From IMG/VR virus record IMGVR_UViG_3300006133_000325: a stretch of DNA of 64,000 nucleotides. One strand, 5' to 3'. The stretch comes from a virus (lineage: Duplodnaviria > Caudoviricetes). Position numbers and translations under genes: made by a program. This document shows, piece after piece, positions 1-64,000 of this stretch; positions within the stretch are counted from its first letter, which is position 1; each line of letters begins with the position of its first letter. Below the pieces are notes generated by a model. It was not told the DNA's origin. It did not search any database and saw nothing but the letters and a program-made list of their open reading frames with translations.

Positions 1-42
1 TATATCATAAAAACATCTCCATGTATGGCAAACAGGTTTATG

Positions 43-645
43 TTATTCCTTGATATACTCAACACCATATATTCCATCATCGGTATCGTAGAATGTAGTT
101 ACTAAACCTTCTTCATTTTTGCACTCTACTTTGTTTTTATTGACCTCGTATGTTCCAGTAAAAATTTCATTTATATCATCGCTTCCACTAATTCCAATAT
201 ACCTATAACTTCCCTCTTGCATAAAATAAACCTTAAAGACTAAATCATCTGCTACACGTGAAGATATCTCTGAGTCTTGCAATTTGATTGGTAATTTTCC
301 TTCCCATTTTGAGCAAATATTTCCTTTATATATGTATCCAAATTCTAAGCCATCAAAGTCATTATCTGAATCATTACCTTGGAATAATACTAACTTATTT
401 CCATCAATATTATATGTTCCATAATCATACCAATTAACTCCCATATCATCTAACTCTTTTCCATAATCATCAATTTCATAATAGTTGGTAGCATATGTTC
501 CATCTTTTGAAAATTCATAATAAATTTTTGTGCCAACCCCCACATACTTACCTTCAAGAGTATTTTTATCAGTGCCACACCCAGTTAATCCTAGTAAACA
601 TAACAAGACGACAACTCCAACAATAGAATACATTTTTTTAATCAT
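43..645 (-). CDS. Lipoprotein moron, antisense to the tail operon (candidate superinfection exclusion)
   Basis: Signal peptide with lipobox LGLTG|C; two similar acidic beta-rich halves; own TGnTATAAT -10 at 683-691 (- strand) and AAGGGG RBS. Confidence 0.75.
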   Translation of the reverse strand: MIKKMYSIVGVVVLLCLLGLTGCGTDKNTLEGKYVGVGTKIYYEFSKDGTYATNYYEIDDYGKELDDMGVNWYDYGTYNIDGNKLVLFQGNDSDNDFDGLEFGYIYKGNICSKWEGKLPIKLQDSEISSRVADDLVFKVYFMQEGSYRYIGISGSDDINEIFTGTYEVNKNKVECKNEEGLVTTFYDTDDGIYGVEYIKE

Positions 646-776
646 ATCATAATACCCCTTTTCTTTGCTATTGTTTTTATCAATTATATCACAAAACCTT
701 CATCATGTATACCTACTTTCTATAACTACCTATTATAGAAAATTATATTCACGACCTCCACAGTCGTAACCACAGT

Positions 777-3700
777 TTGACATTCAGAAATATTGATGAA
801 GGTATAAAGGTATTTGATAAACCAATAACAGCGATAAAAGGAATTGTTGATAGTTTAAAATCGTATAATTCCATGTTGTCGAAATCAACGGATTTACAAA
901 AGTCTCATATTAAAACTGTTACGCAACAAAATTCTTCATTAGGAAATTATTTATCTAGATTAAACGGCGCAGAAGCATCTTTGGGTGGTTACACAAAATC
1001 TCTAATCAAGTCAAAAATTGCTTCTATTGGATTGCAGGCGGCTTCCCTTGCGTTAAATGCTGCTATCACAATGGGAGTGTCTATAGGGATAAGTCTCCTT
1101 GTGTCGCAAATCGCAAAAATGATACGGGCTAAAGAAGAGGCTAGGAAAAAGACCTTAGAACTGACCAATGCGCATAAGGAAGAACAAGAGACTTTAGATG
1201 GACAGATTGCAAAATATAAGGAGTTAAAGACTAAACTTGATAATGAAAATTTATCGGTTGATGAATCACGTTCTATAAAGGAACAGTTGTTGGAAATTCA
1301 GGAATCTTTAATTGGCTTATATGGAGAAGAAGCCTCTAACCTTGACCTCGTTAATGGTAAATATAGGGAACAACTTGGATTATTAGGGCAGCTTACTAAA
1401 GAAAAGGCTACGGAATATGTTATTGAAAATAGGGATACTTTTGAGGATGCTAAAAAGGCTCTTAATAAAACAAGAGAATTTAAAATTTGGAATACTTCAT
1501 GGAATCCATATTCTCCAAAAACAAAAGAACAAGAAAAAAAACTAAATTATTTAGAATCATACAGCGATCTAATATATTCACATGATGGTGGAAATGGATA
1601 CAGTGCGGGTGGTTATAGTATAATGAATGTCTCCATCAAAGCCGACACCGAATCAGCCGACGAACTCATGCATCAACTGGCAATCGACCTTGAAGCCTGG
1701 GGAAAAGAAAATAACATCGACGTATCTGACATCTTAAACAACATCTCAGCCCAACTTAGAAACACCTGGACAGACGAGCTACAAGAATACAAAACCATCT
1801 ACGATGAATTCATGAAAGCAGAAGTTATCCGTAATGATACTTTACGTCCCCTATATGACCAATCCATCCAGGCGGTTGAGGACTATAATGCTGCCCTTTC
1901 CTCTGGTGAAGGTATCGAAGAGGCAAAAGCGAATTTGGATTCCATACAGCAATCTGTTAGCGAAGCAACTGGTGAATTAGAAGGGTCTCAAGGTGTTTTT
2001 GATAACATCTATGGTTATATCAATAAAGATGCAGAAGCCGCATATAATCTATCCAATGCCTTCCAAGACGATGACGTTAAATCATACGCAGAACAATTAC
2101 GTGGTCTTTCTGACATTGATTTAAAAGCAATCAAGTTTGATAATAAAAACCTGGAAAAAGGTGAGCAAGCTTTTAAAGCACTTCTGGGCTATCTTGGTAT
2201 GACAGAGGAGGAAGCTGGTTTTGTTATCGACAAACTGGTTGAATTAGGATATGTTCAGGGTGAAATCAAAGAAACAGTAGAGAATACCGAAACATCCACT
2301 CCTCTTGGTTTTACTATTTCGGATGACCAGTCCAAAGCTCTAGATGCTTATCAATCTATGGTAAGTACAATTAATGACGCAATGGAAAAGCTTGCCATCG
2401 GTTCTTTGAGTGCATCCGAAGCCCTTGACTTAATTCAGTTTATTATGTCCACCGATCCAAAGTTTGACTTGATGATGTATCGCGCTGCTGATGGAACGAT
2501 TAACCTTACAAAAGCTTTGGAGCATTTGGAAAACACTACCATGCAGCAACTAATCGCGCAGCATCCAGAGCTTGAATCAGAAATCCTTGCTCTACATGAC
2601 ACACTGGAAACCGTGACTTCTAAAATCAATCGCTTGACAAATGAATACTATGAGGTCGTTGATGTTTTAGATAAAATGAAGCGTGGAGTTGCCCTAACGG
2701 CAGTAGAAGCCGCAGAACTTATCAATAAGCACAGTGAACTCGCTGGAGCAGTACAGTTGACAGCAGAAGGCATTTATTTTGAAAATGATGCCTTAACTGA
2801 TCTGGCAAACCAATGTAGCAAAACTGCCAATGATTCTATCGCTGCCGCTATTGTTCAAACCAAAGGCATTATAGAAGAAACCAAAAAGCGTATTAGTGTC
2901 TATGAAATAGAAGCACAGGCACAGCAAGACTTGTTGAATTCAGTGGCTAGTCCAAAGCTTGATCCAAATGCTAGTGTAGAAGAAAATTCAAAGCTTTTAG
3001 AACAATCACAATCCGGTCTTTTATCTGAGTATAAAAATCAAGTGATTGAAACTCATCAAAACCTAATATGGCTACATCAAAAGAAAGAACAAGAAGAGAT
3101 TAACTTAACTGGTTATATTGATCAACTGGATCGAGTCTTAAACACCGACAACAAATATTTGATAGGCGGTTCAAAGTCACCCGGTAAAAGTACTGCAAAG
3201 GAATTTTCTGGCAGCATTGACCTCATTTCCGAATCCATTACTACGCTAACTGAGAAGATTTCCTTAATGGAAGCCGAATTAGAAAATATTACCGATCCTA
3301 CTGAACGTTTGAAACAGTTGAAGGCAATAGAAGCTGAGGAAAAGAATCTTATAACTGCCTATCAAAAGGGTGAAGCGAAATATAAGAAGCAGTATGAATC
3401 ACTCAAAAAAGGGCTTCCTCAAGAATACATTGATGCTATTGAAAATGGAACCACTTATAAAATCAAGAAATTAAAAGGAGAAGACGGAGAAAAACTTTAT
3501 AATCAGTTCCAAGAAGCCGCTGAAGCTCATCGTAATGAACAGGCTATGGCAAAAGGCGCAGAGGAAGCCACTAATAAATGGGCAAAGTCCTTAGACTGGG
3601 CTGCCGAAGAAATCAATAATATCACTTCGGAACTTGCTATGTTCGAGTCTATGCTGGATAATTCGGAATCCTATAAAAATATTATCAAATACTGTGATAT

Positions 3701-6389
3701 CATAATTGACAAACAGAAAGAATTGCGGGATTCCACCGAAGATCTATTAGGTGTCCGGGAAAAAGAATATGAGGAATCCTTAAAACTGCTGACACCAGAG
3801 CAGAGGAAGGCAGTAGAATCCAATGACCTGGAAAAGATAGAATCATGGAAAGGACGAGTAGGGGAAGAAAAATACAATCGGGTGACGGACGCCCTGGAGA
3901 AAAAGAGAAAACGAGATGAAGCAAGAAGTAATCTCCATAAAGAACATGAAACCTGGCAAAACTCCTACTTAGATAAAGCCAATAGAGTTGGACAATGGTA
4001 CGATTATCGTACCGACAATATCGACACCCGAAAAGACGCTATCCAAAATGAAATCAATATGCGGGAAGCCAGCGGACTTGCTGTCCCGGCTGCTTATTAT
4101 GAAAAAATAGCTGATCTGGAAAGGAATAAACTTGACTACCTCAAACGGAAACAGGAAGACATCAATAAAATTTTAAAAGATGGTATGGCAAGCGGAGCCA
4201 TCGCTGAATATTCTCCAGAATGGTATGCTTTAACTGGGCAGATCCAGGACACAAATTTAGCGATACAGGATTGTCAATCCAATATCATTGATATGAATAA
4301 TGCTGTTCGTGATTTAAAATGGGATAACTTTGATAAGCTAATGGATAAGTTAGAAGCTATTAACGAAGAAGCTGATTTCCTGATTGACTTGATGTCTCAT
4401 GCTGATCTGATTGATGACAATGGAAAGTATACCGAAGAAGGACTTGCTACTCTAGCGATGCATCGTACCAAATACCAGACAAAGCAGGAAGAAGCCAAAA
4501 AATATAAAGCAGAAGCAGATTCTTTAGCAAATGCCACGGATGAAGACTCTATCCGACGCAGAGAAGAACTTCTTGCCCTGCAGCGTGAGTGCATTTCTGC
4601 TGCCGAAGCTGAAAAACAGGCTATGATCGAACTGGCGCAAGAGGGTATCCAAAAGCAGATCGACAACATGGGCGAGTTGATTGACAAGAAGAAGGAAGCT
4701 TTGCAGGCAGAACGGGAGTTACAGGAATACCGAGAATCCATTGCCGAAAAACAGAAAAAAGTCACCGATATCGAAAAAGCCCTGGTTGCTCTTTCTGGAG
4801 ATGATTCCGAAGAAGCGAAGAAGAAAAAGCGGCAGTTACGGGCAGAATTGGCAGACGCCAAAAAAGACTTAGAGGATACCGAGCGCGACCATGCCTATGA
4901 CGAAGAAAACAAGGCATTAGATAACCTGCTGGAAATCTATACCACCAATATGGAAGCGGTCATGAATGACACGGAAACCCTGTTCCAAAATACGATGGAA
5001 ACCGTAGACAACGCTTCTGAAACCGTAGGAAATACTATCCAGAAGGTAGCAAAAGAGGCTGGATACGAAATTACCTCCAATATTACAAATATCTGGAAAG
5101 ATTCCGCAACAGAAGCTGCCAATTCCGCCACGGTTTTTGAAAGTGTAGGAAAACGACTGACTGGTGTGATAGATGGTATTACTCTCAAATGGGCAGAAGT
5201 ACAAGCCGCAGCAGAAAAGGCAGGGGAAGCACAGCTAAAGGCAATGAACAGCGATCATATGTCTTCTGGCACGGAAGATGGTTCCATGAAAACTACCATT
5301 GAAAATTTCTTAAAGGACAGCGCTAATTACTCGAGTAAACTTGTCACAAGTAAATCAGATGAGAATTACGCTGGATTATCCAGTCTAAATAAGAGCCTTG
5401 TAGATGCTGGATACGGCAACCTGAGTTACCAGGGCATGGCTGCTTTAGCCAATCTTCTGAAAATAAACGGAGTACAAACTCATACTGCTGCTTCGGTCAG
5501 CAAAGATTCTTCTGTAAAAAAGATGTTAGAGCAAAGCTTAAAGGATTATGGGATTTTTGGAGGGACAAAACCATCTAACTCCTCTTCTGCTTCTACGCCA
5601 AAACCAGGTTCTTCTACGTCAAAGCCAACATCCAATTCTTCTACTTCTAAGACCGATAATAAAACTTCTTCTAACTACAAAACAGAAACAAAACCATTTA
5701 CGAATGAATATGTAGCTCCATTAGGACAAATAAAAACAGATTCCTTTAGCAGCTTTATCGATCCAGAACTAGAGGCGTTTTTAAAGAACAGTGCCAACTA
5801 TTCCAGTACCAGAATTACCTCTAGCTCCGATAAGGGATATTCTAAACTATCCAGTTTGAATAAAAAACTAATCAATGGCGGATATGGCAATCTAAGTTAT
5901 AATGGAATGGCAGGGCTTGCTAATCTACTACAACTGAATGGACGGACAAATTATACTAGTACAGAATTGCAGGCAAACAACAATCTGAAAACGCTGCTAG
6001 AAGAAGAATTAACCAAACGGAAGATACCAGGTTTTTCTACTGGCGGTATTGTGAAGTCTGTGACAGGGGAAGATGGTTTTCTATTAGCGCAGAAAGGGGA
6101 AGCAATTCTAAGCAAAGAAGCGGTTTCTGCTCTGCAAAACTTTACGACGCTGGCGACTAATCTATACCCACACATCCTTGACTTATCATCAAGACAGCAA
6201 CCAATTCCACGGGATATGGGGAGCCATATGGTAGTATCGGACAATCCTGTTCAAATTCATATTGACCATGTAGAAAATATGGAAGATTTCTTACATAAAA
6301 TGCAAGACGAACAGACACAGAAATTGTTGCAAGAAGCTATTTGGTCGCCTGTGATGGGGAAGGGTACGATGGGGATTTATAAATTTTGA
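777..6389 (+). CDS. Tail tape measure protein (probably lacking its N-terminal part)
   Basis: 1870 aa, helical/coiled-coil with an N-proximal hydrophobic segment; C-terminal GFSTGG...LAQKGEAIL; lies upstream of Dit/Tal; TTG start has no RBS. Confidence 0.9.
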   Translation: MTFRNIDEGIKVFDKPITAIKGIVDSLKSYNSMLSKSTDLQKSHIKTVTQQNSSLGNYLSRLNGAEASLGGYTKSLIKSKIASIGLQAASLALNAAITMGVSIGISLLVSQIAKMIRAKEEARKKTLELTNAHKEEQETLDGQIAKYKELKTKLDNENLSVDESRSIKEQLLEIQESLIGLYGEEASNLDLVNGKYREQLGLLGQLTKEKATEYVIENRDTFEDAKKALNKTREFKIWNTSWNPYSPKTKEQEKKLNYLESYSDLIYSHDGGNGYSAGGYSIMNVSIKADTESADELMHQLAIDLEAWGKENNIDVSDILNNISAQLRNTWTDELQEYKTIYDEFMKAEVIRNDTLRPLYDQSIQAVEDYNAALSSGEGIEEAKANLDSIQQSVSEATGELEGSQGVFDNIYGYINKDAEAAYNLSNAFQDDDVKSYAEQLRGLSDIDLKAIKFDNKNLEKGEQAFKALLGYLGMTEEEAGFVIDKLVELGYVQGEIKETVENTETSTPLGFTISDDQSKALDAYQSMVSTINDAMEKLAIGSLSASEALDLIQFIMSTDPKFDLMMYRAADGTINLTKALEHLENTTMQQLIAQHPELESEILALHDTLETVTSKINRLTNEYYEVVDVLDKMKRGVALTAVEAAELINKHSELAGAVQLTAEGIYFENDALTDLANQCSKTANDSIAAAIVQTKGIIEETKKRISVYEIEAQAQQDLLNSVASPKLDPNASVEENSKLLEQSQSGLLSEYKNQVIETHQNLIWLHQKKEQEEINLTGYIDQLDRVLNTDNKYLIGGSKSPGKSTAKEFSGSIDLISESITTLTEKISLMEAELENITDPTERLKQLKAIEAEEKNLITAYQKGEAKYKKQYESLKKGLPQEYIDAIENGTTYKIKKLKGEDGEKLYNQFQEAAEAHRNEQAMAKGAEEATNKWAKSLDWAAEEINNITSELAMFESMLDNSESYKNIIKYCDIIIDKQKELRDSTEDLLGVREKEYEESLKLLTPEQRKAVESNDLEKIESWKGRVGEEKYNRVTDALEKKRKRDEARSNLHKEHETWQNSYLDKANRVGQWYDYRTDNIDTRKDAIQNEINMREASGLAVPAAYYEKIADLERNKLDYLKRKQEDINKILKDGMASGAIAEYSPEWYALTGQIQDTNLAIQDCQSNIIDMNNAVRDLKWDNFDKLMDKLEAINEEADFLIDLMSHADLIDDNGKYTEEGLATLAMHRTKYQTKQEEAKKYKAEADSLANATDEDSIRRREELLALQRECISAAEAEKQAMIELAQEGIQKQIDNMGELIDKKKEALQAERELQEYRESIAEKQKKVTDIEKALVALSGDDSEEAKKKKRQLRAELADAKKDLEDTERDHAYDEENKALDNLLEIYTTNMEAVMNDTETLFQNTMETVDNASETVGNTIQKVAKEAGYEITSNITNIWKDSATEAANSATVFESVGKRLTGVIDGITLKWAEVQAAAEKAGEAQLKAMNSDHMSSGTEDGSMKTTIENFLKDSANYSSKLVTSKSDENYAGLSSLNKSLVDAGYGNLSYQGMAALANLLKINGVQTHTAASVSKDSSVKKMLEQSLKDYGIFGGTKPSNSSSASTPKPGSSTSKPTSNSSTSKTDNKTSSNYKTETKPFTNEYVAPLGQIKTDSFSSFIDPELEAFLKNSANYSSTRITSSSDKGYSKLSSLNKKLINGGYGNLSYNGMAGLANLLQLNGRTNYTSTELQANNNLKTLLEEELTKRKIPGFSTGGIVKSVTGEDGFLLAQKGEAILSKEAVSALQNFTTLATNLYPHILDLSSRQQPIPRDMGSHMVVSDNPVQIHIDHVENMEDFLHKMQDEQTQKLLQEAIWSPVMGKGTMGIYKF
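5307..6020 (+). repeat. Duplicated ~80-aa domain in the TMP C-terminus, separated by a Ser/Thr/Pro linker
   Basis: FLKDSANYSS...GYGNLSYQGMAALANLL (from 5307) vs FLKNSANYSS...GYGNLSYNGMAGLANLL (from 5778). Confidence 0.9.
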
Positions 6390-6396
6390 TGGATAA

Positions 6397-6422
6397 GGCA
6401 GCCAGAGAAATTACTGGCTGCC
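6397..6422 (+). terminator. Stem-loop after TMP (weak U tract)
   Basis: GGCAGCCAG-agaaatta-CTGGCTGCC. Confidence 0.5.
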
Positions 6423-6553
6423 ACTCTCCTATTCTGTTTTTACAGTAATGGAATGAGAGATAGAACATTAAAATGCAAAAATAATCTTGAAATATATTGA
6501 TGAAATTTCTGACCAAACTGGAGTTAATTTCTGAGATGATTGTATTTTTTATA

Positions 6554-6582
6554 TTGTATATTTTTAATCCGTATTGTATAAT
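6554..6582 (+). promoter_or_regulatory. Sigma-A-type promoter of the DUF3800 gene
   Basis: TTGTAT-17 bp-TATAAT; GGAGG RBS at 6607-6611. Confidence 0.65.
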
Positions 6583-6617
6583 AAATATATGTAAGTTTGT
6601 TAATGCGGAGGATGAAT

Positions 6618-7346
6618 ATGAAAGACTATTTGATATTTGTTGATGAAACTAAACCAAGTACATACCAGCCATATTTTTGTTTTGCTGGAATTGTTATAGA
6701 AAGAACACATTATGAAACAGTGCTAATACAGGAAATAAATAATTTAAAAAATCACTATTTTAATACATCTAATATAATATTTCATTTTTCTGACATGAAG
6801 AAGAATCGCAATAAATTTTCTATTTTGCAAGATGAAAAAACAAGAAATAATTTTTGGAATGACTATATTAGTCTAATAAAAAATACTTCTTTTGATATTT
6901 TAGGAATTTATTTTAATGATGCAAAAATGACGCATTTACAACATGGCAAGCAAAAAAACAATTACAACATTGGGTTCTATTTGCTATTAGATAGCTTTAT
7001 GCACTATTTAATTGATAACGATGGATATGGTCAAATTTGTGTAGAATCAAGAAGCTTTAACGAAAATAAATATTTACTTGATACATTTTATCAATATCAA
7101 CAAAATGGCTCAATATATTTTGAAAATGAAGATATCAAAAAACATTTGGCATCTATCGGTTTCAATATCAAACAAGATAATTGTATTGGATTACAGGTAG
7201 TTGATTTAATCCCATCTCAATTGATACGATATAAAGTTGGGTGCAAGAAAGATTTTTATAATTTATGCAAAACATTAAGTACAAAAATCTATAATGTTGG
7301 GACAGATTATGAAAATATTATAGGAATAAAAAACATTTTGGAATAA
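6618..7346 (+). CDS. DUF3800-family protein (RNase H-like fold)
   Basis: N-terminal YLIFVDE, IFHFSDM, central CVESR, C-terminal GLQVVD (QxxD); AT-rich insert between TMP and Dit. Confidence 0.8.
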   Translation: MKDYLIFVDETKPSTYQPYFCFAGIVIERTHYETVLIQEINNLKNHYFNTSNIIFHFSDMKKNRNKFSILQDEKTRNNFWNDYISLIKNTSFDILGIYFNDAKMTHLQHGKQKNNYNIGFYLLLDSFMHYLIDNDGYGQICVESRSFNENKYLLDTFYQYQQNGSIYFENEDIKKHLASIGFNIKQDNCIGLQVVDLIPSQLIRYKVGCKKDFYNLCKTLSTKIYNVGTDYENIIGIKNILE

Positions 7347-7349
7347 ATC

Positions 7350-7378
7350 TTGACATTATAGCATATATATTGTATAAT
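7350..7378 (+). promoter_or_regulatory. Perfect consensus sigma-A promoter immediately after the DUF3800 stop
   Basis: TTGACA(7350-7355)-17 bp-TATAAT(7373-7378). Confidence 0.9.
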
Positions 7379-7384
7379 CCATAG

Positions 7385-7508
7385 TATCATAATATTGGTG
7401 TGACCAAGAGGTATGATAGCCAAAATGATAGAGGTGTGACCTTGAAGCATTGAGGTAATATGGAGGATTAAATAGAGGCAGGTGTGACCTGCCTCTATTC
7501 TTATTTTC
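7385..7508 (+). ncRNA. Candidate DUF3800-associated small RNA of three GGU-GUG-ACC-capped hairpins; the third may act as terminator
   Basis: TATCATA-ata-TTGGT-GTG-ACCAA-gagg-TATGATA (7385-7418); AATG-ata-GAGGT-GTG-ACCTT-gaag-CATT (7424-7451); AATAGAGGCAGGT-GTG-ACCTGCCTCTATT (7471-7499) then cttatttt. Confidence 0.75.
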
Positions 7509-7532
7509 AAAAAAATAAATTGAAAGGGGTGA

Positions 7533-8336
7533 TTGCATTTGCGTGTATATTCCTGGGGATTTATCTATAATGGAATCTCCTCTGATAAAATGGGCGTTAT
7601 GCTCTGTACGTTTGACAAAAGCGGTTTTGACACTACTTCTGCCGGAGAAAAAATAGAACTATCTACGCAAAAATTAACTTCCAAAGATAGATGGTATCAC
7701 TACTCTTCTACTTTTAACGAAGCTCTAAATTTCACACTACATATTGTAAAGGTAGATAAAACTCAAATGGAACGACATGAAATCGCCGAGTATAGCCGAT
7801 GGCTGCAGCGCCGTGATGGATTTCATAAATTTCAATTTATCGGAAGTGAGTTTGCCGGAATTGAGTTTTATGCTGCTACCACCGAAATGAATGAACTAGC
7901 CGTTGGAAATGTAACCTATGGGCTGGAAATTAAAATGACTACAGATGCTTCTTATGGTCTTGCTGCAAAAACTTCTAAAATAGTACATTTAAATGGTGAA
8001 AATACCTATACCTATATGAATCAATCAGATGATTATGGTTATCTTTATCCTGATATAAAAGCCACTCTACACGATTCTGGAGATTTTATTCTTATAAATC
8101 AATTTGACCAACGTCAAACTACCATTAAAACTTGTATCTCTGGTGAAATCATTACCATGAATGGAGATTTAAAAAGCATTGAATCTACGAATCCCAACAA
8201 GCTAGAAGATCGATTTAACTGGAAATGGTTCCGATTTTGCCGCGAGGATTACAGCAATCAAAATGTCATCTCCTCTTCTCTCCCATGTACCATAGAATTT
8301 ACCTATCAAAATATCCGAAAGGTAGGTGTTTCTTGA
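7533..8336 (+). CDS. Distal tail protein (Dit-like)
   Basis: Position after TMP; FIYNGISS..MGV N-terminus; 267 aa; RBS AAGGGGTG. Confidence 0.75.
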   Translation: MHLRVYSWGFIYNGISSDKMGVMLCTFDKSGFDTTSAGEKIELSTQKLTSKDRWYHYSSTFNEALNFTLHIVKVDKTQMERHEIAEYSRWLQRRDGFHKFQFIGSEFAGIEFYAATTEMNELAVGNVTYGLEIKMTTDASYGLAAKTSKIVHLNGENTYTYMNQSDDYGYLYPDIKATLHDSGDFILINQFDQRQTTIKTCISGEIITMNGDLKSIESTNPNKLEDRFNWKWFRFCREDYSNQNVISSSLPCTIEFTYQNIRKVGVS

Positions 8337-11300
8337 TGAAGCTAGATTTCAGCATTTTAAAGCAAGTGGAGTATCCACAGGTTATCTTATGCCGCCGTTC
8401 CCATAAAAAAATAGGAGAACTCATTGGTGTACATGATTTGAAACTTGTTTTAAACTTAAATACTTGGCATGAGCTTTCCTTTTCTATTCCTTATAAATAC
8501 AATGGTCGTATCAATCCCTATTGGGATAAAATCCGAGATTTGGCAACTGTGTTTTTACCGCACTTTGGATATTTTTTAATTAAAGTATCTGAACAGGATG
8601 ATGGTTTCAATAAGGAAAAAAAGGTTACTGGCGCAAGCATGGAAATAGAATTAGGACAAGTGCTACTACATGGAGTACAAATCAACGTGGTAGATAGTGC
8701 TGGCGACATCGAAGAGGAGGATTATACACCCAAAAAATTCTATCAACCATTAGACCAAAAGAATAGCATTCTACATATTTTACTGAATGAAGTTCCACAT
8801 TGGTCTATTGGTCATGTAGACGAAAGCTTAGTGGACAAACAGAGAACATTTGATATTGATGGTACATCCATTTACGATGAATTGATGGGAGAAATTTCTG
8901 AACAATTCCATTGTATCTTCCAGTTTGACAGTTTCAATCGGCTGATTCATGTCTATGATCAGGATACCTTTGGTTCCGAAACTACTCTCTTCCTTTCCCA
9001 TGACAACTTTATCGACTACTTTACTATAGAGGCAAATGCAGACGAAATCAAAAACTGTTTTAAAGTATCTGGTGGCGCTGGTATCAATATCCAGGAAGTC
9101 AACCCAAACGGCTCTGCTTATATTTACGCTTGGGGAGCGCACGACCTAGATGATATGACACCAGAACTACGAGAAAAATTGTCTGCTTATGATGCCTTAT
9201 ACGACAGTCAAAAAGCAGCGTATGAAGCAATTATGCTCCAAATAGATAAAAAAATTGAAGAAATTCAAAAGATACTAACCAACGATTCCTCTAAAATTGA
9301 AACCGATCATTGGTCGGAGTATGGCTTAAATCCCCTAAAAGACCGTTTGAAATCTGCTCAAGACGAATTAGATGTCTGTAAAAAACAAGGTTGTGGAAAT
9401 ATAACCGATCCAAATTATTATGTTGTTTATCTCCCAACTTATCATAAAGTAGAAGCAATCAAAGCGGAAATCCAAGTGAGGCAAGCACAATTTAATACCA
9501 AACATACAGAATACGAAGCACTGATGGCGCAGAAAAGCGCAATACAGAAAATCTTAGACTTAGAGACTTTCCTAGGTACAGCATTGTGGAAAGAATTATC
9601 CTCTTACCGACGAGAGCAAACTTATGATAATGCTAACTTTGAAGTCACAAGTGATATGAGCGATATTGAGCGATTTGAACTAGAGCGAGAACTATACAAT
9701 CAAGCCTATGAAGAAATCCAGAAAATCAATCACCCGATCTATCAATTTTCTACAAAAATGGCAAACTTATATGCTATTTTTCAGGTACAGGAAAAACTCA
9801 TTGATAAATTTCAGCTTGGTAACTTTATCCGAGTAGGAAATCAGGAAGATGAGGTGCATAAAGTACGTTTCATCAAAGCCAGTATCAATTTTGAAAAACT
9901 GGAAGATATCAGCGTAGAATTCAGTGAAATGATGGGATTGAATGATAATGCTGCAGCCGCAAACCGCTTTATGGATAGTGTACGACAAGCGGCTACTTCT
10001 TACAGTTTTATTCGCAAACAGTTTGAACAAGATAAAGATGCTATGAGTTATGTGAAGGCAGTACGACTTGCTGGACTCTCTTCTGCCCTGGCAGATATCC
10101 ACAATGCGGATAATCAGGAATTCACAATCGGTTCCAGAGGATTGATTGGCAAGGAATGGAATGAGGAAAAGGGCGACTATGAACTAGAACAACTCCACGC
10201 GATTAACAATAAAATTGTCTTTACCGATGACGGGTGGAAGTCCTGTAAGCTAGCTATCGGAAAAGTCAATATCAATGGAGCAGATGTCTATGGGGTAATC
10301 GGGGACGTGATTGTAGGCAAGGTCATTATTGGCGAAAACCTGTATATCGGGAACAGCCAAAATACGATGGTATTTGACAAGGATGGGCTGAATATAACCA
10401 ATGGTGTCAATACTGTCAAAATCCAACCGAATACCAATAATGTATTTCAGATCTTAAAAGGAACTACACCTGTGATGTTTGCTGATGCAAACGGAAATCT
10501 TACGTTAACTTCTCGTATCATCACTGACTCTGGCTATATCGGTGGATGGACGATTGATAAAGACGGGCTACGCGGTAATGGTGTGATTAGCGGCGGAATG
10601 ATTATAGGTGCAAGCATACAGGGCGGAACCATTACAGGTGGCGCAATTAGCGGCGGGACGATTAATGGGGCAGAAATTACTTCTAGTGGTAATAGTGGTA
10701 ACACTTCTATAAGAGGAGGGGAATTTCAATCTGTTTTCGGCACTTCTATGACGAGTATTTCCGGTGGTAATATTTTGCAGACTGGAAAAGATGTTACGTT
10801 TAGTAATAGAAGTGAATATTCTGTATGGGAGGACGACAGATTATCTAGCGAAAAAAGCGAAATATATATTAAAAATGGAACTATTTTAATGCAAAGTACT
10901 TATAATGCTTATTTACGAGCTGCAATAGGAAATAGGAACTACTATAAACTAATTGGACTTTCTTCTTTAGGAAATATAGTAATCGGGCAAAAAGGAGGGA
11001 TGAATGGATATGTTGGAGCCGAAGACCCTCTTAAAAGAGGTGATTTAAGTCCAAAACCGATCTATATGTATTGTAGCGAATTTAGAGTAAATAAAAATGG
11101 AACTTCTTATATAAATATTGATGCTGGAAACACCAACCTGATCCATACAAAAGATATAACAGCTACTACTGGGAATGGAACAAATGGAGTTTATTTAAAT
11201 ATAGGAGGACAGTCTATTCCCACCGGAGATTGGGTTGCCAGCTATGTCTCTAACCATGCTGAAAAGAAAATATCATCCTTAGAATCCCAAGTTACAAGAT

Positions 11301-11359
11301 TAGAAAGCAGAATTGCCTCATTAGAATCTAGACCGCCTGTTATAATTCCATCTAACTAA
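8336..11359 (+). CDS. Tail-associated/baseplate hub protein (Tal-like)
   Basis: ATG overlaps the Dit stop (TGATG); hub-like N-terminus, coiled coil, Gly-rich IxGG repeats with GYIGGWTI. Confidence 0.75.
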   Translation: MKLDFSILKQVEYPQVILCRRSHKKIGELIGVHDLKLVLNLNTWHELSFSIPYKYNGRINPYWDKIRDLATVFLPHFGYFLIKVSEQDDGFNKEKKVTGASMEIELGQVLLHGVQINVVDSAGDIEEEDYTPKKFYQPLDQKNSILHILLNEVPHWSIGHVDESLVDKQRTFDIDGTSIYDELMGEISEQFHCIFQFDSFNRLIHVYDQDTFGSETTLFLSHDNFIDYFTIEANADEIKNCFKVSGGAGINIQEVNPNGSAYIYAWGAHDLDDMTPELREKLSAYDALYDSQKAAYEAIMLQIDKKIEEIQKILTNDSSKIETDHWSEYGLNPLKDRLKSAQDELDVCKKQGCGNITDPNYYVVYLPTYHKVEAIKAEIQVRQAQFNTKHTEYEALMAQKSAIQKILDLETFLGTALWKELSSYRREQTYDNANFEVTSDMSDIERFELERELYNQAYEEIQKINHPIYQFSTKMANLYAIFQVQEKLIDKFQLGNFIRVGNQEDEVHKVRFIKASINFEKLEDISVEFSEMMGLNDNAAAANRFMDSVRQAATSYSFIRKQFEQDKDAMSYVKAVRLAGLSSALADIHNADNQEFTIGSRGLIGKEWNEEKGDYELEQLHAINNKIVFTDDGWKSCKLAIGKVNINGADVYGVIGDVIVGKVIIGENLYIGNSQNTMVFDKDGLNITNGVNTVKIQPNTNNVFQILKGTTPVMFADANGNLTLTSRIITDSGYIGGWTIDKDGLRGNGVISGGMIIGASIQGGTITGGAISGGTINGAEITSSGNSGNTSIRGGEFQSVFGTSMTSISGGNILQTGKDVTFSNRSEYSVWEDDRLSSEKSEIYIKNGTILMQSTYNAYLRAAIGNRNYYKLIGLSSLGNIVIGQKGGMNGYVGAEDPLKRGDLSPKPIYMYCSEFRVNKNGTSYINIDAGNTNLIHTKDITATTGNGTNGVYLNIGGQSIPTGDWVASYVSNHAEKKISSLESQVTRLESRIASLESRPPVIIPSN

Positions 11360-11371
11360 TTTCCAGAATGT

Positions 11372-11408
11372 GCCACAAATCCCCTAACTTTAGCTAGAGG
11401 AGTATCAA
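11372..11408 (+). mobile_element. Degenerate IS200/IS605 end hairpin (miniature remnant)
   Basis: gccacaaatcccctaactttagctagaggagtatcaa resembles the AATCCC..CTTTAG..GG..TCA(A/C) ends of the IS at 15685-17395. Confidence 0.5.
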
Positions 11409-11514
11409 TGTTTGTATGATTTTCTAAAAAATATTGTTTTGAATACAAAAATGTGATATCATATAGTATAAGATATTTTAGAAGAACTCTCACTTTTTTA
11501 ATTGAGGTGAATCT

Positions 11515-12354
11515 ATGAAACAAAACACACCAAAACGCAAGATAAAGGACAGTGTATTCACTAATTTATTTCAGGAGAAAAAATACCTGCTCCAGTTATA
11601 CCAAGCACTTCATCCAGAGGATTCCCAGGTAACGGAGGAAGATATCGAAGATGTGACACTCAAACATGTTCTGGTAGATGCTGATTACAATGATTTAGGT
11701 TTTTCGGTTGGCAACCGGTTACTGATACTGGTGGAAAGCCAATCCACTTGGACGTTTAACATCATTATCCGTGCGCTGATGTATTTGATACAGACTTATC
11801 ATGATTATCTGAAGCGCACCAACCAAAACCTATACGGAAGCAAAAAGGTGAACCTGCCGAAACCGGAACTGTATGTGATTTATACCGGAAACAGGACACA
11901 TATCCCAGATACCCTATCCCTCCAGAAAGATTTTTTTGATGGGGAAAAGATTGCTTTGGAGGCAGAAGTAAAGGTATTGTACCAAGAAAATGAGGTGGAT
12001 ATCATTGGGCAGTATATTATGTTCTGCAAGGTATACCAAGAACAGAGAAAGCAGTACGGAAATACGAAACAAGCAGTGACAGAAACCATCCGTATCTGTA
12101 AAAACAGAGACGTGTTAAAGGAATATCTGGAAAGCAAGGAACAGGAGGTTGTGGATATGATGATGACATTGTTTGATGATGAACAAATTTTAAAGGCTTA
12201 TGCCAAGGATATTGAAGATACTGCGGCTAGAAAGACAGCAGAGAGATTGATTAAAATAGGAAAAATGTCATTAGAAGAAATCGCATCATGTGTTCCATCC
12301 TTATCCCTTGAGGAATTAAAGGAATTGGAATCTAACATTATGCAGTTAGCATAA
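11515..12354 (+). CDS. Rpn/YhgA-like PD-(D/E)xK nuclease moron
   Basis: KDSVFTNLF, NDLGF..LILVESQST, RALMY, PELYVIYTG; C-terminal MSLEEIA HTH-like; promoter TTGTTT-17-TATCAT at 11434-11462. Confidence 0.75.
   Translation: MKQNTPKRKIKDSVFTNLFQEKKYLLQLYQALHPEDSQVTEEDIEDVTLKHVLVDADYNDLGFSVGNRLLILVESQSTWTFNIIIRALMYLIQTYHDYLKRTNQNLYGSKKVNLPKPELYVIYTGNRTHIPDTLSLQKDFFDGEKIALEAEVKVLYQENEVDIIGQYIMFCKVYQEQRKQYGNTKQAVTETIRICKNRDVLKEYLESKEQEVVDMMMTLFDDEQILKAYAKDIEDTAARKTAERLIKIGKMSLEEIASCVPSLSLEELKELESNIMQLA
12157..12354 (+). CDS. Putative in-frame intragenic antitoxin (RpnS-like, 65 aa)
   Basis: Strong internal SD AGGAGGT (12143-12149) 7 nt before in-frame ATG ATG ATG. Confidence 0.65.
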   Translation: MMMTLFDDEQILKAYAKDIEDTAARKTAERLIKIGKMSLEEIASCVPSLSLEELKELESNIMQLA

Positions 12355-12374
12355 ACCAATAAGTATTACCATCC

Positions 12375-12415
12375 AAAAAGCAAGTAATTAGAAAAGTCTA
12401 GTTGCTTGCTTTTTT
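12375..12415 (+). terminator. Intrinsic terminator of the Rpn moron
   Basis: AAAAAGCAAGTAATTAGA-aaag-TCTAGTTGCTTGCTTTTTT. Confidence 0.8.
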
Positions 12416-12440
12416 ATATTGTTTTTTTAAGGAGAAAAGA

Positions 12441-12653
12441 ATGAATCAATCAAACTTAGGTAACACAGAAAATGTAAAAGAAATTGAAATTTATGTTTAT
12501 GATAAAAAGGTTATCAATACTGTTATATCCATGCTCAAAAAAGTAAAAATAGAAGGCTTTGAGCAGGCACAATTATTAAGTGAACTTGGAAGGCTTATCT
12601 GTTGTCCTATCAAAGAAGATACTTTACTCTGTGATTTAGAAGAATACGAATAA
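12441..12653 (+). CDS. Small hypothetical tail-region protein
   Basis: AAGGAG RBS before ATG 12441. Confidence 0.6.
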   Translation: MNQSNLGNTENVKEIEIYVYDKKVINTVISMLKKVKIEGFEQAQLLSELGRLICCPIKEDTLLCDLEEYE

Positions 12654-12675
12654 GCTTTCTACTTTCAAAGGAAAG

Positions 12676-14337
12676 GTGGTGAAAGTTGTTTTGCCAGAAT
12701 TACAAAAAATAAATACTGATGTATTTATCAATTTAAGAGATCGGACAGAAAACATTATTATTTCTGCCAACCGCGGCGACGCACATTCTCGTACAATTCG
12801 TTTTAATTTTATTTATGAGGATGAGTTATATGAAATACCAGAAGGAATTATTGCTAGATTTATGGGAACAAGACCAGATGGGTGTGCAATTATAGAAGAA
12901 GAACCTTGTATAATCGAAGGGAATCAAGTTCTTTATGAAATGACACCTTATATCCTAAATATTTCTGGTGACGTGAGAGCAAAAATAGAATTACGCAATG
13001 AAGAAACCGAGCAGATTTTAACAACGGTTGCTTTCACTATTCATATTCCAAAAGATCCATTTGATGAAAATGCTATTATTAAAACAGATGAGTTTTCTAT
13101 CTTAAATGCTCTGATTGAAAAAGTTGAGGAAGCATTAGAAAATGTAGACGAGGCACTGGTTCAAGTAGAAGATAAAATTCAGGAAGCCGATGAAGCTATC
13201 CAGGAAATCCATACTACAAATGAGCAAATGAAGGAAGTCATAACAGAAGCAAATACCGTTATCGACAGTATGAACGATAAACTACAAGAAGCTGACACTG
13301 TTATTGATGAAATGGGCGAAAAACTCATAGAAGCAGATAACAAAATAGCGGAACTAGATGACCTACATGATGATATTAATGTTGCAATTAAAAATGCGGA
13401 AACTGCTACTACTGCTGCTAATAAAGCTACCGAAGACAGTAATGCTGCAGCAGAACGAGCAGACGATGCTGCCCAAAGAGCAAATGCTGCCGCTAAAGCC
13501 GCTGAAGATATCGTTACAAATGGCATTCCTGTTGCAACTACTACTATTCTTGGCGGAGTAAAAGCGAGTGAGCAAATTCATGTAGCAGAAGATGGCACTA
13601 TGAGTATCCTTTCTGTTCCAAAAGAAGCTCTTCCAGAGGACATTGGAAAAGGTGGATTAGAACAGTATGCTCTCTTCTCTTCTCTCCCATCTCAAGGGAA
13701 TGAATCTATTTTATATATCGTAACCGGGGATTCCGATGATAAAAATGGAATGTATTATTGGAACATTGCTACTTCTTCTTATCAGCAAATAGAAGCTGGC
13801 AGCGCTGGCTCTATTGTTGTGGATATTACATGGGAGGCATATCAAGCTATACCAGAAGATGAAAAAAACAATGGGGTTATTTATAACATTATAGACGAAA
13901 ACGAAACCGATATTGAAAACGTTAGCAATTCCGTTGTAAGGGATATTACTTTTGCTGAATACCAAGCATTATCAGACGAAGAAAAGAAAAACGGTACTAT
14001 CTATAATATTGTAGATGAAGATGAGAACAATACTTATAGGAGTGACCAGAAATTACCTCTTTCTTTATCTGTAGAGAAGTGGACAGAAGAAAATAGAGAA
14101 GAAATGAGGGAAATTGGTATCGCCTTTTGTAATAGCTATTCCACAAACATTGCATATTCTAATATCTCCTATGTAACAGCAATCGTTGAAATAACTAGTC
14201 GCATTGCTGCACAAACGTCTGGTATGCTAGATATATTGGAATACGAGGAAGGGGAGAATGGTTTTCTAATAATTAAATTTTTTGCAGAAAAGATACCAAC
14301 AACAGAAATACAGGTGTGTGTATTTATTCATTATTAA
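12676..14337 (+). CDS. BppU-like baseplate upper protein / tail fibre
   Basis: ANRGDAHSRTIRF N-domain, long coiled coil, PVATTTILGGVK motif, tandem DITxxxYQAxxxxEKxNGxIYNI repeats. Confidence 0.75.
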   Translation: MVKVVLPELQKINTDVFINLRDRTENIIISANRGDAHSRTIRFNFIYEDELYEIPEGIIARFMGTRPDGCAIIEEEPCIIEGNQVLYEMTPYILNISGDVRAKIELRNEETEQILTTVAFTIHIPKDPFDENAIIKTDEFSILNALIEKVEEALENVDEALVQVEDKIQEADEAIQEIHTTNEQMKEVITEANTVIDSMNDKLQEADTVIDEMGEKLIEADNKIAELDDLHDDINVAIKNAETATTAANKATEDSNAAAERADDAAQRANAAAKAAEDIVTNGIPVATTTILGGVKASEQIHVAEDGTMSILSVPKEALPEDIGKGGLEQYALFSSLPSQGNESILYIVTGDSDDKNGMYYWNIATSSYQQIEAGSAGSIVVDITWEAYQAIPEDEKNNGVIYNIIDENETDIENVSNSVVRDITFAEYQALSDEEKKNGTIYNIVDEDENNTYRSDQKLPLSLSVEKWTEENREEMREIGIAFCNSYSTNIAYSNISYVTAIVEITSRIAAQTSGMLDILEYEEGENGFLIIKFFAEKIPTTEIQVCVFIHY

Positions 14338-14353
14338 CAGGGGAGGTGTTGCA

Positions 14354-14833
14354 ATGCCAATTGGTAATATATCTGGAATCTGTCACACAGAAAAAAATGT
14401 CTTATCTAAACCTTCTCCAGAATTTCGTTATGACTCTAAAACTGGTTATCTCCTTATAAAAGAACAGAATATTAATGAAACAAACTCAATATCCGAAGTA
14501 GACAGCAATGAAGCATGGAAACCGCTAGGAAAGATCGGAATTACTTATCAAGGAGAATATAATTTAAGTCTTACCTATGAGCAATCAACCATTATCCGCT
14601 ATGCAGACGCTTCCTGGATATCAGTACAGGATGTTCCTGCACATAATGAACCAAGTGAGGATAGTGATTATTGGCAACTACTATCTAAGGATGGAACTAT
14701 CCTAACTTCTGGAGATAATATTTCTATTACAGAAAACGAAACGGGAACTCATACCATATCTGCAAATATAGGAACGAAAATTATGGTACAAGAAGAAGAG
14801 CCAGAGGATAAAACTGTTTTGTGGGGCTGGTAA
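14354..14833 (+). CDS. Tail-associated protein with a carbohydrate-binding-like module
   Basis: GGAGGTG RBS; YQGEY..Y..IIRY..SWIS..P..YWQLL pattern. Confidence 0.55.
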   Translation: MPIGNISGICHTEKNVLSKPSPEFRYDSKTGYLLIKEQNINETNSISEVDSNEAWKPLGKIGITYQGEYNLSLTYEQSTIIRYADASWISVQDVPAHNEPSEDSDYWQLLSKDGTILTSGDNISITENETGTHTISANIGTKIMVQEEEPEDKTVLWGW

Positions 14834-14866
14834 TAAAATAGAACTGTTTCACTAGGAGGTTGCATA

Positions 14867-15538
14867 ATGGCAATAAATCGCTGGGATACTGCAAATAATA
14901 TATACAAAGATTTACAAACTATAAGAAAATATGATTGTGACACGAATAATTGGATAGAACTTAATAAGGTAAAGGCACAAAAGAATGGACAATGGACGGA
15001 CTTGTGGAGTCAAAAACCAAAACCACTCTATTTATATAATGAAGGAGATGAATGTACTAACATTACTGGAGGGTGGAAAAAGACATGGTTAATACAAAAT
15101 TTGCCCCAAACAGGGGATTATTATATAAAAAGAAGTAATTATTTACAATGCTCCGATCCTAGTTCTAGTGAATTTTGTTTATGGCTATGGTTTCCATCTG
15201 TAATGATTGATTTTAGTAAATATTCTAAAATAAAATTTGAAATATCTCTACATGATGTATATTCTAATCCAGGCAGAGCAGGTTTAATGCTTCATCTATT
15301 TTCTAACCTACTATCCACTAGTAAAGCCCCCTTCCCACACGTTGATGGTACACCATCTCCTTCTAGGCTTGGACAATATGGCATTGTTTATCTTTCAACT
15401 GGAGAAAGCGTATCAAGGCAAATTTATTCGGTCAATATTTCTAATATTGGGCTGGTATGTCCTGCCGTTGGATTGGATGTATCTTATTGGCAAGATGGAA
15501 CAGGTACATGTGAAATATATAAAATTTGGCTAGAATAA
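14867..15538 (+). CDS. Putative receptor-binding/tail fibre tip protein
   Basis: AGGAGG RBS; LYLYNEGDECTNITGGW and IDFSKYSKI..IYKIWLE; AT-rich. Confidence 0.55.
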   Translation: MAINRWDTANNIYKDLQTIRKYDCDTNNWIELNKVKAQKNGQWTDLWSQKPKPLYLYNEGDECTNITGGWKKTWLIQNLPQTGDYYIKRSNYLQCSDPSSSEFCLWLWFPSVMIDFSKYSKIKFEISLHDVYSNPGRAGLMLHLFSNLLSTSKAPFPHVDGTPSPSRLGQYGIVYLSTGESVSRQIYSVNISNIGLVCPAVGLDVSYWQDGTGTCEIYKIWLE

Positions 15539-15565
15539 TTATTATTAGACAACGTTAAAGAGAAA

Positions 15566-15601
15566 AATGACAGATATTTCTCATATAGAATATCTGTCAT
15601 T
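15566..15601. terminator. 13-bp inverted repeat
   Basis: AATGACAGATATT-10 nt-AATATCTGTCATT. Confidence 0.55.
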
Positions 15602-15763
15602 CGTAGGCTTTGGCTTGAAACACTTATACCTCATGTAAATATTATAATATATATGTCTAAATTTGTCAAATACTATTTTTTGAAATAAGGCTACCGCAAT
15701 CCCACTGGCTTTAGACGGTGGGTTAAGGTAGCCAAAAGTGGCGGTTTGTGTTATACTTGCGTC

Positions 15764-16168
15764 ATGGGAACATGGAAATCAAAAAACAGGCACAAATATT
15801 TGTTACAGTATCATATTATTTTTGTATGTAAATACAGAAAGAAGCTGTTTGCATCAGAACATATATCGGATGATATAAAACAGCTTTCGTACGAGATATG
15901 CCAGAAACATCATGTGATTATCAGATATATGGAAACTGACAAAGACCATATCCATTACATGATAGAAACAGAACCGACAATGTCTGTCAGTAAAATAGTA
16001 AATCTGATGAAGAGTTACACGACATACCATATATGGAAAAAGTATCAAAACTATCTGCGAAAGCATTTTTGGAAGGAGCGCACATTCTGGACGGATGGAT
16101 ATTTTGCGTGTAGCGTTGGAAATGTTTCGGAAGAAATGCTTAAAAAATATATAGAAAACCAGGGATAG
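15764..16168 (+). CDS. tnpA: Y1 HUH transposase TnpA
   Basis: YHIIFVCKYRK, DHIH (HUH), FWTDGYF, YIENQ. Confidence 0.95.
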   Translation: MGTWKSKNRHKYLLQYHIIFVCKYRKKLFASEHISDDIKQLSYEICQKHHVIIRYMETDKDHIHYMIETEPTMSVSKIVNLMKSYTTYHIWKKYQNYLRKHFWKERTFWTDGYFACSVGNVSEEMLKKYIENQG

Positions 16169-16184
16169 GGGGAGACGGCAGCAA

Positions 16185-17288
16185 ATGTTAAAAGCGTACA
16201 AATATAGGATATATCCAAATAATGAGCAGAAAGTGCAGATTGCAAAAACATTTGGCTGCTGCCGTTTTGTCTATAACCAGACTTTAGCACATAGGAAAAA
16301 TGCTTATGAAAAAGAAAAGAAATCTGTCAGCAGAACAGACTGTAATAATTATTGTAACAGAGAGTTAAAGAAGGAATATGAGTGGCTGAAGGAAGTGGAC
16401 AAATTCGCCCTTACAAATGCCATTTATAACATGGATGCGGCATTTCAGAAGTTTTTTAGGGAACATACAGGATATCCGAAATTCAAAAGTAAGCATGATA
16501 ACCATAAGTCTTATACTACAAATTTCACAAATGGGAATATTGCTGCAGATTTTGAGGACGGGAAGATAAAACTGCCAAAGTTAAAGCAGGTAAAGGCAAA
16601 ATTCCACAGGGAATTTGATGGACAGATAAAATCAGCCACAATTTCCCAGGTACCAAGTGGAAAATATTATGTGTCAATACTTGTGGAAACAGAACATGGA
16701 GAACTACCGCAAACAGGCAAAAATATAGGTTTAGATTTAGGCATAAAAGATTTATGCATTACGTCAGAGGGGAAGAAATACGAAAATCCAAAGACAATAA
16801 AAAAATATGAGAAAAAACTGGCAAAACTGCAAAGACAGCTTGCACATAAAGAGAAAAGAAGCAGAAATTATTATAAACAGAAAAGGAAAATCGCACGTTG
16901 CCATGAGAAAATTACAAATACCAGAAAAGATTATCTGCATAAAGTTTCCCATAAGATTATCAGCGAAAACCAAGTGATAGTTTCGGAAAACCTGCAGATA
17001 AAAAATATGGTAAAAAACCATCAACTGGCAAAAACAATATCAGATGTGTCGTGGTACGAATTAACAAGACAGTTAGGGTATAAGGCAGAATGGAATGGGA
17101 GACAGTACATAAAAATAGATACATTCTATGCAAGCAGCCAGATATGCTCAGCCTGTGGGTATCAGAATACAGACATAAAAGATTTATCCGTAAGGGAATG
17201 GATATGCCCAAAGTGCAGAGCGAAACATGATAGAGACATCAATGCTGCAAAGAATATATTGGCGGAAGGATTACGGCAGATAGCATAG
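16185..17288 (+). CDS. tnpB: RNA-guided endonuclease TnpB, catalytic residues intact
   Basis: KAYKYRIYP N-terminus, GLDLG (D), SENL (E), CSACG/CPKC zinc finger, DRDINAA (D). Confidence 0.95.
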   Translation: MLKAYKYRIYPNNEQKVQIAKTFGCCRFVYNQTLAHRKNAYEKEKKSVSRTDCNNYCNRELKKEYEWLKEVDKFALTNAIYNMDAAFQKFFREHTGYPKFKSKHDNHKSYTTNFTNGNIAADFEDGKIKLPKLKQVKAKFHREFDGQIKSATISQVPSGKYYVSILVETEHGELPQTGKNIGLDLGIKDLCITSEGKKYENPKTIKKYEKKLAKLQRQLAHKEKRSRNYYKQKRKIARCHEKITNTRKDYLHKVSHKIISENQVIVSENLQIKNMVKNHQLAKTISDVSWYELTRQLGYKAEWNGRQYIKIDTFYASSQICSACGYQNTDIKDLSVREWICPKCRAKHDRDINAAKNILAEGLRQIA

Positions 17289-17415
17289 GATAATAAAATA
17301 GGGATGGTGCAGCCCGAATTTACGCCTGTGGAGATAGTAGGTTACGAGGTCGATGAAGCAGGAAGCCCATTGGCTTTAGACAATGGGTAGTTCACATAAG
17401 GATACCATAATCCCA
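17289..17415 (+). ncRNA. TnpB omega-RNA 3' part plus flanking guide (5' boundary uncertain)
   Basis: Structured right end after tnpB ending TTCAC; guide would be the next ~16-20 nt, ataaggataccataat. Confidence 0.65.
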
Positions 17416-17441
17416 TTGCCTTTAGACAGTGGATAGTTCAC
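17396..17441 (+). mobile_element. 46-bp miniature IS605 derivative (left-end start fused to right-end tip)
   Basis: ataaggataccataatcccattgcctttagacagtggatagttcac. Confidence 0.75.
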
Positions 17442-17579
17442 CTATTTAGAAAGAAGGAAGGAAATATAATATGAATACTGTCATAGACAACCAAATTGTA
17501 GATTGGCAAGATAGCACCAATATTAAACTCGCTACATCTATCAAGATAAATATTGTCACCATGAGAAAGGGGAATAAAA

Positions 17580-18221
17580 ATGGCAATACATAAAATACCA
17601 CTTACTGGACAAACTTCTAGTATTGTTGTGGATGAAGAATTGAGCAGTACCAGTAAAAATCCGGTACAGAATAAAATAATTACTACAAGATTCAATGAGC
17701 AAAATAATCTCATAGAAGAAAATTTTAACACTTATACTACTGCTATGTCTAGTTTGGCGGATGGGAGTATGGTTGTTGGAAAAGCTAGAGATAGTAATAC
17801 TGTTGGCGAGAAAACGATTGGTGATATTTTAAAGAATGCAAAATTACCAAATCCGACGACGGAATATACAAATTTATTTGCTGCTATTTTTCCACCCAAC
17901 TCTGTTTATAAAACATCATATGGTCTTTTAGATATTTTCTATGCGTATACCTCACCAATAAAAGATATTGAAGATGGTGAAGATATATTTTTCCTAGAAG
18001 ACTATACTACAACTTATGTAAGATTAGTTGGCTATTGTTATACATTTGATAAAAGATTCAAGGCAAACGTGATAGGTATAACAAATGGAATTACAAGTGG
18101 TAATAACCAATCCAAAAAAATGAAATTCCTTTATTTCGGCAAAGATAATGAAACAATACTAAAAGATACTGCGCTAATGATGATAGCAATAGGGATAAGA
18201 AAAGAAGAACAAGAGATTTAA
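17580..18221 (+). CDS. Tail fibre-related protein
   Basis: VDEELSSTSKNPVQNKII fibre motif; tail-module context. Confidence 0.6.
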   Translation: MAIHKIPLTGQTSSIVVDEELSSTSKNPVQNKIITTRFNEQNNLIEENFNTYTTAMSSLADGSMVVGKARDSNTVGEKTIGDILKNAKLPNPTTEYTNLFAAIFPPNSVYKTSYGLLDIFYAYTSPIKDIEDGEDIFFLEDYTTTYVRLVGYCYTFDKRFKANVIGITNGITSGNNQSKKMKFLYFGKDNETILKDTALMMIAIGIRKEEQEI

Positions 18222-18404
18222 AATGTTATTAGTGTTACCTATTAAAAAATAGCTATGAAGCATATTAAAACATAACATTATTAGTATAATACCAAAATTA
18301 TAGAAACACTTTGCTGAAGATAACAAATATATATTATAACTATTTTTTTTGTTGTAATAATCAATCTATAAACCATTCAATTTTGAAAGAAAGGACGGTG
18401 GCGC

Positions 18405-19979
18405 ATGGGATTATATAGAAATGGTAGAAAAATTGCCGGAAATGGCAAATCCCCTTATGAAGCCGCTATATCTGGTGGATATATAGGAACTGAAAAACAA
18501 TTTTACGAAAGTTTAGGAAAATTAGATGAAGTAATGAATCTGCAAGAAGAAATCGAACATATCAAAAACACTTCTTTTAGTTCTATCTTTAAAGTCAAAA
18601 ATATCACATTAACTCCAGAATTATTTACCAACAATATATATACCATTCAAAATACACATGTTACAGAAGATTCTATTCTTATTACCTACTACTCTCCTAC
18701 TACTTTAGATACTGCCACAGAGCTACAATTAGTAGAAGAAAGTGTAGAAAATGGTATTAAATTTACTATCCAAAATCCACTTGAAACGTTTACCGTAGAA
18801 ATTGATGCTATTGTGGTGATGAATCTTGATGAAGCAAAAGATGATACTGAAAAACCGACTATTACTCCTGACAACATAGCAAATAATACGACGACTACTG
18901 TTGCTGGCTATGCTGCAGATGCAAGACAACTTAATCCTAATATTGATGGTAGTTATGCTAATACTGTTTCCAAACAGTTTTTACAAATGCAACAACAAAT
19001 TCAGGCATTGCAAAATTCATTAAATGGTTGTTCCTTTGAGATTATTGATGGAGTTCCTCATATTGTATGGGATGATGAAGGTGGTGGAAATACATCAACT
19101 CCAGATTCAACAATTACGATTACAAATCAGCCTGCTGGAACTAATGTGTATGTTGGTGAAAGCTTTCATTTGTCTGTAGAAGCCAACAGTTCGTCCGAAT
19201 TATCTTATCAGTGGAGGTATAGAGCTAATGATAGTGATGAATGGACAAATAGCACGAATCCAACTGCCAAAACAGCTAATTTTACTTCTGCTATAACTTC
19301 TGAAGTCGGGACAAATCAATGGCAATGTGTCATTAGTAATAACGATAAGACTATGACAACAGATATTGTTATGATAGAAGTAAGGGAAATTCCTTCTATT
19401 ACTATTACTGCTCAACCAGTAAGTACCTTATCTGTAGAAGCTGAAAGCAATATCTCAATATCTCTTCAAGCCAATAGCGAATTATCACTATCCTATCAAT
19501 GGCAGAAAAGTATAGACAATTCTATTTACTCTGATATATCTAACGCAACTTCCTCTTCTTATACTGGGGAAGTTAGTAGTAATATAGGGAAAGAATATTA
19601 TAGATGCAAAATAAATAACACTAAGGAAGAAATATATAGTGAAATATGTGAAGTAAGTATTATAACCCCTTCCTCATACCAATTAGTTTCATTTACTCCA
19701 ACTTCAGCAAAAGTTGGGGAAACAACCAATTTTAATGTGGTAATTAAACCAGCAATAACAGGACATTTATGTTTAAATACAGATGCTCCTTCAGATCATT
19801 ATTTTCTTTTTATGCAAGGCGCTGTAACTAATGGGAAAGGAAGTCTAACTTGTACTTTTGAACAAAAAGATGTTTATACTGTTGATCCTGCTGGATCTAG
19901 GTCAAATTTTTCTCCAGATGACGGGCAACATATAGCATATCCGGTAACAGGAAATAAGGTTTTAATAACAGTAAGTTAA
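18405..19979 (+). CDS. Virion protein with two Ig-like domains
   Basis: GKSPYEAA..GY.GTE..F, IANNTTTTVAGYAADARQ, two TIT.QP..LSYQW..Y/WxC Ig units. Confidence 0.7.
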   Translation: MGLYRNGRKIAGNGKSPYEAAISGGYIGTEKQFYESLGKLDEVMNLQEEIEHIKNTSFSSIFKVKNITLTPELFTNNIYTIQNTHVTEDSILITYYSPTTLDTATELQLVEESVENGIKFTIQNPLETFTVEIDAIVVMNLDEAKDDTEKPTITPDNIANNTTTTVAGYAADARQLNPNIDGSYANTVSKQFLQMQQQIQALQNSLNGCSFEIIDGVPHIVWDDEGGGNTSTPDSTITITNQPAGTNVYVGESFHLSVEANSSSELSYQWRYRANDSDEWTNSTNPTAKTANFTSAITSEVGTNQWQCVISNNDKTMTTDIVMIEVREIPSITITAQPVSTLSVEAESNISISLQANSELSLSYQWQKSIDNSIYSDISNATSSSYTGEVSSNIGKEYYRCKINNTKEEIYSEICEVSIITPSSYQLVSFTPTSAKVGETTNFNVVIKPAITGHLCLNTDAPSDHYFLFMQGAVTNGKGSLTCTFEQKDVYTVDPAGSRSNFSPDDGQHIAYPVTGNKVLITVS

Positions 19980-20132
19980 TTCTCCATCAATGAAATTCTA
20001 TTTAGTATAATCCGTAGTAACAACATTTATACATTGAAGGGTCATAGAGATTGAAAATGAAAAAATACAAAACAATAAAAAACTACTTAGCTAGTTGTCA
20101 ATGTAATAACAATATTAAAGCGAGGTGAATAT

Positions 20133-20972
20133 ATGCGCGGAAAAAATAATATTGTCCCATTACCAGGATTTAATACATCTGATGCCACTGCTACAGCAGA
20201 TAAAATTCTATCTTCATATACCGCTTATGGTGGCAACGGAAAAATAACTGGAACAATGCCTGATAATGGAGAAACTAACCATACCCTTCCCATTAACGGA
20301 AGTTATACGATACCTAAAGGATATCATAACGGAAGCGGCAGAATATCACAATCTGTTACTACAAAATCTGCTGAAACTTATACTCCAACCACGAGCAATC
20401 AAACTATTGCCGCAGGAAGATATTTGAGCGGCGACCAAATTATTAAAGGGGATAATAATTTAGTAGCTGGAAATATTAAAAAAGGGATTAGTATTTTTGG
20501 AGTAAATGGTAGTTATAATCTTTCAATAAGCGATGCCAAAGTTTTATCTGGTATGTCCCAGACAAGTTTCACATCCATCTCTCTTGCAAATAATTCTAGC
20601 AGAACTTTTACTCTTGAAGAAAAAATATCTACAATGCAGCAATATTTAATAAGTCCAGAAACTTTATATCTTGGTATATGGGGAGACTTAGAAGGAAGTG
20701 ATAGCATTATTTCATTTTCATCTTCACCATTAAATGATATTGATTTGCCTTCAATATGGCAATTTTTTACTCCTGGAGGGTATCTTAATGGTGATTGGTC
20801 TGGCGATAAAAGCTATAATATGCGTCTATATACTGATAGAGAAGCTAATCTTTTTGGATGTTATCTAAAATTAACATTATTATCGGATAGTCAAATCAAA
20901 GTAGAAAATAAAACTGGACATATCATCAAAAAGTTAATGTTTAACGTTTATAGTGTAGACTTTAAAATTTAA
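20133..20972 (+). CDS. Tail fibre protein
   Basis: SDATATADKIL, TGTMPDNG, TIPKGYHNGSG, GDNNLVAGNIKKG.SIFGV. Confidence 0.7.
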   Translation: MRGKNNIVPLPGFNTSDATATADKILSSYTAYGGNGKITGTMPDNGETNHTLPINGSYTIPKGYHNGSGRISQSVTTKSAETYTPTTSNQTIAAGRYLSGDQIIKGDNNLVAGNIKKGISIFGVNGSYNLSISDAKVLSGMSQTSFTSISLANNSSRTFTLEEKISTMQQYLISPETLYLGIWGDLEGSDSIISFSSSPLNDIDLPSIWQFFTPGGYLNGDWSGDKSYNMRLYTDREANLFGCYLKLTLLSDSQIKVENKTGHIIKKLMFNVYSVDFKI

Positions 20973-21004
20973 AAGGACTCTAGTTTTTCAACTAAGTCCT
21001 TTTT
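20971..21004. terminator. Bidirectional terminator between convergent genes
   Basis: AAAAGGACT..AGTCCTTTT. Confidence 0.7.
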
Positions 21005-21017
21005 CATTACAATATTT

Positions 21018-22694
21018 TTATCTTCCATTTATCCTTGCTAAATTTGAATAATATAGTTGATTTTCTCTGTCCATTTCTGCTTTTTCATAAGTCTCTACTA
21101 ATTTCTCCAAATTCGAAATTTCTTCACTTGCATAATAACTTGCTTCTAATTCATCCAATTCCTTTTGTGCTGCTTCCATTTTTGATTTTTCTATTCGAGT
21201 TTGCTTCTTTGCATCCTCGGAATTATCACCAGACAATGCTACGATTCTTTTTTGACATTGTGTAATAATTTTTAATAAATCTGAACGTCTATTTCTATAA
21301 GATTCTTCTGTCCCATAATATGGAGTAGTATTCCTACGGATTTCTGCTATTTTTTGATCGGTATCCCTTCTCATATCTGCCACCTTCAACCGAATATCAG
21401 AGAGTGCTTTTTGATGACGTGCCTCTTCTTCTGCTACTGTCATAGTTACTTCTGGTATAGTTGTTGTACCAGTATTAACAGGAGGTATAATATTTGTGTT
21501 TGTTGGTGGTATTTGATTATTAGAGGTTGTATTTCCTAAAACTATTGCCTTACACGTATAAGTAACTCCGTTTAATGTGGCAAATATCTTACAATCCCCT
21601 TGCGAAACCCCAATTATATTAGCAGAATTACCATTAGTTGATAATATGGTTGCAACGGTTGGGTCACTCGTTTTCCAAATAATATTTTGTGATGGATCGG
21701 TTGCATATAAGGAAATCTCACTTATTATATTGCTAGAGTCTAGGTGTATGACAATAGTTTTTGAAGTTAGAAACGGATCTAATACCGCAATTTCTACCTC
21801 GCAGGTTTTATCTCCTATTTTTGCAGAGATTTTAGAGCCTCCCATAGAGATACCTGTCACTACTCCATCAGAAGAGATACTTGCTATAGATGGCTTTTCA
21901 GAACTCCAAAAAACTTCGATGTCAGATGAAACATCTGGACTCCATATAAGATTATTCTTTTCATCCACCACTGACAATTGACACCTGGCGCCTGGTGAAA
22001 TAGTAAATTGAGTTGCAGCAATGCGAAGTTTCACATTTTTTAGTTTATCATCAACATCTGTTTCTGCTACTTTGTTTTCATTAACTTCAGAGTTTTGGCT
22101 ATTATCTTCTTGCTCTTCCTCCGTATCATCATTATCTTTTATTTCAATTGCTTCTCCTGATACTGTAATATCACAACTGTAATTTTTCTTACCTACTTTG
22201 GCAGTTATGATTGTTTCTCCTTCTTCAAGGGCTGTAACAACACCATTTTTTGAAACTATAGCAACAGATTTATTAGATGTTGTCCATTTGACACTTTGCT
22301 TCGTATCTTTTAATTTCAAAGTAATCGTATCACCTGTCTCTAAAACTGCCGATTTTTTACTAAGAGTTGGTGTCTCTACAATTACTTTACATACATATTT
22401 TTTGCCATCTACTGTTGCTGTTACTTTTGCATTTCCCTTTTTTACCCCTTTTACTCTACCTTTAGAAGTAACAGTTGCTATTTTTTTATTGCTAGTACTC
22501 CATTTTACCTTCTTTTTCGTTCCTGAAATTTCAAGCTGCGCGGTTTGACCCTTTGTTATATATAAAGTTTTTTTATTCAACTTTATTTTTGAAGCCGCCT
22601 CTGCTGTAATCTTTTGTTCCATTGCTGGAAAATTATAAAAGATAGTTTGCAATAAAGCGAAACACAACATTAATAATACTACTTTTTTCTTCAT
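21018..22694 (-). CDS. Secreted Big_2 (Ig-like) repeat protein with a TMP-like C-terminal helical segment
   Basis: GGGAGG RBS; signal peptide ending AEA; four WxxSxxxxA Big_2 units; C-terminal VALSGDNSEDAKK matches TMP. Confidence 0.8.
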   Translation of the reverse strand: MKKKVVLLMLCFALLQTIFYNFPAMEQKITAEAASKIKLNKKTLYITKGQTAQLEISGTKKKVKWSTSNKKIATVTSKGRVKGVKKGNAKVTATVDGKKYVCKVIVETPTLSKKSAVLETGDTITLKLKDTKQSVKWTTSNKSVAIVSKNGVVTALEEGETIITAKVGKKNYSCDITVSGEAIEIKDNDDTEEEQEDNSQNSEVNENKVAETDVDDKLKNVKLRIAATQFTISPGARCQLSVVDEKNNLIWSPDVSSDIEVFWSSEKPSIASISSDGVVTGISMGGSKISAKIGDKTCEVEIAVLDPFLTSKTIVIHLDSSNIISEISLYATDPSQNIIWKTSDPTVATILSTNGNSANIIGVSQGDCKIFATLNGVTYTCKAIVLGNTTSNNQIPPTNTNIIPPVNTGTTTIPEVTMTVAEEEARHQKALSDIRLKVADMRRDTDQKIAEIRRNTTPYYGTEESYRNRRSDLLKIITQCQKRIVALSGDNSEDAKKQTRIEKSKMEAAQKELDELEASYYASEEISNLEKLVETYEKAEMDRENQLYYSNLARINGR

Positions 22695-22725
22695 AAAAAA
22701 TTCCCTCCCAAATAATATTAAATTT

Positions 22726-22813
22726 ATTTTATTCCTTATTTTATATAAAGTCAATATAGAAACCATATATTGTATGAAATCCTATTGACTTTTTTCATCG
22801 GATTAAGTAAACT
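22726..22813. promoter_or_regulatory. Divergent sigma-A promoter pair
   Basis: - strand TTGACT(22754-22749)-17-TAAAAT(22731-22726); + strand TTGACT(22785-22790)-17-TAAACT(22808-22813). Confidence 0.75.
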
Positions 22814-22849
22814 TTTATTATTATTATTATTAAAAAAGGGGGACTTCTT

Positions 22850-23989
22850 ATGAAGAAAAGAAAACATATTTTAGGGTTGTTGCTTATTGTAGCAATGCTA
22901 CTTTCTCTTCTACCCTATCAAAGAGCGGAAGCTGCCGCTAAAAAGTATCTTGTTATCTCTTATGATGATGGGAACTATTGGGGATATCATGATATGGTAG
23001 AAAGAACCTCTGATGGGGCTTTAATGATTCCAGCAAAAAAATTTGCAGATAATTTCTGGTTGGAGTATAAAAATCTTGGAAACGGGAATTTTACTCTTAC
23101 CGACAAAGAAACTGGAGCAACCTGTACCTATCAAAGAGGAGCAAAAGAATATTCTTATACAAAATATTTTTTTGCAAGTTTGTCTAAAAGGCAAAATAAC
23201 ACAGCGAAATATGCTCCAATGCTTAGTAATAAAACAAATATGATTCATTGTAGTGCTGTTTCTCCTTTGTTTTATTGTAAGTATTTTTCTGCTTCTACTG
23301 CAACAGAATACAAAGCAAAAGGTTATTCTGGAGTTCTTTTATATTCAAAATATCCATTATCCGATTCTGACCTTCCTCCAATTTCTTATATTGAAAATGC
23401 AGAGGAGTTAGGTTTAATCGAAAAAGAGGATATCAAAGATCCATCTGAAAATGACACCGATGACAAAAAGGAACCTACTCTCGGCGAAATTATTGATTCA
23501 AATTTAGACGCACTAAAAACATATATTATGACATATGGCGGCACTAACAAGAATGGAGACAAAATTATAAATTATTATTATAGAGATGTTCTTCCAGACG
23601 GAGATGTATCAGAATCAGCTTGCGCAATAGCCTTAAATGAATCCAATGGCGAAATGACGTTTATATACAGAAATACATTAGATAACGTCGAATCTGCCAT
23701 AACATTTATTTTAAACCCAACAAACTCAGCTACTAAAACAACAGTTAATTGTGTATTGGCAGATATGGAATACGGGCTAGGATTTAGCGCAAATTCGCAA
23801 ATGTATATTGCATCATATAATGAGGAAGACTTATATTTTGTTAAGGAACAAAGCATTTATATGACAGACGACACAATAAACAAATTAGCAAACATAAACT
23901 TAAAGCTCGCTATAAACCTACTAAATATAATGCTTTATGATAAAATTGGTCTAACATTGCCAGACATCGGTTTTTTATTATATGAATAG
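22850..23989 (+). CDS. Secreted protein of unknown function (moron)
   Basis: Signal peptide MKKRKHILGLLL..AEA; own promoter and terminator. Confidence 0.7.
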   Translation: MKKRKHILGLLLIVAMLLSLLPYQRAEAAAKKYLVISYDDGNYWGYHDMVERTSDGALMIPAKKFADNFWLEYKNLGNGNFTLTDKETGATCTYQRGAKEYSYTKYFFASLSKRQNNTAKYAPMLSNKTNMIHCSAVSPLFYCKYFSASTATEYKAKGYSGVLLYSKYPLSDSDLPPISYIENAEELGLIEKEDIKDPSENDTDDKKEPTLGEIIDSNLDALKTYIMTYGGTNKNGDKIINYYYRDVLPDGDVSESACAIALNESNGEMTFIYRNTLDNVESAITFILNPTNSATKTTVNCVLADMEYGLGFSANSQMYIASYNEEDLYFVKEQSIYMTDDTINKLANINLKLAINLLNIMLYDKIGLTLPDIGFLLYE

Positions 23990-23996
23990 AGAAACT

Positions 23997-24034
23997 ATCC
24001 CTCATCGTAAAAGGTATATGCGATGGGGGATTTT
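23997..24034 (+). terminator. Intrinsic terminator
   Basis: ATCCCTCATCGTA..TGCGATGGGGGAT-TTT. Confidence 0.7.
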
Positions 24035-24052
24035 GTATTTTTCAAAAGGTAG

Positions 24053-24619
24053 GTGATTCCCATTCAAACAATACTAAAACTAACAGAAAACAAACGTTTA
24101 ACCAAAACAACCGAATCTAACATTTATGAGGGAGAGAATCTAGCGGATTCCCTCCTTTTCTTATTCCCTCCAGAGTATAACAGCCACCCTATTCAGGAGT
24201 ACAGTGTCAGTTTGCATTGGTATAATGCAAACAGCGAAGGCAACGTTCATCTTTTTGAATTTGAAGAGGAATTATATGGGGAAGAATACGTCCAATCTAT
24301 GGTAAATATCACAGACATCTTTACATCTACAGTAGGAAAAATAACCTTATGGATTGAACTATCTGATGTAAATACTGGTCTACTACTGAAAAGCGATGAA
24401 ACTACCCTTTTAATACAACCTCATAGTGATAGCGCAGAGCATATGCCAGAAACCGTACCGCAGATTTTCAACGAATATAAAGTCCAAATGGAACAGCTTA
24501 TCAATACTGCTACTATCATTCAGGACAAAATCACTGAAACAGAAGCGCGACTAGATGAAAAAATTGCAGTCGTCATGGCAATGATGGAGGAATGGGAGGG
24601 AAAATATGGAACTAATTAA
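24053..24619 (+). CDS. Baseplate-associated protein (start uncertain, possibly ATT 24062)
   Basis: IYEGENLADSLLF resembles BppU-type N-domains; the GTG lies inside the SD. Confidence 0.55.
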   Translation: MIPIQTILKLTENKRLTKTTESNIYEGENLADSLLFLFPPEYNSHPIQEYSVSLHWYNANSEGNVHLFEFEEELYGEEYVQSMVNITDIFTSTVGKITLWIELSDVNTGLLLKSDETTLLIQPHSDSAEHMPETVPQIFNEYKVQMEQLINTATIIQDKITETEARLDEKIAVVMAMMEEWEGKYGTN

Positions 24620-26531
24620 ATATAAAGAAAAATTGGCTGACCTAACTGCCAAAAATCCAGAGTTGGGAGAAGCTGCAGCAATGCTTATGTCACGTTCCAT
24701 CCAAGCTGGTACAAAAATCAATGAACTGGACTACAATGAAGAACCTCCTGAAAAACTATGTTTTCAAATTTTCAATCGTACCATTACGATTGATACTACT
24801 ATCAAACATATCGTCGTACAAGGTGATACTAATAGCCGCAGAATTACGTTTGAATTATCAAGATATTTTGACGAAATCGATCTTTCTACTAAGCAAATGC
24901 GAATATATTATATTAATGCCGAAAAGAAATTTGGCACTACCCCCATTGAATCCTTTTCCATTTCAGAAGAAGATGAATCCAGACTGTTTGTAACCTGGTT
25001 GGTAGAGGGAGGGCTTACTACTACTGCTGGAGATATTGCCTTTGCACTTGATTTTTACGAAGTAGATACAGACGATTTTATCATTTATCGTTGGCAGACT
25101 ACAGCAGCACATTTCAATGTAGCAAAAGCGATTAGTGCCTTGGAAGGTGCGACGGAGCCGGATTATCGCTATCAAATTGATTTCATCAGTGAATTTGAAG
25201 GCTACGAAGATTACGAAGAGTTACAGGCGGAACTTGGAGTAGAAATTGAAGATAGAGTTGTCATTATGCCTTCTGTAGAAAATCTTGTAATTCAATTAGA
25301 TACCATGTCTAGGGGTATTGAATATACCATGCCACGCTATTTCGACGGAATGGATATGTCTACTAAAACTATCATTATTCAATATATCAATGCGGCTGGG
25401 CAAACGGATTGCGCATTTGCTGCAAACGTGAAAGTCAAAACAGATACGATATCCTTTACTTGGATTATTGATGGAAAGGTGACAATCAAGCCTGGAATGG
25501 TGACATATAATATCGCTTTTATTGGCTATCATCAAAACGGAAAATTTTACAACTGGCAGACTGCTCTTAGCTACATTTTTGTAAAAGACGGAATCCTTGT
25601 AACAGATGGAATTGATGAACCCTGTCCAAGCTGGCTGCATTCTTTACAGATACAAATTGATAGTGTCGTGAAAAAAAGCATATATTATCTCAACCAAACT
25701 ATTCTGATGAATGAACAAATCCAGGAAGAAATCCTACAAGTAGGGGAACGAATTGAAGAATTGTCAAAGCTAACAGATGGCATTACCGCTGATCTTTCCA
25801 CTCAAATCGAAGAAGTGAAAAAGGCAACCGAAAACGCAATTGCAGTTACAGAAGCTGCCACAGAAAAATTAAATGATATGGAAAAATTATATAATTCCAT
25901 TATGCAAAATACTTTAAGCACGATTGAAATAAAAATGGAAACTACGACTGACATCAAGCAGGAGTATGGAAATACCGTTGTAGGAAATGTCGTATCTTGG
26001 AGCTTTAATCCTAGCTTTACTCCAGCCTCACAGGAATTGAATGGAGAAATGATTGATTCTTCTGCCACTTCTTTTGAGGATCTGACTATTATAAATGAAG
26101 ATAAAAATTATGTGCTGGTAGTAAAAGATGCTATTAGAACCTTATCTGCCAAAATTGGGATAAAATTTTATCACTCGATCCGTTGGTGTACTGCAGCGCA
26201 ACCATCTGATGTTGCTATTGCAGATGGTTCCTTCCTTTCCGCTATGGATTTTTCTTTACAGGACAATGTAAGGACTATCCTATCCGTCCATGCAAATGAT
26301 GGGGAATATATTTGGTTTGCCTGTCCACATGATATTTCTGCTGGAACACAATTCTACTTCTCTTCCGTTGCTGGTGGATTCAGCTTATATAAAGAAGCTT
26401 TCTCATATGAAAATCAGTATGGATATACTACCACATATGACCTATATAGAAGTGATAATCACTCACTTGGCAATGTTATTGTTCGGATTGGAAATATCTT
26501 ATATGGAAAGGATGGTGTCACTCATGGCTAA
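24606..26531 (+). CDS. Baseplate protein with two tandem BppU-like domains
   Basis: QGDTNSRRITFELSRYFD.IDLSTK and QLDTMSRGIEYTMPRYFDGMDMSTK, each ending WQT. Confidence 0.7.
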   Translation: MELIKYKEKLADLTAKNPELGEAAAMLMSRSIQAGTKINELDYNEEPPEKLCFQIFNRTITIDTTIKHIVVQGDTNSRRITFELSRYFDEIDLSTKQMRIYYINAEKKFGTTPIESFSISEEDESRLFVTWLVEGGLTTTAGDIAFALDFYEVDTDDFIIYRWQTTAAHFNVAKAISALEGATEPDYRYQIDFISEFEGYEDYEELQAELGVEIEDRVVIMPSVENLVIQLDTMSRGIEYTMPRYFDGMDMSTKTIIIQYINAAGQTDCAFAANVKVKTDTISFTWIIDGKVTIKPGMVTYNIAFIGYHQNGKFYNWQTALSYIFVKDGILVTDGIDEPCPSWLHSLQIQIDSVVKKSIYYLNQTILMNEQIQEEILQVGERIEELSKLTDGITADLSTQIEEVKKATENAIAVTEAATEKLNDMEKLYNSIMQNTLSTIEIKMETTTDIKQEYGNTVVGNVVSWSFNPSFTPASQELNGEMIDSSATSFEDLTIINEDKNYVLVVKDAIRTLSAKIGIKFYHSIRWCTAAQPSDVAIADGSFLSAMDFSLQDNVRTILSVHANDGEYIWFACPHDISAGTQFYFSSVAGGFSLYKEAFSYENQYGYTTTYDLYRSDNHSLGNVIVRIGNILYGKDGVTHG

Positions 26532-27843
26532 AATACGATTAGCACAAGAAATTGTGCCTGCTAGCGATGGTTTTGCCCTTGTGGATGCTGAAAATATTCG
26601 CGGCGGAATCCATTCCTTTAAAACATGGGAAGAAGTAAAAATGTTAAAAGAAGACTTCCGAAAAATAGGAATGTTAATTTTTATTGAATCAGAAGAAACT
26701 TATTACAAACTACTTCCTTCTGGAGAATTTGAAGTTATCACAGATATAGATGGTGCCGTCCAGGAAGCTATTAAGGGAGTTGTAAAGTTTGAGGATATCA
26801 CGGCTGGCGATAACATTATTTTAGACAAGACAGATAACAAATTAGTGATTGGAGCTATTGTAGATGGAGATTTACCTGCCAATAAAGTATTTTGTGAAGA
26901 GGTTATTGATATCACAGAAGAATTACCACAGGTTAATATTACAACGACCAATAACCCATCCTTAATGAAAAACAAACAAGATGTAACAGACAATGAACTC
27001 ACTACTGAGGATAAAACAATCGTCGGTGCAATCAATGAGGTGTATCATGGAATGAAAGAAAAAGAACGAGAGGCTATTGCTACAAATATTGGAAGTCCTG
27101 CTTCTAGCCAAAACACAGCTTATGAATTGTCTAATCATATTTTAGCTTGTAATATCAACGCAGCAAATTCCTTGCGTGCAAATGGAGTTGAGATTACAGG
27201 AAACCCACCAACCTACTATGAAATTGTCGCTGCTATGCAAAAAGAATTTGGAATAGGTGGCGGGGATGGTAATGGTGGTTCTTCTTCTGAAAGTGGAAAA
27301 TACGGACGTATGTGGTCGAAAACCGTCAATACTATCACAGGTGATTGGCTTAGTTATTATTTTCAACTTTTTGGAAATGGATATACAACTACAGAGTGTA
27401 AAAACCATGCTACTGCAAACTCTCTTCCAAAAGGAGAATTTCGTATTGCCGTACCAGAACTATTTGATAATATCCTCATTACTGGTGAAATGTATATGGG
27501 AAGCGCAAGTTATGGAAGGTATTGGGAAAATAATACCTATAGTAAATATGTAAAGGATTTTTATTTATTCTTTTTGAAAGCCCCTGCCAGATTCGCAGAT
27601 AGTATGTCTGATATCAAAGACGGTCGATACGCGTTCCTTCTTACTACGAACAGCGATCCCGACTATGACAAGTTAGGAGCTACTTATAAAACTGTTAGCA
27701 CCTTAACCATTAAAACAGGCTATATGATTTCTTATGTCAGCCAAAATAATCAGCATTATGTATCTTATGAATTGAATGGTTCTACTAATTTTTCTCAATA
27801 TTGGGATTCCTATTGTAAAAATATCTATGGCTGGAACAACTAA
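26524..27843 (+). CDS. Tail fibre-related protein
   Basis: ALVDAENIRGG, LTTEDKTIVGAINEV fibre motif; ATG overlaps the previous gene. Confidence 0.65.
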   Translation: MAKIRLAQEIVPASDGFALVDAENIRGGIHSFKTWEEVKMLKEDFRKIGMLIFIESEETYYKLLPSGEFEVITDIDGAVQEAIKGVVKFEDITAGDNIILDKTDNKLVIGAIVDGDLPANKVFCEEVIDITEELPQVNITTTNNPSLMKNKQDVTDNELTTEDKTIVGAINEVYHGMKEKEREAIATNIGSPASSQNTAYELSNHILACNINAANSLRANGVEITGNPPTYYEIVAAMQKEFGIGGGDGNGGSSSESGKYGRMWSKTVNTITGDWLSYYFQLFGNGYTTTECKNHATANSLPKGEFRIAVPELFDNILITGEMYMGSASYGRYWENNTYSKYVKDFYLFFLKAPARFADSMSDIKDGRYAFLLTTNSDPDYDKLGATYKTVSTLTIKTGYMISYVSQNNQHYVSYELNGSTNFSQYWDSYCKNIYGWNN

Positions 27844-27859
27844 GGTGGTGATATGAAAT

Positions 27860-29458
27860 ATGATGAATTATGATAGTTTATTTACAGATTCAGAGGATAC
27901 GTTACAAAAAATCGAAAAAATGGCAATATTAAAAGATGGGGAGGGAAGCTTTTTCTTCCCTGTCACTTGTACGGCTGGAATTTATGATATGGAAGGGATT
28001 ACTCTTGCAGAACGCCTCAAACGATTGCACGATTTAGCAGCACAACGGCAAATTGTAGTATTGGAAGACAGTACATATGATAAAACGTCACTTCTCTCCT
28101 ATCTTCAATCTATTCTATCAGATCAAGATTTAACAGGAGATTCACTGGCTTATGTTCGATTGAGCAACGCAGAAACTATATTGTTTCATGGAATTGTAAA
28201 TGCCGATGTGATTGTTTTCAAATTCCATGACAGGTTATTTATCTGGCTTATAGATGTTTCTACGGGAAAAAGATATCATGCCAATATAGATAACGCAAGC
28301 ATTACTATTGGATGGCAGGAAGAAGTAACGTATTCGATTGACTTAGAAGAAGAACAGAAATATGTTACAAAAGGATATGTTGATAGTCAATTAAACGAGC
28401 TTACTGATATGATCAATGAGGATATCAAGAAAACGATTGATTCTATATCTACAGAATTATCAAAAGTTCGCATTGATATGTTGCAGGAAATAGATCGGAT
28501 AATTAAGGCACAAAATGAGTTAAATAAAAATACCTATGTATCACAAACTTATTTTAATGCAGAACTTGAGAAAATCAAAGAAGAAATAAACGGTTCTATT
28601 GATGTTAAGAATCTAGAAAAGATAGTTGGAAATCCAGAGAATTTAGAAACAACAGATAAGTCTTGTTTGGTGAGTGCTATCAATGAGGTTTTTCAGTCTG
28701 GCAATAATTTCAAAAGTAGCATCAGGGATACAATTATTGCCAAGGATGAATCTATTATAATTCCTGAAAAACCAACTCTGAATGATTTGACTAGTTCAAT
28801 TGAAAAGCTAAAACCTAGTACCTATGCAAATGATGCTACGGCTATTGCAGAAGATATTTTAACTGGGAAAAGCGCCTATACTGGGGATGGATTAGTTGAA
28901 GGAGTTATGCCTGTTAATGAATTGAGTGGTACTACTATTACTCCAGGGACAGCAAATATTATTATACCCAAGGGATATAGCAGTGAAAATATTACAGTTG
29001 CTGGCGACGCTGATTTGATTGCGGAAAATATTATGAAGGGGAAGGATATATTTGGAGTAATGGGAACACTGGCAGCGAGTAGTGGTATGCAGATGGCTAG
29101 TGGAAGTATAAATAATATAATAAATATAAATACAATTAGAAATCCATCTAATACATCATTTACTATTCCTATAAACTTATCTTTTAATCCTTCTTATGTA
29201 TTTTTAGAAATAAGCGATTTCAGAATACAAACCAATACAGCTTCAACTTGGATTGGTTTGTCTGGATATTCTTTTTTCATTAGTAATTTAAAAAATACAA
29301 ATATACATAGAATATCATCTTCTAGTTCTTGTTGTCTATATTTTAAATTTAATTCTATATCTTCATCAAGAATTATTATAGATTTAGTCTTTTATCACTA
29401 TATAAATAGTTATTATTATCTTAGAACTAATTCTAATTGGTATGCTTTTGGATATTAA
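27860..29458 (+). CDS. Tail fibre / receptor-binding protein with AT-rich tip
   Basis: LETTDKSCLVSAINEV, NDATAIAEDILTGK, GDADLIAENI..IFGV; ends WYAFGY. Confidence 0.7.
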   Translation: MMNYDSLFTDSEDTLQKIEKMAILKDGEGSFFFPVTCTAGIYDMEGITLAERLKRLHDLAAQRQIVVLEDSTYDKTSLLSYLQSILSDQDLTGDSLAYVRLSNAETILFHGIVNADVIVFKFHDRLFIWLIDVSTGKRYHANIDNASITIGWQEEVTYSIDLEEEQKYVTKGYVDSQLNELTDMINEDIKKTIDSISTELSKVRIDMLQEIDRIIKAQNELNKNTYVSQTYFNAELEKIKEEINGSIDVKNLEKIVGNPENLETTDKSCLVSAINEVFQSGNNFKSSIRDTIIAKDESIIIPEKPTLNDLTSSIEKLKPSTYANDATAIAEDILTGKSAYTGDGLVEGVMPVNELSGTTITPGTANIIIPKGYSSENITVAGDADLIAENIMKGKDIFGVMGTLAASSGMQMASGSINNIININTIRNPSNTSFTIPINLSFNPSYVFLEISDFRIQTNTASTWIGLSGYSFFISNLKNTNIHRISSSSSCCLYFKFNSISSSRIIIDLVFYHYINSYYYLRTNSNWYAFGY

Positions 29459-29543
29459 AAAGAGGTGATATTTCCTTTAAACATTCTCTTAAAATTAAAG
29501 TTAGTATAATTAGTTCTTCTATTACTGCTATAGGCACAGGTTT

Positions 29544-29729
29544 TGAGGATTTTGTTATATTTTGTATAAATATTCACATATAAAAAGATGGTTATTTTCA
29601 ACCTATTATCTTATTAAGTGTATTATAACTAGTGTATCTTCTTCGGGTTTTGCTATATATGTATATCCTGATACAAATACTTATAATGCTATACAAATTA
29701 ATTATGGAAAGCGATATGGTATTGGTTAA
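29544..29729 (+). pseudogene. Relic of an alternative fibre-tip domain
   Basis: Short frame ..CIITSVSSSGFAIYV..KRYGIG* parallels ..FNSISSSRIIIDL..WYAFGY* of the preceding gene. Confidence 0.4.
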
Positions 29730-29755
29730 GTTTGTTTAAAGAAAGGAAATTTATT

Positions 29756-30022
29756 ATGAAAACATTAATTATATTTGATAATAACGGAACCATCTACTAT
29801 CAAGCCACTGGCGATATCTTGGAACCAGCAGACGGCGTAAATTTTATCTGGGTAGATGTTCCAACAAACTCATATGTAGAATCTATTGATATGAGTTCTG
29901 GTAAACCCGTAGCAGTTATCAAGGAATTTGAACGTCCAAAAGAGGACGCTTTACAAGAACAAATAGATGATATCAATGATGTTTTATTAGACCTAATTCT
30001 TAGCAAAGATATGGAGGTGTAA
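29756..30022 (+). CDS. Tail fibre assembly-type small protein
   Basis: MKTLIIFDNNG.I..Q; GAAAGGA RBS; follows the fibre gene. Confidence 0.55.
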   Translation: MKTLIIFDNNGTIYYQATGDILEPADGVNFIWVDVPTNSYVESIDMSSGKPVAVIKEFERPKEDALQEQIDDINDVLLDLILSKDMEV

Positions 30023-30023
30023 T

Positions 30024-30179
30024 ATGGGGATTATCAAATTTCTGGCAAGTAATATTAAAAAGGGTAAAACCACATACGAGCAAGTTATTCTATCTCGTCC
30101 TGACTTAAAAGATGAATTATATTCTTATCTAATAGAAACTGGTTTAAGCCATTTGATTACAGAAGGTGTCCAGTCATGA
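30024..30179 (+). CDS. Small fibre-chaperone-like protein (51 aa)
   Basis: GGAGGTG RBS; MGIIKFLASNIKKGKTTYEQV..LKDEL. Confidence 0.55.
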   Translation: MGIIKFLASNIKKGKTTYEQVILSRPDLKDELYSYLIETGLSHLITEGVQS

Positions 30180-30337
30180 AGCAATATAAAATAAGGCATA
30201 ATGCCATGTATTCAGTACTATATTATGGATATCATACTACAAAAGAGATAACAAAAGAAAACCTCCAAGCTGCCGTAAAACGAAGCTGGATTACGGTAGA
30301 CGAGATGGATCTAATTTTGAGGGGAGATGAAGAGTAA
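30176..30337 (+). CDS. XkdX-like small protein (53 aa)
   Basis: LQAAVKRSWITVDEMDLI; overlaps both neighbours. Confidence 0.6.
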   Translation: MKQYKIRHNAMYSVLYYGYHTTKEITKENLQAAVKRSWITVDEMDLILRGDEE

Positions 30338-30615
30338 TGTTAAAACTATTCAAAAAAGCTACGAAAAAACCGCTGTCAAAACAAGCAGCTTTTTCTAAAC
30401 GAATTATTCCTATGATTATTGCGGCTATTATGTTGTATACAATCGTCGCTTTTATTTTGCAGTTTGTCGTACAAGTAGAAATTTCTCCTACTCTCACAAC
30501 ATGTTATTTTGGATTTTGGACAGTTGAAATCGTTAGCCTTATGACAATTAAGGTAAGTAAGGTAAAAAACAAATATGAAGACAGTATTGCATCTGAAAGT
30601 GATTTTGAAAATTAA
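30337..30615 (+). CDS. Putative holin
   Basis: 92 aa, two TM segments, basic N-terminus, upstream of the endolysin. Confidence 0.65.
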   Translation: MLKLFKKATKKPLSKQAAFSKRIIPMIIAAIMLYTIVAFILQFVVQVEISPTLTTCYFGFWTVEIVSLMTIKVSKVKNKYEDSIASESDFEN

Positions 30616-30727
30616 TTTTCTTTAAAATGATTCATTTAAAACCTCCTCAAAATAATCATTGCTATTTATAAAAAAACATGATAAACTATTGCTATTATAA
30701 TTAGTTTATAAACACTATGGAGGAATT

Positions 30728-31627
30728 ATGGGAAGCTGGAGTGACATTTTACAAGAAATTCAAGACACACAATCGCAATTTGATTACATAAGGAAAAAAT
30801 ATTTAAAGGAGTTATCAAATTACACAAAAAGAAATGTAATCACCTATTATTCTGGATGGCTTAATAAACAAGGTATTTTCAACGTCAATATTAGCGATGC
30901 TGATATGACTGGTTTTATGAATTGTATAGATGGTATGGATTGTTCTAAAGGTGTTGATTTAATTTTACATACTCCTGGTGGCTCACCAGAGGCGGCTGAA
31001 TCCATAGTAAATTATCTACGAACAAAATTTAACTCGGACATTCGAGTAATTGTTCCTCAACTTGCAATGTCTGCGGGAACAATGATTGCTTGTGCCGCAA
31101 AAGAAATTATTATGGGCAGTCAATCTAGTTTAGGTCCTATTGATCCTCAATATAATGGAATTCCTGCATATAATATTAAAATGGAATTTGAGGAAGCAAA
31201 ACAAGATTTATTAGATAATCCAAACAATGCCCAATATTGGGCTATAAAACTACAGCAATATCCAGCCGCATTTATGAAAACTGCTATTGATGCTATTGAT
31301 CTATCGGGAAAATTATTAGAAGAATGGCTTGGTTCATGTATGTTTAATAAAAATATTCCAGACGACAATAAGATTATCAATACAATTGTATCAAAATTGA
31401 ATGAGCATAAAGACTCTAAAACCCATGGAAGACATCTTGGTGCAACTTTTTGTAAAGAAATTGGCTTAAAGATTGTTATGTTAGAAGATGATGAAGAACT
31501 TCAAGATAAAGTTTTATCTCTTCACCATTCTTACATGATTACTTTTGACGCTACACCAGCCATAAAGATTATTGAAAATCAAGATAAAAAATCAATGATA
31601 TCCACTATTCCACCAACAATGAGGTGA
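30728..31627 (+). CDS. SDH/SppA-class Clp-fold serine protease (moron)
   Basis: LILHTPGG, AMSAGTMIA (Ser), LGPIDPQ, THGRH; promoter TTGCTA-17-TAAACT at 30659-30687. Confidence 0.85.
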   Translation: MGSWSDILQEIQDTQSQFDYIRKKYLKELSNYTKRNVITYYSGWLNKQGIFNVNISDADMTGFMNCIDGMDCSKGVDLILHTPGGSPEAAESIVNYLRTKFNSDIRVIVPQLAMSAGTMIACAAKEIIMGSQSSLGPIDPQYNGIPAYNIKMEFEEAKQDLLDNPNNAQYWAIKLQQYPAAFMKTAIDAIDLSGKLLEEWLGSCMFNKNIPDDNKIINTIVSKLNEHKDSKTHGRHLGATFCKEIGLKIVMLEDDEELQDKVLSLHHSYMITFDATPAIKIIENQDKKSMISTIPPTMR

Positions 31628-31632
31628 TTATA

Positions 31633-31827
31633 ATGAAAACTATAACAACAGAAGAAATATTAGCACTATATAAAAAATGTGATCTTGACTCTTCGTCAAA
31701 CTTCGCTATACGAACGATGATAAACACAGGTAATTTATCGAATCAATTAAATACTAATTATGAATTCTTTAACAAAAATATTATGCAAATAAATAATGCT
31801 ATTCCTAGACGAAATAACCAAGAATAA
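31633..31827 (+). CDS. Small Asn-rich partner ORF of the protease
   Basis: GAGGTG RBS overlapping the protease stop; followed by a terminator. Confidence 0.6.
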   Translation: MKTITTEEILALYKKCDLDSSSNFAIRTMINTGNLSNQLNTNYEFFNKNIMQINNAIPRRNNQE

Positions 31828-31863
31828 AACACATAAAAGAATGTACTAAAAATTATAAGTCTC

Positions 31864-31891
31864 AAAAAGAGGTCTCTATGACCTCTTTTTT
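31864..31891 (+). terminator. Intrinsic terminator
   Basis: AAAAAGAGGTC-tctat-GACCTCTTTTTT. Confidence 0.85.
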
Positions 31892-31914
31892 GTTTGCAAA
31901 AAAGGAGGTAAATT

Positions 31915-32823
31915 ATGGCATATACATTCAACACTCTTCTGTCCCATCCATCTAATTATGGTGGAAAACGGCAAACCAAAAATATCAAATATATTGTAAT
32001 CCACTATACAGCAAATAAGACGGACAAAGCAGTAAACAATGCCAAAGCTTTCAATACTCATGTCGTAAATGCTTCTGCCCATTACTTCTGTGATAAAACT
32101 TCTATTTACCAATCTGTACCTGATTCTACTATTGCCTGGTCAGTTGGCGGAAATAAGTATAGCGACTGCGCTACTACTGGTGGCGGTAAAATGTATGGCG
32201 TCATCACAAATAGCAACAGCATTTCCATTGAACTATGTTCAGATAATGGTATTATCGCAAAAGAAACCATCGAAAATGCTGTTGCTCTAACAAAGCAGCT
32301 CATGTCCAAATATAATATCGCTTATGGAAATGTATATAGACATTTTGATGTAACTGGGAAATATTGTCCTGGTTGGACTGGATGGTGGGGGAAGAACTGC
32401 AAGCTCTGGGACGATTTTAAATCTAAAATTAAAGATGGTAAGAAAAAAATCAAAGCTTCTTGCGCTTTTTACAAAAAAGACAATGTAGCAGATGGAAAAC
32501 TTGGAACTTTTAAAGAAGGAAATCATATCTATTGGATAAAAGATATGGGAAACGGATGGTCTTATGTTTGTTCCAATGGAAAATTTGGCTATGTCAAAAA
32601 TAGTTGCATTAATCGTTCTGGATTATCCACTTATAAAATTGGTCAGGCTATAGAAGATGTTATGCTTCGTTCTGGTATGGTAGTGAGTAAATCTACGAAC
32701 ATTAAAACAATCAAGAAGGGAGTAACTTTTAAAGTTATCTGTAAAATTGGCAGTTGGTATCAGGTGAGAATTTCTGATGGGACTACCGGATATATGGTAA
32801 GTAAAAAGGTTAAAGTAAAATAA
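31915..32823 (+). CDS. Endolysin: N-acetylmuramoyl-L-alanine amidase (Amidase_2) with SH3b-like domains
   Basis: YIVIHYTA, ASAHY, NSISIELC, RHFDVTGKYCP; W..V..GYV/M SH3 repeats. Confidence 0.92.
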   Translation: MAYTFNTLLSHPSNYGGKRQTKNIKYIVIHYTANKTDKAVNNAKAFNTHVVNASAHYFCDKTSIYQSVPDSTIAWSVGGNKYSDCATTGGGKMYGVITNSNSISIELCSDNGIIAKETIENAVALTKQLMSKYNIAYGNVYRHFDVTGKYCPGWTGWWGKNCKLWDDFKSKIKDGKKKIKASCAFYKKDNVADGKLGTFKEGNHIYWIKDMGNGWSYVCSNGKFGYVKNSCINRSGLSTYKIGQAIEDVMLRSGMVVSKSTNIKTIKKGVTFKVICKIGSWYQVRISDGTTGYMVSKKVKVK

Positions 32824-32838
32824 TAGAACAAACAATTT

Positions 32839-32877
32839 ATGGGGGTATTCACAATCATGTGAGTACCCCCATTTTTT
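32839..32877. terminator. Terminator between lysin and integrase
   Basis: ATGGGGGTATTCACA-atca-TGTGAGTACCCCCAT-TTTTT. Confidence 0.85.
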
Positions 32878-32898
32878 ACCATCAATAATATTCGTTTT

Positions 32899-34119
32899 TT
32901 AAACCTCTATCACATCAATCTGCGAAGCTGCTTCTTTCATCTGTTCTTCTACAAAATGTATATATGTTTTTTCGCAAACTTCAACAGAATGCCCCAATAT
33001 TTTTGCAATTGTAACAATAGGAACATTTTTTCTGAAATATAAGCTTGCACAAGTATGTCTTAATATATGTGTACCATAGGATTGCACTTGTGTATCGGCG
33101 GCGATTTCAATTTGTCTAATCGTATCCGAAATATTTTTTATCGTACTGGTTCTTCGATTTCTTGTAGAAATTACAAAATCGTCCTCTTCTTTGTACTCTG
33201 AAACCTCTAAATGTTTTAATAGCAACTGTTTCGCTCTAGTATTCATTGGTACATATCTGTTTTTACTCATTTTTGTAGAATTTTGGATGCTATAGATAGT
33301 CTTTTTGATTCCATGCTCACGCATAGCATTTGGCTGGCTTTTATCATATTTAGGGTTTGCACATTCTATCAGTGTTTTACACACATAAATGGTATTCTTT
33401 TCAAAGTCAATATCTTTCCATCGAAGGGCGAGCAATTCACCAATTCTCATTCCTAAATAAATATTTGCCGCAATAGCATATCCATAGCGATACTTCATTG
33501 TGCCAGTATTGTGCCTTACCCCACACTCCATGATAAATTTTTCAATATCCTCTTGTTCAAAAAATTCTATTTGCTTTGCTTCTACTTTAACATTATTTTT
33601 AGTTGGAGCTGTTACCAATAGCATTGGGTTTGAAAATTTATCTTTTATAGAAGCATAACGATAAAAATCATTTAAAGCATCATAGGTCTTTTTGATGGTA
33701 GAATAGGAATACCTATTTCGGATTAAATCCTGTATAACTGATTGAATCTCTTCGCTATCCAATAGCTGGTATCTCATAGAACCAATTTTTGATGGCTCAA
33801 TTTGATTTCGTATTGTGCTTTCCAAACGTTGATAGGATTGTGGTTTTAACTTGTTCTGTTTCGTAGTATAGAGCCACTTATTCATCGCTTCTGTTAAAGT
33901 AAGTTTTGAACTACTGGGCATTTCAAGAAGCTCCTGTTCTAACTGACGCATTTTACTGATGCACTCTTTTGGGGAGGAACCATATACCACTCTAGTACGT
34001 TTAGGATTTCCAATGCTTTTACGGTACATAACCTTTCCATTCTCCCGGATCGACATACTGCCTTCTCCATATGGCAAAATAGGTAACTTAATTTTTTTCA
34101 AGCCAGTGTTCTCTTTCAT
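32899..34119 (-). CDS. int: Tyrosine integrase
   Basis: GEGS N-terminus; GMRIGELLALRW, HILRHT, LGH, TYIH. Confidence 0.95.
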   Translation of the reverse strand: MKENTGLKKIKLPILPYGEGSMSIRENGKVMYRKSIGNPKRTRVVYGSSPKECISKMRQLEQELLEMPSSSKLTLTEAMNKWLYTTKQNKLKPQSYQRLESTIRNQIEPSKIGSMRYQLLDSEEIQSVIQDLIRNRYSYSTIKKTYDALNDFYRYASIKDKFSNPMLLVTAPTKNNVKVEAKQIEFFEQEDIEKFIMECGVRHNTGTMKYRYGYAIAANIYLGMRIGELLALRWKDIDFEKNTIYVCKTLIECANPKYDKSQPNAMREHGIKKTIYSIQNSTKMSKNRYVPMNTRAKQLLLKHLEVSEYKEEDDFVISTRNRRTSTIKNISDTIRQIEIAADTQVQSYGTHILRHTCASLYFRKNVPIVTIAKILGHSVEVCEKTYIHFVEEQMKEAASQIDVIEV

Positions 34120-34288
34120 TTAATCAACCTCCATTTTTCTTCATGTGAAGACCTGTGGCAAAATTTTTACAACATGATACATTTATCCTTTCTCCATTTC
34201 ATAATTTTTCTTACCCTACTTTTTTATTTCTCCATTACGTAAGGCAGTTTCATATCAAAAAGATCCGTGATCAAGTTTGCCACATGAA

Positions 34289-34553
34289 ATACACAAGTTC
34301 ATACACAACTTTACTCGTGAAAGAGGGTGATTTACAGTGAAAACAATACCAATTTCTCCCAAATCAACTGTTTTTTTCACAGCAAAAAAATACGCCGAAA
34401 CCCTTATTCTATCAGGTTTTCAGCGTATTTTCTTCTAACAGGGGATGAGAGAATCGAACTCCCGCTAAAGGTTTTGGAGACCCTTGAAATAAGCCGAAAA
34501 ACGTGATAAAATCAAGGTTTCTATAAAAGCATACACAACTTTTTACACAACTT
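34289..34553. other. attP region: tRNA core flanked by paired arm-type repeats
   Basis: WTACACAA(C/G)TT at 34289, 34301, 34531 and 34543 (two pairs, 12-bp spacing) around the tRNA fragment, between int and xis. Confidence 0.8.
34439..34485 (-). tRNA. 3' half of tRNA-Trp(CCA), the att core (not a full tRNA)
   Basis: AGGGT-CTCCAAA-ACCTT..GGGAGTTCGATTCTCTCATCCCCTG; no D arm or 5' acceptor strand. Confidence 0.85.
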
Positions 34554-34700
34554 TTAGATTAAGAATTTTATTGCATAAAATTGTAGAAAGTTTTGGTATA
34601 ACCAACCTCTTCATCAAGCATCTACAATATATACTAAATAAGATTCTATGTCAATTCCCATTTCATAAATTTCCTATTCTACTATCAAAATTACTCTATT

Positions 34701-34901
34701 TTACAATTTATATTCTTTTCGTGTATAATCATGTAACCATTTTTCATATTCATCGTTAAGTATATAAAATCTTCTTCCTATTTTAATTTTAGGAAAATCT
34801 TTTTGATTTACTATTTCGTAGGCTCTGTTTATTCCACATCCAAGAGAATCTTTAATATCTTTGACTTTTAAAACTTTAATTTCACCCATTAAATAGCTCA
34901 C
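34701..34901 (-). CDS. xis: Excisionase-like HTH protein
   Basis: [28 protein letters not shown]; next to attP. Confidence 0.75.
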
Positions 34902-35338
34902 CTCTTCCCTGTACTCCCAACTCCTCCTCTATCCTTTCTCTCTAACTTATAGACCTCTTCAAACACCAGTCGCGGCTGATGCTCCATAACCCGAAACTGG
35001 CAGATTCTATCATTCACATGTATTGTCGTGTCTCGTAACGCATATGCCGGAAAATACCATTGGTCGTTATCACCACAGTAACTCTCATCAATGACCCCCA
35101 TATGATTTGTTTGTATGATACCAAAATTTTTAAATGTACTGCTACGAGGAACAATATGTGCTTCATATCCTTTTGGTAATTCTATTGCAATACCTAATGG
35201 AATTAAATGATATTCTCCGGCTTTTATTGTTACATCTTCTGCAGCACGTAGATCAATCCAGTCGGATTTTCTTCCAATATATTGTAATTTTTCTATTTTA
35301 TCTGTAAAATATTTCACTTTAATATTCAATTTTATCAT
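34898..35338 (-). CDS. dut: dUTPase (trimeric type)
   Basis: [28 protein letters not shown]. Confidence 0.93.
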
Positions 35339-35511
35339 TTTGCTTCTTCCTGCGTCATTATTTTATCCTATTTTGGCAAGAAGACTCCGACCTCTAAGGT
35401 TGGGGATGAATTGCCTCTTGCTTTTTTTCTGTCTCTTTGCTATACTAAGCACAATGATTAGTACATTGCTACGAAAATAAAACTCGTAGCCAGGAACTGA
35501 ACCTTGACAAC

Positions 35512-37030
35512 AAATGTTTTCAACAATCATGAAAGCATAGCTATAAAGCAGTCAAATAAGATAGGCTGCTTATGGTAACATATTGCAAATACAAATAGGT
35601 CAGCCCTGAGCTTCTACGTGATAGCCATGCTTCTCTAATTCACGTATGTATCGGGAAAGCTGTTTTTGTTCACTGTTTTTACGTCTGGCTTCAAAACAGG
35701 ATTCATCGAAAGGAGTGCCTTGCTTTAGCATGGTGTAGATAATTACAAGAAGTTTTCTGGCAAGGGCAACAATGGCTTTTTTAGCTCCCTTCTTCTGTTT
35801 GATTCTCCAATACCAGGCAGACAAATAGGTGTTCCGTTTCCCGGCGCTTTCATTATTGCCAGGACACAGACCTGCCCATGAGCAGATATGCTCCGCAGTT
35901 TTAAACGGCTTCCTATCAATGCCGATTTCAGCAATGACCGCACAGGAAGCCGTTGTGCTTATTCCATAAATGCTGCTCAGCTGCTCCACTTGCAAAGCAA
36001 ATGGAGCCATATCCGCCTCAAGATTCTTTTCAATTTCAGCAAGATGTTCTTTTAAAGAATCCTAATGATCCATAAGGATCTTTAGGAAGGCTTTTTGATG
36101 TTCCGACAGGCTTCCATTCACAGACATGAGGATTTCATCTATACGGTTTCTGGTCTTTGTTTTTAAGCAGGAGTCCAAAGAAGGCTTGTCAATCTGCCCA
36201 TGTTCAATCAGGTATCGTATGATGTTCCTGCCCGAAGCCCCAAAAATATCAGAAATAAAAGAGGAAAGGCGAAAGCCAGAGCTTTGCAGGAACTTCTCAA
36301 CTCTGTTTTTCTGGGATGTGATATCACGGATGACACTTTTACGGTAACGATTTAAGTCACGGAACTCCCGGATTCTTTTTTCGGGAATAAAGCTGCCATT
36401 CAAAAGCCCGGCACGTAACAGGGTGGAAATCCATTCAGAATCCCGCATGTCTGTTTTCTTGCCAGGGACATTCTTCATATGGCGTGCGTTTACAACCAGC
36501 AAGGTAATATCACCGCCAAATGCTTCTTCCAATATTTCGTAAATAGGCATCCAGTAAATACCTGTGCTTTCCATAGCAACATGATGGCAGTTTTGAGAAA
36601 CAATCCAGTCCCGTAAAGCAACCATATCGGGGATTAAGGTGGTAAACTCCCGGATTTCGGAATTTGTCGGTTTACCCAAAGGACCAGTCAGGATACAGGC
36701 AACAATTTTATCTTTGTGGACATCGAGCCCACAGGAAATTTCCAGAAGGTCTTTCATACAGAGCATCTCCTTTGCAATAGAATGGGCAGGAGATTTGCCC
36801 GAGGTGATACGGACTTTGCTACTCGTGCTAACCATAAAAGGCGCGACAATATGCTGTACTCAAGGGCAAAACGTTTACGTTGACAAACGGGGTGCAAATC
36901 CTCCAAGGTGCAATCAAACTTAATCCTGCCTAAAACTATTATAAAACAAGACAGGAAACTAAAACAGTAGTGGAGCCAGTCCCCTATTTTCATTACAGGC
37001 TGTGATAACCTTTCATGATTCGTTGACAAC
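35512..37030 (-). mobile_element. IS110-family element
   Basis: TTGACAAC at both junctions (35504-35511, 37023-37030); subterminal IR AATCATGAAAG (35525-35535) / CTTTCATGATT (37010-37020). Confidence 0.85.
35600..36757 (-). pseudogene. IS110 DEDD recombinase, inactivated
   Basis: CGLDVHK, AMESTGIYW, KKTDMRDS, GLCPGNNESAGK; in-frame TAG at 36062-36064 and an apparent deletion after ESAGKR. Confidence 0.85.
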
Positions 37031-37200
37031 TGGATATAGCAGGTTGCACAGAGAAAACCAATATGCGAAAACCAAGCGTCCTTCTGTGCGTAAAATATCC
37101 AAGGTACGAATCGAACGTCATTCGGGAAACCGTCGGGCGGACGGGGTTAGCTCGTTGATACTTAGTCCATTAGGGCTATTGAGCGAGAAGCCCCCACTTC

Positions 37201-37437
37201 TTAAAGTGGTGGGAGTACGTCACTTTCTCCTATCCTTTTAACTATATCTATATCTGGAACCTCAATTACTATTTTATCTCCCATTCTTTTTACAAAATAC
37301 ATCTTCTGAAAATTTTCTATTAGTTCATCTCTCTTTCTAAGTGATTTTGTATCTGAAATTGGTAATCCTTGTAATATTTTTAAAGTACAATCATGCGATA
37401 ATATTAATTTCCTCTTCTCTCCCGTATTCTTTCCCAA
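37201..37437 (-). CDS. Small phage protein; native C-terminus displaced to 35335-35366 by the insertion
   Basis: Empty-site join reads ..[14 protein letters not shown], with TGA overlapping the dut ATG. Confidence 0.65.
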   Translation of the reverse strand: MGKNTGEKRKLILSHDCTLKILQGLPISDTKSLRKRDELIENFQKMYFVKRMGDKIVIEVPDIDIVKRIGESDVLPPL

Positions 37438-37673
37438 AACAATTCCTTCTTTCTATATAGAAATACAATAAACCAGACACTGTAACTCCTATTTTTTGTC
37501 ATGAATTTGGTTTTTCTACTCTCAGGGCTTTTCTTTATAATTATCACAAAGAATCCTTTGACCAAAATAAAATGTTTTTAACTTTCTTTTGCAATATATT
37601 AAGACATGTTTTGGATCTTTGTCATCTACTACTGCATTCTTACATTTTGTACACGGTGATGTTTTGATATTTT

Positions 37674-38006
37674 TCATACCGTTGTAGCTCCAATCTCTTT
37701 TAATTCCATATAGATACTTTTGTTGATTCTTTTTACCACATTGTTATGACTTTCACCTTCTATTCTATAAAACGGTGGATATGGCAACCCCATTTGAGTG
37801 TTTATCACATCTATATCTACACTGCCATTCGATTCACTTACAATAATTTCGCAATCTATGTAATTTTTATAAACATGAAATCGTTTTATATATATTTTTA
37901 TATTTTCTTGTGTTAGGCGACTATAACCCTTTTTCGTTAGCTCTCGGATACGGTCATTGGATAATATAAATTTTTTACTTGCAATAGAAAAGTTTTTATG
38001 TCTCAT
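37674..38006 (-). CDS. Hypothetical protein
   Basis: AGGAGG RBS before ATG 38006. Confidence 0.6.
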   Translation of the reverse strand: MRHKNFSIASKKFILSNDRIRELTKKGYSRLTQENIKIYIKRFHVYKNYIDCEIIVSESNGSVDIDVINTQMGLPYPPFYRIEGESHNNVVKRINKSIYMELKEIGATTV

Positions 38007-38053
38007 AGTTATTCCTCCTGAAAAATGTATTTGGATTTTTGGGGTTAAACCAC

Positions 38054-38605
38054 TTACTCCCATAATGTCACTTCTCCATTTCTAATAGATTTTTGTATGT
38101 CAATTATCCTTTGGTTATGACTACCTTTAAATGCCAAATGAATATCACGATTTTCATCTTGATACAAACCATCTACCAAAATATCACACAATGATAAAAT
38201 CTGTTGTCGTTTCCATCTTCCAACAGAAAGCTTCTCTTGTGTTAGGGGATGATAATGCCATTTCGGATCAAAAATATGTTCCCAATTATATCCAGAATAA
38301 ATCCAAATCTTTTTTACTGGTGATAAAACACGTATTTCATAAACCAAATCTCTTATTCCCTTTAGGTTTTCTTCCGCAAGAGGTTCGCCACCTAATATGG
38401 AAATACGTTTTATATATGACCTATTAGCTAATTTTAAAAACTCTGCTTTTATTTCGTCTGTCCATTCTTTTCCTGAGTTAAAACTCCATGTTTCAGGATT
38501 AAAACAATTTTTGCAATGAAATGAACACCCTTGGACAAAAAGAGAGATTCCCACTCCCTCTCCATTACTTATATCCATACTTCTAATGCTTGCATATCTC
38601 ATCAA
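38054..38605 (-). CDS. nrdG: Anaerobic ribonucleotide reductase activase
   Basis: DISNGEG, GCSFHCKNCFN, LGGEPL, FKGSHNQRI. Confidence 0.95.
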   Translation of the reverse strand: MMRYASIRSMDISNGEGVGISLFVQGCSFHCKNCFNPETWSFNSGKEWTDEIKAEFLKLANRSYIKRISILGGEPLAEENLKGIRDLVYEIRVLSPVKKIWIYSGYNWEHIFDPKWHYHPLTQEKLSVGRWKRQQILSLCDILVDGLYQDENRDIHLAFKGSHNQRIIDIQKSIRNGEVTLWE

Positions 38606-40863
38606 GAATCACATCCTTTATTCCTATGTTCAATATCGTCTAAATGAACAAACCGATCATGAATATCTCCTAACCTTCCTTGGTTCCACCCGTTAGTTGC
38701 TGTACCAAGGTAGCCGCAAGTACGTCTCACAACATTCATTTTATTTGTATCTCTATTATGACAATTCGGACATTCCCAAATAAGTCTATTATTTTTGTCA
38801 ATAAGCGTAATTTCCCCATCATAACCACATACTTGGCAATAATCACTTTTAGTATTAAGTTCTGCATACATAATATTATCATAGATGAATTTAATTACTT
38901 CCAATACTGCAGGTATATTATTTTGCATATTGGCTGTTTCAATATAAGAAATAGCGCCTCCTGGGCTTAATTTTTGAAATTTAGCCTCAATATGTAACTT
39001 TTCAAATGGATCAATCTTTTCAAATACTGGAATATGGTAAGAATTTGTCACATAATCACGATCTGTTATACCTTTTACTATTCCAAATCTTTCTCTTAAC
39101 TTTCTCGCAAACTTATAAGTAGTTGTTTCAAGTGGCGTTCCATATAGGCTATAATCAATATTCTCTTTCTCTTTCCATTGTCTACACTTGTCGTTTAAAG
39201 CTTGCATAACTTCTAATCCAAATTTTTCGCCAATTCCCTCATCACTATGACTATTGCCGGTCATATATTTTACACATTCATAAAGACCTGCATACCCTAA
39301 TGAAATAGTAGAATATCCATTATGTAATAATTTATCAATCGTTTCTCCTTTTTCTAATCTTGCTAATGCGCCATACCTCCACAAAATAGGAGCGACATCC
39401 GAATAGACACCTTCCAATCTCTCATGTCTCAAACGCAATGCTTTATGACATAGTTCTGTCCTTTCTTCAAACAGTTTCCAAAACTTATCCATATCACCTT
39501 CCGATGACAATGCAATATCTGGTAAATTTATTGTGACAACTCCTTGATTAAAACGACCATAATATTTATGTTTATCAGAAAGATAGTTTTTTGCATTTGC
39601 TACATTTCCGACTCCATTATCTGTAAATCTATCTGGTGTAAGAAAAGATCTGCAGCCCATACAAGTATATACATCTCCTTTTAGTTCAAACATTACTTTT
39701 TCGGAAATGTAATCAGGAACAAGTCTTTTTGCAGTACACTTTGCAGCAAGTTTTGTAAGATACCAATATGGACTACCCTCTACAATATTATCCTCTTCCA
39801 ATACATAAATCAGTTTAGGAAATGCTGGAGTAATCCAAACTCCTTGCTCGTTCTTAACTCCTTTATATCGCTGCTCTAACATTTCTTGTATTAACAGTGC
39901 TAAATCTTTTTTCTCTCTTTCGTCTTTAGCTTCATTTAAGTACATAAATACTGTAAGAAATGGAGCTTGTCCGTTTGTCGTCATAAGAGTAATAATTTGA
40001 TATTGTATAGTTTGTATCCCTTTTTTGATTTCGTTCTTAACACGCATTTCTGTGATTCTGTCTATTTCATGATTTATACAAGCTAAAGAATCATCTTTAT
40101 ATACATAAGAATTATTAACCCATTCGTTCTCAACTTCTTTTCTAATCTTTTGGCGACTTACTTCTACAAAAGGAGCTAAGTGCGCCAGGCTTACGCTCTG
40201 TCCTCCATATTGACTTGAAGCAACCTGAGCTATAATTTGGGTAGCAATATTACATGCCGTAGAAAAGCTGTGCGGCTTCTCAATTAAGGTTTCACTAATT
40301 ACAGTTCCATTTTGTAACATATCTTCTAAGTTGATAAGAGAACAATTGTGCATAAATTGTCCGAAATAATCTGCATCATGAAAATGCAATATCCCCTCGT
40401 CGTGCGCCTGGACAATCTCTGGAGGAAGTAAATATCTTCGTGTCATGTCAGTACTTACAATGCCTGCCATATAATCTCTTTGAGTCGTAGATAATCTTGG
40501 GTTTTTATTAGAATTTTCATTCTTCCAATAATCACTGTTACCTGTAAGAAGTTCTTCCATTTCTATATCTGTTGTATTAGAATTTTCTCTTTGAAACTCT
40601 CTGATACTTCTATAACCCTCATATGCTTTTGCTGTAAGTCTCTGCTTTTTACTAATCAGTTTATCATAAACCATAGTTTCTATATCGGAAATACTTATCT
40701 CTTCTTTTTCTTTGCATAATTCATAAATCTCATTTGCAATGTCTATAGCAATTTTTTCTTTTACAATCCCAGAACCATTTTTCATTGCTTTTAAAACAGC
40801 GCTAGAAATTTTATCTTTTTGAAAATCAACTAATGTGCAATCTCTTTTAATTACTTTTACCAT
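38602..40863 (-). CDS. nrdD: Anaerobic (class III) ribonucleoside-triphosphate reductase
   Basis: ATP cone (VIKRD), HNCSL, MGCRS, zinc ribbon, RRTCGYLG glycyl radical motif. Confidence 0.97.
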   Translation of the reverse strand: MVKVIKRDCTLVDFQKDKISSAVLKAMKNGSGIVKEKIAIDIANEIYELCKEKEEISISDIETMVYDKLISKKQRLTAKAYEGYRSIREFQRENSNTTDIEMEELLTGNSDYWKNENSNKNPRLSTTQRDYMAGIVSTDMTRRYLLPPEIVQAHDEGILHFHDADYFGQFMHNCSLINLEDMLQNGTVISETLIEKPHSFSTACNIATQIIAQVASSQYGGQSVSLAHLAPFVEVSRQKIRKEVENEWVNNSYVYKDDSLACINHEIDRITEMRVKNEIKKGIQTIQYQIITLMTTNGQAPFLTVFMYLNEAKDEREKKDLALLIQEMLEQRYKGVKNEQGVWITPAFPKLIYVLEEDNIVEGSPYWYLTKLAAKCTAKRLVPDYISEKVMFELKGDVYTCMGCRSFLTPDRFTDNGVGNVANAKNYLSDKHKYYGRFNQGVVTINLPDIALSSEGDMDKFWKLFEERTELCHKALRLRHERLEGVYSDVAPILWRYGALARLEKGETIDKLLHNGYSTISLGYAGLYECVKYMTGNSHSDEGIGEKFGLEVMQALNDKCRQWKEKENIDYSLYGTPLETTTYKFARKLRERFGIVKGITDRDYVTNSYHIPVFEKIDPFEKLHIEAKFQKLSPGGAISYIETANMQNNIPAVLEVIKFIYDNIMYAELNTKSDYCQVCGYDGEITLIDKNNRLIWECPNCHNRDTNKMNVVRRTCGYLGTATNGWNQGRLGDIHDRFVHLDDIEHRNKGCDS

Positions 40864-40888
40864 TTCTTCACCTTACCTTTATTGTTTG

Positions 40889-41434
40889 TTATATTTTATT
40901 CTCTTCTTGCTCTTCTTTCAAAATCGCCAAAATTTCTTCTATAATATCACAATAGCCTTTTTCGTCTCCATTCACCACTCTATAATCAATGGAATATCGT
41001 TCCATTATTCGTTCGATTTTATCTAATAGTGCATTGCTTTCTTCCTCACTTTCATGTCTCCCAACGGGGTTATATGGTTTTACACGTTTTACCAGATAAT
41101 TTAGATTCTCATAGCTACGAAATACATCCATCACAGAATATTCAAAATTATCTCCTAAATATGAACTAGTGTTATACACAATTGATAATGGAAGTGGGCT
41201 GTCTGTAACAATCACATCTACTTTATCCCTACATCTACTCAAACGATAACTTTGTTCTCCAAATAAATACGCTTGATTCTGAAAAGCGATTACGTTTTCT
41301 TCCCAAACCTTATCTTTTGCAAACTCTCCCACCAATTCTGCATTTACTCCATTCATTTTTAATTTTGCAAATATATAAGCAGCCCCTGTCGATTTTCCGG
41401 CTCCCGGGCAGCCAAATAAATTTATAACTATCAT
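40889..41434 (-). CDS. P-loop kinase (AAA_28/NadR-like)
   Basis: INLFGCPGAGKST, IVTDSPL. Confidence 0.7.
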   Translation of the reverse strand: MIVINLFGCPGAGKSTGAAYIFAKLKMNGVNAELVGEFAKDKVWEENVIAFQNQAYLFGEQSYRLSRCRDKVDVIVTDSPLPLSIVYNTSSYLGDNFEYSVMDVFRSYENLNYLVKRVKPYNPVGRHESEEESNALLDKIERIMERYSIDYRVVNGDEKGYCDIIEEILAILKEEQEENKI

Positions 41435-41448
41435 ATCATGTACCTCTT

Positions 41449-41883
41449 TTAATATAAGTAGAAATTTTCTATATAATTTAAAGCAGTATTAATATTCTTG
41501 AAAATCTTATCACACATATCTCTCTGCCATGGATGAAGGACGTATCCTCCTTCATTAATTCCAATGATAGGAATCCTCTTCTCATAAGCAACTGCTACTT
41601 CCGCCATAGTTCCTAACGATTCTGGTTTATTAAAATTTACTATAAGTAGATCTGATTTTTTTACCATATGTAATTCAAACTCCATTACTTCTCTATCAGA
41701 ATCATACTCGTAGGGACGATTATAAGAATAATAATCTACTGGACTAATACATGTTACTTGATATTTACACTCGCAGTTTTCTAATCGCTTCTTTACTTTA
41801 TTTCTCCATTTTGTTTGGCTTTCCTCTTCCAATCCGACCATGCCGCCAGAAAGATAAATAGTATAGTTACTAATAATTCTCAT
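41449..41883 (-). CDS. Nucleoside 2-deoxyribosyltransferase-like protein
   Basis: IYLSGGM, SDLLIV, SLGTMAE. Confidence 0.75.
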   Translation of the reverse strand: MRIISNYTIYLSGGMVGLEEESQTKWRNKVKKRLENCECKYQVTCISPVDYYSYNRPYEYDSDREVMEFELHMVKKSDLLIVNFNKPESLGTMAEVAVAYEKRIPIIGINEGGYVLHPWQRDMCDKIFKNINTALNYIENFYLY

Positions 41884-41899
41884 CCTCCTTATTTTTGTT

Positions 41900-42481
41900 T
41901 TAGGGCTCCATGATATATAAGTTATATAAACTTAAAATCATTTCCGCTAACTTCTCTACTGATATAAAGTCTGAATCGCTATGTATGGAACAATCAATAA
42001 ACTCTTCAATATCAGCAAAATCCCTCTTATCGGCTTTCATACGTCTTTTTATTTCTTCATATTCATCACCTCTTTCTTTTAAACGGATACGTATAACATC
42101 ATTTGATGACTTTATCTGACAAATGAATATTTTTTTTGCTACTAATTCTTTCTCTTTTAAATACAATGCTTTGATTTGTTTTATTCCTTCTGGATTTGAG
42201 ACCAGGACACGATTTACTTGATTAAATAATTCATTTATAGGAGTACCATAATACCATATCATTCCATTTTTAATAGAATGGCATGTTGTTTCTGCAAAGA
42301 ACCCTTTTTTTTGCAGCGCAATGAATTTTTCCTGTGTTACAAAGTGATAATCTATTCCATTTATTTCTCCTTTTCTTGCAGGTCTTGTAGTATATGTAAT
42401 CACTCTTTCCAGTCCAAGTTTTTGGAGGGCTTTGGCAACAGTTGTCTTGCCTGTTGCCGTTTTTCCGCATAAAATTAACAT
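41900..42481 (-). CDS. gmk: Guanylate kinase-like
   Basis: GKTATGKT, TYTTRPARKGEINGIDYHFV, YYGT. Confidence 0.85.
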   Translation of the reverse strand: MLILCGKTATGKTTVAKALQKLGLERVITYTTRPARKGEINGIDYHFVTQEKFIALQKKGFFAETTCHSIKNGMIWYYGTPINELFNQVNRVLVSNPEGIKQIKALYLKEKELVAKKIFICQIKSSNDVIRIRLKERGDEYEEIKRRMKADKRDFADIEEFIDCSIHSDSDFISVEKLAEMILSLYNLYIMEP

Positions 42482-43158
42482 AATTGCTCCTTTTTAGGTT
42501 TTCTCCCACAGGATTTCTTTTCCGGGCAAAATCCAAACCATTCACACTTTGGCATAAAACAGTGTTCTACTAAATAAAGCCATTCAGGGGAATAATTTTT
42601 CAGAGCTTCACCTACATCATAAAATAATTTTCTATATTCCCAATACGCCCTTGAACACATACGTTGCTTAGACATATCTGCTAAATTTCTAAAATTATGC
42701 TTGCAAGCAATTCTTGTTGTCATGCCAAGAGGAAGTGCCAAAGCAAAGTCTTCTCTTGGAATATTTAATGCTTCCAGTTCTTTTAATGACTGGTTGATAC
42801 TTTGCATCAAGTTTTTATAGATCTGTGCTGCAGCCTCGTTCTGACGAACAGAGTGCGGAATAATATAATCAAATCCCTTTTGATAGTTGATATATCTTGT
42901 CGAAGCCTGTAATCTTGTAGGAGAGCCGCCAATATGGGTATACCATTCCCGAATCACGCGGGCAGAATACCCATCTAATATCATGTATACATCTGGAAAT
43001 TCCCATGTTCTGCCATGGTTTGTTTCAATACAATCTAGCCCTCTTTTATAATTTCTTTCTTCACTATTTGTATCTGCCCCATAACATTCTCCGGCTTCCC
43101 TACCGATCAATGTGATAGGCTTTTTTGTTGTTTCTTCTTGGATGATTACTTTTCCCAT
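42475..43158 (-). CDS. thyX: Flavin-dependent thymidylate synthase (divergent motif)
   Basis: HGRTWEF, RLQASTRY, LPLGMTT, NFRNL..R.CSRAYWEYR. Confidence 0.8.
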   Translation of the reverse strand: MGKVIIQEETTKKPITLIGREAGECYGADTNSEERNYKRGLDCIETNHGRTWEFPDVYMILDGYSARVIREWYTHIGGSPTRLQASTRYINYQKGFDYIIPHSVRQNEAAAQIYKNLMQSINQSLKELEALNIPREDFALALPLGMTTRIACKHNFRNLADMSKQRMCSRAYWEYRKLFYDVGEALKNYSPEWLYLVEHCFMPKCEWFGFCPEKKSCGRKPKKEQLC

Positions 43159-43169
43159 ATTATGTTCCT

Positions 43170-43874
43170 TTACTTATAAAAATTATGCCCGACACCATCT
43201 TTAAATAAAAATTTTGCTCCATTGAATGTCTTTGTGGTCTGATTACTATGAAAATACAAAGCGCCTTCTGTTGTATCTCCAAATATGGACACATATTCTA
43301 ATGCTAAAATGCTATCTTCTTCAATAGATTTTCTACCATATGCAAATTGATTTGGAGATGTAATGATATCCGTTATTGTTTCTCCAAATCTTCCATCTTC
43401 CAACCGGTTTAAAATAACAGAAGCGATATTACATTTGCTATCAAAGTCTGCCCCAAAACATTCCGTTTCGATACATCGTTGCATTAGATAGACTTCCCCT
43501 TCTGTAAACTTGTCGTAAACCGTTTCTGGTGGATCTAGATGTTCTTCATATTCTTGATATAGTTCTTTATACGCAAGAAAACGTTCTTTGTTATTTTCGA
43601 TAGATTTAATCTTTTCCAATCTAGCCTTTAATCGCTTTTTTATTAACTTTTTTGTATCTTTACTTTTTGCTTTATGCTCTGTTTCTGCTATCTTTGTCTG
43701 TTTTTCGGACTTAATATTTTTCACTTTACCGGACTGTTTTGACTCAATTTCATGAGCCAAAACAATTTCAGTATTTTTCTGTTTCATATCGTTTTTGGCT
43801 CTATTATGTTCTTTTCCTATCATTATGTAAAAAGAACCTATAAACAACAAAACCATTATTAAGATATTCCTCAT
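43170..43874 (-). CDS. Membrane-anchored cell wall hydrolase (Hydrolase_2/SleB-like)
   Basis: N-terminal TM; IETEC, VILNR, II..PNQF, TEGALYF, GHNFY. Confidence 0.8.
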   Translation of the reverse strand: MRNILIMVLLFIGSFYIMIGKEHNRAKNDMKQKNTEIVLAHEIESKQSGKVKNIKSEKQTKIAETEHKAKSKDTKKLIKKRLKARLEKIKSIENNKERFLAYKELYQEYEEHLDPPETVYDKFTEGEVYLMQRCIETECFGADFDSKCNIASVILNRLEDGRFGETITDIITSPNQFAYGRKSIEEDSILALEYVSIFGDTTEGALYFHSNQTTKTFNGAKFLFKDGVGHNFYK

Positions 43875-43887
43875 TTTATAAACTCCC

Positions 43888-44094
43888 TTAATCACAAGAT
43901 TCAAACCGTTCCCAAGTCACCATATATTCGCCATTAACTACCCTAAAATTTGGTTTATAAAAACCATATGCGTTTGGCGGAAATAAAGAATTATTCGCGA
44001 TGTTTCTTACATAATCATTAGTCTCTTCTTTTGTTGCGCGTAATAGCATCATATAATCCTCTTTTGAAATAATCCTACTTTCTTCTATATACAT
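43888..44094 (-). CDS. Hypothetical protein
   Basis: AAGGAG RBS; in operon. Confidence 0.55.
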   Translation of the reverse strand: MYIEESRIISKEDYMMLLRATKEETNDYVRNIANNSLFPPNAYGFYKPNFRVVNGEYMVTWERFESCD

Positions 44095-44105
44095 ACTTCT
44101 CTCCT

Positions 44106-44345
44106 TTATTGAAATTCAGCCATCAAATTGCCAAACCTTTTAATTTCCTCTACATCGTCAGAATGAAACTCTACAATCACTGGGATAGATAAATCTAAAC
44201 TAAAAAGACCCATAATAGATTTTGCATTTACAACATATTTACCTCTCACCAAATCTACATCGCCCTCCAGTTTCATCATTTCTGATACGAATTTCTGTGC
44301 CTTTCCTACCTCATTTAGATTGACTACTATACTTGTCTTCTTCAT
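44106..44345 (-). CDS. HPr-family protein lacking His15
   Basis: VNAKSIMGLFSL (Ser46 motif); no GLHARP. Confidence 0.8.
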   Translation of the reverse strand: MKKTSIVVNLNEVGKAQKFVSEMMKLEGDVDLVRGKYVVNAKSIMGLFSLDLSIPVIVEFHSDDVEEIKRFGNLMAEFQ

Positions 44346-44685
44346 ATTTCTTACTCCTTTTCTATTTTTGTTTTTATTTTAACTATCAGACATACATCCA
44401 ATAGTGTTTCACATTGTTCTTATTGTTTTCTACATTTCAATACGCAATAGGTTTGTGTTCCATTTGGATATTTTTTACGCTTAATAGCTTCAATTATCAT
44501 TTCATTTCCATTTTCATCTTCCACCACGACAAATGTTTCATCCAAAAACAAACGTTTTATCTCGCGTATCAAATGATGTGTATTTACTATCACTTGCTAT
44601 TTCACTACCTCCAAATTATATTGTTGTTTTTTTCACTGGGATTTTTCAGATTTCTACATTTACTTAGAAGGATCAAGATATCATA

Positions 44686-45497
44686 TTAGTAAAATCAACT
44701 ACACTTATGATCGGAATATTTAGTTCTCTTGCTTTCTTATTTTTTCTACTGTTGTTCCATCAATTTCTACAAGCTCAAAATTTGCTACTGGAGTAATCTC
44801 ACCTGTTTTTCCTATAGATCATTCACTATCTTTTAAAACAGTTGTTTCTTCTTCATAAAACTTAAATGCTATACTATGTTTCGGGTGGTGTTCTGTCACA
44901 CCTAATAATTTCCCATAACGAATATCATTATAAGTCATTACTAATCCATCAATTGGATATTGTTTTTTCTTTGCATATTCTTTCAGTGTTTCTATGCTTT
45001 CTTCTATATCAGAAGAATTATCTACTCTAAGAAACGGAACAATGTTAAACCCTATTGATAACGGAATATTCTCAAAAACTTTGGCGTTATGTGTTACAAC
45101 TTCTCCAATCTCTCCATTTCCTCTCATTTCTGCTAATACCAGTTTTCCTCCTTCATACACCATTAGAATTGCTAGTCCATCCATTTTACACATAAGTAAT
45201 CCCTCTTTGTTTTTTATGAATTCCTTTAATTTTGAAGAGGATTTCGTTTTATTTAAAGAAAGCATAGGATAACTATGTGTTACTTTCTCTAATTTTGACT
45301 TTACTTCGTACCCTACTGTATGTGTAGGAGAATCCGACATGATAATATTGGTTTCTTCCTCTAACTGTTTTAATTCATCAAATAAATTATCGTACTCATA
45401 ATCTGATACTTTCGATACTTACTTGTTATAATAAGAATCCCTATATTCATTTAATTTTTTGTTAATTCTATAATTTTTTTACATTTTCCAATCGCAT
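44686..45497 (-). pseudogene. ligA: NAD-dependent DNA ligase remnant
   Basis: YY..VSDYEYD, SPT..VG, H.YPMLSL.K, KMDG, IDGLV, IAFKF, BRCT tail KARELNIPI; in-frame TAA 45419-45421; large deletions. Confidence 0.85.
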
Positions 45498-45503
45498 TCC
45501 CCC

Positions 45504-45776
45504 TTATAGTCTCATTACAAATTCTTTAAATTCCTCTAATTCGCTTGGCTCAATTAAAATATCAAAATAACAATATTCTTTATTTCTCAACACACTCCAA
45601 AGACGTTTCCATTTTTCCTTTATCATAGTATGTATATTCTTTTGATTAGTATAAAAATTATCACTTACTAGTTGTAAGGATACTCCCCAATCCTTGTCAT
45701 CATCAGCCTTTATAATTATTCCATTTCCACAACCGCATTTACAGAACATTGTTTTATATGATTTTTTTGTTTGCAT
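45504..45776 (-). CDS. Hypothetical protein (CxC motif)
   Basis: GAGG RBS; FCKCGCG. Confidence 0.55.
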   Translation of the reverse strand: MQTKKSYKTMFCKCGCGNGIIIKADDDKDWGVSLQLVSDNFYTNQKNIHTMIKEKWKRLWSVLRNKEYCYFDILIEPSELEEFKEFVMRL

Positions 45777-45777
45777 T

Positions 45778-45999
45778 TTATCCTCTCTTACTTCTTAAAA
45801 ATACTTTTTCTTGTTTTAATTTCCACTCACTTGGAATATCACTTACAATTCCACACTCATCACTATTTTTCCTTAATGGGCAACGTTCGCAAGTATCATA
45901 TTCAGAACATACTTCTTGCAAAGCTTTTATCGCTTTAATGATTTTTTCTACTTTCACAACCATTCCCTCCATTTTTATCTCAGTAGCTGCTAAGCTCAC
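45778..45999 (-). CDS. Small Cys-rich hypothetical protein
   Basis: C..C..CPL..C; true start may be downstream, after GGAGGG. Confidence 0.5.
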   Translation of the reverse strand: MSLAATEIKMEGMVVKVEKIIKAIKALQEVCSEYDTCERCPLRKNSDECGIVSDIPSEWKLKQEKVFLRSKRG

Positions 46000-46735
46000 T
46001 TATTCAAAGTTATATAAAATACATGCAAGACATACTTTTGTATATGTCCTTCCTTCTACTAGAATATCACTTTTGCCATAACTAACATCTTTTATAACAA
46101 CAAGAGACCTTATTTATGATTAATTCAAATACATATAACTATATTGATGTTCTGAATAATTCTGCTAAGCCAAATCATATGATGTATAAGTCCTTTAAAA
46201 CAATATTGCTAATGTCGATACTCCAAGTTATAAGCAGAAGGACGTCCAGTTTAAAGAGTATCTGATGGACACAATGACGAGAGATGCTTTATTGGAATAT
46301 TATGTAAGCTTCATCTATTTTAACTAAAATAAATCATTACTATAAAATTGATTTTATTCATTTTATCTATATTTACAAGTGGACATGTTGCTATTTTGAC
46401 AGAATATTTATAATTTATTTTCTCATATTTTTTATTTTAAAAATATTCTTGCCCTTACACTCTCTTAAAAAAAATACAATATAGTTTCTTATATTTCCCT
46501 TTTATTATTTTATTTTTCCAAAAAAACAGCAAAGAATTATTATTTATTTTTTTCAAAAATGAGTTGCATTTTTCAGGAAATATATGATAATTATATTAAG
46601 GAAATAGTTATGCCATATCAAAATCTCTATATGCTATATAGCTAATATCTATTATTTAATTTTGCAAAATTATAAAAATATTTTGACAGTTACTTTATAA
46701 ATATAGCTCATAACAAGTATAAGGAGTTGATATCT

Positions 46736-47554
46736 ATGAATAAAAAGCTACAAGTCTTTATTTCGTCCACATTTACAGATCTTATTGAAGAACGACAGGC
46801 TGCTGTTGAAACAGTTCTTGATGCAGGTCATATCCCTGCTGGTATGGAACTTTTTAAAGCTGGTAAGTCACAGATAAAAACTATTCACAAGTGGATAGAT
46901 GAATCTGATGTATATATACTTATTCTCGGTGGTCGCTATGGATCTATCGAAAAGGAATCTGGTTTAAGTTATACGGAGCTTGAATATAAATACGCGCTTT
47001 CAAAAAACATGCCTGTTTTTGCTATTATTCTAGAAGATAACTTCTTATTTACAAAAGCTGCTTCTAAAGTGGAAGATGTTATTTTTGAAAAAGACAATAT
47101 TGCTAAATATGAAAAATTTAAGGAATTTGTCAAAACAAATGTAGTTCGTTTTGTCGATAACAGTGATAAAATAGCTTCTGTTATACATTCCCATTTAAAT
47201 CATATATTAACAGATAGTGATTATCATCTTAATGGTTGGATAAGAAACACTACTAAACAAAATGAAAAAATAGATTTTAAAACATTGTCAACTGTTTTTA
47301 GTAAAATTACTATTTTGGAACAAAACGATATTAAGAAAAATGCAAATGTTTTCTTTTTAGATAATATCCCTTATTTTAATATCGGTGTTAGTGAATCATT
47401 TCAAGCATATACTTATTTTCACTATTCAAAAATATATTTATTATATGGGCTTTTAGAAAAAGTTAAAAATGAAAATAATAAAGATATGTTGCAACTTTCA
47501 AAATTAGGCTCAGAATATTGTGCTTATTTAGTTACTAATGTTCTTTTCACATAA
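46736..47554 (+). CDS. DUF4062-domain protein (moron, opposite strand)
   Basis: LQVFISSTFTDLIEER, GHIPAGMELF, ILGGRYGS, SYTELEY; AAGGAG RBS. Confidence 0.85.
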   Translation: MNKKLQVFISSTFTDLIEERQAAVETVLDAGHIPAGMELFKAGKSQIKTIHKWIDESDVYILILGGRYGSIEKESGLSYTELEYKYALSKNMPVFAIILEDNFLFTKAASKVEDVIFEKDNIAKYEKFKEFVKTNVVRFVDNSDKIASVIHSHLNHILTDSDYHLNGWIRNTTKQNEKIDFKTLSTVFSKITILEQNDIKKNANVFFLDNIPYFNIGVSESFQAYTYFHYSKIYLLYGLLEKVKNENNKDMLQLSKLGSEYCAYLVTNVLFT

Positions 47555-47638
47555 GTCCTCTTTTACCGCCACTACATACAATACCCCATTAAACATAATA
47601 TTGTATGTAGTGGTATTTTATCACCCTCCTAAATCTTG

Positions 47639-48091
47639 TTATCCTTCCTTTAACTTACATACCAAAATTTCAATATCCATATTATCAAATATAGACATAA
47701 TCTGCTTTCTTACATCCTCCCACTCTAGTTTGTCAAGTCCTGCCCCAATTGTTGGCATAGCAATTTTAGTAATGTGATTTTGAATACAAATTTTCTTCAT
47801 TTTTACTAACGCTGCTTCCATATTTGCCTTTGTTGGTTTTTGAAAATATCTCTCTTTCGTAATAAGGTTTAGTACACGTCCTTCTAAAATACAGTCTCCA
47901 TGATATCTTTTGCTATGCCATTCATTTACATAGTTTGGATATTTAGTTTGCATCTTATTTTTCATATCAAATCTTTTATTGAATTCTACTACTATCCCTC
48001 TACCCATACCAAAATCTGCACTAATACAATGAGCAAAATAATAACTATCTGAAACAGAAAATAAGTCTTTGACTTCTTCTTTATATATCAA
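47639..48091 (-). CDS. Macrodomain protein (TARG1/Poa1p/DarG-like)
   Basis: DLF, AHCISADFGMGRGI, NLITK, IAMPTIGAGLDKLEW. Confidence 0.85.
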   Translation of the reverse strand: MIYKEEVKDLFSVSDSYYFAHCISADFGMGRGIVVEFNKRFDMKNKMQTKYPNYVNEWHSKRYHGDCILEGRVLNLITKERYFQKPTKANMEAALVKMKKICIQNHITKIAMPTIGAGLDKLEWEDVRKQIMSIFDNMDIEILVCKLKEG

Positions 48092-48163
48092 AAATCATCG
48101 CCACCAATCTCATATCTTATTTTAATTCCACCAAATATCGTATTGTACTCTGTTCCTTCTTTA

Positions 48164-48490
48164 TCAATCATATTCTACATTTAAACGATACGCCTGTGTA
48201 ACATCTACAACATCATCCATACTGCAGCCGCTCTTTGCCATAAAATAAATCAACTCTTCCCTAGTTGGTTCATGATCAAAAATCTCTTCCGCCACAAATT
48301 CAAGTCTATTCCCATCTCTCACACCTCGTCTCCTTAAATCCTTTTGGCATGTAGCAATCCAAATATCTTCCAGACACACTCCATCTGACATCATTGTTAC
48401 CCTATCAATGCAGGGAATATATGAATTCTCATAATCCAATTTACTATCATCCACACAAAGAGTTTCCCCTGATTTTAATATAATTTTCAT
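48164..48490 (-). CDS. Hypothetical protein
   Basis: AAGGAG RBS. Confidence 0.6.
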   Translation of the reverse strand: MKIILKSGETLCVDDSKLDYENSYIPCIDRVTMMSDGVCLEDIWIATCQKDLRRRGVRDGNRLEFVAEEIFDHEPTREELIYFMAKSGCSMDDVVDVTQAYRLNVEYD

Positions 48491-48521
48491 TATGGTAATC
48501 TCCTTTATATTTTTTCTTGAT

Positions 48522-49055
48522 TTATTTTATCAAATATCTTAAATAGTACTGGAACGTTGCCAATATAAATATCGGGCTTAATTCTTTTTGTGGCATAAAG
48601 ACCATCTCTAATCCATATTTAGCATTAAAGCTATGTAGCGATCCTAAAAAACTTTTAGAGTTATACTTTGTATTATAATTTCCCTCTATCAAGTCTTTGT
48701 AAGTAGCATTTTCTATCAAAAGATATTTTCTTTTCGCATAGCAACGGCTCCATTCATCATTAAAACGTTCTCTTGTTTGAGCAAGGCATCCTGATAGTTC
48801 TTCTAAAGAATTCTTTCTCTCTAGGATAATGTCATTATAGAAAAACTGTTTGAATGGTAAATCTAATTCTGGTATTGCTTCCAAGCAGAAGCTATAATCT
48901 CCCGCTGGAAGTCCCATTACTTCATACTGAATTTTGTGTTTATCCCAGTATTCTAGTAAATGCAAATTTGCTTTTTCGCGACTATCGACTAAGATAATCA
49001 TCTTTTTCAAAATCTTTTGAATCTCTGCGTCTGTATATTTTCTTCTATTTAACAT
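48522..49055 (-). CDS. ERCC4/XPF-like nuclease
   Basis: VDSREK, GDY, ERKNSLEEL. Confidence 0.85.
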   Translation of the reverse strand: MLNRRKYTDAEIQKILKKMIILVDSREKANLHLLEYWDKHKIQYEVMGLPAGDYSFCLEAIPELDLPFKQFFYNDIILERKNSLEELSGCLAQTRERFNDEWSRCYAKRKYLLIENATYKDLIEGNYNTKYNSKSFLGSLHSFNAKYGLEMVFMPQKELSPIFILATFQYYLRYLIK

Positions 49056-51061
49056 ATCTTATATTCACTCACCCACCACTCCTTTTCGTCCGTTTCTATA
49101 AATTTAGTTCCCACTTTCTTCATTTTCGGTTTTCTATATTGCTGCTCAACCTTAATGATATCTCCACGTTTAATAGGATTTTGTGCAAATATTTTCTTGC
49201 TTATCTTAATTGGTATCGTATTCCCATTTGCCAGAGCATATAAAGTTACACGCGGCGAATAGTCTACATTTAAATCTGTCGCCACACAATATCCAGCATA
49301 CTTCTTATCTATGATATCTATATACCCAAGTACATCCAATCTTCTTTGTACTATTTCTTTAAAAGAATCTTTTTTTGTTTCAATTTTTGAAACTATCTCT
49401 TTTAAAATAGCCTTGGAATCCATTTTCATAAACATTTTTACGGTTTCAGATTTGCAATGTTTTCTAATAATATCAAAGTCTATTTTATTTTGAAACATAG
49501 ATTCTTTCTTACACTGTTGGAGATACTTTTTATTTTTGTAAAATATCTTAAAATATTCTACGCTTTCTGTTAAAAATGACATGCTTCCAAAATCACTAAA
49601 GTAATTCATAGAAATAAGATCTCTTATTCTATTTTCTCCAATTCCATTATTTATCAGCTCTTCTAATAGTTCGATAAAATCTTCATAATGTTTTAATCCA
49701 ATCCTGTAAAGGGTGTCTGCCATATTTTGTGAAAATGACTTAATAGATGCCAAAGACGGGTTTATACATCTATGTTCCTTGTCGATTGAAAATTCTCTGT
49801 TATCTAAGCCAAATTTGTAATCTCCATTCTTTATCCCAAAAGCACGTTGCATTTCCTGTTTATAAGCAGTTACTTTATCTTTTTCCCCCTTTTCTGATAA
49901 ATGCTGCATCATTACAGCATAAAATTCATAAGGATAATTTGCTTTTAAATATGCACCATACACACTATCATAAGCATAGGAATAAGCATGAGAAGCATTA
50001 AACGCATATTTTGAAAAAGCTTCTACAATATCCCATGTTTTTTCAAATCCTTCTTCCTTCCCTGTGTGCGCTATCCATCCTGTCAACAGCTTTTCTTTAA
50101 GTTCTCTCAACTCTTTATCTTTAAATTTCTTTTTACTTATTTTTTTAATAATAGCATAGGTTTCTGTTTGCTCTATCCCAAGCCAGCCTAAATATGTCAT
50201 AACATTTTCTTGATACATAATATAATGAAAACTATCTTCTAATATATTATCCAATTCTTGGATGCCAGTAGAATATGGTTTTCGGTCTAAAAAATTCTGT
50301 AATTGTGTTTTAAATCCTGGTCTAAGAGCTGCTACCAATGCCGTCAATTCCTGCATATTTTGAGGCTTATATTTTATGCAGCATTGCCGTCCAAAATCAG
50401 ATTCACATTGATTTATTCCAAGCGTATAACCATTTTTATATACCTCCCATGTCTTATTATCTTTTTCTACTATTTTTGTTATTTGCGGAACTGTATAGGT
50501 CGAGATTCCAATACGTTCAAAGATTTTATTTATCGTAAGCCAAATATCAACTTTTAATAAATCATTTTTAACAAACTTATAGTTTTCAGCAACCATTCCG
50601 TCTATAACAGTTGTTATAACACTATTATTAACATCGCTTCCATCATCATTTCCAGACACGCAGCGAATAAGCCCTATTTCTCTTTTTATGTTTCCGCCAT
50701 AAATCAAGTAACCGCATGGTGCTTGTGATTTCGCGTTGATAATACCCTGATATTTTTTGCTTTCATCTAAATAGCCATGATACTTTTTATCAACGAAGCT
50801 ATAAATATCTATAGCTTCTTTTTCTTCTTTTGAATCTGCCTGTTTTAACGCTTTTTCATATAGGTTAATTTGAGAGGTTACTTCATTTGCAATATCAAAA
50901 TCTAGTCCTTGTGACTTTGCATATAACTTAAATGCAGATGATTTTTGCAATGGTTTATAGGAAATCATCGGATAGGCATGTCCACCATCCCCATATATCT
51001 CTGTCATTATCTCATCTTGTGCTTCTGCAAACACTTCTGGATTACCTAAGTTTAGATCCAA
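49049..51061 (-). CDS. dnaE: DNA polymerase III alpha-like (family C), exon 2
   Basis: LDLN, K.DLL, GINQCES, RPG, YQE, YAFNASHA.SY. Confidence 0.9.
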   Translation of the reverse strand: MDLNLGNPEVFAEAQDEIMTEIYGDGGHAYPMISYKPLQKSSAFKLYAKSQGLDFDIANEVTSQINLYEKALKQADSKEEKEAIDIYSFVDKKYHGYLDESKKYQGIINAKSQAPCGYLIYGGNIKREIGLIRCVSGNDDGSDVNNSVITTVIDGMVAENYKFVKNDLLKVDIWLTINKIFERIGISTYTVPQITKIVEKDNKTWEVYKNGYTLGINQCESDFGRQCCIKYKPQNMQELTALVAALRPGFKTQLQNFLDRKPYSTGIQELDNILEDSFHYIMYQENVMTYLGWLGIEQTETYAIIKKISKKKFKDKELRELKEKLLTGWIAHTGKEEGFEKTWDIVEAFSKYAFNASHAYSYAYDSVYGAYLKANYPYEFYAVMMQHLSEKGEKDKVTAYKQEMQRAFGIKNGDYKFGLDNREFSIDKEHRCINPSLASIKSFSQNMADTLYRIGLKHYEDFIELLEELINNGIGENRIRDLISMNYFSDFGSMSFLTESVEYFKIFYKNKKYLQQCKKESMFQNKIDFDIIRKHCKSETVKMFMKMDSKAILKEIVSKIETKKDSFKEIVQRRLDVLGYIDIIDKKYAGYCVATDLNVDYSPRVTLYALANGNTIPIKISKKIFAQNPIKRGDIIKVEQQYRKPKMKKVGTKFIETDEKEWWVSEYKIC

Positions 51062-52333
51062 CCTTTTGTACCGTTACTTTCGTAATACTTTAACACTTTT
51101 ATCATTTAAAAGTCGGAGTAGACTATACCATCATCGTTGATATTATCTCGGATGTCCATTGGTAGTCGTTGCGAGCTTCCCATGTCTATAAGATTTAGGG
51201 CTATCTCTCAGGATTATCCAATCCTTATTCTTGTTACCATACCATTATATTTAGTAATGCCACATTTCGATTTCTCTAATGCTTGGTAAATAAGGCTCTA
51301 AGAACTTTCCCTGATATTCTGGATTTTCTATACATATCACTATGTATAGCGACTTAAAAAATCTTTTACATACAAATATTCATTATTATCAATTACATAT
51401 TTTCCTATTTGCGAATAAATTTTTTTGAATTTTTTTATTCCAATTTCTTTTTTTGTTAAAAAATCTTTTCTATTATTAAATGTTTCTTTGGTTTGTGGAG
51501 AACAAATGGGGCATTTTTCTGACGTGTATAATGCTTTTAGTAATTCAAAAAATCGGACATCATCATCCAATAGCGATGAATCGAAATAGCGCCAATGCAT
51601 GTCTGCTGCTAATCGCTTTTTGTCTCTCAAAGCTATTGATAAACTGCTTTCGCTTTTAATTCCATATTTTATTTGCGCGTTTGAAATCATATCAAATACT
51701 TCTCCAGTCTCTAAGCATATTATAGCTGTAGCCCTTGGATTGTTTGTTCCAACAGCTAACTTGTTTGTTTTTCTCATTTGACTAAGATGAGCTTTTTGCT
51801 CCTGACTCCATTTGTGGTTGTAATTTGGATTTTTGCATCCGCTTACCAATTTGCTCATTTTATCTCTGAATTCCTTTGATTGATATACACTATCTGGAGC
51901 ATTTCTCAAATCAATCATCTTTTGTCTAAATTCATCATTCTTCCATAGCTTTTTTGAACTATTGGATATAATTTTTCTCTGAATATCATTCATTTTATAT
52001 CCTGATATTCCTTCTCCTCCATCAGTTCTATTCGTAAGCCTATAATTTGTATTGTTTCTATAATATGCAATCAATTCCTTTTCTTTATTAAAAGCTTCAC
52101 TTTCAAATAAACTATCTTCAACTATTCGGACATCACATTCATGAGTATTATACATATCCATAAAAAATTTATTTCTTTTTAATGTTTTGTACCGATTATC
52201 TTTCCCTTTCCCAACATAAAAAACTTCCCCAGTTAGTTTTATAAACCATTCGTAAACATAGTAAACATTTTCTATTTATTTAACATCCCCCTTCAATAAT
52301 ATGTTTAATATATATGTAAAGATTTTTTTGTTA
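51062..52333 (-). ncRNA. Group I self-splicing intron in dnaE
   Basis: 5' site after U (GAT|TAA); terminal G (AAGG|TTG); P AATATCAGGGAA, Q AATCCTGAG, R CAACGACTA, S ATGGTATAGTCT; splicing restores SLPD-LDLN. Confidence 0.92.
51340..52275 (-). CDS. Intron-encoded GIY-YIG-type homing endonuclease (ATA start)
   Basis: YYVYEW..GEVFYVGKG..R, E..LI, LTN.TDGGEG, NUMOD-like repeats; TAA directly precedes the ATA. Confidence 0.8.
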   Translation of the reverse strand: MENVYYVYEWFIKLTGEVFYVGKGKDNRYKTLKRNKFFMDMYNTHECDVRIVEDSLFESEAFNKEKELIAYYRNNTNYRLTNRTDGGEGISGYKMNDIQRKIISNSSKKLWKNDEFRQKMIDLRNAPDSVYQSKEFRDKMSKLVSGCKNPNYNHKWSQEQKAHLSQMRKTNKLAVGTNNPRATAIICLETGEVFDMISNAQIKYGIKSESSLSIALRDKKRLAADMHWRYFDSSLLDDDVRFFELLKALYTSEKCPICSPQTKETFNNRKDFLTKKEIGIKKFKKIYSQIGKYVIDNNEYLYVKDFLSRYT

Positions 52334-53668
52334 ATCGGGTAACGATCTTGTCTGTAAAATTCTGGTTTTTGACATAAATCTATCTGGATAAAGCTTAACA
52401 GGCGAGGCAAACCTATCTATATTGCTAAATCCCAAAAGCGAGTTGACATAATAAGAGACACCACTACCTCTACCAGTTTTTGTTACTATTCCCCCTTTCT
52501 CAATTCCTCTTTTGACTAATTTATAATCAATCAAAAAGTAATCTGCCATATGTGTTTCTATAATTGCATCTAACTCATATTTAATTCCTTCTTCGTAAAG
52601 CTTTCTTTTTTCTTCTGGAATAGTATTTTGGATATCATTCCATTTTTCATAAACCAAATTTGTCAACGCAGCATCTTTTTCAGATTGACTCATGGAAAGA
52701 TTACTGGATGGTAATTTTATTTCTTTGTCAAAAAATAATTCATCAAAAGTAAGAATGAGATCTGTATTTTTAATGCATCTATCTATTTCCCTTTCTGTAA
52801 GAACACCCTGCTTTTTTAATCGCTTCCTTACTGTTTCTTCATCAGGATAATCCATATACCATCCAGTCTCTTCATCCTCTTCTTTTGTATATCCCTTTCT
52901 TCTTGTAGAAACATAATTGTTCCGTTCTATATAATCACTTTCTAATATGAAATGGCTGTCATATCCAAAAATAATGTCGATTCCATATTTTTTACTTATA
53001 GAAATAATTCTTTTGTTTAATTTTTTTTGCTCTGGCGTATCATGATATTGTATCTCCAGAAAAAAATTCTCGCCAAAATGTTGATGTAATTTTTCGGTAA
53101 TTTCCTCAATATCATCATATTTCCAATAGGCAATGCAGGCGGTTGTCACGAATACATTTTCAGGTTTAATTCTAAGAAATAATTCTAGATCCAATCTTGG
53201 TTGACCATAATACCCATCAATATTAGCATCAGATAATGCCTCGTTGATGTCTCTTCGTCCCTCTTCATTTTTCGCAAGTAGTATAATATGACAATTGCTT
53301 CTATCTTTTTTTAAAAGAAGGTTTCCATCCTTATCTTTTTTATATTCTCCTGTTTCTTTATCTATAAATGGATATTCTTTCTTTCTATCTTTTACCCAAT
53401 ATGCCTCTGCTCCAAATACAAATTTTAAAAGTGATTTTTCATATTCTTCTTTTGTTATTTCTCCTTTTTCAAATCTTTCCTTTGCCTTATTATTATTTTC
53501 TTGTACTAATTCATATGGTTCATAATAATTCGACTGAAATCCATGCTCTACGCTTGAGATTACTTTCTGTCCTAGGTCTTTCGCCCTTTTTATGTAATCT
53601 TTATAGGAAACAGCACAGTCGGCTACTAGAACATTAGAGTACCAAGTATGCTTATGATAATTCTGGAT
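52334..53668 (-). CDS. dnaE: DNA polymerase III alpha-like, exon 1 (PHP domain; ATC start)
   Basis: Open from ATC-CAG: QNYHKHT, SVEHG, FGAEAY, HIILLAKN, LEIQYH, DSH, GRGSG. Confidence 0.88.
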
Positions 53669-53697
53669 ATCTTATCACCACCTCTCTGATTGGAATT

Positions 53698-54486
53698 TTA
53701 CGGCTTATACTCGCAAGCACAGTTTCTCATATCGCAAATATTCCAACAAAAATATTTTGAAGGATTTGGCAACCATGTTGTTTCATTTTCAATGGCTTTT
53801 ACTGTAGCTGCTGCCCATTTTTTTGCCTCTTCAAATTCATTGTCGTTAAATTCAACCGTAAGCCATTTTCCTTCCTTAAATAGATTCCATTTTAAGAATT
53901 TTGGTTTCTTTCCATATTCCTCTATCACAGCAATTGAATATAGGTAAAGCTGTCTTTTAAAAGACAAAACATGCCCTTCATCTGTTTTACTCACGTCACC
54001 ATTTTTCTTGAACTTGAGACTTGCACTTTTATGATCCAGTACAGCAATCTCACCTGTTTTCTTATCTTTTAATAATAGGTCGATATAACCAATTAGTTCG
54101 TATCCACCAATTTTAAATTTTACTTCCTTTTCTACTCCTAAAATCTCATATGTGTCCAGCGCCAAGTCAATATTGTCCAGGTACTCAAGCCCTTTCTCAT
54201 AGTAAGACTGTCTAACATCCACATATTTATTACTAGGCGCAGCACATGTTATCGCCTCGTTAAAATGTTCTTCGTAATACCCTGAAATTTCAAATAGCGA
54301 TAATTCTCCTTTTTCGTATTTTTCTAAAATACTATGTAAAAAGCTTCCATATTGTCCAAAAAAATTTGATTCACCTTCGTTACACTGAACGTATTTCAAC
54401 CAAAACCCATATGGACACTGATGGTAACTTTGCAGCCTCGAGAATGACCAAACCATAGTATCAATCACAAATCTGTCTTCGTTCAT
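53698..54486 (-). CDS. PD-(D/E)xK nuclease (RecB/Cas4-like)
   Basis: WSFSRL..CP, G..LH, GYIDLL, DHKS, QL.LY, C-terminal Cys cluster. Confidence 0.85.
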   Translation of the reverse strand: MNEDRFVIDTMVWSFSRLQSYHQCPYGFWLKYVQCNEGESNFFGQYGSFLHSILEKYEKGELSLFEISGYYEEHFNEAITCAAPSNKYVDVRQSYYEKGLEYLDNIDLALDTYEILGVEKEVKFKIGGYELIGYIDLLLKDKKTGEIAVLDHKSASLKFKKNGDVSKTDEGHVLSFKRQLYLYSIAVIEEYGKKPKFLKWNLFKEGKWLTVEFNDNEFEEAKKWAAATVKAIENETTWLPNPSKYFCWNICDMRNCACEYKP

Positions 54487-54498
54487 ATTTCACCCCCA

Positions 54499-56424
54499 TT
54501 ATTTATCTGGAAAAATATCTTCAGGACTTGGATGCAAACGATCTGTATAGGGAAGCCTATCCGCATAAACCTTCTTATCCCAGGCAAATTTCTTATCATA
54601 TTCGGCATAATCCGTATAAAATCTTCTTGATGTTATGTCATACCATAATCCTAGCTGAAAATCGGTTTTCCCTAACAATCTGTCTTTGATTACAGTTAAA
54701 ACAACATCATATTTGCCCCATTTTGCTTTTGGATCTTCCTTTTCTTTTTTGGATGTTCTACGTAAACCGATTGACCGCATAGCAAGATTGATAATATTAG
54801 ATGAACCAGAAATATCATACATTTCGATATCAGAATTAGTATCCTGTGTCTTTCTTGGATGGGCAATCAATACTACCGCAACATTAAATTTCGCTGCAAA
54901 TTTTATCAGGCGGTTAATAAAATTCGTTTGTTCTGTATTTTTATCGCTTTCCGAACAATTCAGGTCGATCATCATAAGATTATCCAAAACAATCAATTTG
55001 CACCCGAACTTCCTAACACATTCTTCCGCAGATTTCATAACAGAATCTACGTCGTTCGGCTCATCATCCCTATAAATAAACAATTTTTTATTATAGAAAT
55101 CCTGTAATATCTTTTTTGTCTTATAAGGGACTATATAATATTTCTTGCCTTCTGAAGTAGAATGTTCCTCCATATTTCTTCGCCCAGCAATGATAGTGTT
55201 AAACCAGTTGGCAGACATCCTTTCTGGCATTTCTTTTGAAAAGAGAAATACAGCACTTCCGCTATCTATGGTTTCTGCTATTGTTTGATCTATAATACTT
55301 GTCTTTCCACTTCCTGGCCTGCCAGACAATATTGTTAATGTACCATAAAATATTTTCAGTAATTCGTTATCTAAAGGCTTAATTCCTGTTTTTACCCCTT
55401 CCATTTGGGATATATCCAACTCTTCAATTTCGGAATAATCAATCACGCTTTTTACCGGAACATCTTTTGCTTCTGATATTAAGCCCATTACATAACTAGC
55501 TCCTCCAGCCTGCAAACAATCATTGATATCATTAAGCAAAAACTTCTTGCCATCCTTATCTATGTAGTGAGTAGGAGTTTCGATATATTTCGTTCGCCAT
55601 GTCCCCAGCCTATAGATACATTCTTTTCTCATCTTAATTCCGGCCTCATCATTATCAGACCAAATTATGATGGAATCAAATAAATCTAGCCAGTCCCAAT
55701 TTTCTTCAATCCAATGAAGATTCCCAGCCCCAAGAGGTACGCTAACGGTATTCAAATATCCGGCTTCAATAGCACTGGCACAGTCTGTCTCCCCCTCTGT
55801 AATAAGCAAAGGCTTTGCTGGATTTACTCTGTTCATATTAAACAATATCGAGGAAGTGTCGGAATCTTTTTGACACCATGTTTTACTTTGTCCAGAATGT
55901 TTATCAATTGTTCTTGCAGGACGATATTTTACCATTGTCAAAACATCGTTCGTATCATAAAAATTAAAAACGCCATTCCCATGTTTGTCCTCTCGTATAT
56001 CTAAGTAGTCAATCACGTTTTTTGATATGCCGCGCCTTCCCCAGTACTCAAGTACTTTCCTTCTATCATTGATAGGTTCTTCATGTGGATATCTATAGTT
56101 ATATTTTGTTTTTACATTTTTCTCTCCAAAACTGTATTCGATTCCTACTCTTTCAAATAAGTATTTTGAAGCCTCTAAAAATGTATTACCCTTTTCCATT
56201 AACACATCAATAATATCCACAGTCTTGTTACAACCAAAGCAATGCCAATTATACTTTTTCTTGTTATAAATAAAGCTTGCAGTATCTTCATCATGATAAG
56301 GACAACATGCTTTTAAATTTTTTCTATCAAAATCATCAAGCTCCAGTAATTCTGCCATAATAAATGCGTTTTCGTCGCCTAATTTCTCTTTTGCCTTTTC
56401 TATTTCATTCCTTTCAATGATCAA
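54499..56424 (-). CDS. Fused primase-helicase (zinc finger, TOPRIM, SF4 helicase)
   Basis: CPYH..CFGC, ITEGETD, DNDEAG, GRPGSGKT, VLDNL, AHPRK. Confidence 0.92.
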   Translation of the reverse strand: MIIERNEIEKAKEKLGDENAFIMAELLELDDFDRKNLKACCPYHDEDTASFIYNKKKYNWHCFGCNKTVDIIDVLMEKGNTFLEASKYLFERVGIEYSFGEKNVKTKYNYRYPHEEPINDRRKVLEYWGRRGISKNVIDYLDIREDKHGNGVFNFYDTNDVLTMVKYRPARTIDKHSGQSKTWCQKDSDTSSILFNMNRVNPAKPLLITEGETDCASAIEAGYLNTVSVPLGAGNLHWIEENWDWLDLFDSIIIWSDNDEAGIKMRKECIYRLGTWRTKYIETPTHYIDKDGKKFLLNDINDCLQAGGASYVMGLISEAKDVPVKSVIDYSEIEELDISQMEGVKTGIKPLDNELLKIFYGTLTILSGRPGSGKTSIIDQTIAETIDSGSAVFLFSKEMPERMSANWFNTIIAGRRNMEEHSTSEGKKYYIVPYKTKKILQDFYNKKLFIYRDDEPNDVDSVMKSAEECVRKFGCKLIVLDNLMMIDLNCSESDKNTEQTNFINRLIKFAAKFNVAVVLIAHPRKTQDTNSDIEMYDISGSSNIINLAMRSIGLRRTSKKEKEDPKAKWGKYDVVLTVIKDRLLGKTDFQLGLWYDITSRRFYTDYAEYDKKFAWDKKVYADRLPYTDRLHPSPEDIFPDK

Positions 56425-56780
56425 TTACGTTTCCACCCGCCTCTATTTTTCTCCCAGAAAAGTTTTCTAATGCCATATAAAATTTGCACAGGCTTATCGG
56501 AATAATATTTCTTTGATGTTTCAATATTTTTCTTAATAAATTCTAGTGGAACCTGATTTTTAAATACCAAAATATTGATAATTCGCATTGCTATTGGATA
56601 TTGTTCTTTATCTTCTATATATTCCATATACATAGCAACGCAATCCTTTATCTCCTGTTTTATTGCTGCACAATCCCAATGATAATGCTTTTTGTTCATT
56701 ACCACGGATTCAGAGGCTTTTACTCTGTTTCCGTGGTGTAAGCAGTATTTGTATGCACAGACATATTCTTTATCTGCCAT
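56421..56780 (-). CDS. Hypothetical protein (Cys/His N-terminus)
   Basis: CAYKYC..HYHWDC; overlaps the primase start. Confidence 0.6.
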   Translation of the reverse strand: MADKEYVCAYKYCLHHGNRVKASESVVMNKKHYHWDCAAIKQEIKDCVAMYMEYIEDKEQYPIAMRIINILVFKNQVPLEFIKKNIETSKKYYSDKPVQILYGIRKLFWEKNRGGWKRN

Positions 56781-56788
56781 ATTTTCTC

Positions 56789-57208
56789 CTAATTAAATGG
56801 TAATTCCTCATCAATACCATCTGGAATATTGAAAAAACCATCCGAAGGTTGAGTTGATGTATTACCTCCTGTTCCATTAGAAGCATTATTATTCTTGCTT
56901 TCAACAAACTCTGCTTCCTCTACAACAACATCTGTCGTATATACCTTGGTTCCGTCTTGCTTTGTATAATTGCCGGTTTGAATACGACCAGAAATACCTA
57001 TCATCATACCTTTTGTAAAGTATTTGTTGATAAATTCCGCAGTTTTATGAAAAGCCACACAACTAATAAAATCTGCGTCATAATTACCTTCTGAATTTTT
57101 AAAACGTCTGTTTACTGCAATGGAGAAGCGTGTTACCACGCTATCCCCTTGAGTGTTTCTGCTTTCCGGATCTCTTGTTAAACGTCCAACAATCATTACT
57201 TTATTCAT
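56789..57208 (-). CDS. ssb: Single-stranded DNA-binding protein
   Basis: MNKV..VGRLTRDPE, GRIQT, acidic tail DEELPFN. Confidence 0.97.
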   Translation of the reverse strand: MNKVMIVGRLTRDPESRNTQGDSVVTRFSIAVNRRFKNSEGNYDADFISCVAFHKTAEFINKYFTKGMMIGISGRIQTGNYTKQDGTKVYTTDVVVEEAEFVESKNNNASNGTGGNTSTQPSDGFFNIPDGIDEELPFN

Positions 57209-57227
57209 AAATTAATTCCTCCTCTAA

Positions 57228-58190
57228 TTACGCAATCGGCTTTAATGTTTTTAGTTTTTCCAAACAATCTTTTGCCTTATCAAAGTCACGAAGTGCGTTT
57301 GGATTCCCACTAGCGGTAAATTTTTTCAATTCAGCCATAAGTTCTTCGTTCTTAGTACCTCCCAAGTCAGTACATAATGCAACAATTTCTTTTTTTACAG
57401 TAGCAAGATCATCTTGATATGTAGACTGTGTGCCTCCTTCAGATTCATCCCTTCCTCTTACTGGCGGGGTATATCCTTCACCGGAATTCGCCCATTTAAT
57501 AATTCTTTCTCCATAATCTTCACTTAAAAGAGTTGCAACCTCATTCTCAAAAATATGAGTATTATCTTTTTGAGCTTCCGCCATGCTTGTTTTTTGATCG
57601 ATTAGAAATGTGCAAGTAAACTCATATTCAAATCCATCACGCTGTTTCGCACCAACTCCAAGTTTCTGCACAGATGTTTTTCCGTTGTTATCCTTTGTCA
57701 TCTCATACTGGTCTTTTCCTCGCATGGTAGCAATAATATGTAGTGGAGAATCTGCGATTGCTTCGATAAATTTATTATGACGAGGAGTAATGTTTTTCCA
57801 GTTCTGGTATTGCCCGCCAGCTTGTTGATGAAGTTCAAGACATCCGCCTCTTCCTTCCCATTCGTGTGAGGATGAATCAATAATTAAAATATCGTATCCC
57901 TTTTCTACGGCAAAATTGATAAAGTCAACATACTTCTCTGGATTATGAGGAGCTTCAATGTCTACGATATCGTATTTAAACTCATTTGCATAATAATACC
58001 CACGTTTTTGCTCCGTATTCCCTAGTAAAATTTTTGCCTTCTTTCCGGTTTCTTGTTCAATTTCACGAGCCATCCCAGTTGCAAGCCTAAGTGCTGAATA
58101 AGTCTTTCCTCCACCGCTCGGAGCCATTAACGCAATTTTACAATAGATCTTTTCTCTTTTCGCTTCCTTAATTTCAAAACTATATCCCAT
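57228..58190 (-). CDS. Sak4-like (AAA_24) recombination ATPase
   Basis: APSGGGKT, IIDSSSHEW, HIIATMR; upstream of ssb. Confidence 0.8.
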   Translation of the reverse strand: MGYSFEIKEAKREKIYCKIALMAPSGGGKTYSALRLATGMAREIEQETGKKAKILLGNTEQKRGYYYANEFKYDIVDIEAPHNPEKYVDFINFAVEKGYDILIIDSSSHEWEGRGGCLELHQQAGGQYQNWKNITPRHNKFIEAIADSPLHIIATMRGKDQYEMTKDNNGKTSVQKLGVGAKQRDGFEYEFTCTFLIDQKTSMAEAQKDNTHIFENEVATLLSEDYGERIIKWANSGEGYTPPVRGRDESEGGTQSTYQDDLATVKKEIVALCTDLGGTKNEELMAELKKFTASGNPNALRDFDKAKDCLEKLKTLKPIA

Positions 58191-58450
58191 TCCATTTCCT
58201 CCTATAAAATAATTGTTTGCCTATTTTTTATATGAACAGCCTTTTAAGCTGGAACATAAAGTAACTCTATATAAAAATCTATCTAAACAGTGATTTTTGG
58301 CATAACTTAACCAAGGGTATGCTGTTTTACCACCCAACGAATACAGCGATTCAGTTGTCACAATAGAGAGTTTTACGATATTAGATAGAAATTATGTTTT
58401 CCTTATCCGCTTTGTAGCTATAAAAATCTACAAAGCGGTTTTGATAAGAT

Positions 58451-59212
58451 TCAAAGAATCCTTATAATCTGTTCGTAAATGCAGGTAGCTCTCTCCCAAT
58501 AGAAATTAACATTTTCGTGCATATGCCCAAATATCCATTGCTTATATTCAATCGTTTGTTTAATTTTCTGTAAATAGTCTGTAAATCTATCTCTCTCGTA
58601 CAAACCAGAACCGCCATCCATTTGACTTAGCAATGATGTGTAAGGGCTATGAGTAATAATGTAATCTACCTTGTAATTCTGCTTTTTGAGGTTATTTAGT
58701 CCCTCTTCCATTTCTTCTTCATTTGGCAACTCTCTTTCCCACCAGCTCACATGATTGATCCGATACAAAGCAAAAGGATCTTTATCTAATCTTTTCTTCT
58801 TTTCTTTAAAGCTTGGATCATCTGGTTCTAAGATACCTGCAGAAATATCATGGCTGCTTGCTCCACCAAAGGTAAAGAATGATTTTCCACTGATATTAAA
58901 AATCTGTCCTCTCATAAGGTGAATTACTGATGGACGAATAAAATTAACTTTTCCTCCATACCATTCTTCCACTGGTAAGCTATCTAAAATGTCATAATTC
59001 TCATGATTTCCTGATACGAACAATGTAGTAAATGACTTATTTTCCAACCAATCTAAATTGTACTTCTCTCTATTAGAATTATCCCAAATACCAAAGTCAC
59101 CTGCTATTATAACATAATCATCTTTTGACATTTCCTTTTGTTCCGGAAAAGAATCCATCTTCAATCTGTTCATCCAGTCACCATGTGTATCTCCTGTAAC
59201 CCAAACCGCCAT
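58451..59212 (-). CDS. Metallophosphoesterase
   Basis: GDTHG, GDFG, GNHE, THS, GHMH. Confidence 0.92.
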   Translation of the reverse strand: MAVWVTGDTHGDWMNRLKMDSFPEQKEMSKDDYVIIAGDFGIWDNSNREKYNLDWLENKSFTTLFVSGNHENYDILDSLPVEEWYGGKVNFIRPSVIHLMRGQIFNISGKSFFTFGGASSHDISAGILEPDDPSFKEKKKRLDKDPFALYRINHVSWWERELPNEEEMEEGLNNLKKQNYKVDYIITHSPYTSLLSQMDGGSGLYERDRFTDYLQKIKQTIEYKQWIFGHMHENVNFYWERATCIYEQIIRIL

Positions 59213-59282
59213 TTTATTTAACTCCTTTTACTCTATAATTCAAATTCCTATAATATTTTCATTATCTTTTTCTCTCTTCTTC

Positions 59283-59684
59283 TTAATCAATTCTTTCTAC
59301 ATTCACTGGAAGCCACATATTCGGATTGAAATTTAAAGTATATCTATATTTTGAAACAGCATTTGCTCCTAAATTTAGATCTTCAACAATATAAGTCACA
59401 TTATCACTTAACCCCACAAAGTGCTTTACATATGTACCACCATCTTCAACGAGGATTTCGAGCTGATTATCATCTACATCTGCCGTGATCGACATTTTTC
59501 CAGTCATTTGAAACAATACGTCTCCTTCTATACAGTTAATAACGGTCAACTGCCGCACCACATTAAAATTATCCGCCTGTTTGGTCAAGTTATAATTAAC
59601 TCTATCCGCCTCTGAATCACATCCTGCTAACAACCCTGTCATCATAAACACTAACAAAACTAAAAAACAAAGATTTCTTTTCAT
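59283..59684 (-). CDS. Phage lipoprotein
   Basis: Lipobox LLAG|C. Confidence 0.7.
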   Translation of the reverse strand: MKRNLCFLVLLVFMMTGLLAGCDSEADRVNYNLTKQADNFNVVRQLTVINCIEGDVLFQMTGKMSITADVDDNQLEILVEDGGTYVKHFVGLSDNVTYIVEDLNLGANAVSKYRYTLNFNPNMWLPVNVERID

Positions 59685-60005
59685 GACATAATTTCTCCTT
59701 TTATCTTGTATTTTTACAAAAATGTTACTAATTCATTTTGATACGGATAAATGGATTCAGTGCTTGTATATGTTCATTTCTATTTCCGACACGCCTTGCT
59801 AGAGGTTATGCGCACTAACTCAAAGGAGTGTATCGTTCGTGTTTATATTTTTGCGTCTTATCCTGCTATTATCCGTATCCGTTTTGGCTGAATGAGTACA
59901 AGATAATTTTTCTATCTTTTAGAAAAACTAAATTGAGCCTTAAATTTCATCCATTTAATCATGAGGAACTTACTTCATGAACCAGTTAGATTTTGATACT
60001 TACTT

Positions 60006-60719
60006 CTAGTAAATAATACCAATACTACGCATATATCCCTCCTCTAAATCTAAAACAGTTTCAATAGCTGACTTGTCCACGTTACATCTTTCTGCAATGA
60101 AGTTAATTGCTTCACCAAAATCATATACAATTTCTTTATCTTCTACATTATCCATTTTATTATCCTCTTTTCCTTCTTTGTTTTTCTTCTTGTTACTATA
60201 CTTATCCCCATACAAATGAAATTTGAGTTCCATACGTTCATTATCTTCAATATCTTCTAAACTAAAGAAATCTTCTATTTTCTTTCCGTCTGCAATTATA
60301 AGATACAAATTCCCTGGTTTACTTAGATATGTTTTTTGTGCTTCATTTGAATTATCGTCGTCTCCTACCCAATTAGCCAAATAGTCATAAGACTCTATAC
60401 AGGCCATTTGCTCTTCTTTTGCATATGGTTTCTCAAATTCAAGCCGAATACTTGTTATGTCATTATATTCTTTAATCCTGTCAAATGTCATTTGCTTAAA
60501 GTTCTCAACTTCATTCCCGAATTCATACCTTTCCTTATTTGCATCTTTATGTATTTCAATAATTATCGTATGCGCTATATTGATTTTATCTATTGAATTA
60601 CAAGCAATTCTTCTAACAGAAGGCCTAATATCTTCTACGCAAAATTCACCTATATATTTGCCATCTATTTTTATGGTGTCGCAATTCTCAAATGTTAATT
60701 CTACATATTTTAACCTCAA
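60006..60719 (-). CDS. Hypothetical protein
   Basis: AGGAGG RBS before TTG. Confidence 0.65.
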   Translation of the reverse strand: MRLKYVELTFENCDTIKIDGKYIGEFCVEDIRPSVRRIACNSIDKINIAHTIIIEIHKDANKERYEFGNEVENFKQMTFDRIKEYNDITSIRLEFEKPYAKEEQMACIESYDYLANWVGDDDNSNEAQKTYLSKPGNLYLIIADGKKIEDFFSLEDIEDNERMELKFHLYGDKYSNKKKNKEGKEDNKMDNVEDKEIVYDFGEAINFIAERCNVDKSAIETVLDLEEGYMRSIGIIY

Positions 60720-60736
60720 TTTTTATCCTCCCTATA

Positions 60737-61051
60737 TTACCCAATTGTAAATCCACAAAAACTCTCTACAAAATCAGGCTCTTCAATTTGCTTATACTGT
60801 TCTTCTTCTTGCTTATATTCAAACCACCATCTTTTATGTGATGGATTATATATCCCTTCATCACATTCTTCGATAAGTGCATATTGATAACAAGTTTCAT
60901 TTATGTCGCAATTATTTTCTATTACAGATGAATAAGCATCTTCAAACTTAGAATACCATCCTACTAACCTGCTCGAGCCAAATTCCGGAAATTTTGACGT
61001 AGCATTGAAGCTTAAATCGGTCATTACCATAATAGTATATATTTTACTCAC
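60737..61051 (-). CDS. Hypothetical protein
   Basis: GAGGAG RBS. Confidence 0.6.
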   Translation of the reverse strand: MSKIYTIMVMTDLSFNATSKFPEFGSSRLVGWYSKFEDAYSSVIENNCDINETCYQYALIEECDEGIYNPSHKRWWFEYKQEEEQYKQIEEPDFVESFCGFTIG

Positions 61052-61063
61052 AATATTCTCCTC

Positions 61064-61306
61064 TTAATATCTAATATTCCTTTCAAGATTCACTGTTCCA
61101 CTCCATTTCTTACAGCAAACTTTAGTCTCTATAAACACATTCTCTCTTTCTGAAATTTTTGAGATATCGTTTAATGCTTGTTGTATTCCTTTCTTATATC
61201 TACACACATCTTCTTTGTTACAAGTATCACATACCTTATTGCTTTTTGTAGACGGAAAAACTCTGGGTGGTACTGGAATATTTATATTGCGAATATCAAA
61301 TGCCAC
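61064..61306 (-). CDS. Hypothetical Cys-containing protein
   Basis: AGGAGG RBS; CDTC..VC. Confidence 0.6.
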   Translation of the reverse strand: MAFDIRNINIPVPPRVFPSTKSNKVCDTCNKEDVCRYKKGIQQALNDISKISERENVFIETKVCCKKWSGTVNLERNIRY

Positions 61307-61408
61307 TTAACATACCTCCTCATAGATATATTCTCTTTTTATTTCATGTTTATAATAGAAATTGAAATTGAAGTTATCATTTAAGTCGCCATGAAGAATA
61401 TTTAATAA

Positions 61409-61597
61409 CTATCTATTTCCATCTATTAAATCTTCAATAAAGTATCTTATATCCTGATATGAGGCAGCCTGAAGCATACATTGTATATTTTTATTACTTC
61501 CTAACTCATGCTCTCCATTTTCAATAGGTTTATAAAAGTAATTCTCTTTCGCGGTTACATATTCTAAAACCTTATTCAGTTTTTCTTTATCCGACAT
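61409..61597 (-). CDS. Hypothetical protein
   Basis: AGGAGGAG RBS before ATG (MSDKEK). Confidence 0.55.
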   Translation of the reverse strand: MSDKEKLNKVLEYVTAKENYFYKPIENGEHELGSNKNIQCMLQAASYQDIRYFIEDLIDGNR

Positions 61598-61692
61598 ATC
61601 TCCTCCTAATTTTTTACTATCCAACTGTTGAATATTTTACATCATATAACAAAACCTACATTGGAATATTTAACATAATTTCTGGTTTTAAC

Positions 61693-61869
61693 CTACACTG
61701 ATAAATCATGATTTCCCTTAACTTTCTTTTTACCACACTTTTTCATATGTTTTCTATTTGGTTTACATTGATTACAGTTGTTCCTATTTTTACAAAACCA
61801 GCATCCGTCTTGTCCCCACCAATACCAATCTGGCATAGCAGGTCTTGGTTTTCTTTTTGCTTTTCCCAT
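61693..61869 (-). CDS. Small basic Cys-rich protein
   Basis: AGGGGG RBS; MGKAKRKPRP..CWFC..CNQC. Confidence 0.55.
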   Translation of the reverse strand: MGKAKRKPRPAMPDWYWWGQDGCWFCKNRNNCNQCKPNRKHMKKCGKKKVKGNHDLSV

Positions 61870-61919
61870 ATAGTAGCCCCCTATTAAAAACTTTTCTTTC
61901 TTATAGCATTCTGGCATCC

Positions 61920-62333
61920 TTATGACAATTCATATATTATTCTTCTGCCACTGTAACTCTCCTCATCCCATCCTTTCTTCCATTCCTCATACACTTCCTT
62001 ATTCACTGGTACTCTAATTCCTATTCGTAGTTGTGCATAATAGGAATTGTCATCCAAAAAGCCATCTTTATTGCCTACATACCAACCATCCAATAGCAAC
62101 TCTTGAAAATGAGGTACATAGCATTTGCAGCATAACTCTTTTTGATTTCTTACCTTACATCCTTTTGTAGTATCTCTATCAGAACATTCAAGTATAAAAA
62201 TTTCAGATAAGTCATATGGAGTTATTCGAGCAATTTTCAAAATATCATATGCGAAGAATGTTCTCTCATGATGGCTCTGCTTTAGATGAAATTCTTGGTG
62301 TATATTCAATTCTTTGTCATCTCCTAATAACAT
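61920..62333 (-). CDS. Hypothetical protein
   Basis: ORF track; start uncertain. Confidence 0.5.
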   Translation of the reverse strand: MLLGDDKELNIHQEFHLKQSHHERTFFAYDILKIARITPYDLSEIFILECSDRDTTKGCKVRNQKELCCKCYVPHFQELLLDGWYVGNKDGFLDDNSYYAQLRIGIRVPVNKEVYEEWKKGWDEESYSGRRIIYELS

Positions 62334-62359
62334 CCAAGAAAGTTTATTTTACAATAAAT

Positions 62360-62650
62360 CTACAAATCAAAAAGTTGAATATTCGGTACTTCAATAGAAT
62401 TATTTTCTTTTTCCTCCTCTACAATTTCTATCCCGTATTTTTCTACCACTCCCTCTGGATATTCTCTCATCCAAAGTTTAGCGCTTAATGTATTACCACA
62501 ATTTTTACAAGCGCAACTTTCACAATCTTCCCATTTACTAAAAATTCCATTTTGACTTCTATACTGTTCCACCAAATCTAAGTTCCATTCAATTTCTGAC
62601 ACGTTCCCACAATTTCCACATATCCATTTTGACTTGTCTGTTAAAATCAC
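62360..62650 (-). CDS. Zinc-ribbon-like protein
   Basis: CGNCG and CKNCG; overlaps the radical SAM stop. Confidence 0.55.
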   Translation of the reverse strand: MILTDKSKWICGNCGNVSEIEWNLDLVEQYRSQNGIFSKWEDCESCACKNCGNTLSAKLWMREYPEGVVEKYGIEIVEEEKENNSIEVPNIQLFDL

Positions 62651-63783
62651 TTTTTATCACCATCCGATCTATTTATTTTACTATAGTTCATAAATTTCAT
62701 ATCAAAATATCTATATGCCAGTTCTGGGATCTCTTTTTCAATCTGTTTCAGGTATCTCATTTCCGAACACTCTTTTTGATGTCTTGATTGCTGATACTCC
62801 ACAAATTCTCTATAAGATTTTTTCTTAAAAGCACTGGGCTGATTACACCACGCAGCAAGATTTATATATGTACCCCTATAAGGAGATTCCTCATATCGGT
62901 TAAATCTCATAATATATGGTAAACACTGATATTTCATAAGCAGTTCGATTCGTTTCCATAAATCCCATATATCTTGCCTCCAAAATTTATCATCCCATTT
63001 ATCTTCTCTATCAAAACCGCAAAAAGTATAAAATTTTAAGACTTTATCTGTATACCTTCTCAATAGCTGCAGCTTATTTTCGATCAGTTCGTAATCAGCT
63101 ACATTGTCAAATGCAAATATATAATCACCATCATATTTACTGTTAAAAATCACGTTACATTTTTCGTCTGTAAGAAGCCGTTCATCCATGCCTTGCTTAT
63201 ATTGAAATGGTTTTCTTGTATTTTGCAATTCTCTAAATATTTCTTTCCAATAAGGACTTCCGAGAATATTATCATCCAATAAACATATCTTCTTTCTTGA
63301 AGGATCGAGAAACTTACTTAATGGACTATGATAATCAACTTTTTTATAATTACGATTCACGCAAAATTCACATTGTCTAAAGCAACCTCTCGTCGTGTAG
63401 CCAATCGAATAATCAAGATAATACTTAAAATCATTTCTCTTTTTGCCACTCTCAATTTGTCGATTTACCCATGTATCATATAAATGGTAATCTGGCATAT
63501 AGTGTTCTACTTCGTCAGGAAGCTTTGGAGCTTTGTCATAGAAGAATCCTGTTCCGCCATATTTTACATTAGGAAGTTTCAAAACTTCTTCATCTATTGG
63601 TGTATCAGTAAATACTTTAGAAATGAATACTTTGTCATATGTTTCCAAATCTTCATAATCCATTTTTAATTCAACATCAGTACCAAGTCCTTTGTAGTAA
63701 CCGGATAGTTTCATACAAACCAGATTGGGGAACCTGTGCTTGTCTCTGCCTATTAGATCTGCATCTATAATTGCTATTCTCAA
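62647..63783 (-). CDS. Radical SAM-superfamily protein
   Basis: TTRGCFRQCEFC (CxxxCxxC), LLDDNILG, QGMD. Confidence 0.85.
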   Translation of the reverse strand: MRIAIIDADLIGRDKHRFPNLVCMKLSGYYKGLGTDVELKMDYEDLETYDKVFISKVFTDTPIDEEVLKLPNVKYGGTGFFYDKAPKLPDEVEHYMPDYHLYDTWVNRQIESGKKRNDFKYYLDYSIGYTTRGCFRQCEFCVNRNYKKVDYHSPLSKFLDPSRKKICLLDDNILGSPYWKEIFRELQNTRKPFQYKQGMDERLLTDEKCNVIFNSKYDGDYIFAFDNVADYELIENKLQLLRRYTDKVLKFYTFCGFDREDKWDDKFWRQDIWDLWKRIELLMKYQCLPYIMRFNRYEESPYRGTYINLAAWCNQPSAFKKKSYREFVEYQQSRHQKECSEMRYLKQIEKEIPELAYRYFDMKFMNYSKINRSDGDKK

Positions 63784-64000
63784 TAATCAGCACCAAAGTG
63801 GTTGCAACCTTTAAAGCTAGCTACTAATTATCCTTTCTTAATCATCTTATTGTTTTAAAAGTTCTTGACATATCATCGGAATGCTATGATATTATTAAAT
63901 AACTGTATACCAATAATCAAATATTTTTCTATAGCTATTTCCGCTCTTAATATCCCCCTTATATTGCCTTACTCGACCATTAGCATACTTTTTATAATAC

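Follow-up and report, generated by a model that had tools for sequence, protein, structure and literature searches.

The window analysed here, a 64,000-nt stretch of DNA found in mouse-gut metagenomes of several studies, represents an SPβ-like phage region that includes a YomG-like tail protein and, further on, NrdD and a dUTPase. An ORF on the plus strand (777..6389) encodes a tape-measure protein (TMP) of 1870 aa, recognised by its match to phrog_4211 (E = 1e-17); genes for an amidase (31915–32823) and an integrase (32899–34119) are also present. On the minus strand, at 21018..22694, an ORF call identified the coding sequence of a modular protein of 558 aa, P0001, which is predicted to be exported and matches the Ig-like family Big_2 with 95.9 bits (cut-off, 22.8 bits). 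Translation of both ORFs reproduced the two peptides whose alignment had drawn attention to this gene.

Several signals suggest that the P0001 gene is a self-contained antisense unit within the late region, as the initial annotation had proposed. The best promoter-like site of the region, TTGACT-17-TAAAAT (22754–22726, minus strand), lies ahead of the gene and matches 10 of 12 consensus positions. The gene had been described as having its own σA promoter, a role that the position and match quality of this site make plausible, while the number of such sites in this AT-rich region is no higher than expected from shuffled sequence. A ribosome binding site read directly from the sequence (GGGAGGG; 22709–22703, minus strand) is located 8 nt ahead of an ATG at 22694. 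A longer reading of the ORF (582 aa) starts at 22766; because the promoter-like site falls within this extension and the ribosome binding site directly precedes the ATG at 22694, the latter is favoured as the start codon. A 14-bp hairpin terminator (20971..21003; −14.9 kcal/mol, z = −5.2), common to two convergent genes, begins 15 nt past the P0001 stop codon.

Metatranscriptome contigs from one mouse-gut sample cover 21187–21560 and 22119–22397 of the P0001 gene without mismatches, and parts of its divergent neighbour are likewise covered by mismatch-free contigs from the same sample. These contigs are compatible with transcription of the gene; contigs from an RNA library show neither strand nor level, and the library may include DNA carry-over. 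In RNA runs X18 and X19, no cover was found on the flanking tail genes (12001–15335) or late genes (24674–32000); missing cover is not evidence, and we make no claim of lysogen-specific expression.

The domain architecture of P0001 largely agrees with that described initially. Residues 1–33 (22596..22694, minus strand, as for all P0001 features below) form a putative signal peptide, read by eye, with an MKKK start, a hydrophobic core, and a likely AEA|AS cleavage site; relatives of P0001 share this VEA/AEA-A site. The leader lacks the lipobox cysteine of an Ltp-type lipoprotein signal, its sole cysteine being found in LLMLC-F, with leucine at position −1. Residues 34–181 (22152..22595) represent Ig-like domains 1 and 2 (Big_2; 45.5 and 35.8 bits). 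A variable middle cassette, residues 182–415 (21450..22151), contains an acidic linker, Ig3, Ig4, and a Pro/Thr/Asn linker that is visible in the translation at residues 385–415. Four Big_2 domains had been reported; three pass the Pfam cut-offs individually (PF02368/PF22359), with Ig3 matching a Big-like model at 36.7 bits, but the fourth (17.5 bits) falls under the 22.8-bit cut-off. The C-terminal domain, P0003 (143 residues; 416–558; 21021..21449), was delimited with a family profile and AlphaFold2 (AF2), and represents a helical hairpin of a type with about 140 aa, with a TPYYG loop and an SGDNS turn. Besides the Ig-like families, no Pfam family matches P0001 at E = 0.1 or better, and no wall or membrane anchor is recognisable in it, so retention of the protein at the cell surface is an assumption. 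While the first ~350 residues are thus ordinary Big_2/Big-like repeats, as found in repeat proteins of phages and bacterial surfaces, the hairpin lies outside any Pfam, NCBIfam, or PADLOC model, and searches of these three collections and of a protein atlas with this domain yielded nothing above noise.

The P0001 gene presents the features of a moron: its own promoter-like site and terminator, and a patchy presence in related phages. A second prophage (L009) carries the gene at the same place, while no homologue was found between the TMP gene and the amidase gene in four other relatives (L031–L034), even though their TMP domains are 78% identical. Comparison with the L009 allele showed that the signal peptide, Ig1, and Ig2 are 99–100% identical and that the two hairpins share 99% identity, their codons differing by 10 synonymous and 2 non-synonymous changes; residues 182–415, on the other hand, are only 63–77% identical. 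This pattern suggests that the alleles are mosaics, in which an exposed cassette that is either swapped or fast-evolving is set between conserved ends.

The C-terminal hairpin of P0001 resembles one segment of the TMP encoded in the same window. BLASTP aligned P0001 residues 464–536 (21087..21305) without gaps to TMP residues 1316–1388 (4722–4940, plus strand), with 27 of 73 residues identical (37%), 48.9 bits, and a composition-corrected E value of 1e-9. The next-best pairing with P0001 anywhere in the TMP scored 21.9 bits; in a very helical protein of 1870 aa, this second-best segment provides a built-in measure of the background expected from coiled coils. An HMM built from eight relatives, with the window protein excluded, matched TMP residues 1290–1412 with 47 bits and, in a six-frame search of the window, found the P0001 hairpin and the TMP segment and nothing else. 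When the exported and TMP domains were compared by hhalign, the probability was 97% (E = 1.2e-10) over 121 columns. The TMP copy of the domain comprises residues 1289–1411 (4641..5009, plus strand; phrog_4211 positions 2255–2382) and is predicted by AF2 to form a hairpin; the direct match of P0003 to phrog_4211 has an E value of only 0.76, yet it falls at the corresponding profile positions (2246–2376). Judged by these sequence comparisons, the homology between the C-terminal end of P0001 and the TMP segment is real. P0001 itself was rejected as a TMP, as it has 558 aa, is encoded antisense, carries a signal peptide, and has one domain in common with TMPs.

The 52-residue segment that had been singled out initially (21299–21144, minus strand, against 4728–4883, plus strand) indeed contains 21 identical residues, 14 of which are encoded by different codons; nucleotide identity is 54% over this segment and 50–54% over the match, so that the observation of a match held at the protein level stands. 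Its most striking part, a core with 11 of 13 residues identical, is present as described, but it is not special to this pair of proteins, as the hairpin turn has the consensus "ALSGDDSEEAK" across the entire family. The TMP clade has the consensus AALSGDDSEEAKAK, which several exported members share, among them P0005 (MVLSGDDSEEAKS) and P0013 (AAYSGDSSQEAKA).

A phmmer search with P0003 against 1.8 billion representative sequences yielded 16 matches, none of them a TMP; all are C-terminal domains of proteins with 150–570 aa, and nearly all of these proteins have N-terminal signal-like hydrophobic segments. The N-terminal modules of the exported members include Big_2, SLH, Cu_amine_oxidN1, and a dockerin-like pair followed by Cys-rich repeats, where the SLH call derives solely from weak precomputed Pfam matches and the dockerin-like and Cys-rich repeats were read by eye. 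As far as can be judged from sequence, the hairpin is the constant C-terminal module of an exported or wall-associated family. A profile built without the window protein scored P0001 residues 419–556 at 119 bits, and P0001 presents both motifs of the exported clade, i.e., E..RH in helix 1 (EEEARHQ) and TPYYG(S/T)E in the loop between helices 1 and 2 (TTPYYGTEE); P0001 can thus be placed in the exported C-terminal hairpin family defined in this analysis. TMPs lack the TPYYG loop, and hhalign places a 5-residue gap at this position.

A search from the TMP side identified the hairpin module in 45 TMPs (1444–3207 aa), where it is located, in those measured, approximately 260–460 residues from the C-terminal end; five long proteins obtained in the profile search were tested, and all were phrog_4211 TMPs. 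In a maximum-likelihood tree of 19 exported and 33 TMP domains, a single branch separates the two groups (support, 100/100) and is present in 200 of 200 bootstrap trees checked; a tree based on the central 63 columns shows the same split (100/99). P0003 falls in the exported clade, where it is sister to P0005 (99/90) within a clade supported at 100/100, far from any TMP. The domains therefore probably represent two old sister branches, one a TMP module of SPβ-like Lachnospiraceae phages and the other a module of exported proteins. The family, which is unnamed, is a new element, and the domain occurs only in a phage protein that is injected into the envelope and in proteins that the same bacteria export there.

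The AF2 model of P0003 (pLDDT 96.9, pTM 0.80) contains helices at residues 5–40, 48–72, and 78–142; helix 3 equals the combined length of helices 1 and 2, and we therefore interpret the model as a long hairpin in which the TPYYG loop interrupts the first arm. For the TMP segment, AF2 predicted a plain hairpin with its turn at LSGDDS (pLDDT 82.8 overall and 95–97 around the turn), so that a helical hairpin, as initially suggested, is predicted in both proteins. A three-copy homotrimer prediction of the hairpin (alignment A2) scored 0.00, a result that counts neither for nor against self-association. Conserved positions across both clades include core Leu/Tyr residues and L72, D75, S77, and A80 of the turn. 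Under general helix-capping rules, this turn would consist of a Gly terminating the first helix and an Asp/Ser-x-x-Glu motif capping the start of the second. Structural constraint on a tight turn that joins two long helices is thus the likely reason why the similarity has stayed visible. The overall shape of the predicted hairpin is like that of the receptor-binding domain of colicins E3 and E9, Vipp1/PspA, and the EmrA adaptor (TM 0.43–0.56), a fold analogy that is not evidence of common function, as no match to these long antiparallel hairpins reached E = 0.001. More generally, Foldseek searches of the PDB and BFVD with the hairpin retrieved generic long hairpins only, none at E = 0.001 or better; some TMP models reached TM 0.71 in Foldseek, at E of about 0.1. 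Sequence searches of the PDB gave weak matches only, to designed bundles and keratin; a tblastn search of 50,697 phage records with the hairpin gave no match, and a related-locus search with the whole of P0001 gave a match at the level of Big_2 only.

The exported branch extends beyond prophages. Matches had been expected exclusively in TMPs and in secreted prophage morons, an expectation that does not hold, as the exported members of L002, L003, and G462 are located among housekeeping genes. P0007 is surrounded by genes for ABC transporters, dipicolinate synthase, and a two-component system; P0006 follows FtsK, RodZ, and MiaB and adjoins a protein with a weak SLH match; and the G462 member, which combines a signal peptide and four Big_2 domains with a divergent hairpin, is flanked by genes for a Schlafen-like helicase and a MATE pump, with those for PPDK and pyruvate kinase nearby. 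Other exported members have mobile-element genes in their vicinity (Bro-N; resolvase, integrase) or are encoded on contigs whose short length allows no judgement. A sample of 400 genomes of the class yielded no exported member, which shows that the family is sparse and does not show where it is absent; a sample of 401 genomes at the family level yielded two.

The explanation that we consider most probable is that P0001 is an accessory exported protein with an anciently shared hairpin and that its likeness to the TMP reflects shared ancestry. Its gene would be an accessory gene (moron) of an SPβ-like prophage in a mouse-gut Lachnospiraceae and appears to be transcribed on its own; the product would be exported through the Sec pathway and comprise a signal peptide followed by four Ig-like repeats, a linker of low complexity, and a hairpin of ~140 aa. 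The hairpin may serve a cell-envelope protein as its working end or as its docking end, binding an envelope partner or itself, while the fast-varying Ig3–Ig4 cassette may be the part that is exposed and under selection; P0001 would thereby change the surface of the lysogen. The clean split between the clades, the family-wide consensus of the turn, and the lack of any particular closeness between cognate proteins together point to old shared ancestry.

The initial annotation had interpreted the P0001 hairpin as copied from the cognate TMP and as functioning by mimicry of it. According to this reading, a hairpin displayed at the envelope excludes superinfecting phages by co-assembling with the hairpin of the incoming TMP or by occupying the host partner of the latter, either of which would block DNA entry; in a widened form of this reading, the chromosomal members of the family would be host-encoded versions of the same defence. 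Such a role would fit the real homology to the TMP module and the fact that the hairpin stays constant while the anchoring modules are interchanged, as a working end would. It would also fit the finding that, in the family sample, the two other genomes that encode an exported member (2/2) both carry a TMP with the domain, as compared to about 24 of 401 genomes (a baseline of ~6%) with a TMP-type match; in the genus of one of these genomes (G002), one of five genomes has both the exported member and the TMP module and four have neither. This co-occurrence is a weak hint, as it concerns two genomes, with neither lineage nor genome size controlled for. When 34 TMP domains were ranked, the cognate took ranks 1 and 2 in two of the three same-genome pairs, and the top-scoring TMP of the window protein is its own, with a lead of ~2 bits (57.4 bits, as compared to 55.5 and 54.7); a function purely unrelated to TMPs predicts neither this best match nor the 2/2 co-occurrence.

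However, the cognate in the third pair ranked 22 of 34, and the exported hairpin of this pair lacks the SGDDS turn. Against the window TMP, P0005, which comes from another sample, scored higher than the window protein (53 and 44 bits, respectively; P0007, 47 bits), so that 37% identity to the cognate TMP is not above that of relatives from other samples. Co-variation with the cognate TMP, a further prediction of the mimic, is absent, since one clean branch splits the clades, without interleaving, also on the central 63 columns. Three cases of local co-variation were seen by eye, i.e., "SLEN" in P0007 and the G002 TMP, "AAY...VQ.LK.SL" in P0013 and P0036, and "ND.T...KRK.LE" in P0017 and P0024; with the central-column tree still cleanly split, these shared residues are treated as parallel retention or chance. 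The resemblance of the conserved core to helix caps, the lack of a lipobox or membrane anchor that would hold P0001 at the membrane face where TMPs act, and the lack of a PADLOC match also argue against exclusion through a TMP mimic, which we regard as unlikely.

Precedents for such an exclusion do exist. Ltp of Streptococcus thermophilus phage TP-J34 is described as a lipoprotein that mediates superinfection exclusion by targeting the TMP (Bebeacua et al. 2013, cited in PMC3952083). Like Ltp, P0001 is prophage-encoded, predicted to be exported, and probably made by the lysogen, and the TMP is the point of action proposed for Ltp in that account; unlike Ltp, which is described there as a surface-exposed lipoprotein, P0001 has no lipobox. 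CwpV of Clostridioides difficile, which also belongs to the Clostridia, is described as a cell-surface protein that protects against phages (PMC4737114); it is presented there as a conserved host protein with phase-variable expression, while P0001 is encoded by a prophage gene, and the two are likened by this description and not by sequence. A broader form of the same idea, also doubtful in our view, is that the exported family as a whole provides tape-measure decoys, in which a TMP-derived hairpin, encoded by Lachnospiraceae and related Clostridia or by their prophages, is displayed on the cell wall through SLH, dockerin-like, Cu_amine_oxidN1, or Ig-stalk anchors, and captures or mis-assembles the hairpin of incoming SPβ-like TMPs or blocks its envelope partner. 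Such decoys would represent a new class of defence at the level of entry, one that acts through structural homology to the attacker's own protein.

Three other explanations fit the data less well than an exported protein with an old hairpin. P0001 might be a virion or tail-accessory protein, such as an Ig-like decoration or fibre, and not a product of the lysogen, given that its gene lies among tail and late genes and that its Ig part matches PHROG families of Ig-bearing structural and tail proteins; the signal peptide, the location on the opposite strand with a promoter-like site and terminator of its own, the absence of the gene from the closest phages, and the presence of relatives in non-phage loci make this improbable. 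Recent copying of the resident TMP gene, or gene conversion from it, might account for the window protein matching its own TMP best, but is highly improbable considering the low nucleotide identity and different codons of the match, the position of the domain beside P0005 in the exported clade, and the E..RH motif and TPYYG loop, which TMPs lack. Equally hard to credit is a chance resemblance of two charged coiled coils, which the Lys/Glu-rich helices in both regions and the weak PDB matches would favour, since the composition-corrected score far exceeds that of the next-best TMP segment, the independent profile scores the TMP segment at 47 bits while ClpB-sized ORFs (~869 aa) in 400 genomes reach just 22–27 bits with the family profile (A1), and the module occupies a conserved position in 45 TMPs.

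The nearest precedent comes from mycobacteriophage TMPs, in which host-related motifs are embedded, namely the Rpf-like motif 1 as well as motifs 2 and 3 (Pedulla et al. 2003; Piuri and Hatfull 2006, PMC1796659). Cell-wall hydrolysis is associated with at least two of these (motifs 1 and 3), and peptidoglycan degradation was demonstrated for the host proteins related to motif 3 (PMC1796659). The module described here differs in that it is a non-enzymatic helical hairpin, in that the hosts are Lachnospiraceae, and in that one relative is encoded in the TMP's own prophage; it is thus a non-enzymatic Firmicutes variant of this precedent.

Few essential phage proteins are, to our knowledge, as poorly understood as TMPs, and conserved TMP modules other than enzymatic inserts are almost unstudied. 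The analysis presented here identifies, in TMPs from a large group of gut Clostridia phages, a conserved hairpin module whose fold is predicted with confidence, and extends the observation that TMP motifs have relatives in the host, made in mycobacteriophages, to Firmicutes and to a non-enzymatic domain. The striking protein match within a single genome is explained as family-wide conservation of a structural turn. As the only other carriers of the module are exported cell-envelope proteins of the same bacteria, these proteins provide a handle on the contacts that this TMP region makes upon entering the envelope. If the exported proteins interfere with phage entry, they would represent a new kind of defence; if they do not, they would represent a new family of surface proteins that long ago had an anchor or working end in common with phages.

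Several related phages carry open reading frames (ORFs) with a PhageMin_Tail domain that are located upstream of the long ORF for the tape-measure protein (TMP), at a distance of a few kb (L028:1-10000; L031-L034:3793-9943, the latter from phages with no homologue of the exported-protein gene between the TMP and the amidase), with unrelated genes lying between the two in L028 and L031-L034. Related phages also have a radical SAM gene (467 aa) directly before the endolysin gene (L031:22511-23914); in the window, other genes occupy this position instead. At the ends of the IS605/TnpB element (window 15680-17400), contig depth, in contigs from RNA libraries and in contigs probably derived from DNA, was far above that of the adjacent genes. 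Some contigs joined 15740 to 17298, leaving out 1557 bases and carrying nine other letters between; these appear to represent a version of the site that either lacks the element or is filled differently.

In genome G462, a chromosomal gene encoding Big_2 domains and the hairpin (L062:6982-8550) lies directly after a GIY-YIG/Schlafen-type gene, whose product has a Schlafen group 3 helicase domain and a weak GIY-YIG match, the best stretch of which fails the E-value limit on its own. Genes pairing GIY-YIG with a Schlafen group 3 helicase are frequently discussed as defence candidates. An unusual SLEN follows the hairpin turn both in the exported member of genome G002 (NALSGDTSLENQKRL) and in the TMP resident there (NALQGDDSLENRKKL) (L013:427-2181 (-) and L002:10793-11242). 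The G462 TMP has SLEA. Because the hairpin-domain tree gave no support for a special relationship between the G002 exported member and the G002 TMP, the common SLEN remains an unexplained coincidence.

The exported-protein gene is flanked by a divergently transcribed gene (22850-23989 (+)) whose 379-aa product bears a signal peptide and has no match in Pfam, PHROG, NCBIfam or PADLOC; metatranscriptome contigs identical to the window also lie on this gene, at 23056-23962. Gene calling in L009, the second prophage carrying the exported-protein gene, divides its homologue into two ORFs of 112 and 256 aa, so the homologue may be broken there. The two known alleles of the exported-protein gene itself (window and L009:10001-11677) present 99-100% identity at both ends of the gene and 63-77% identity in the middle (window 21450-22151 (-)), a region that covers the acidic linker, Ig3, Ig4 and the Pro/Thr/Asn linker. 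This pattern is a cassette-like mosaic and points to recombination or diversifying selection acting on the middle of the protein.
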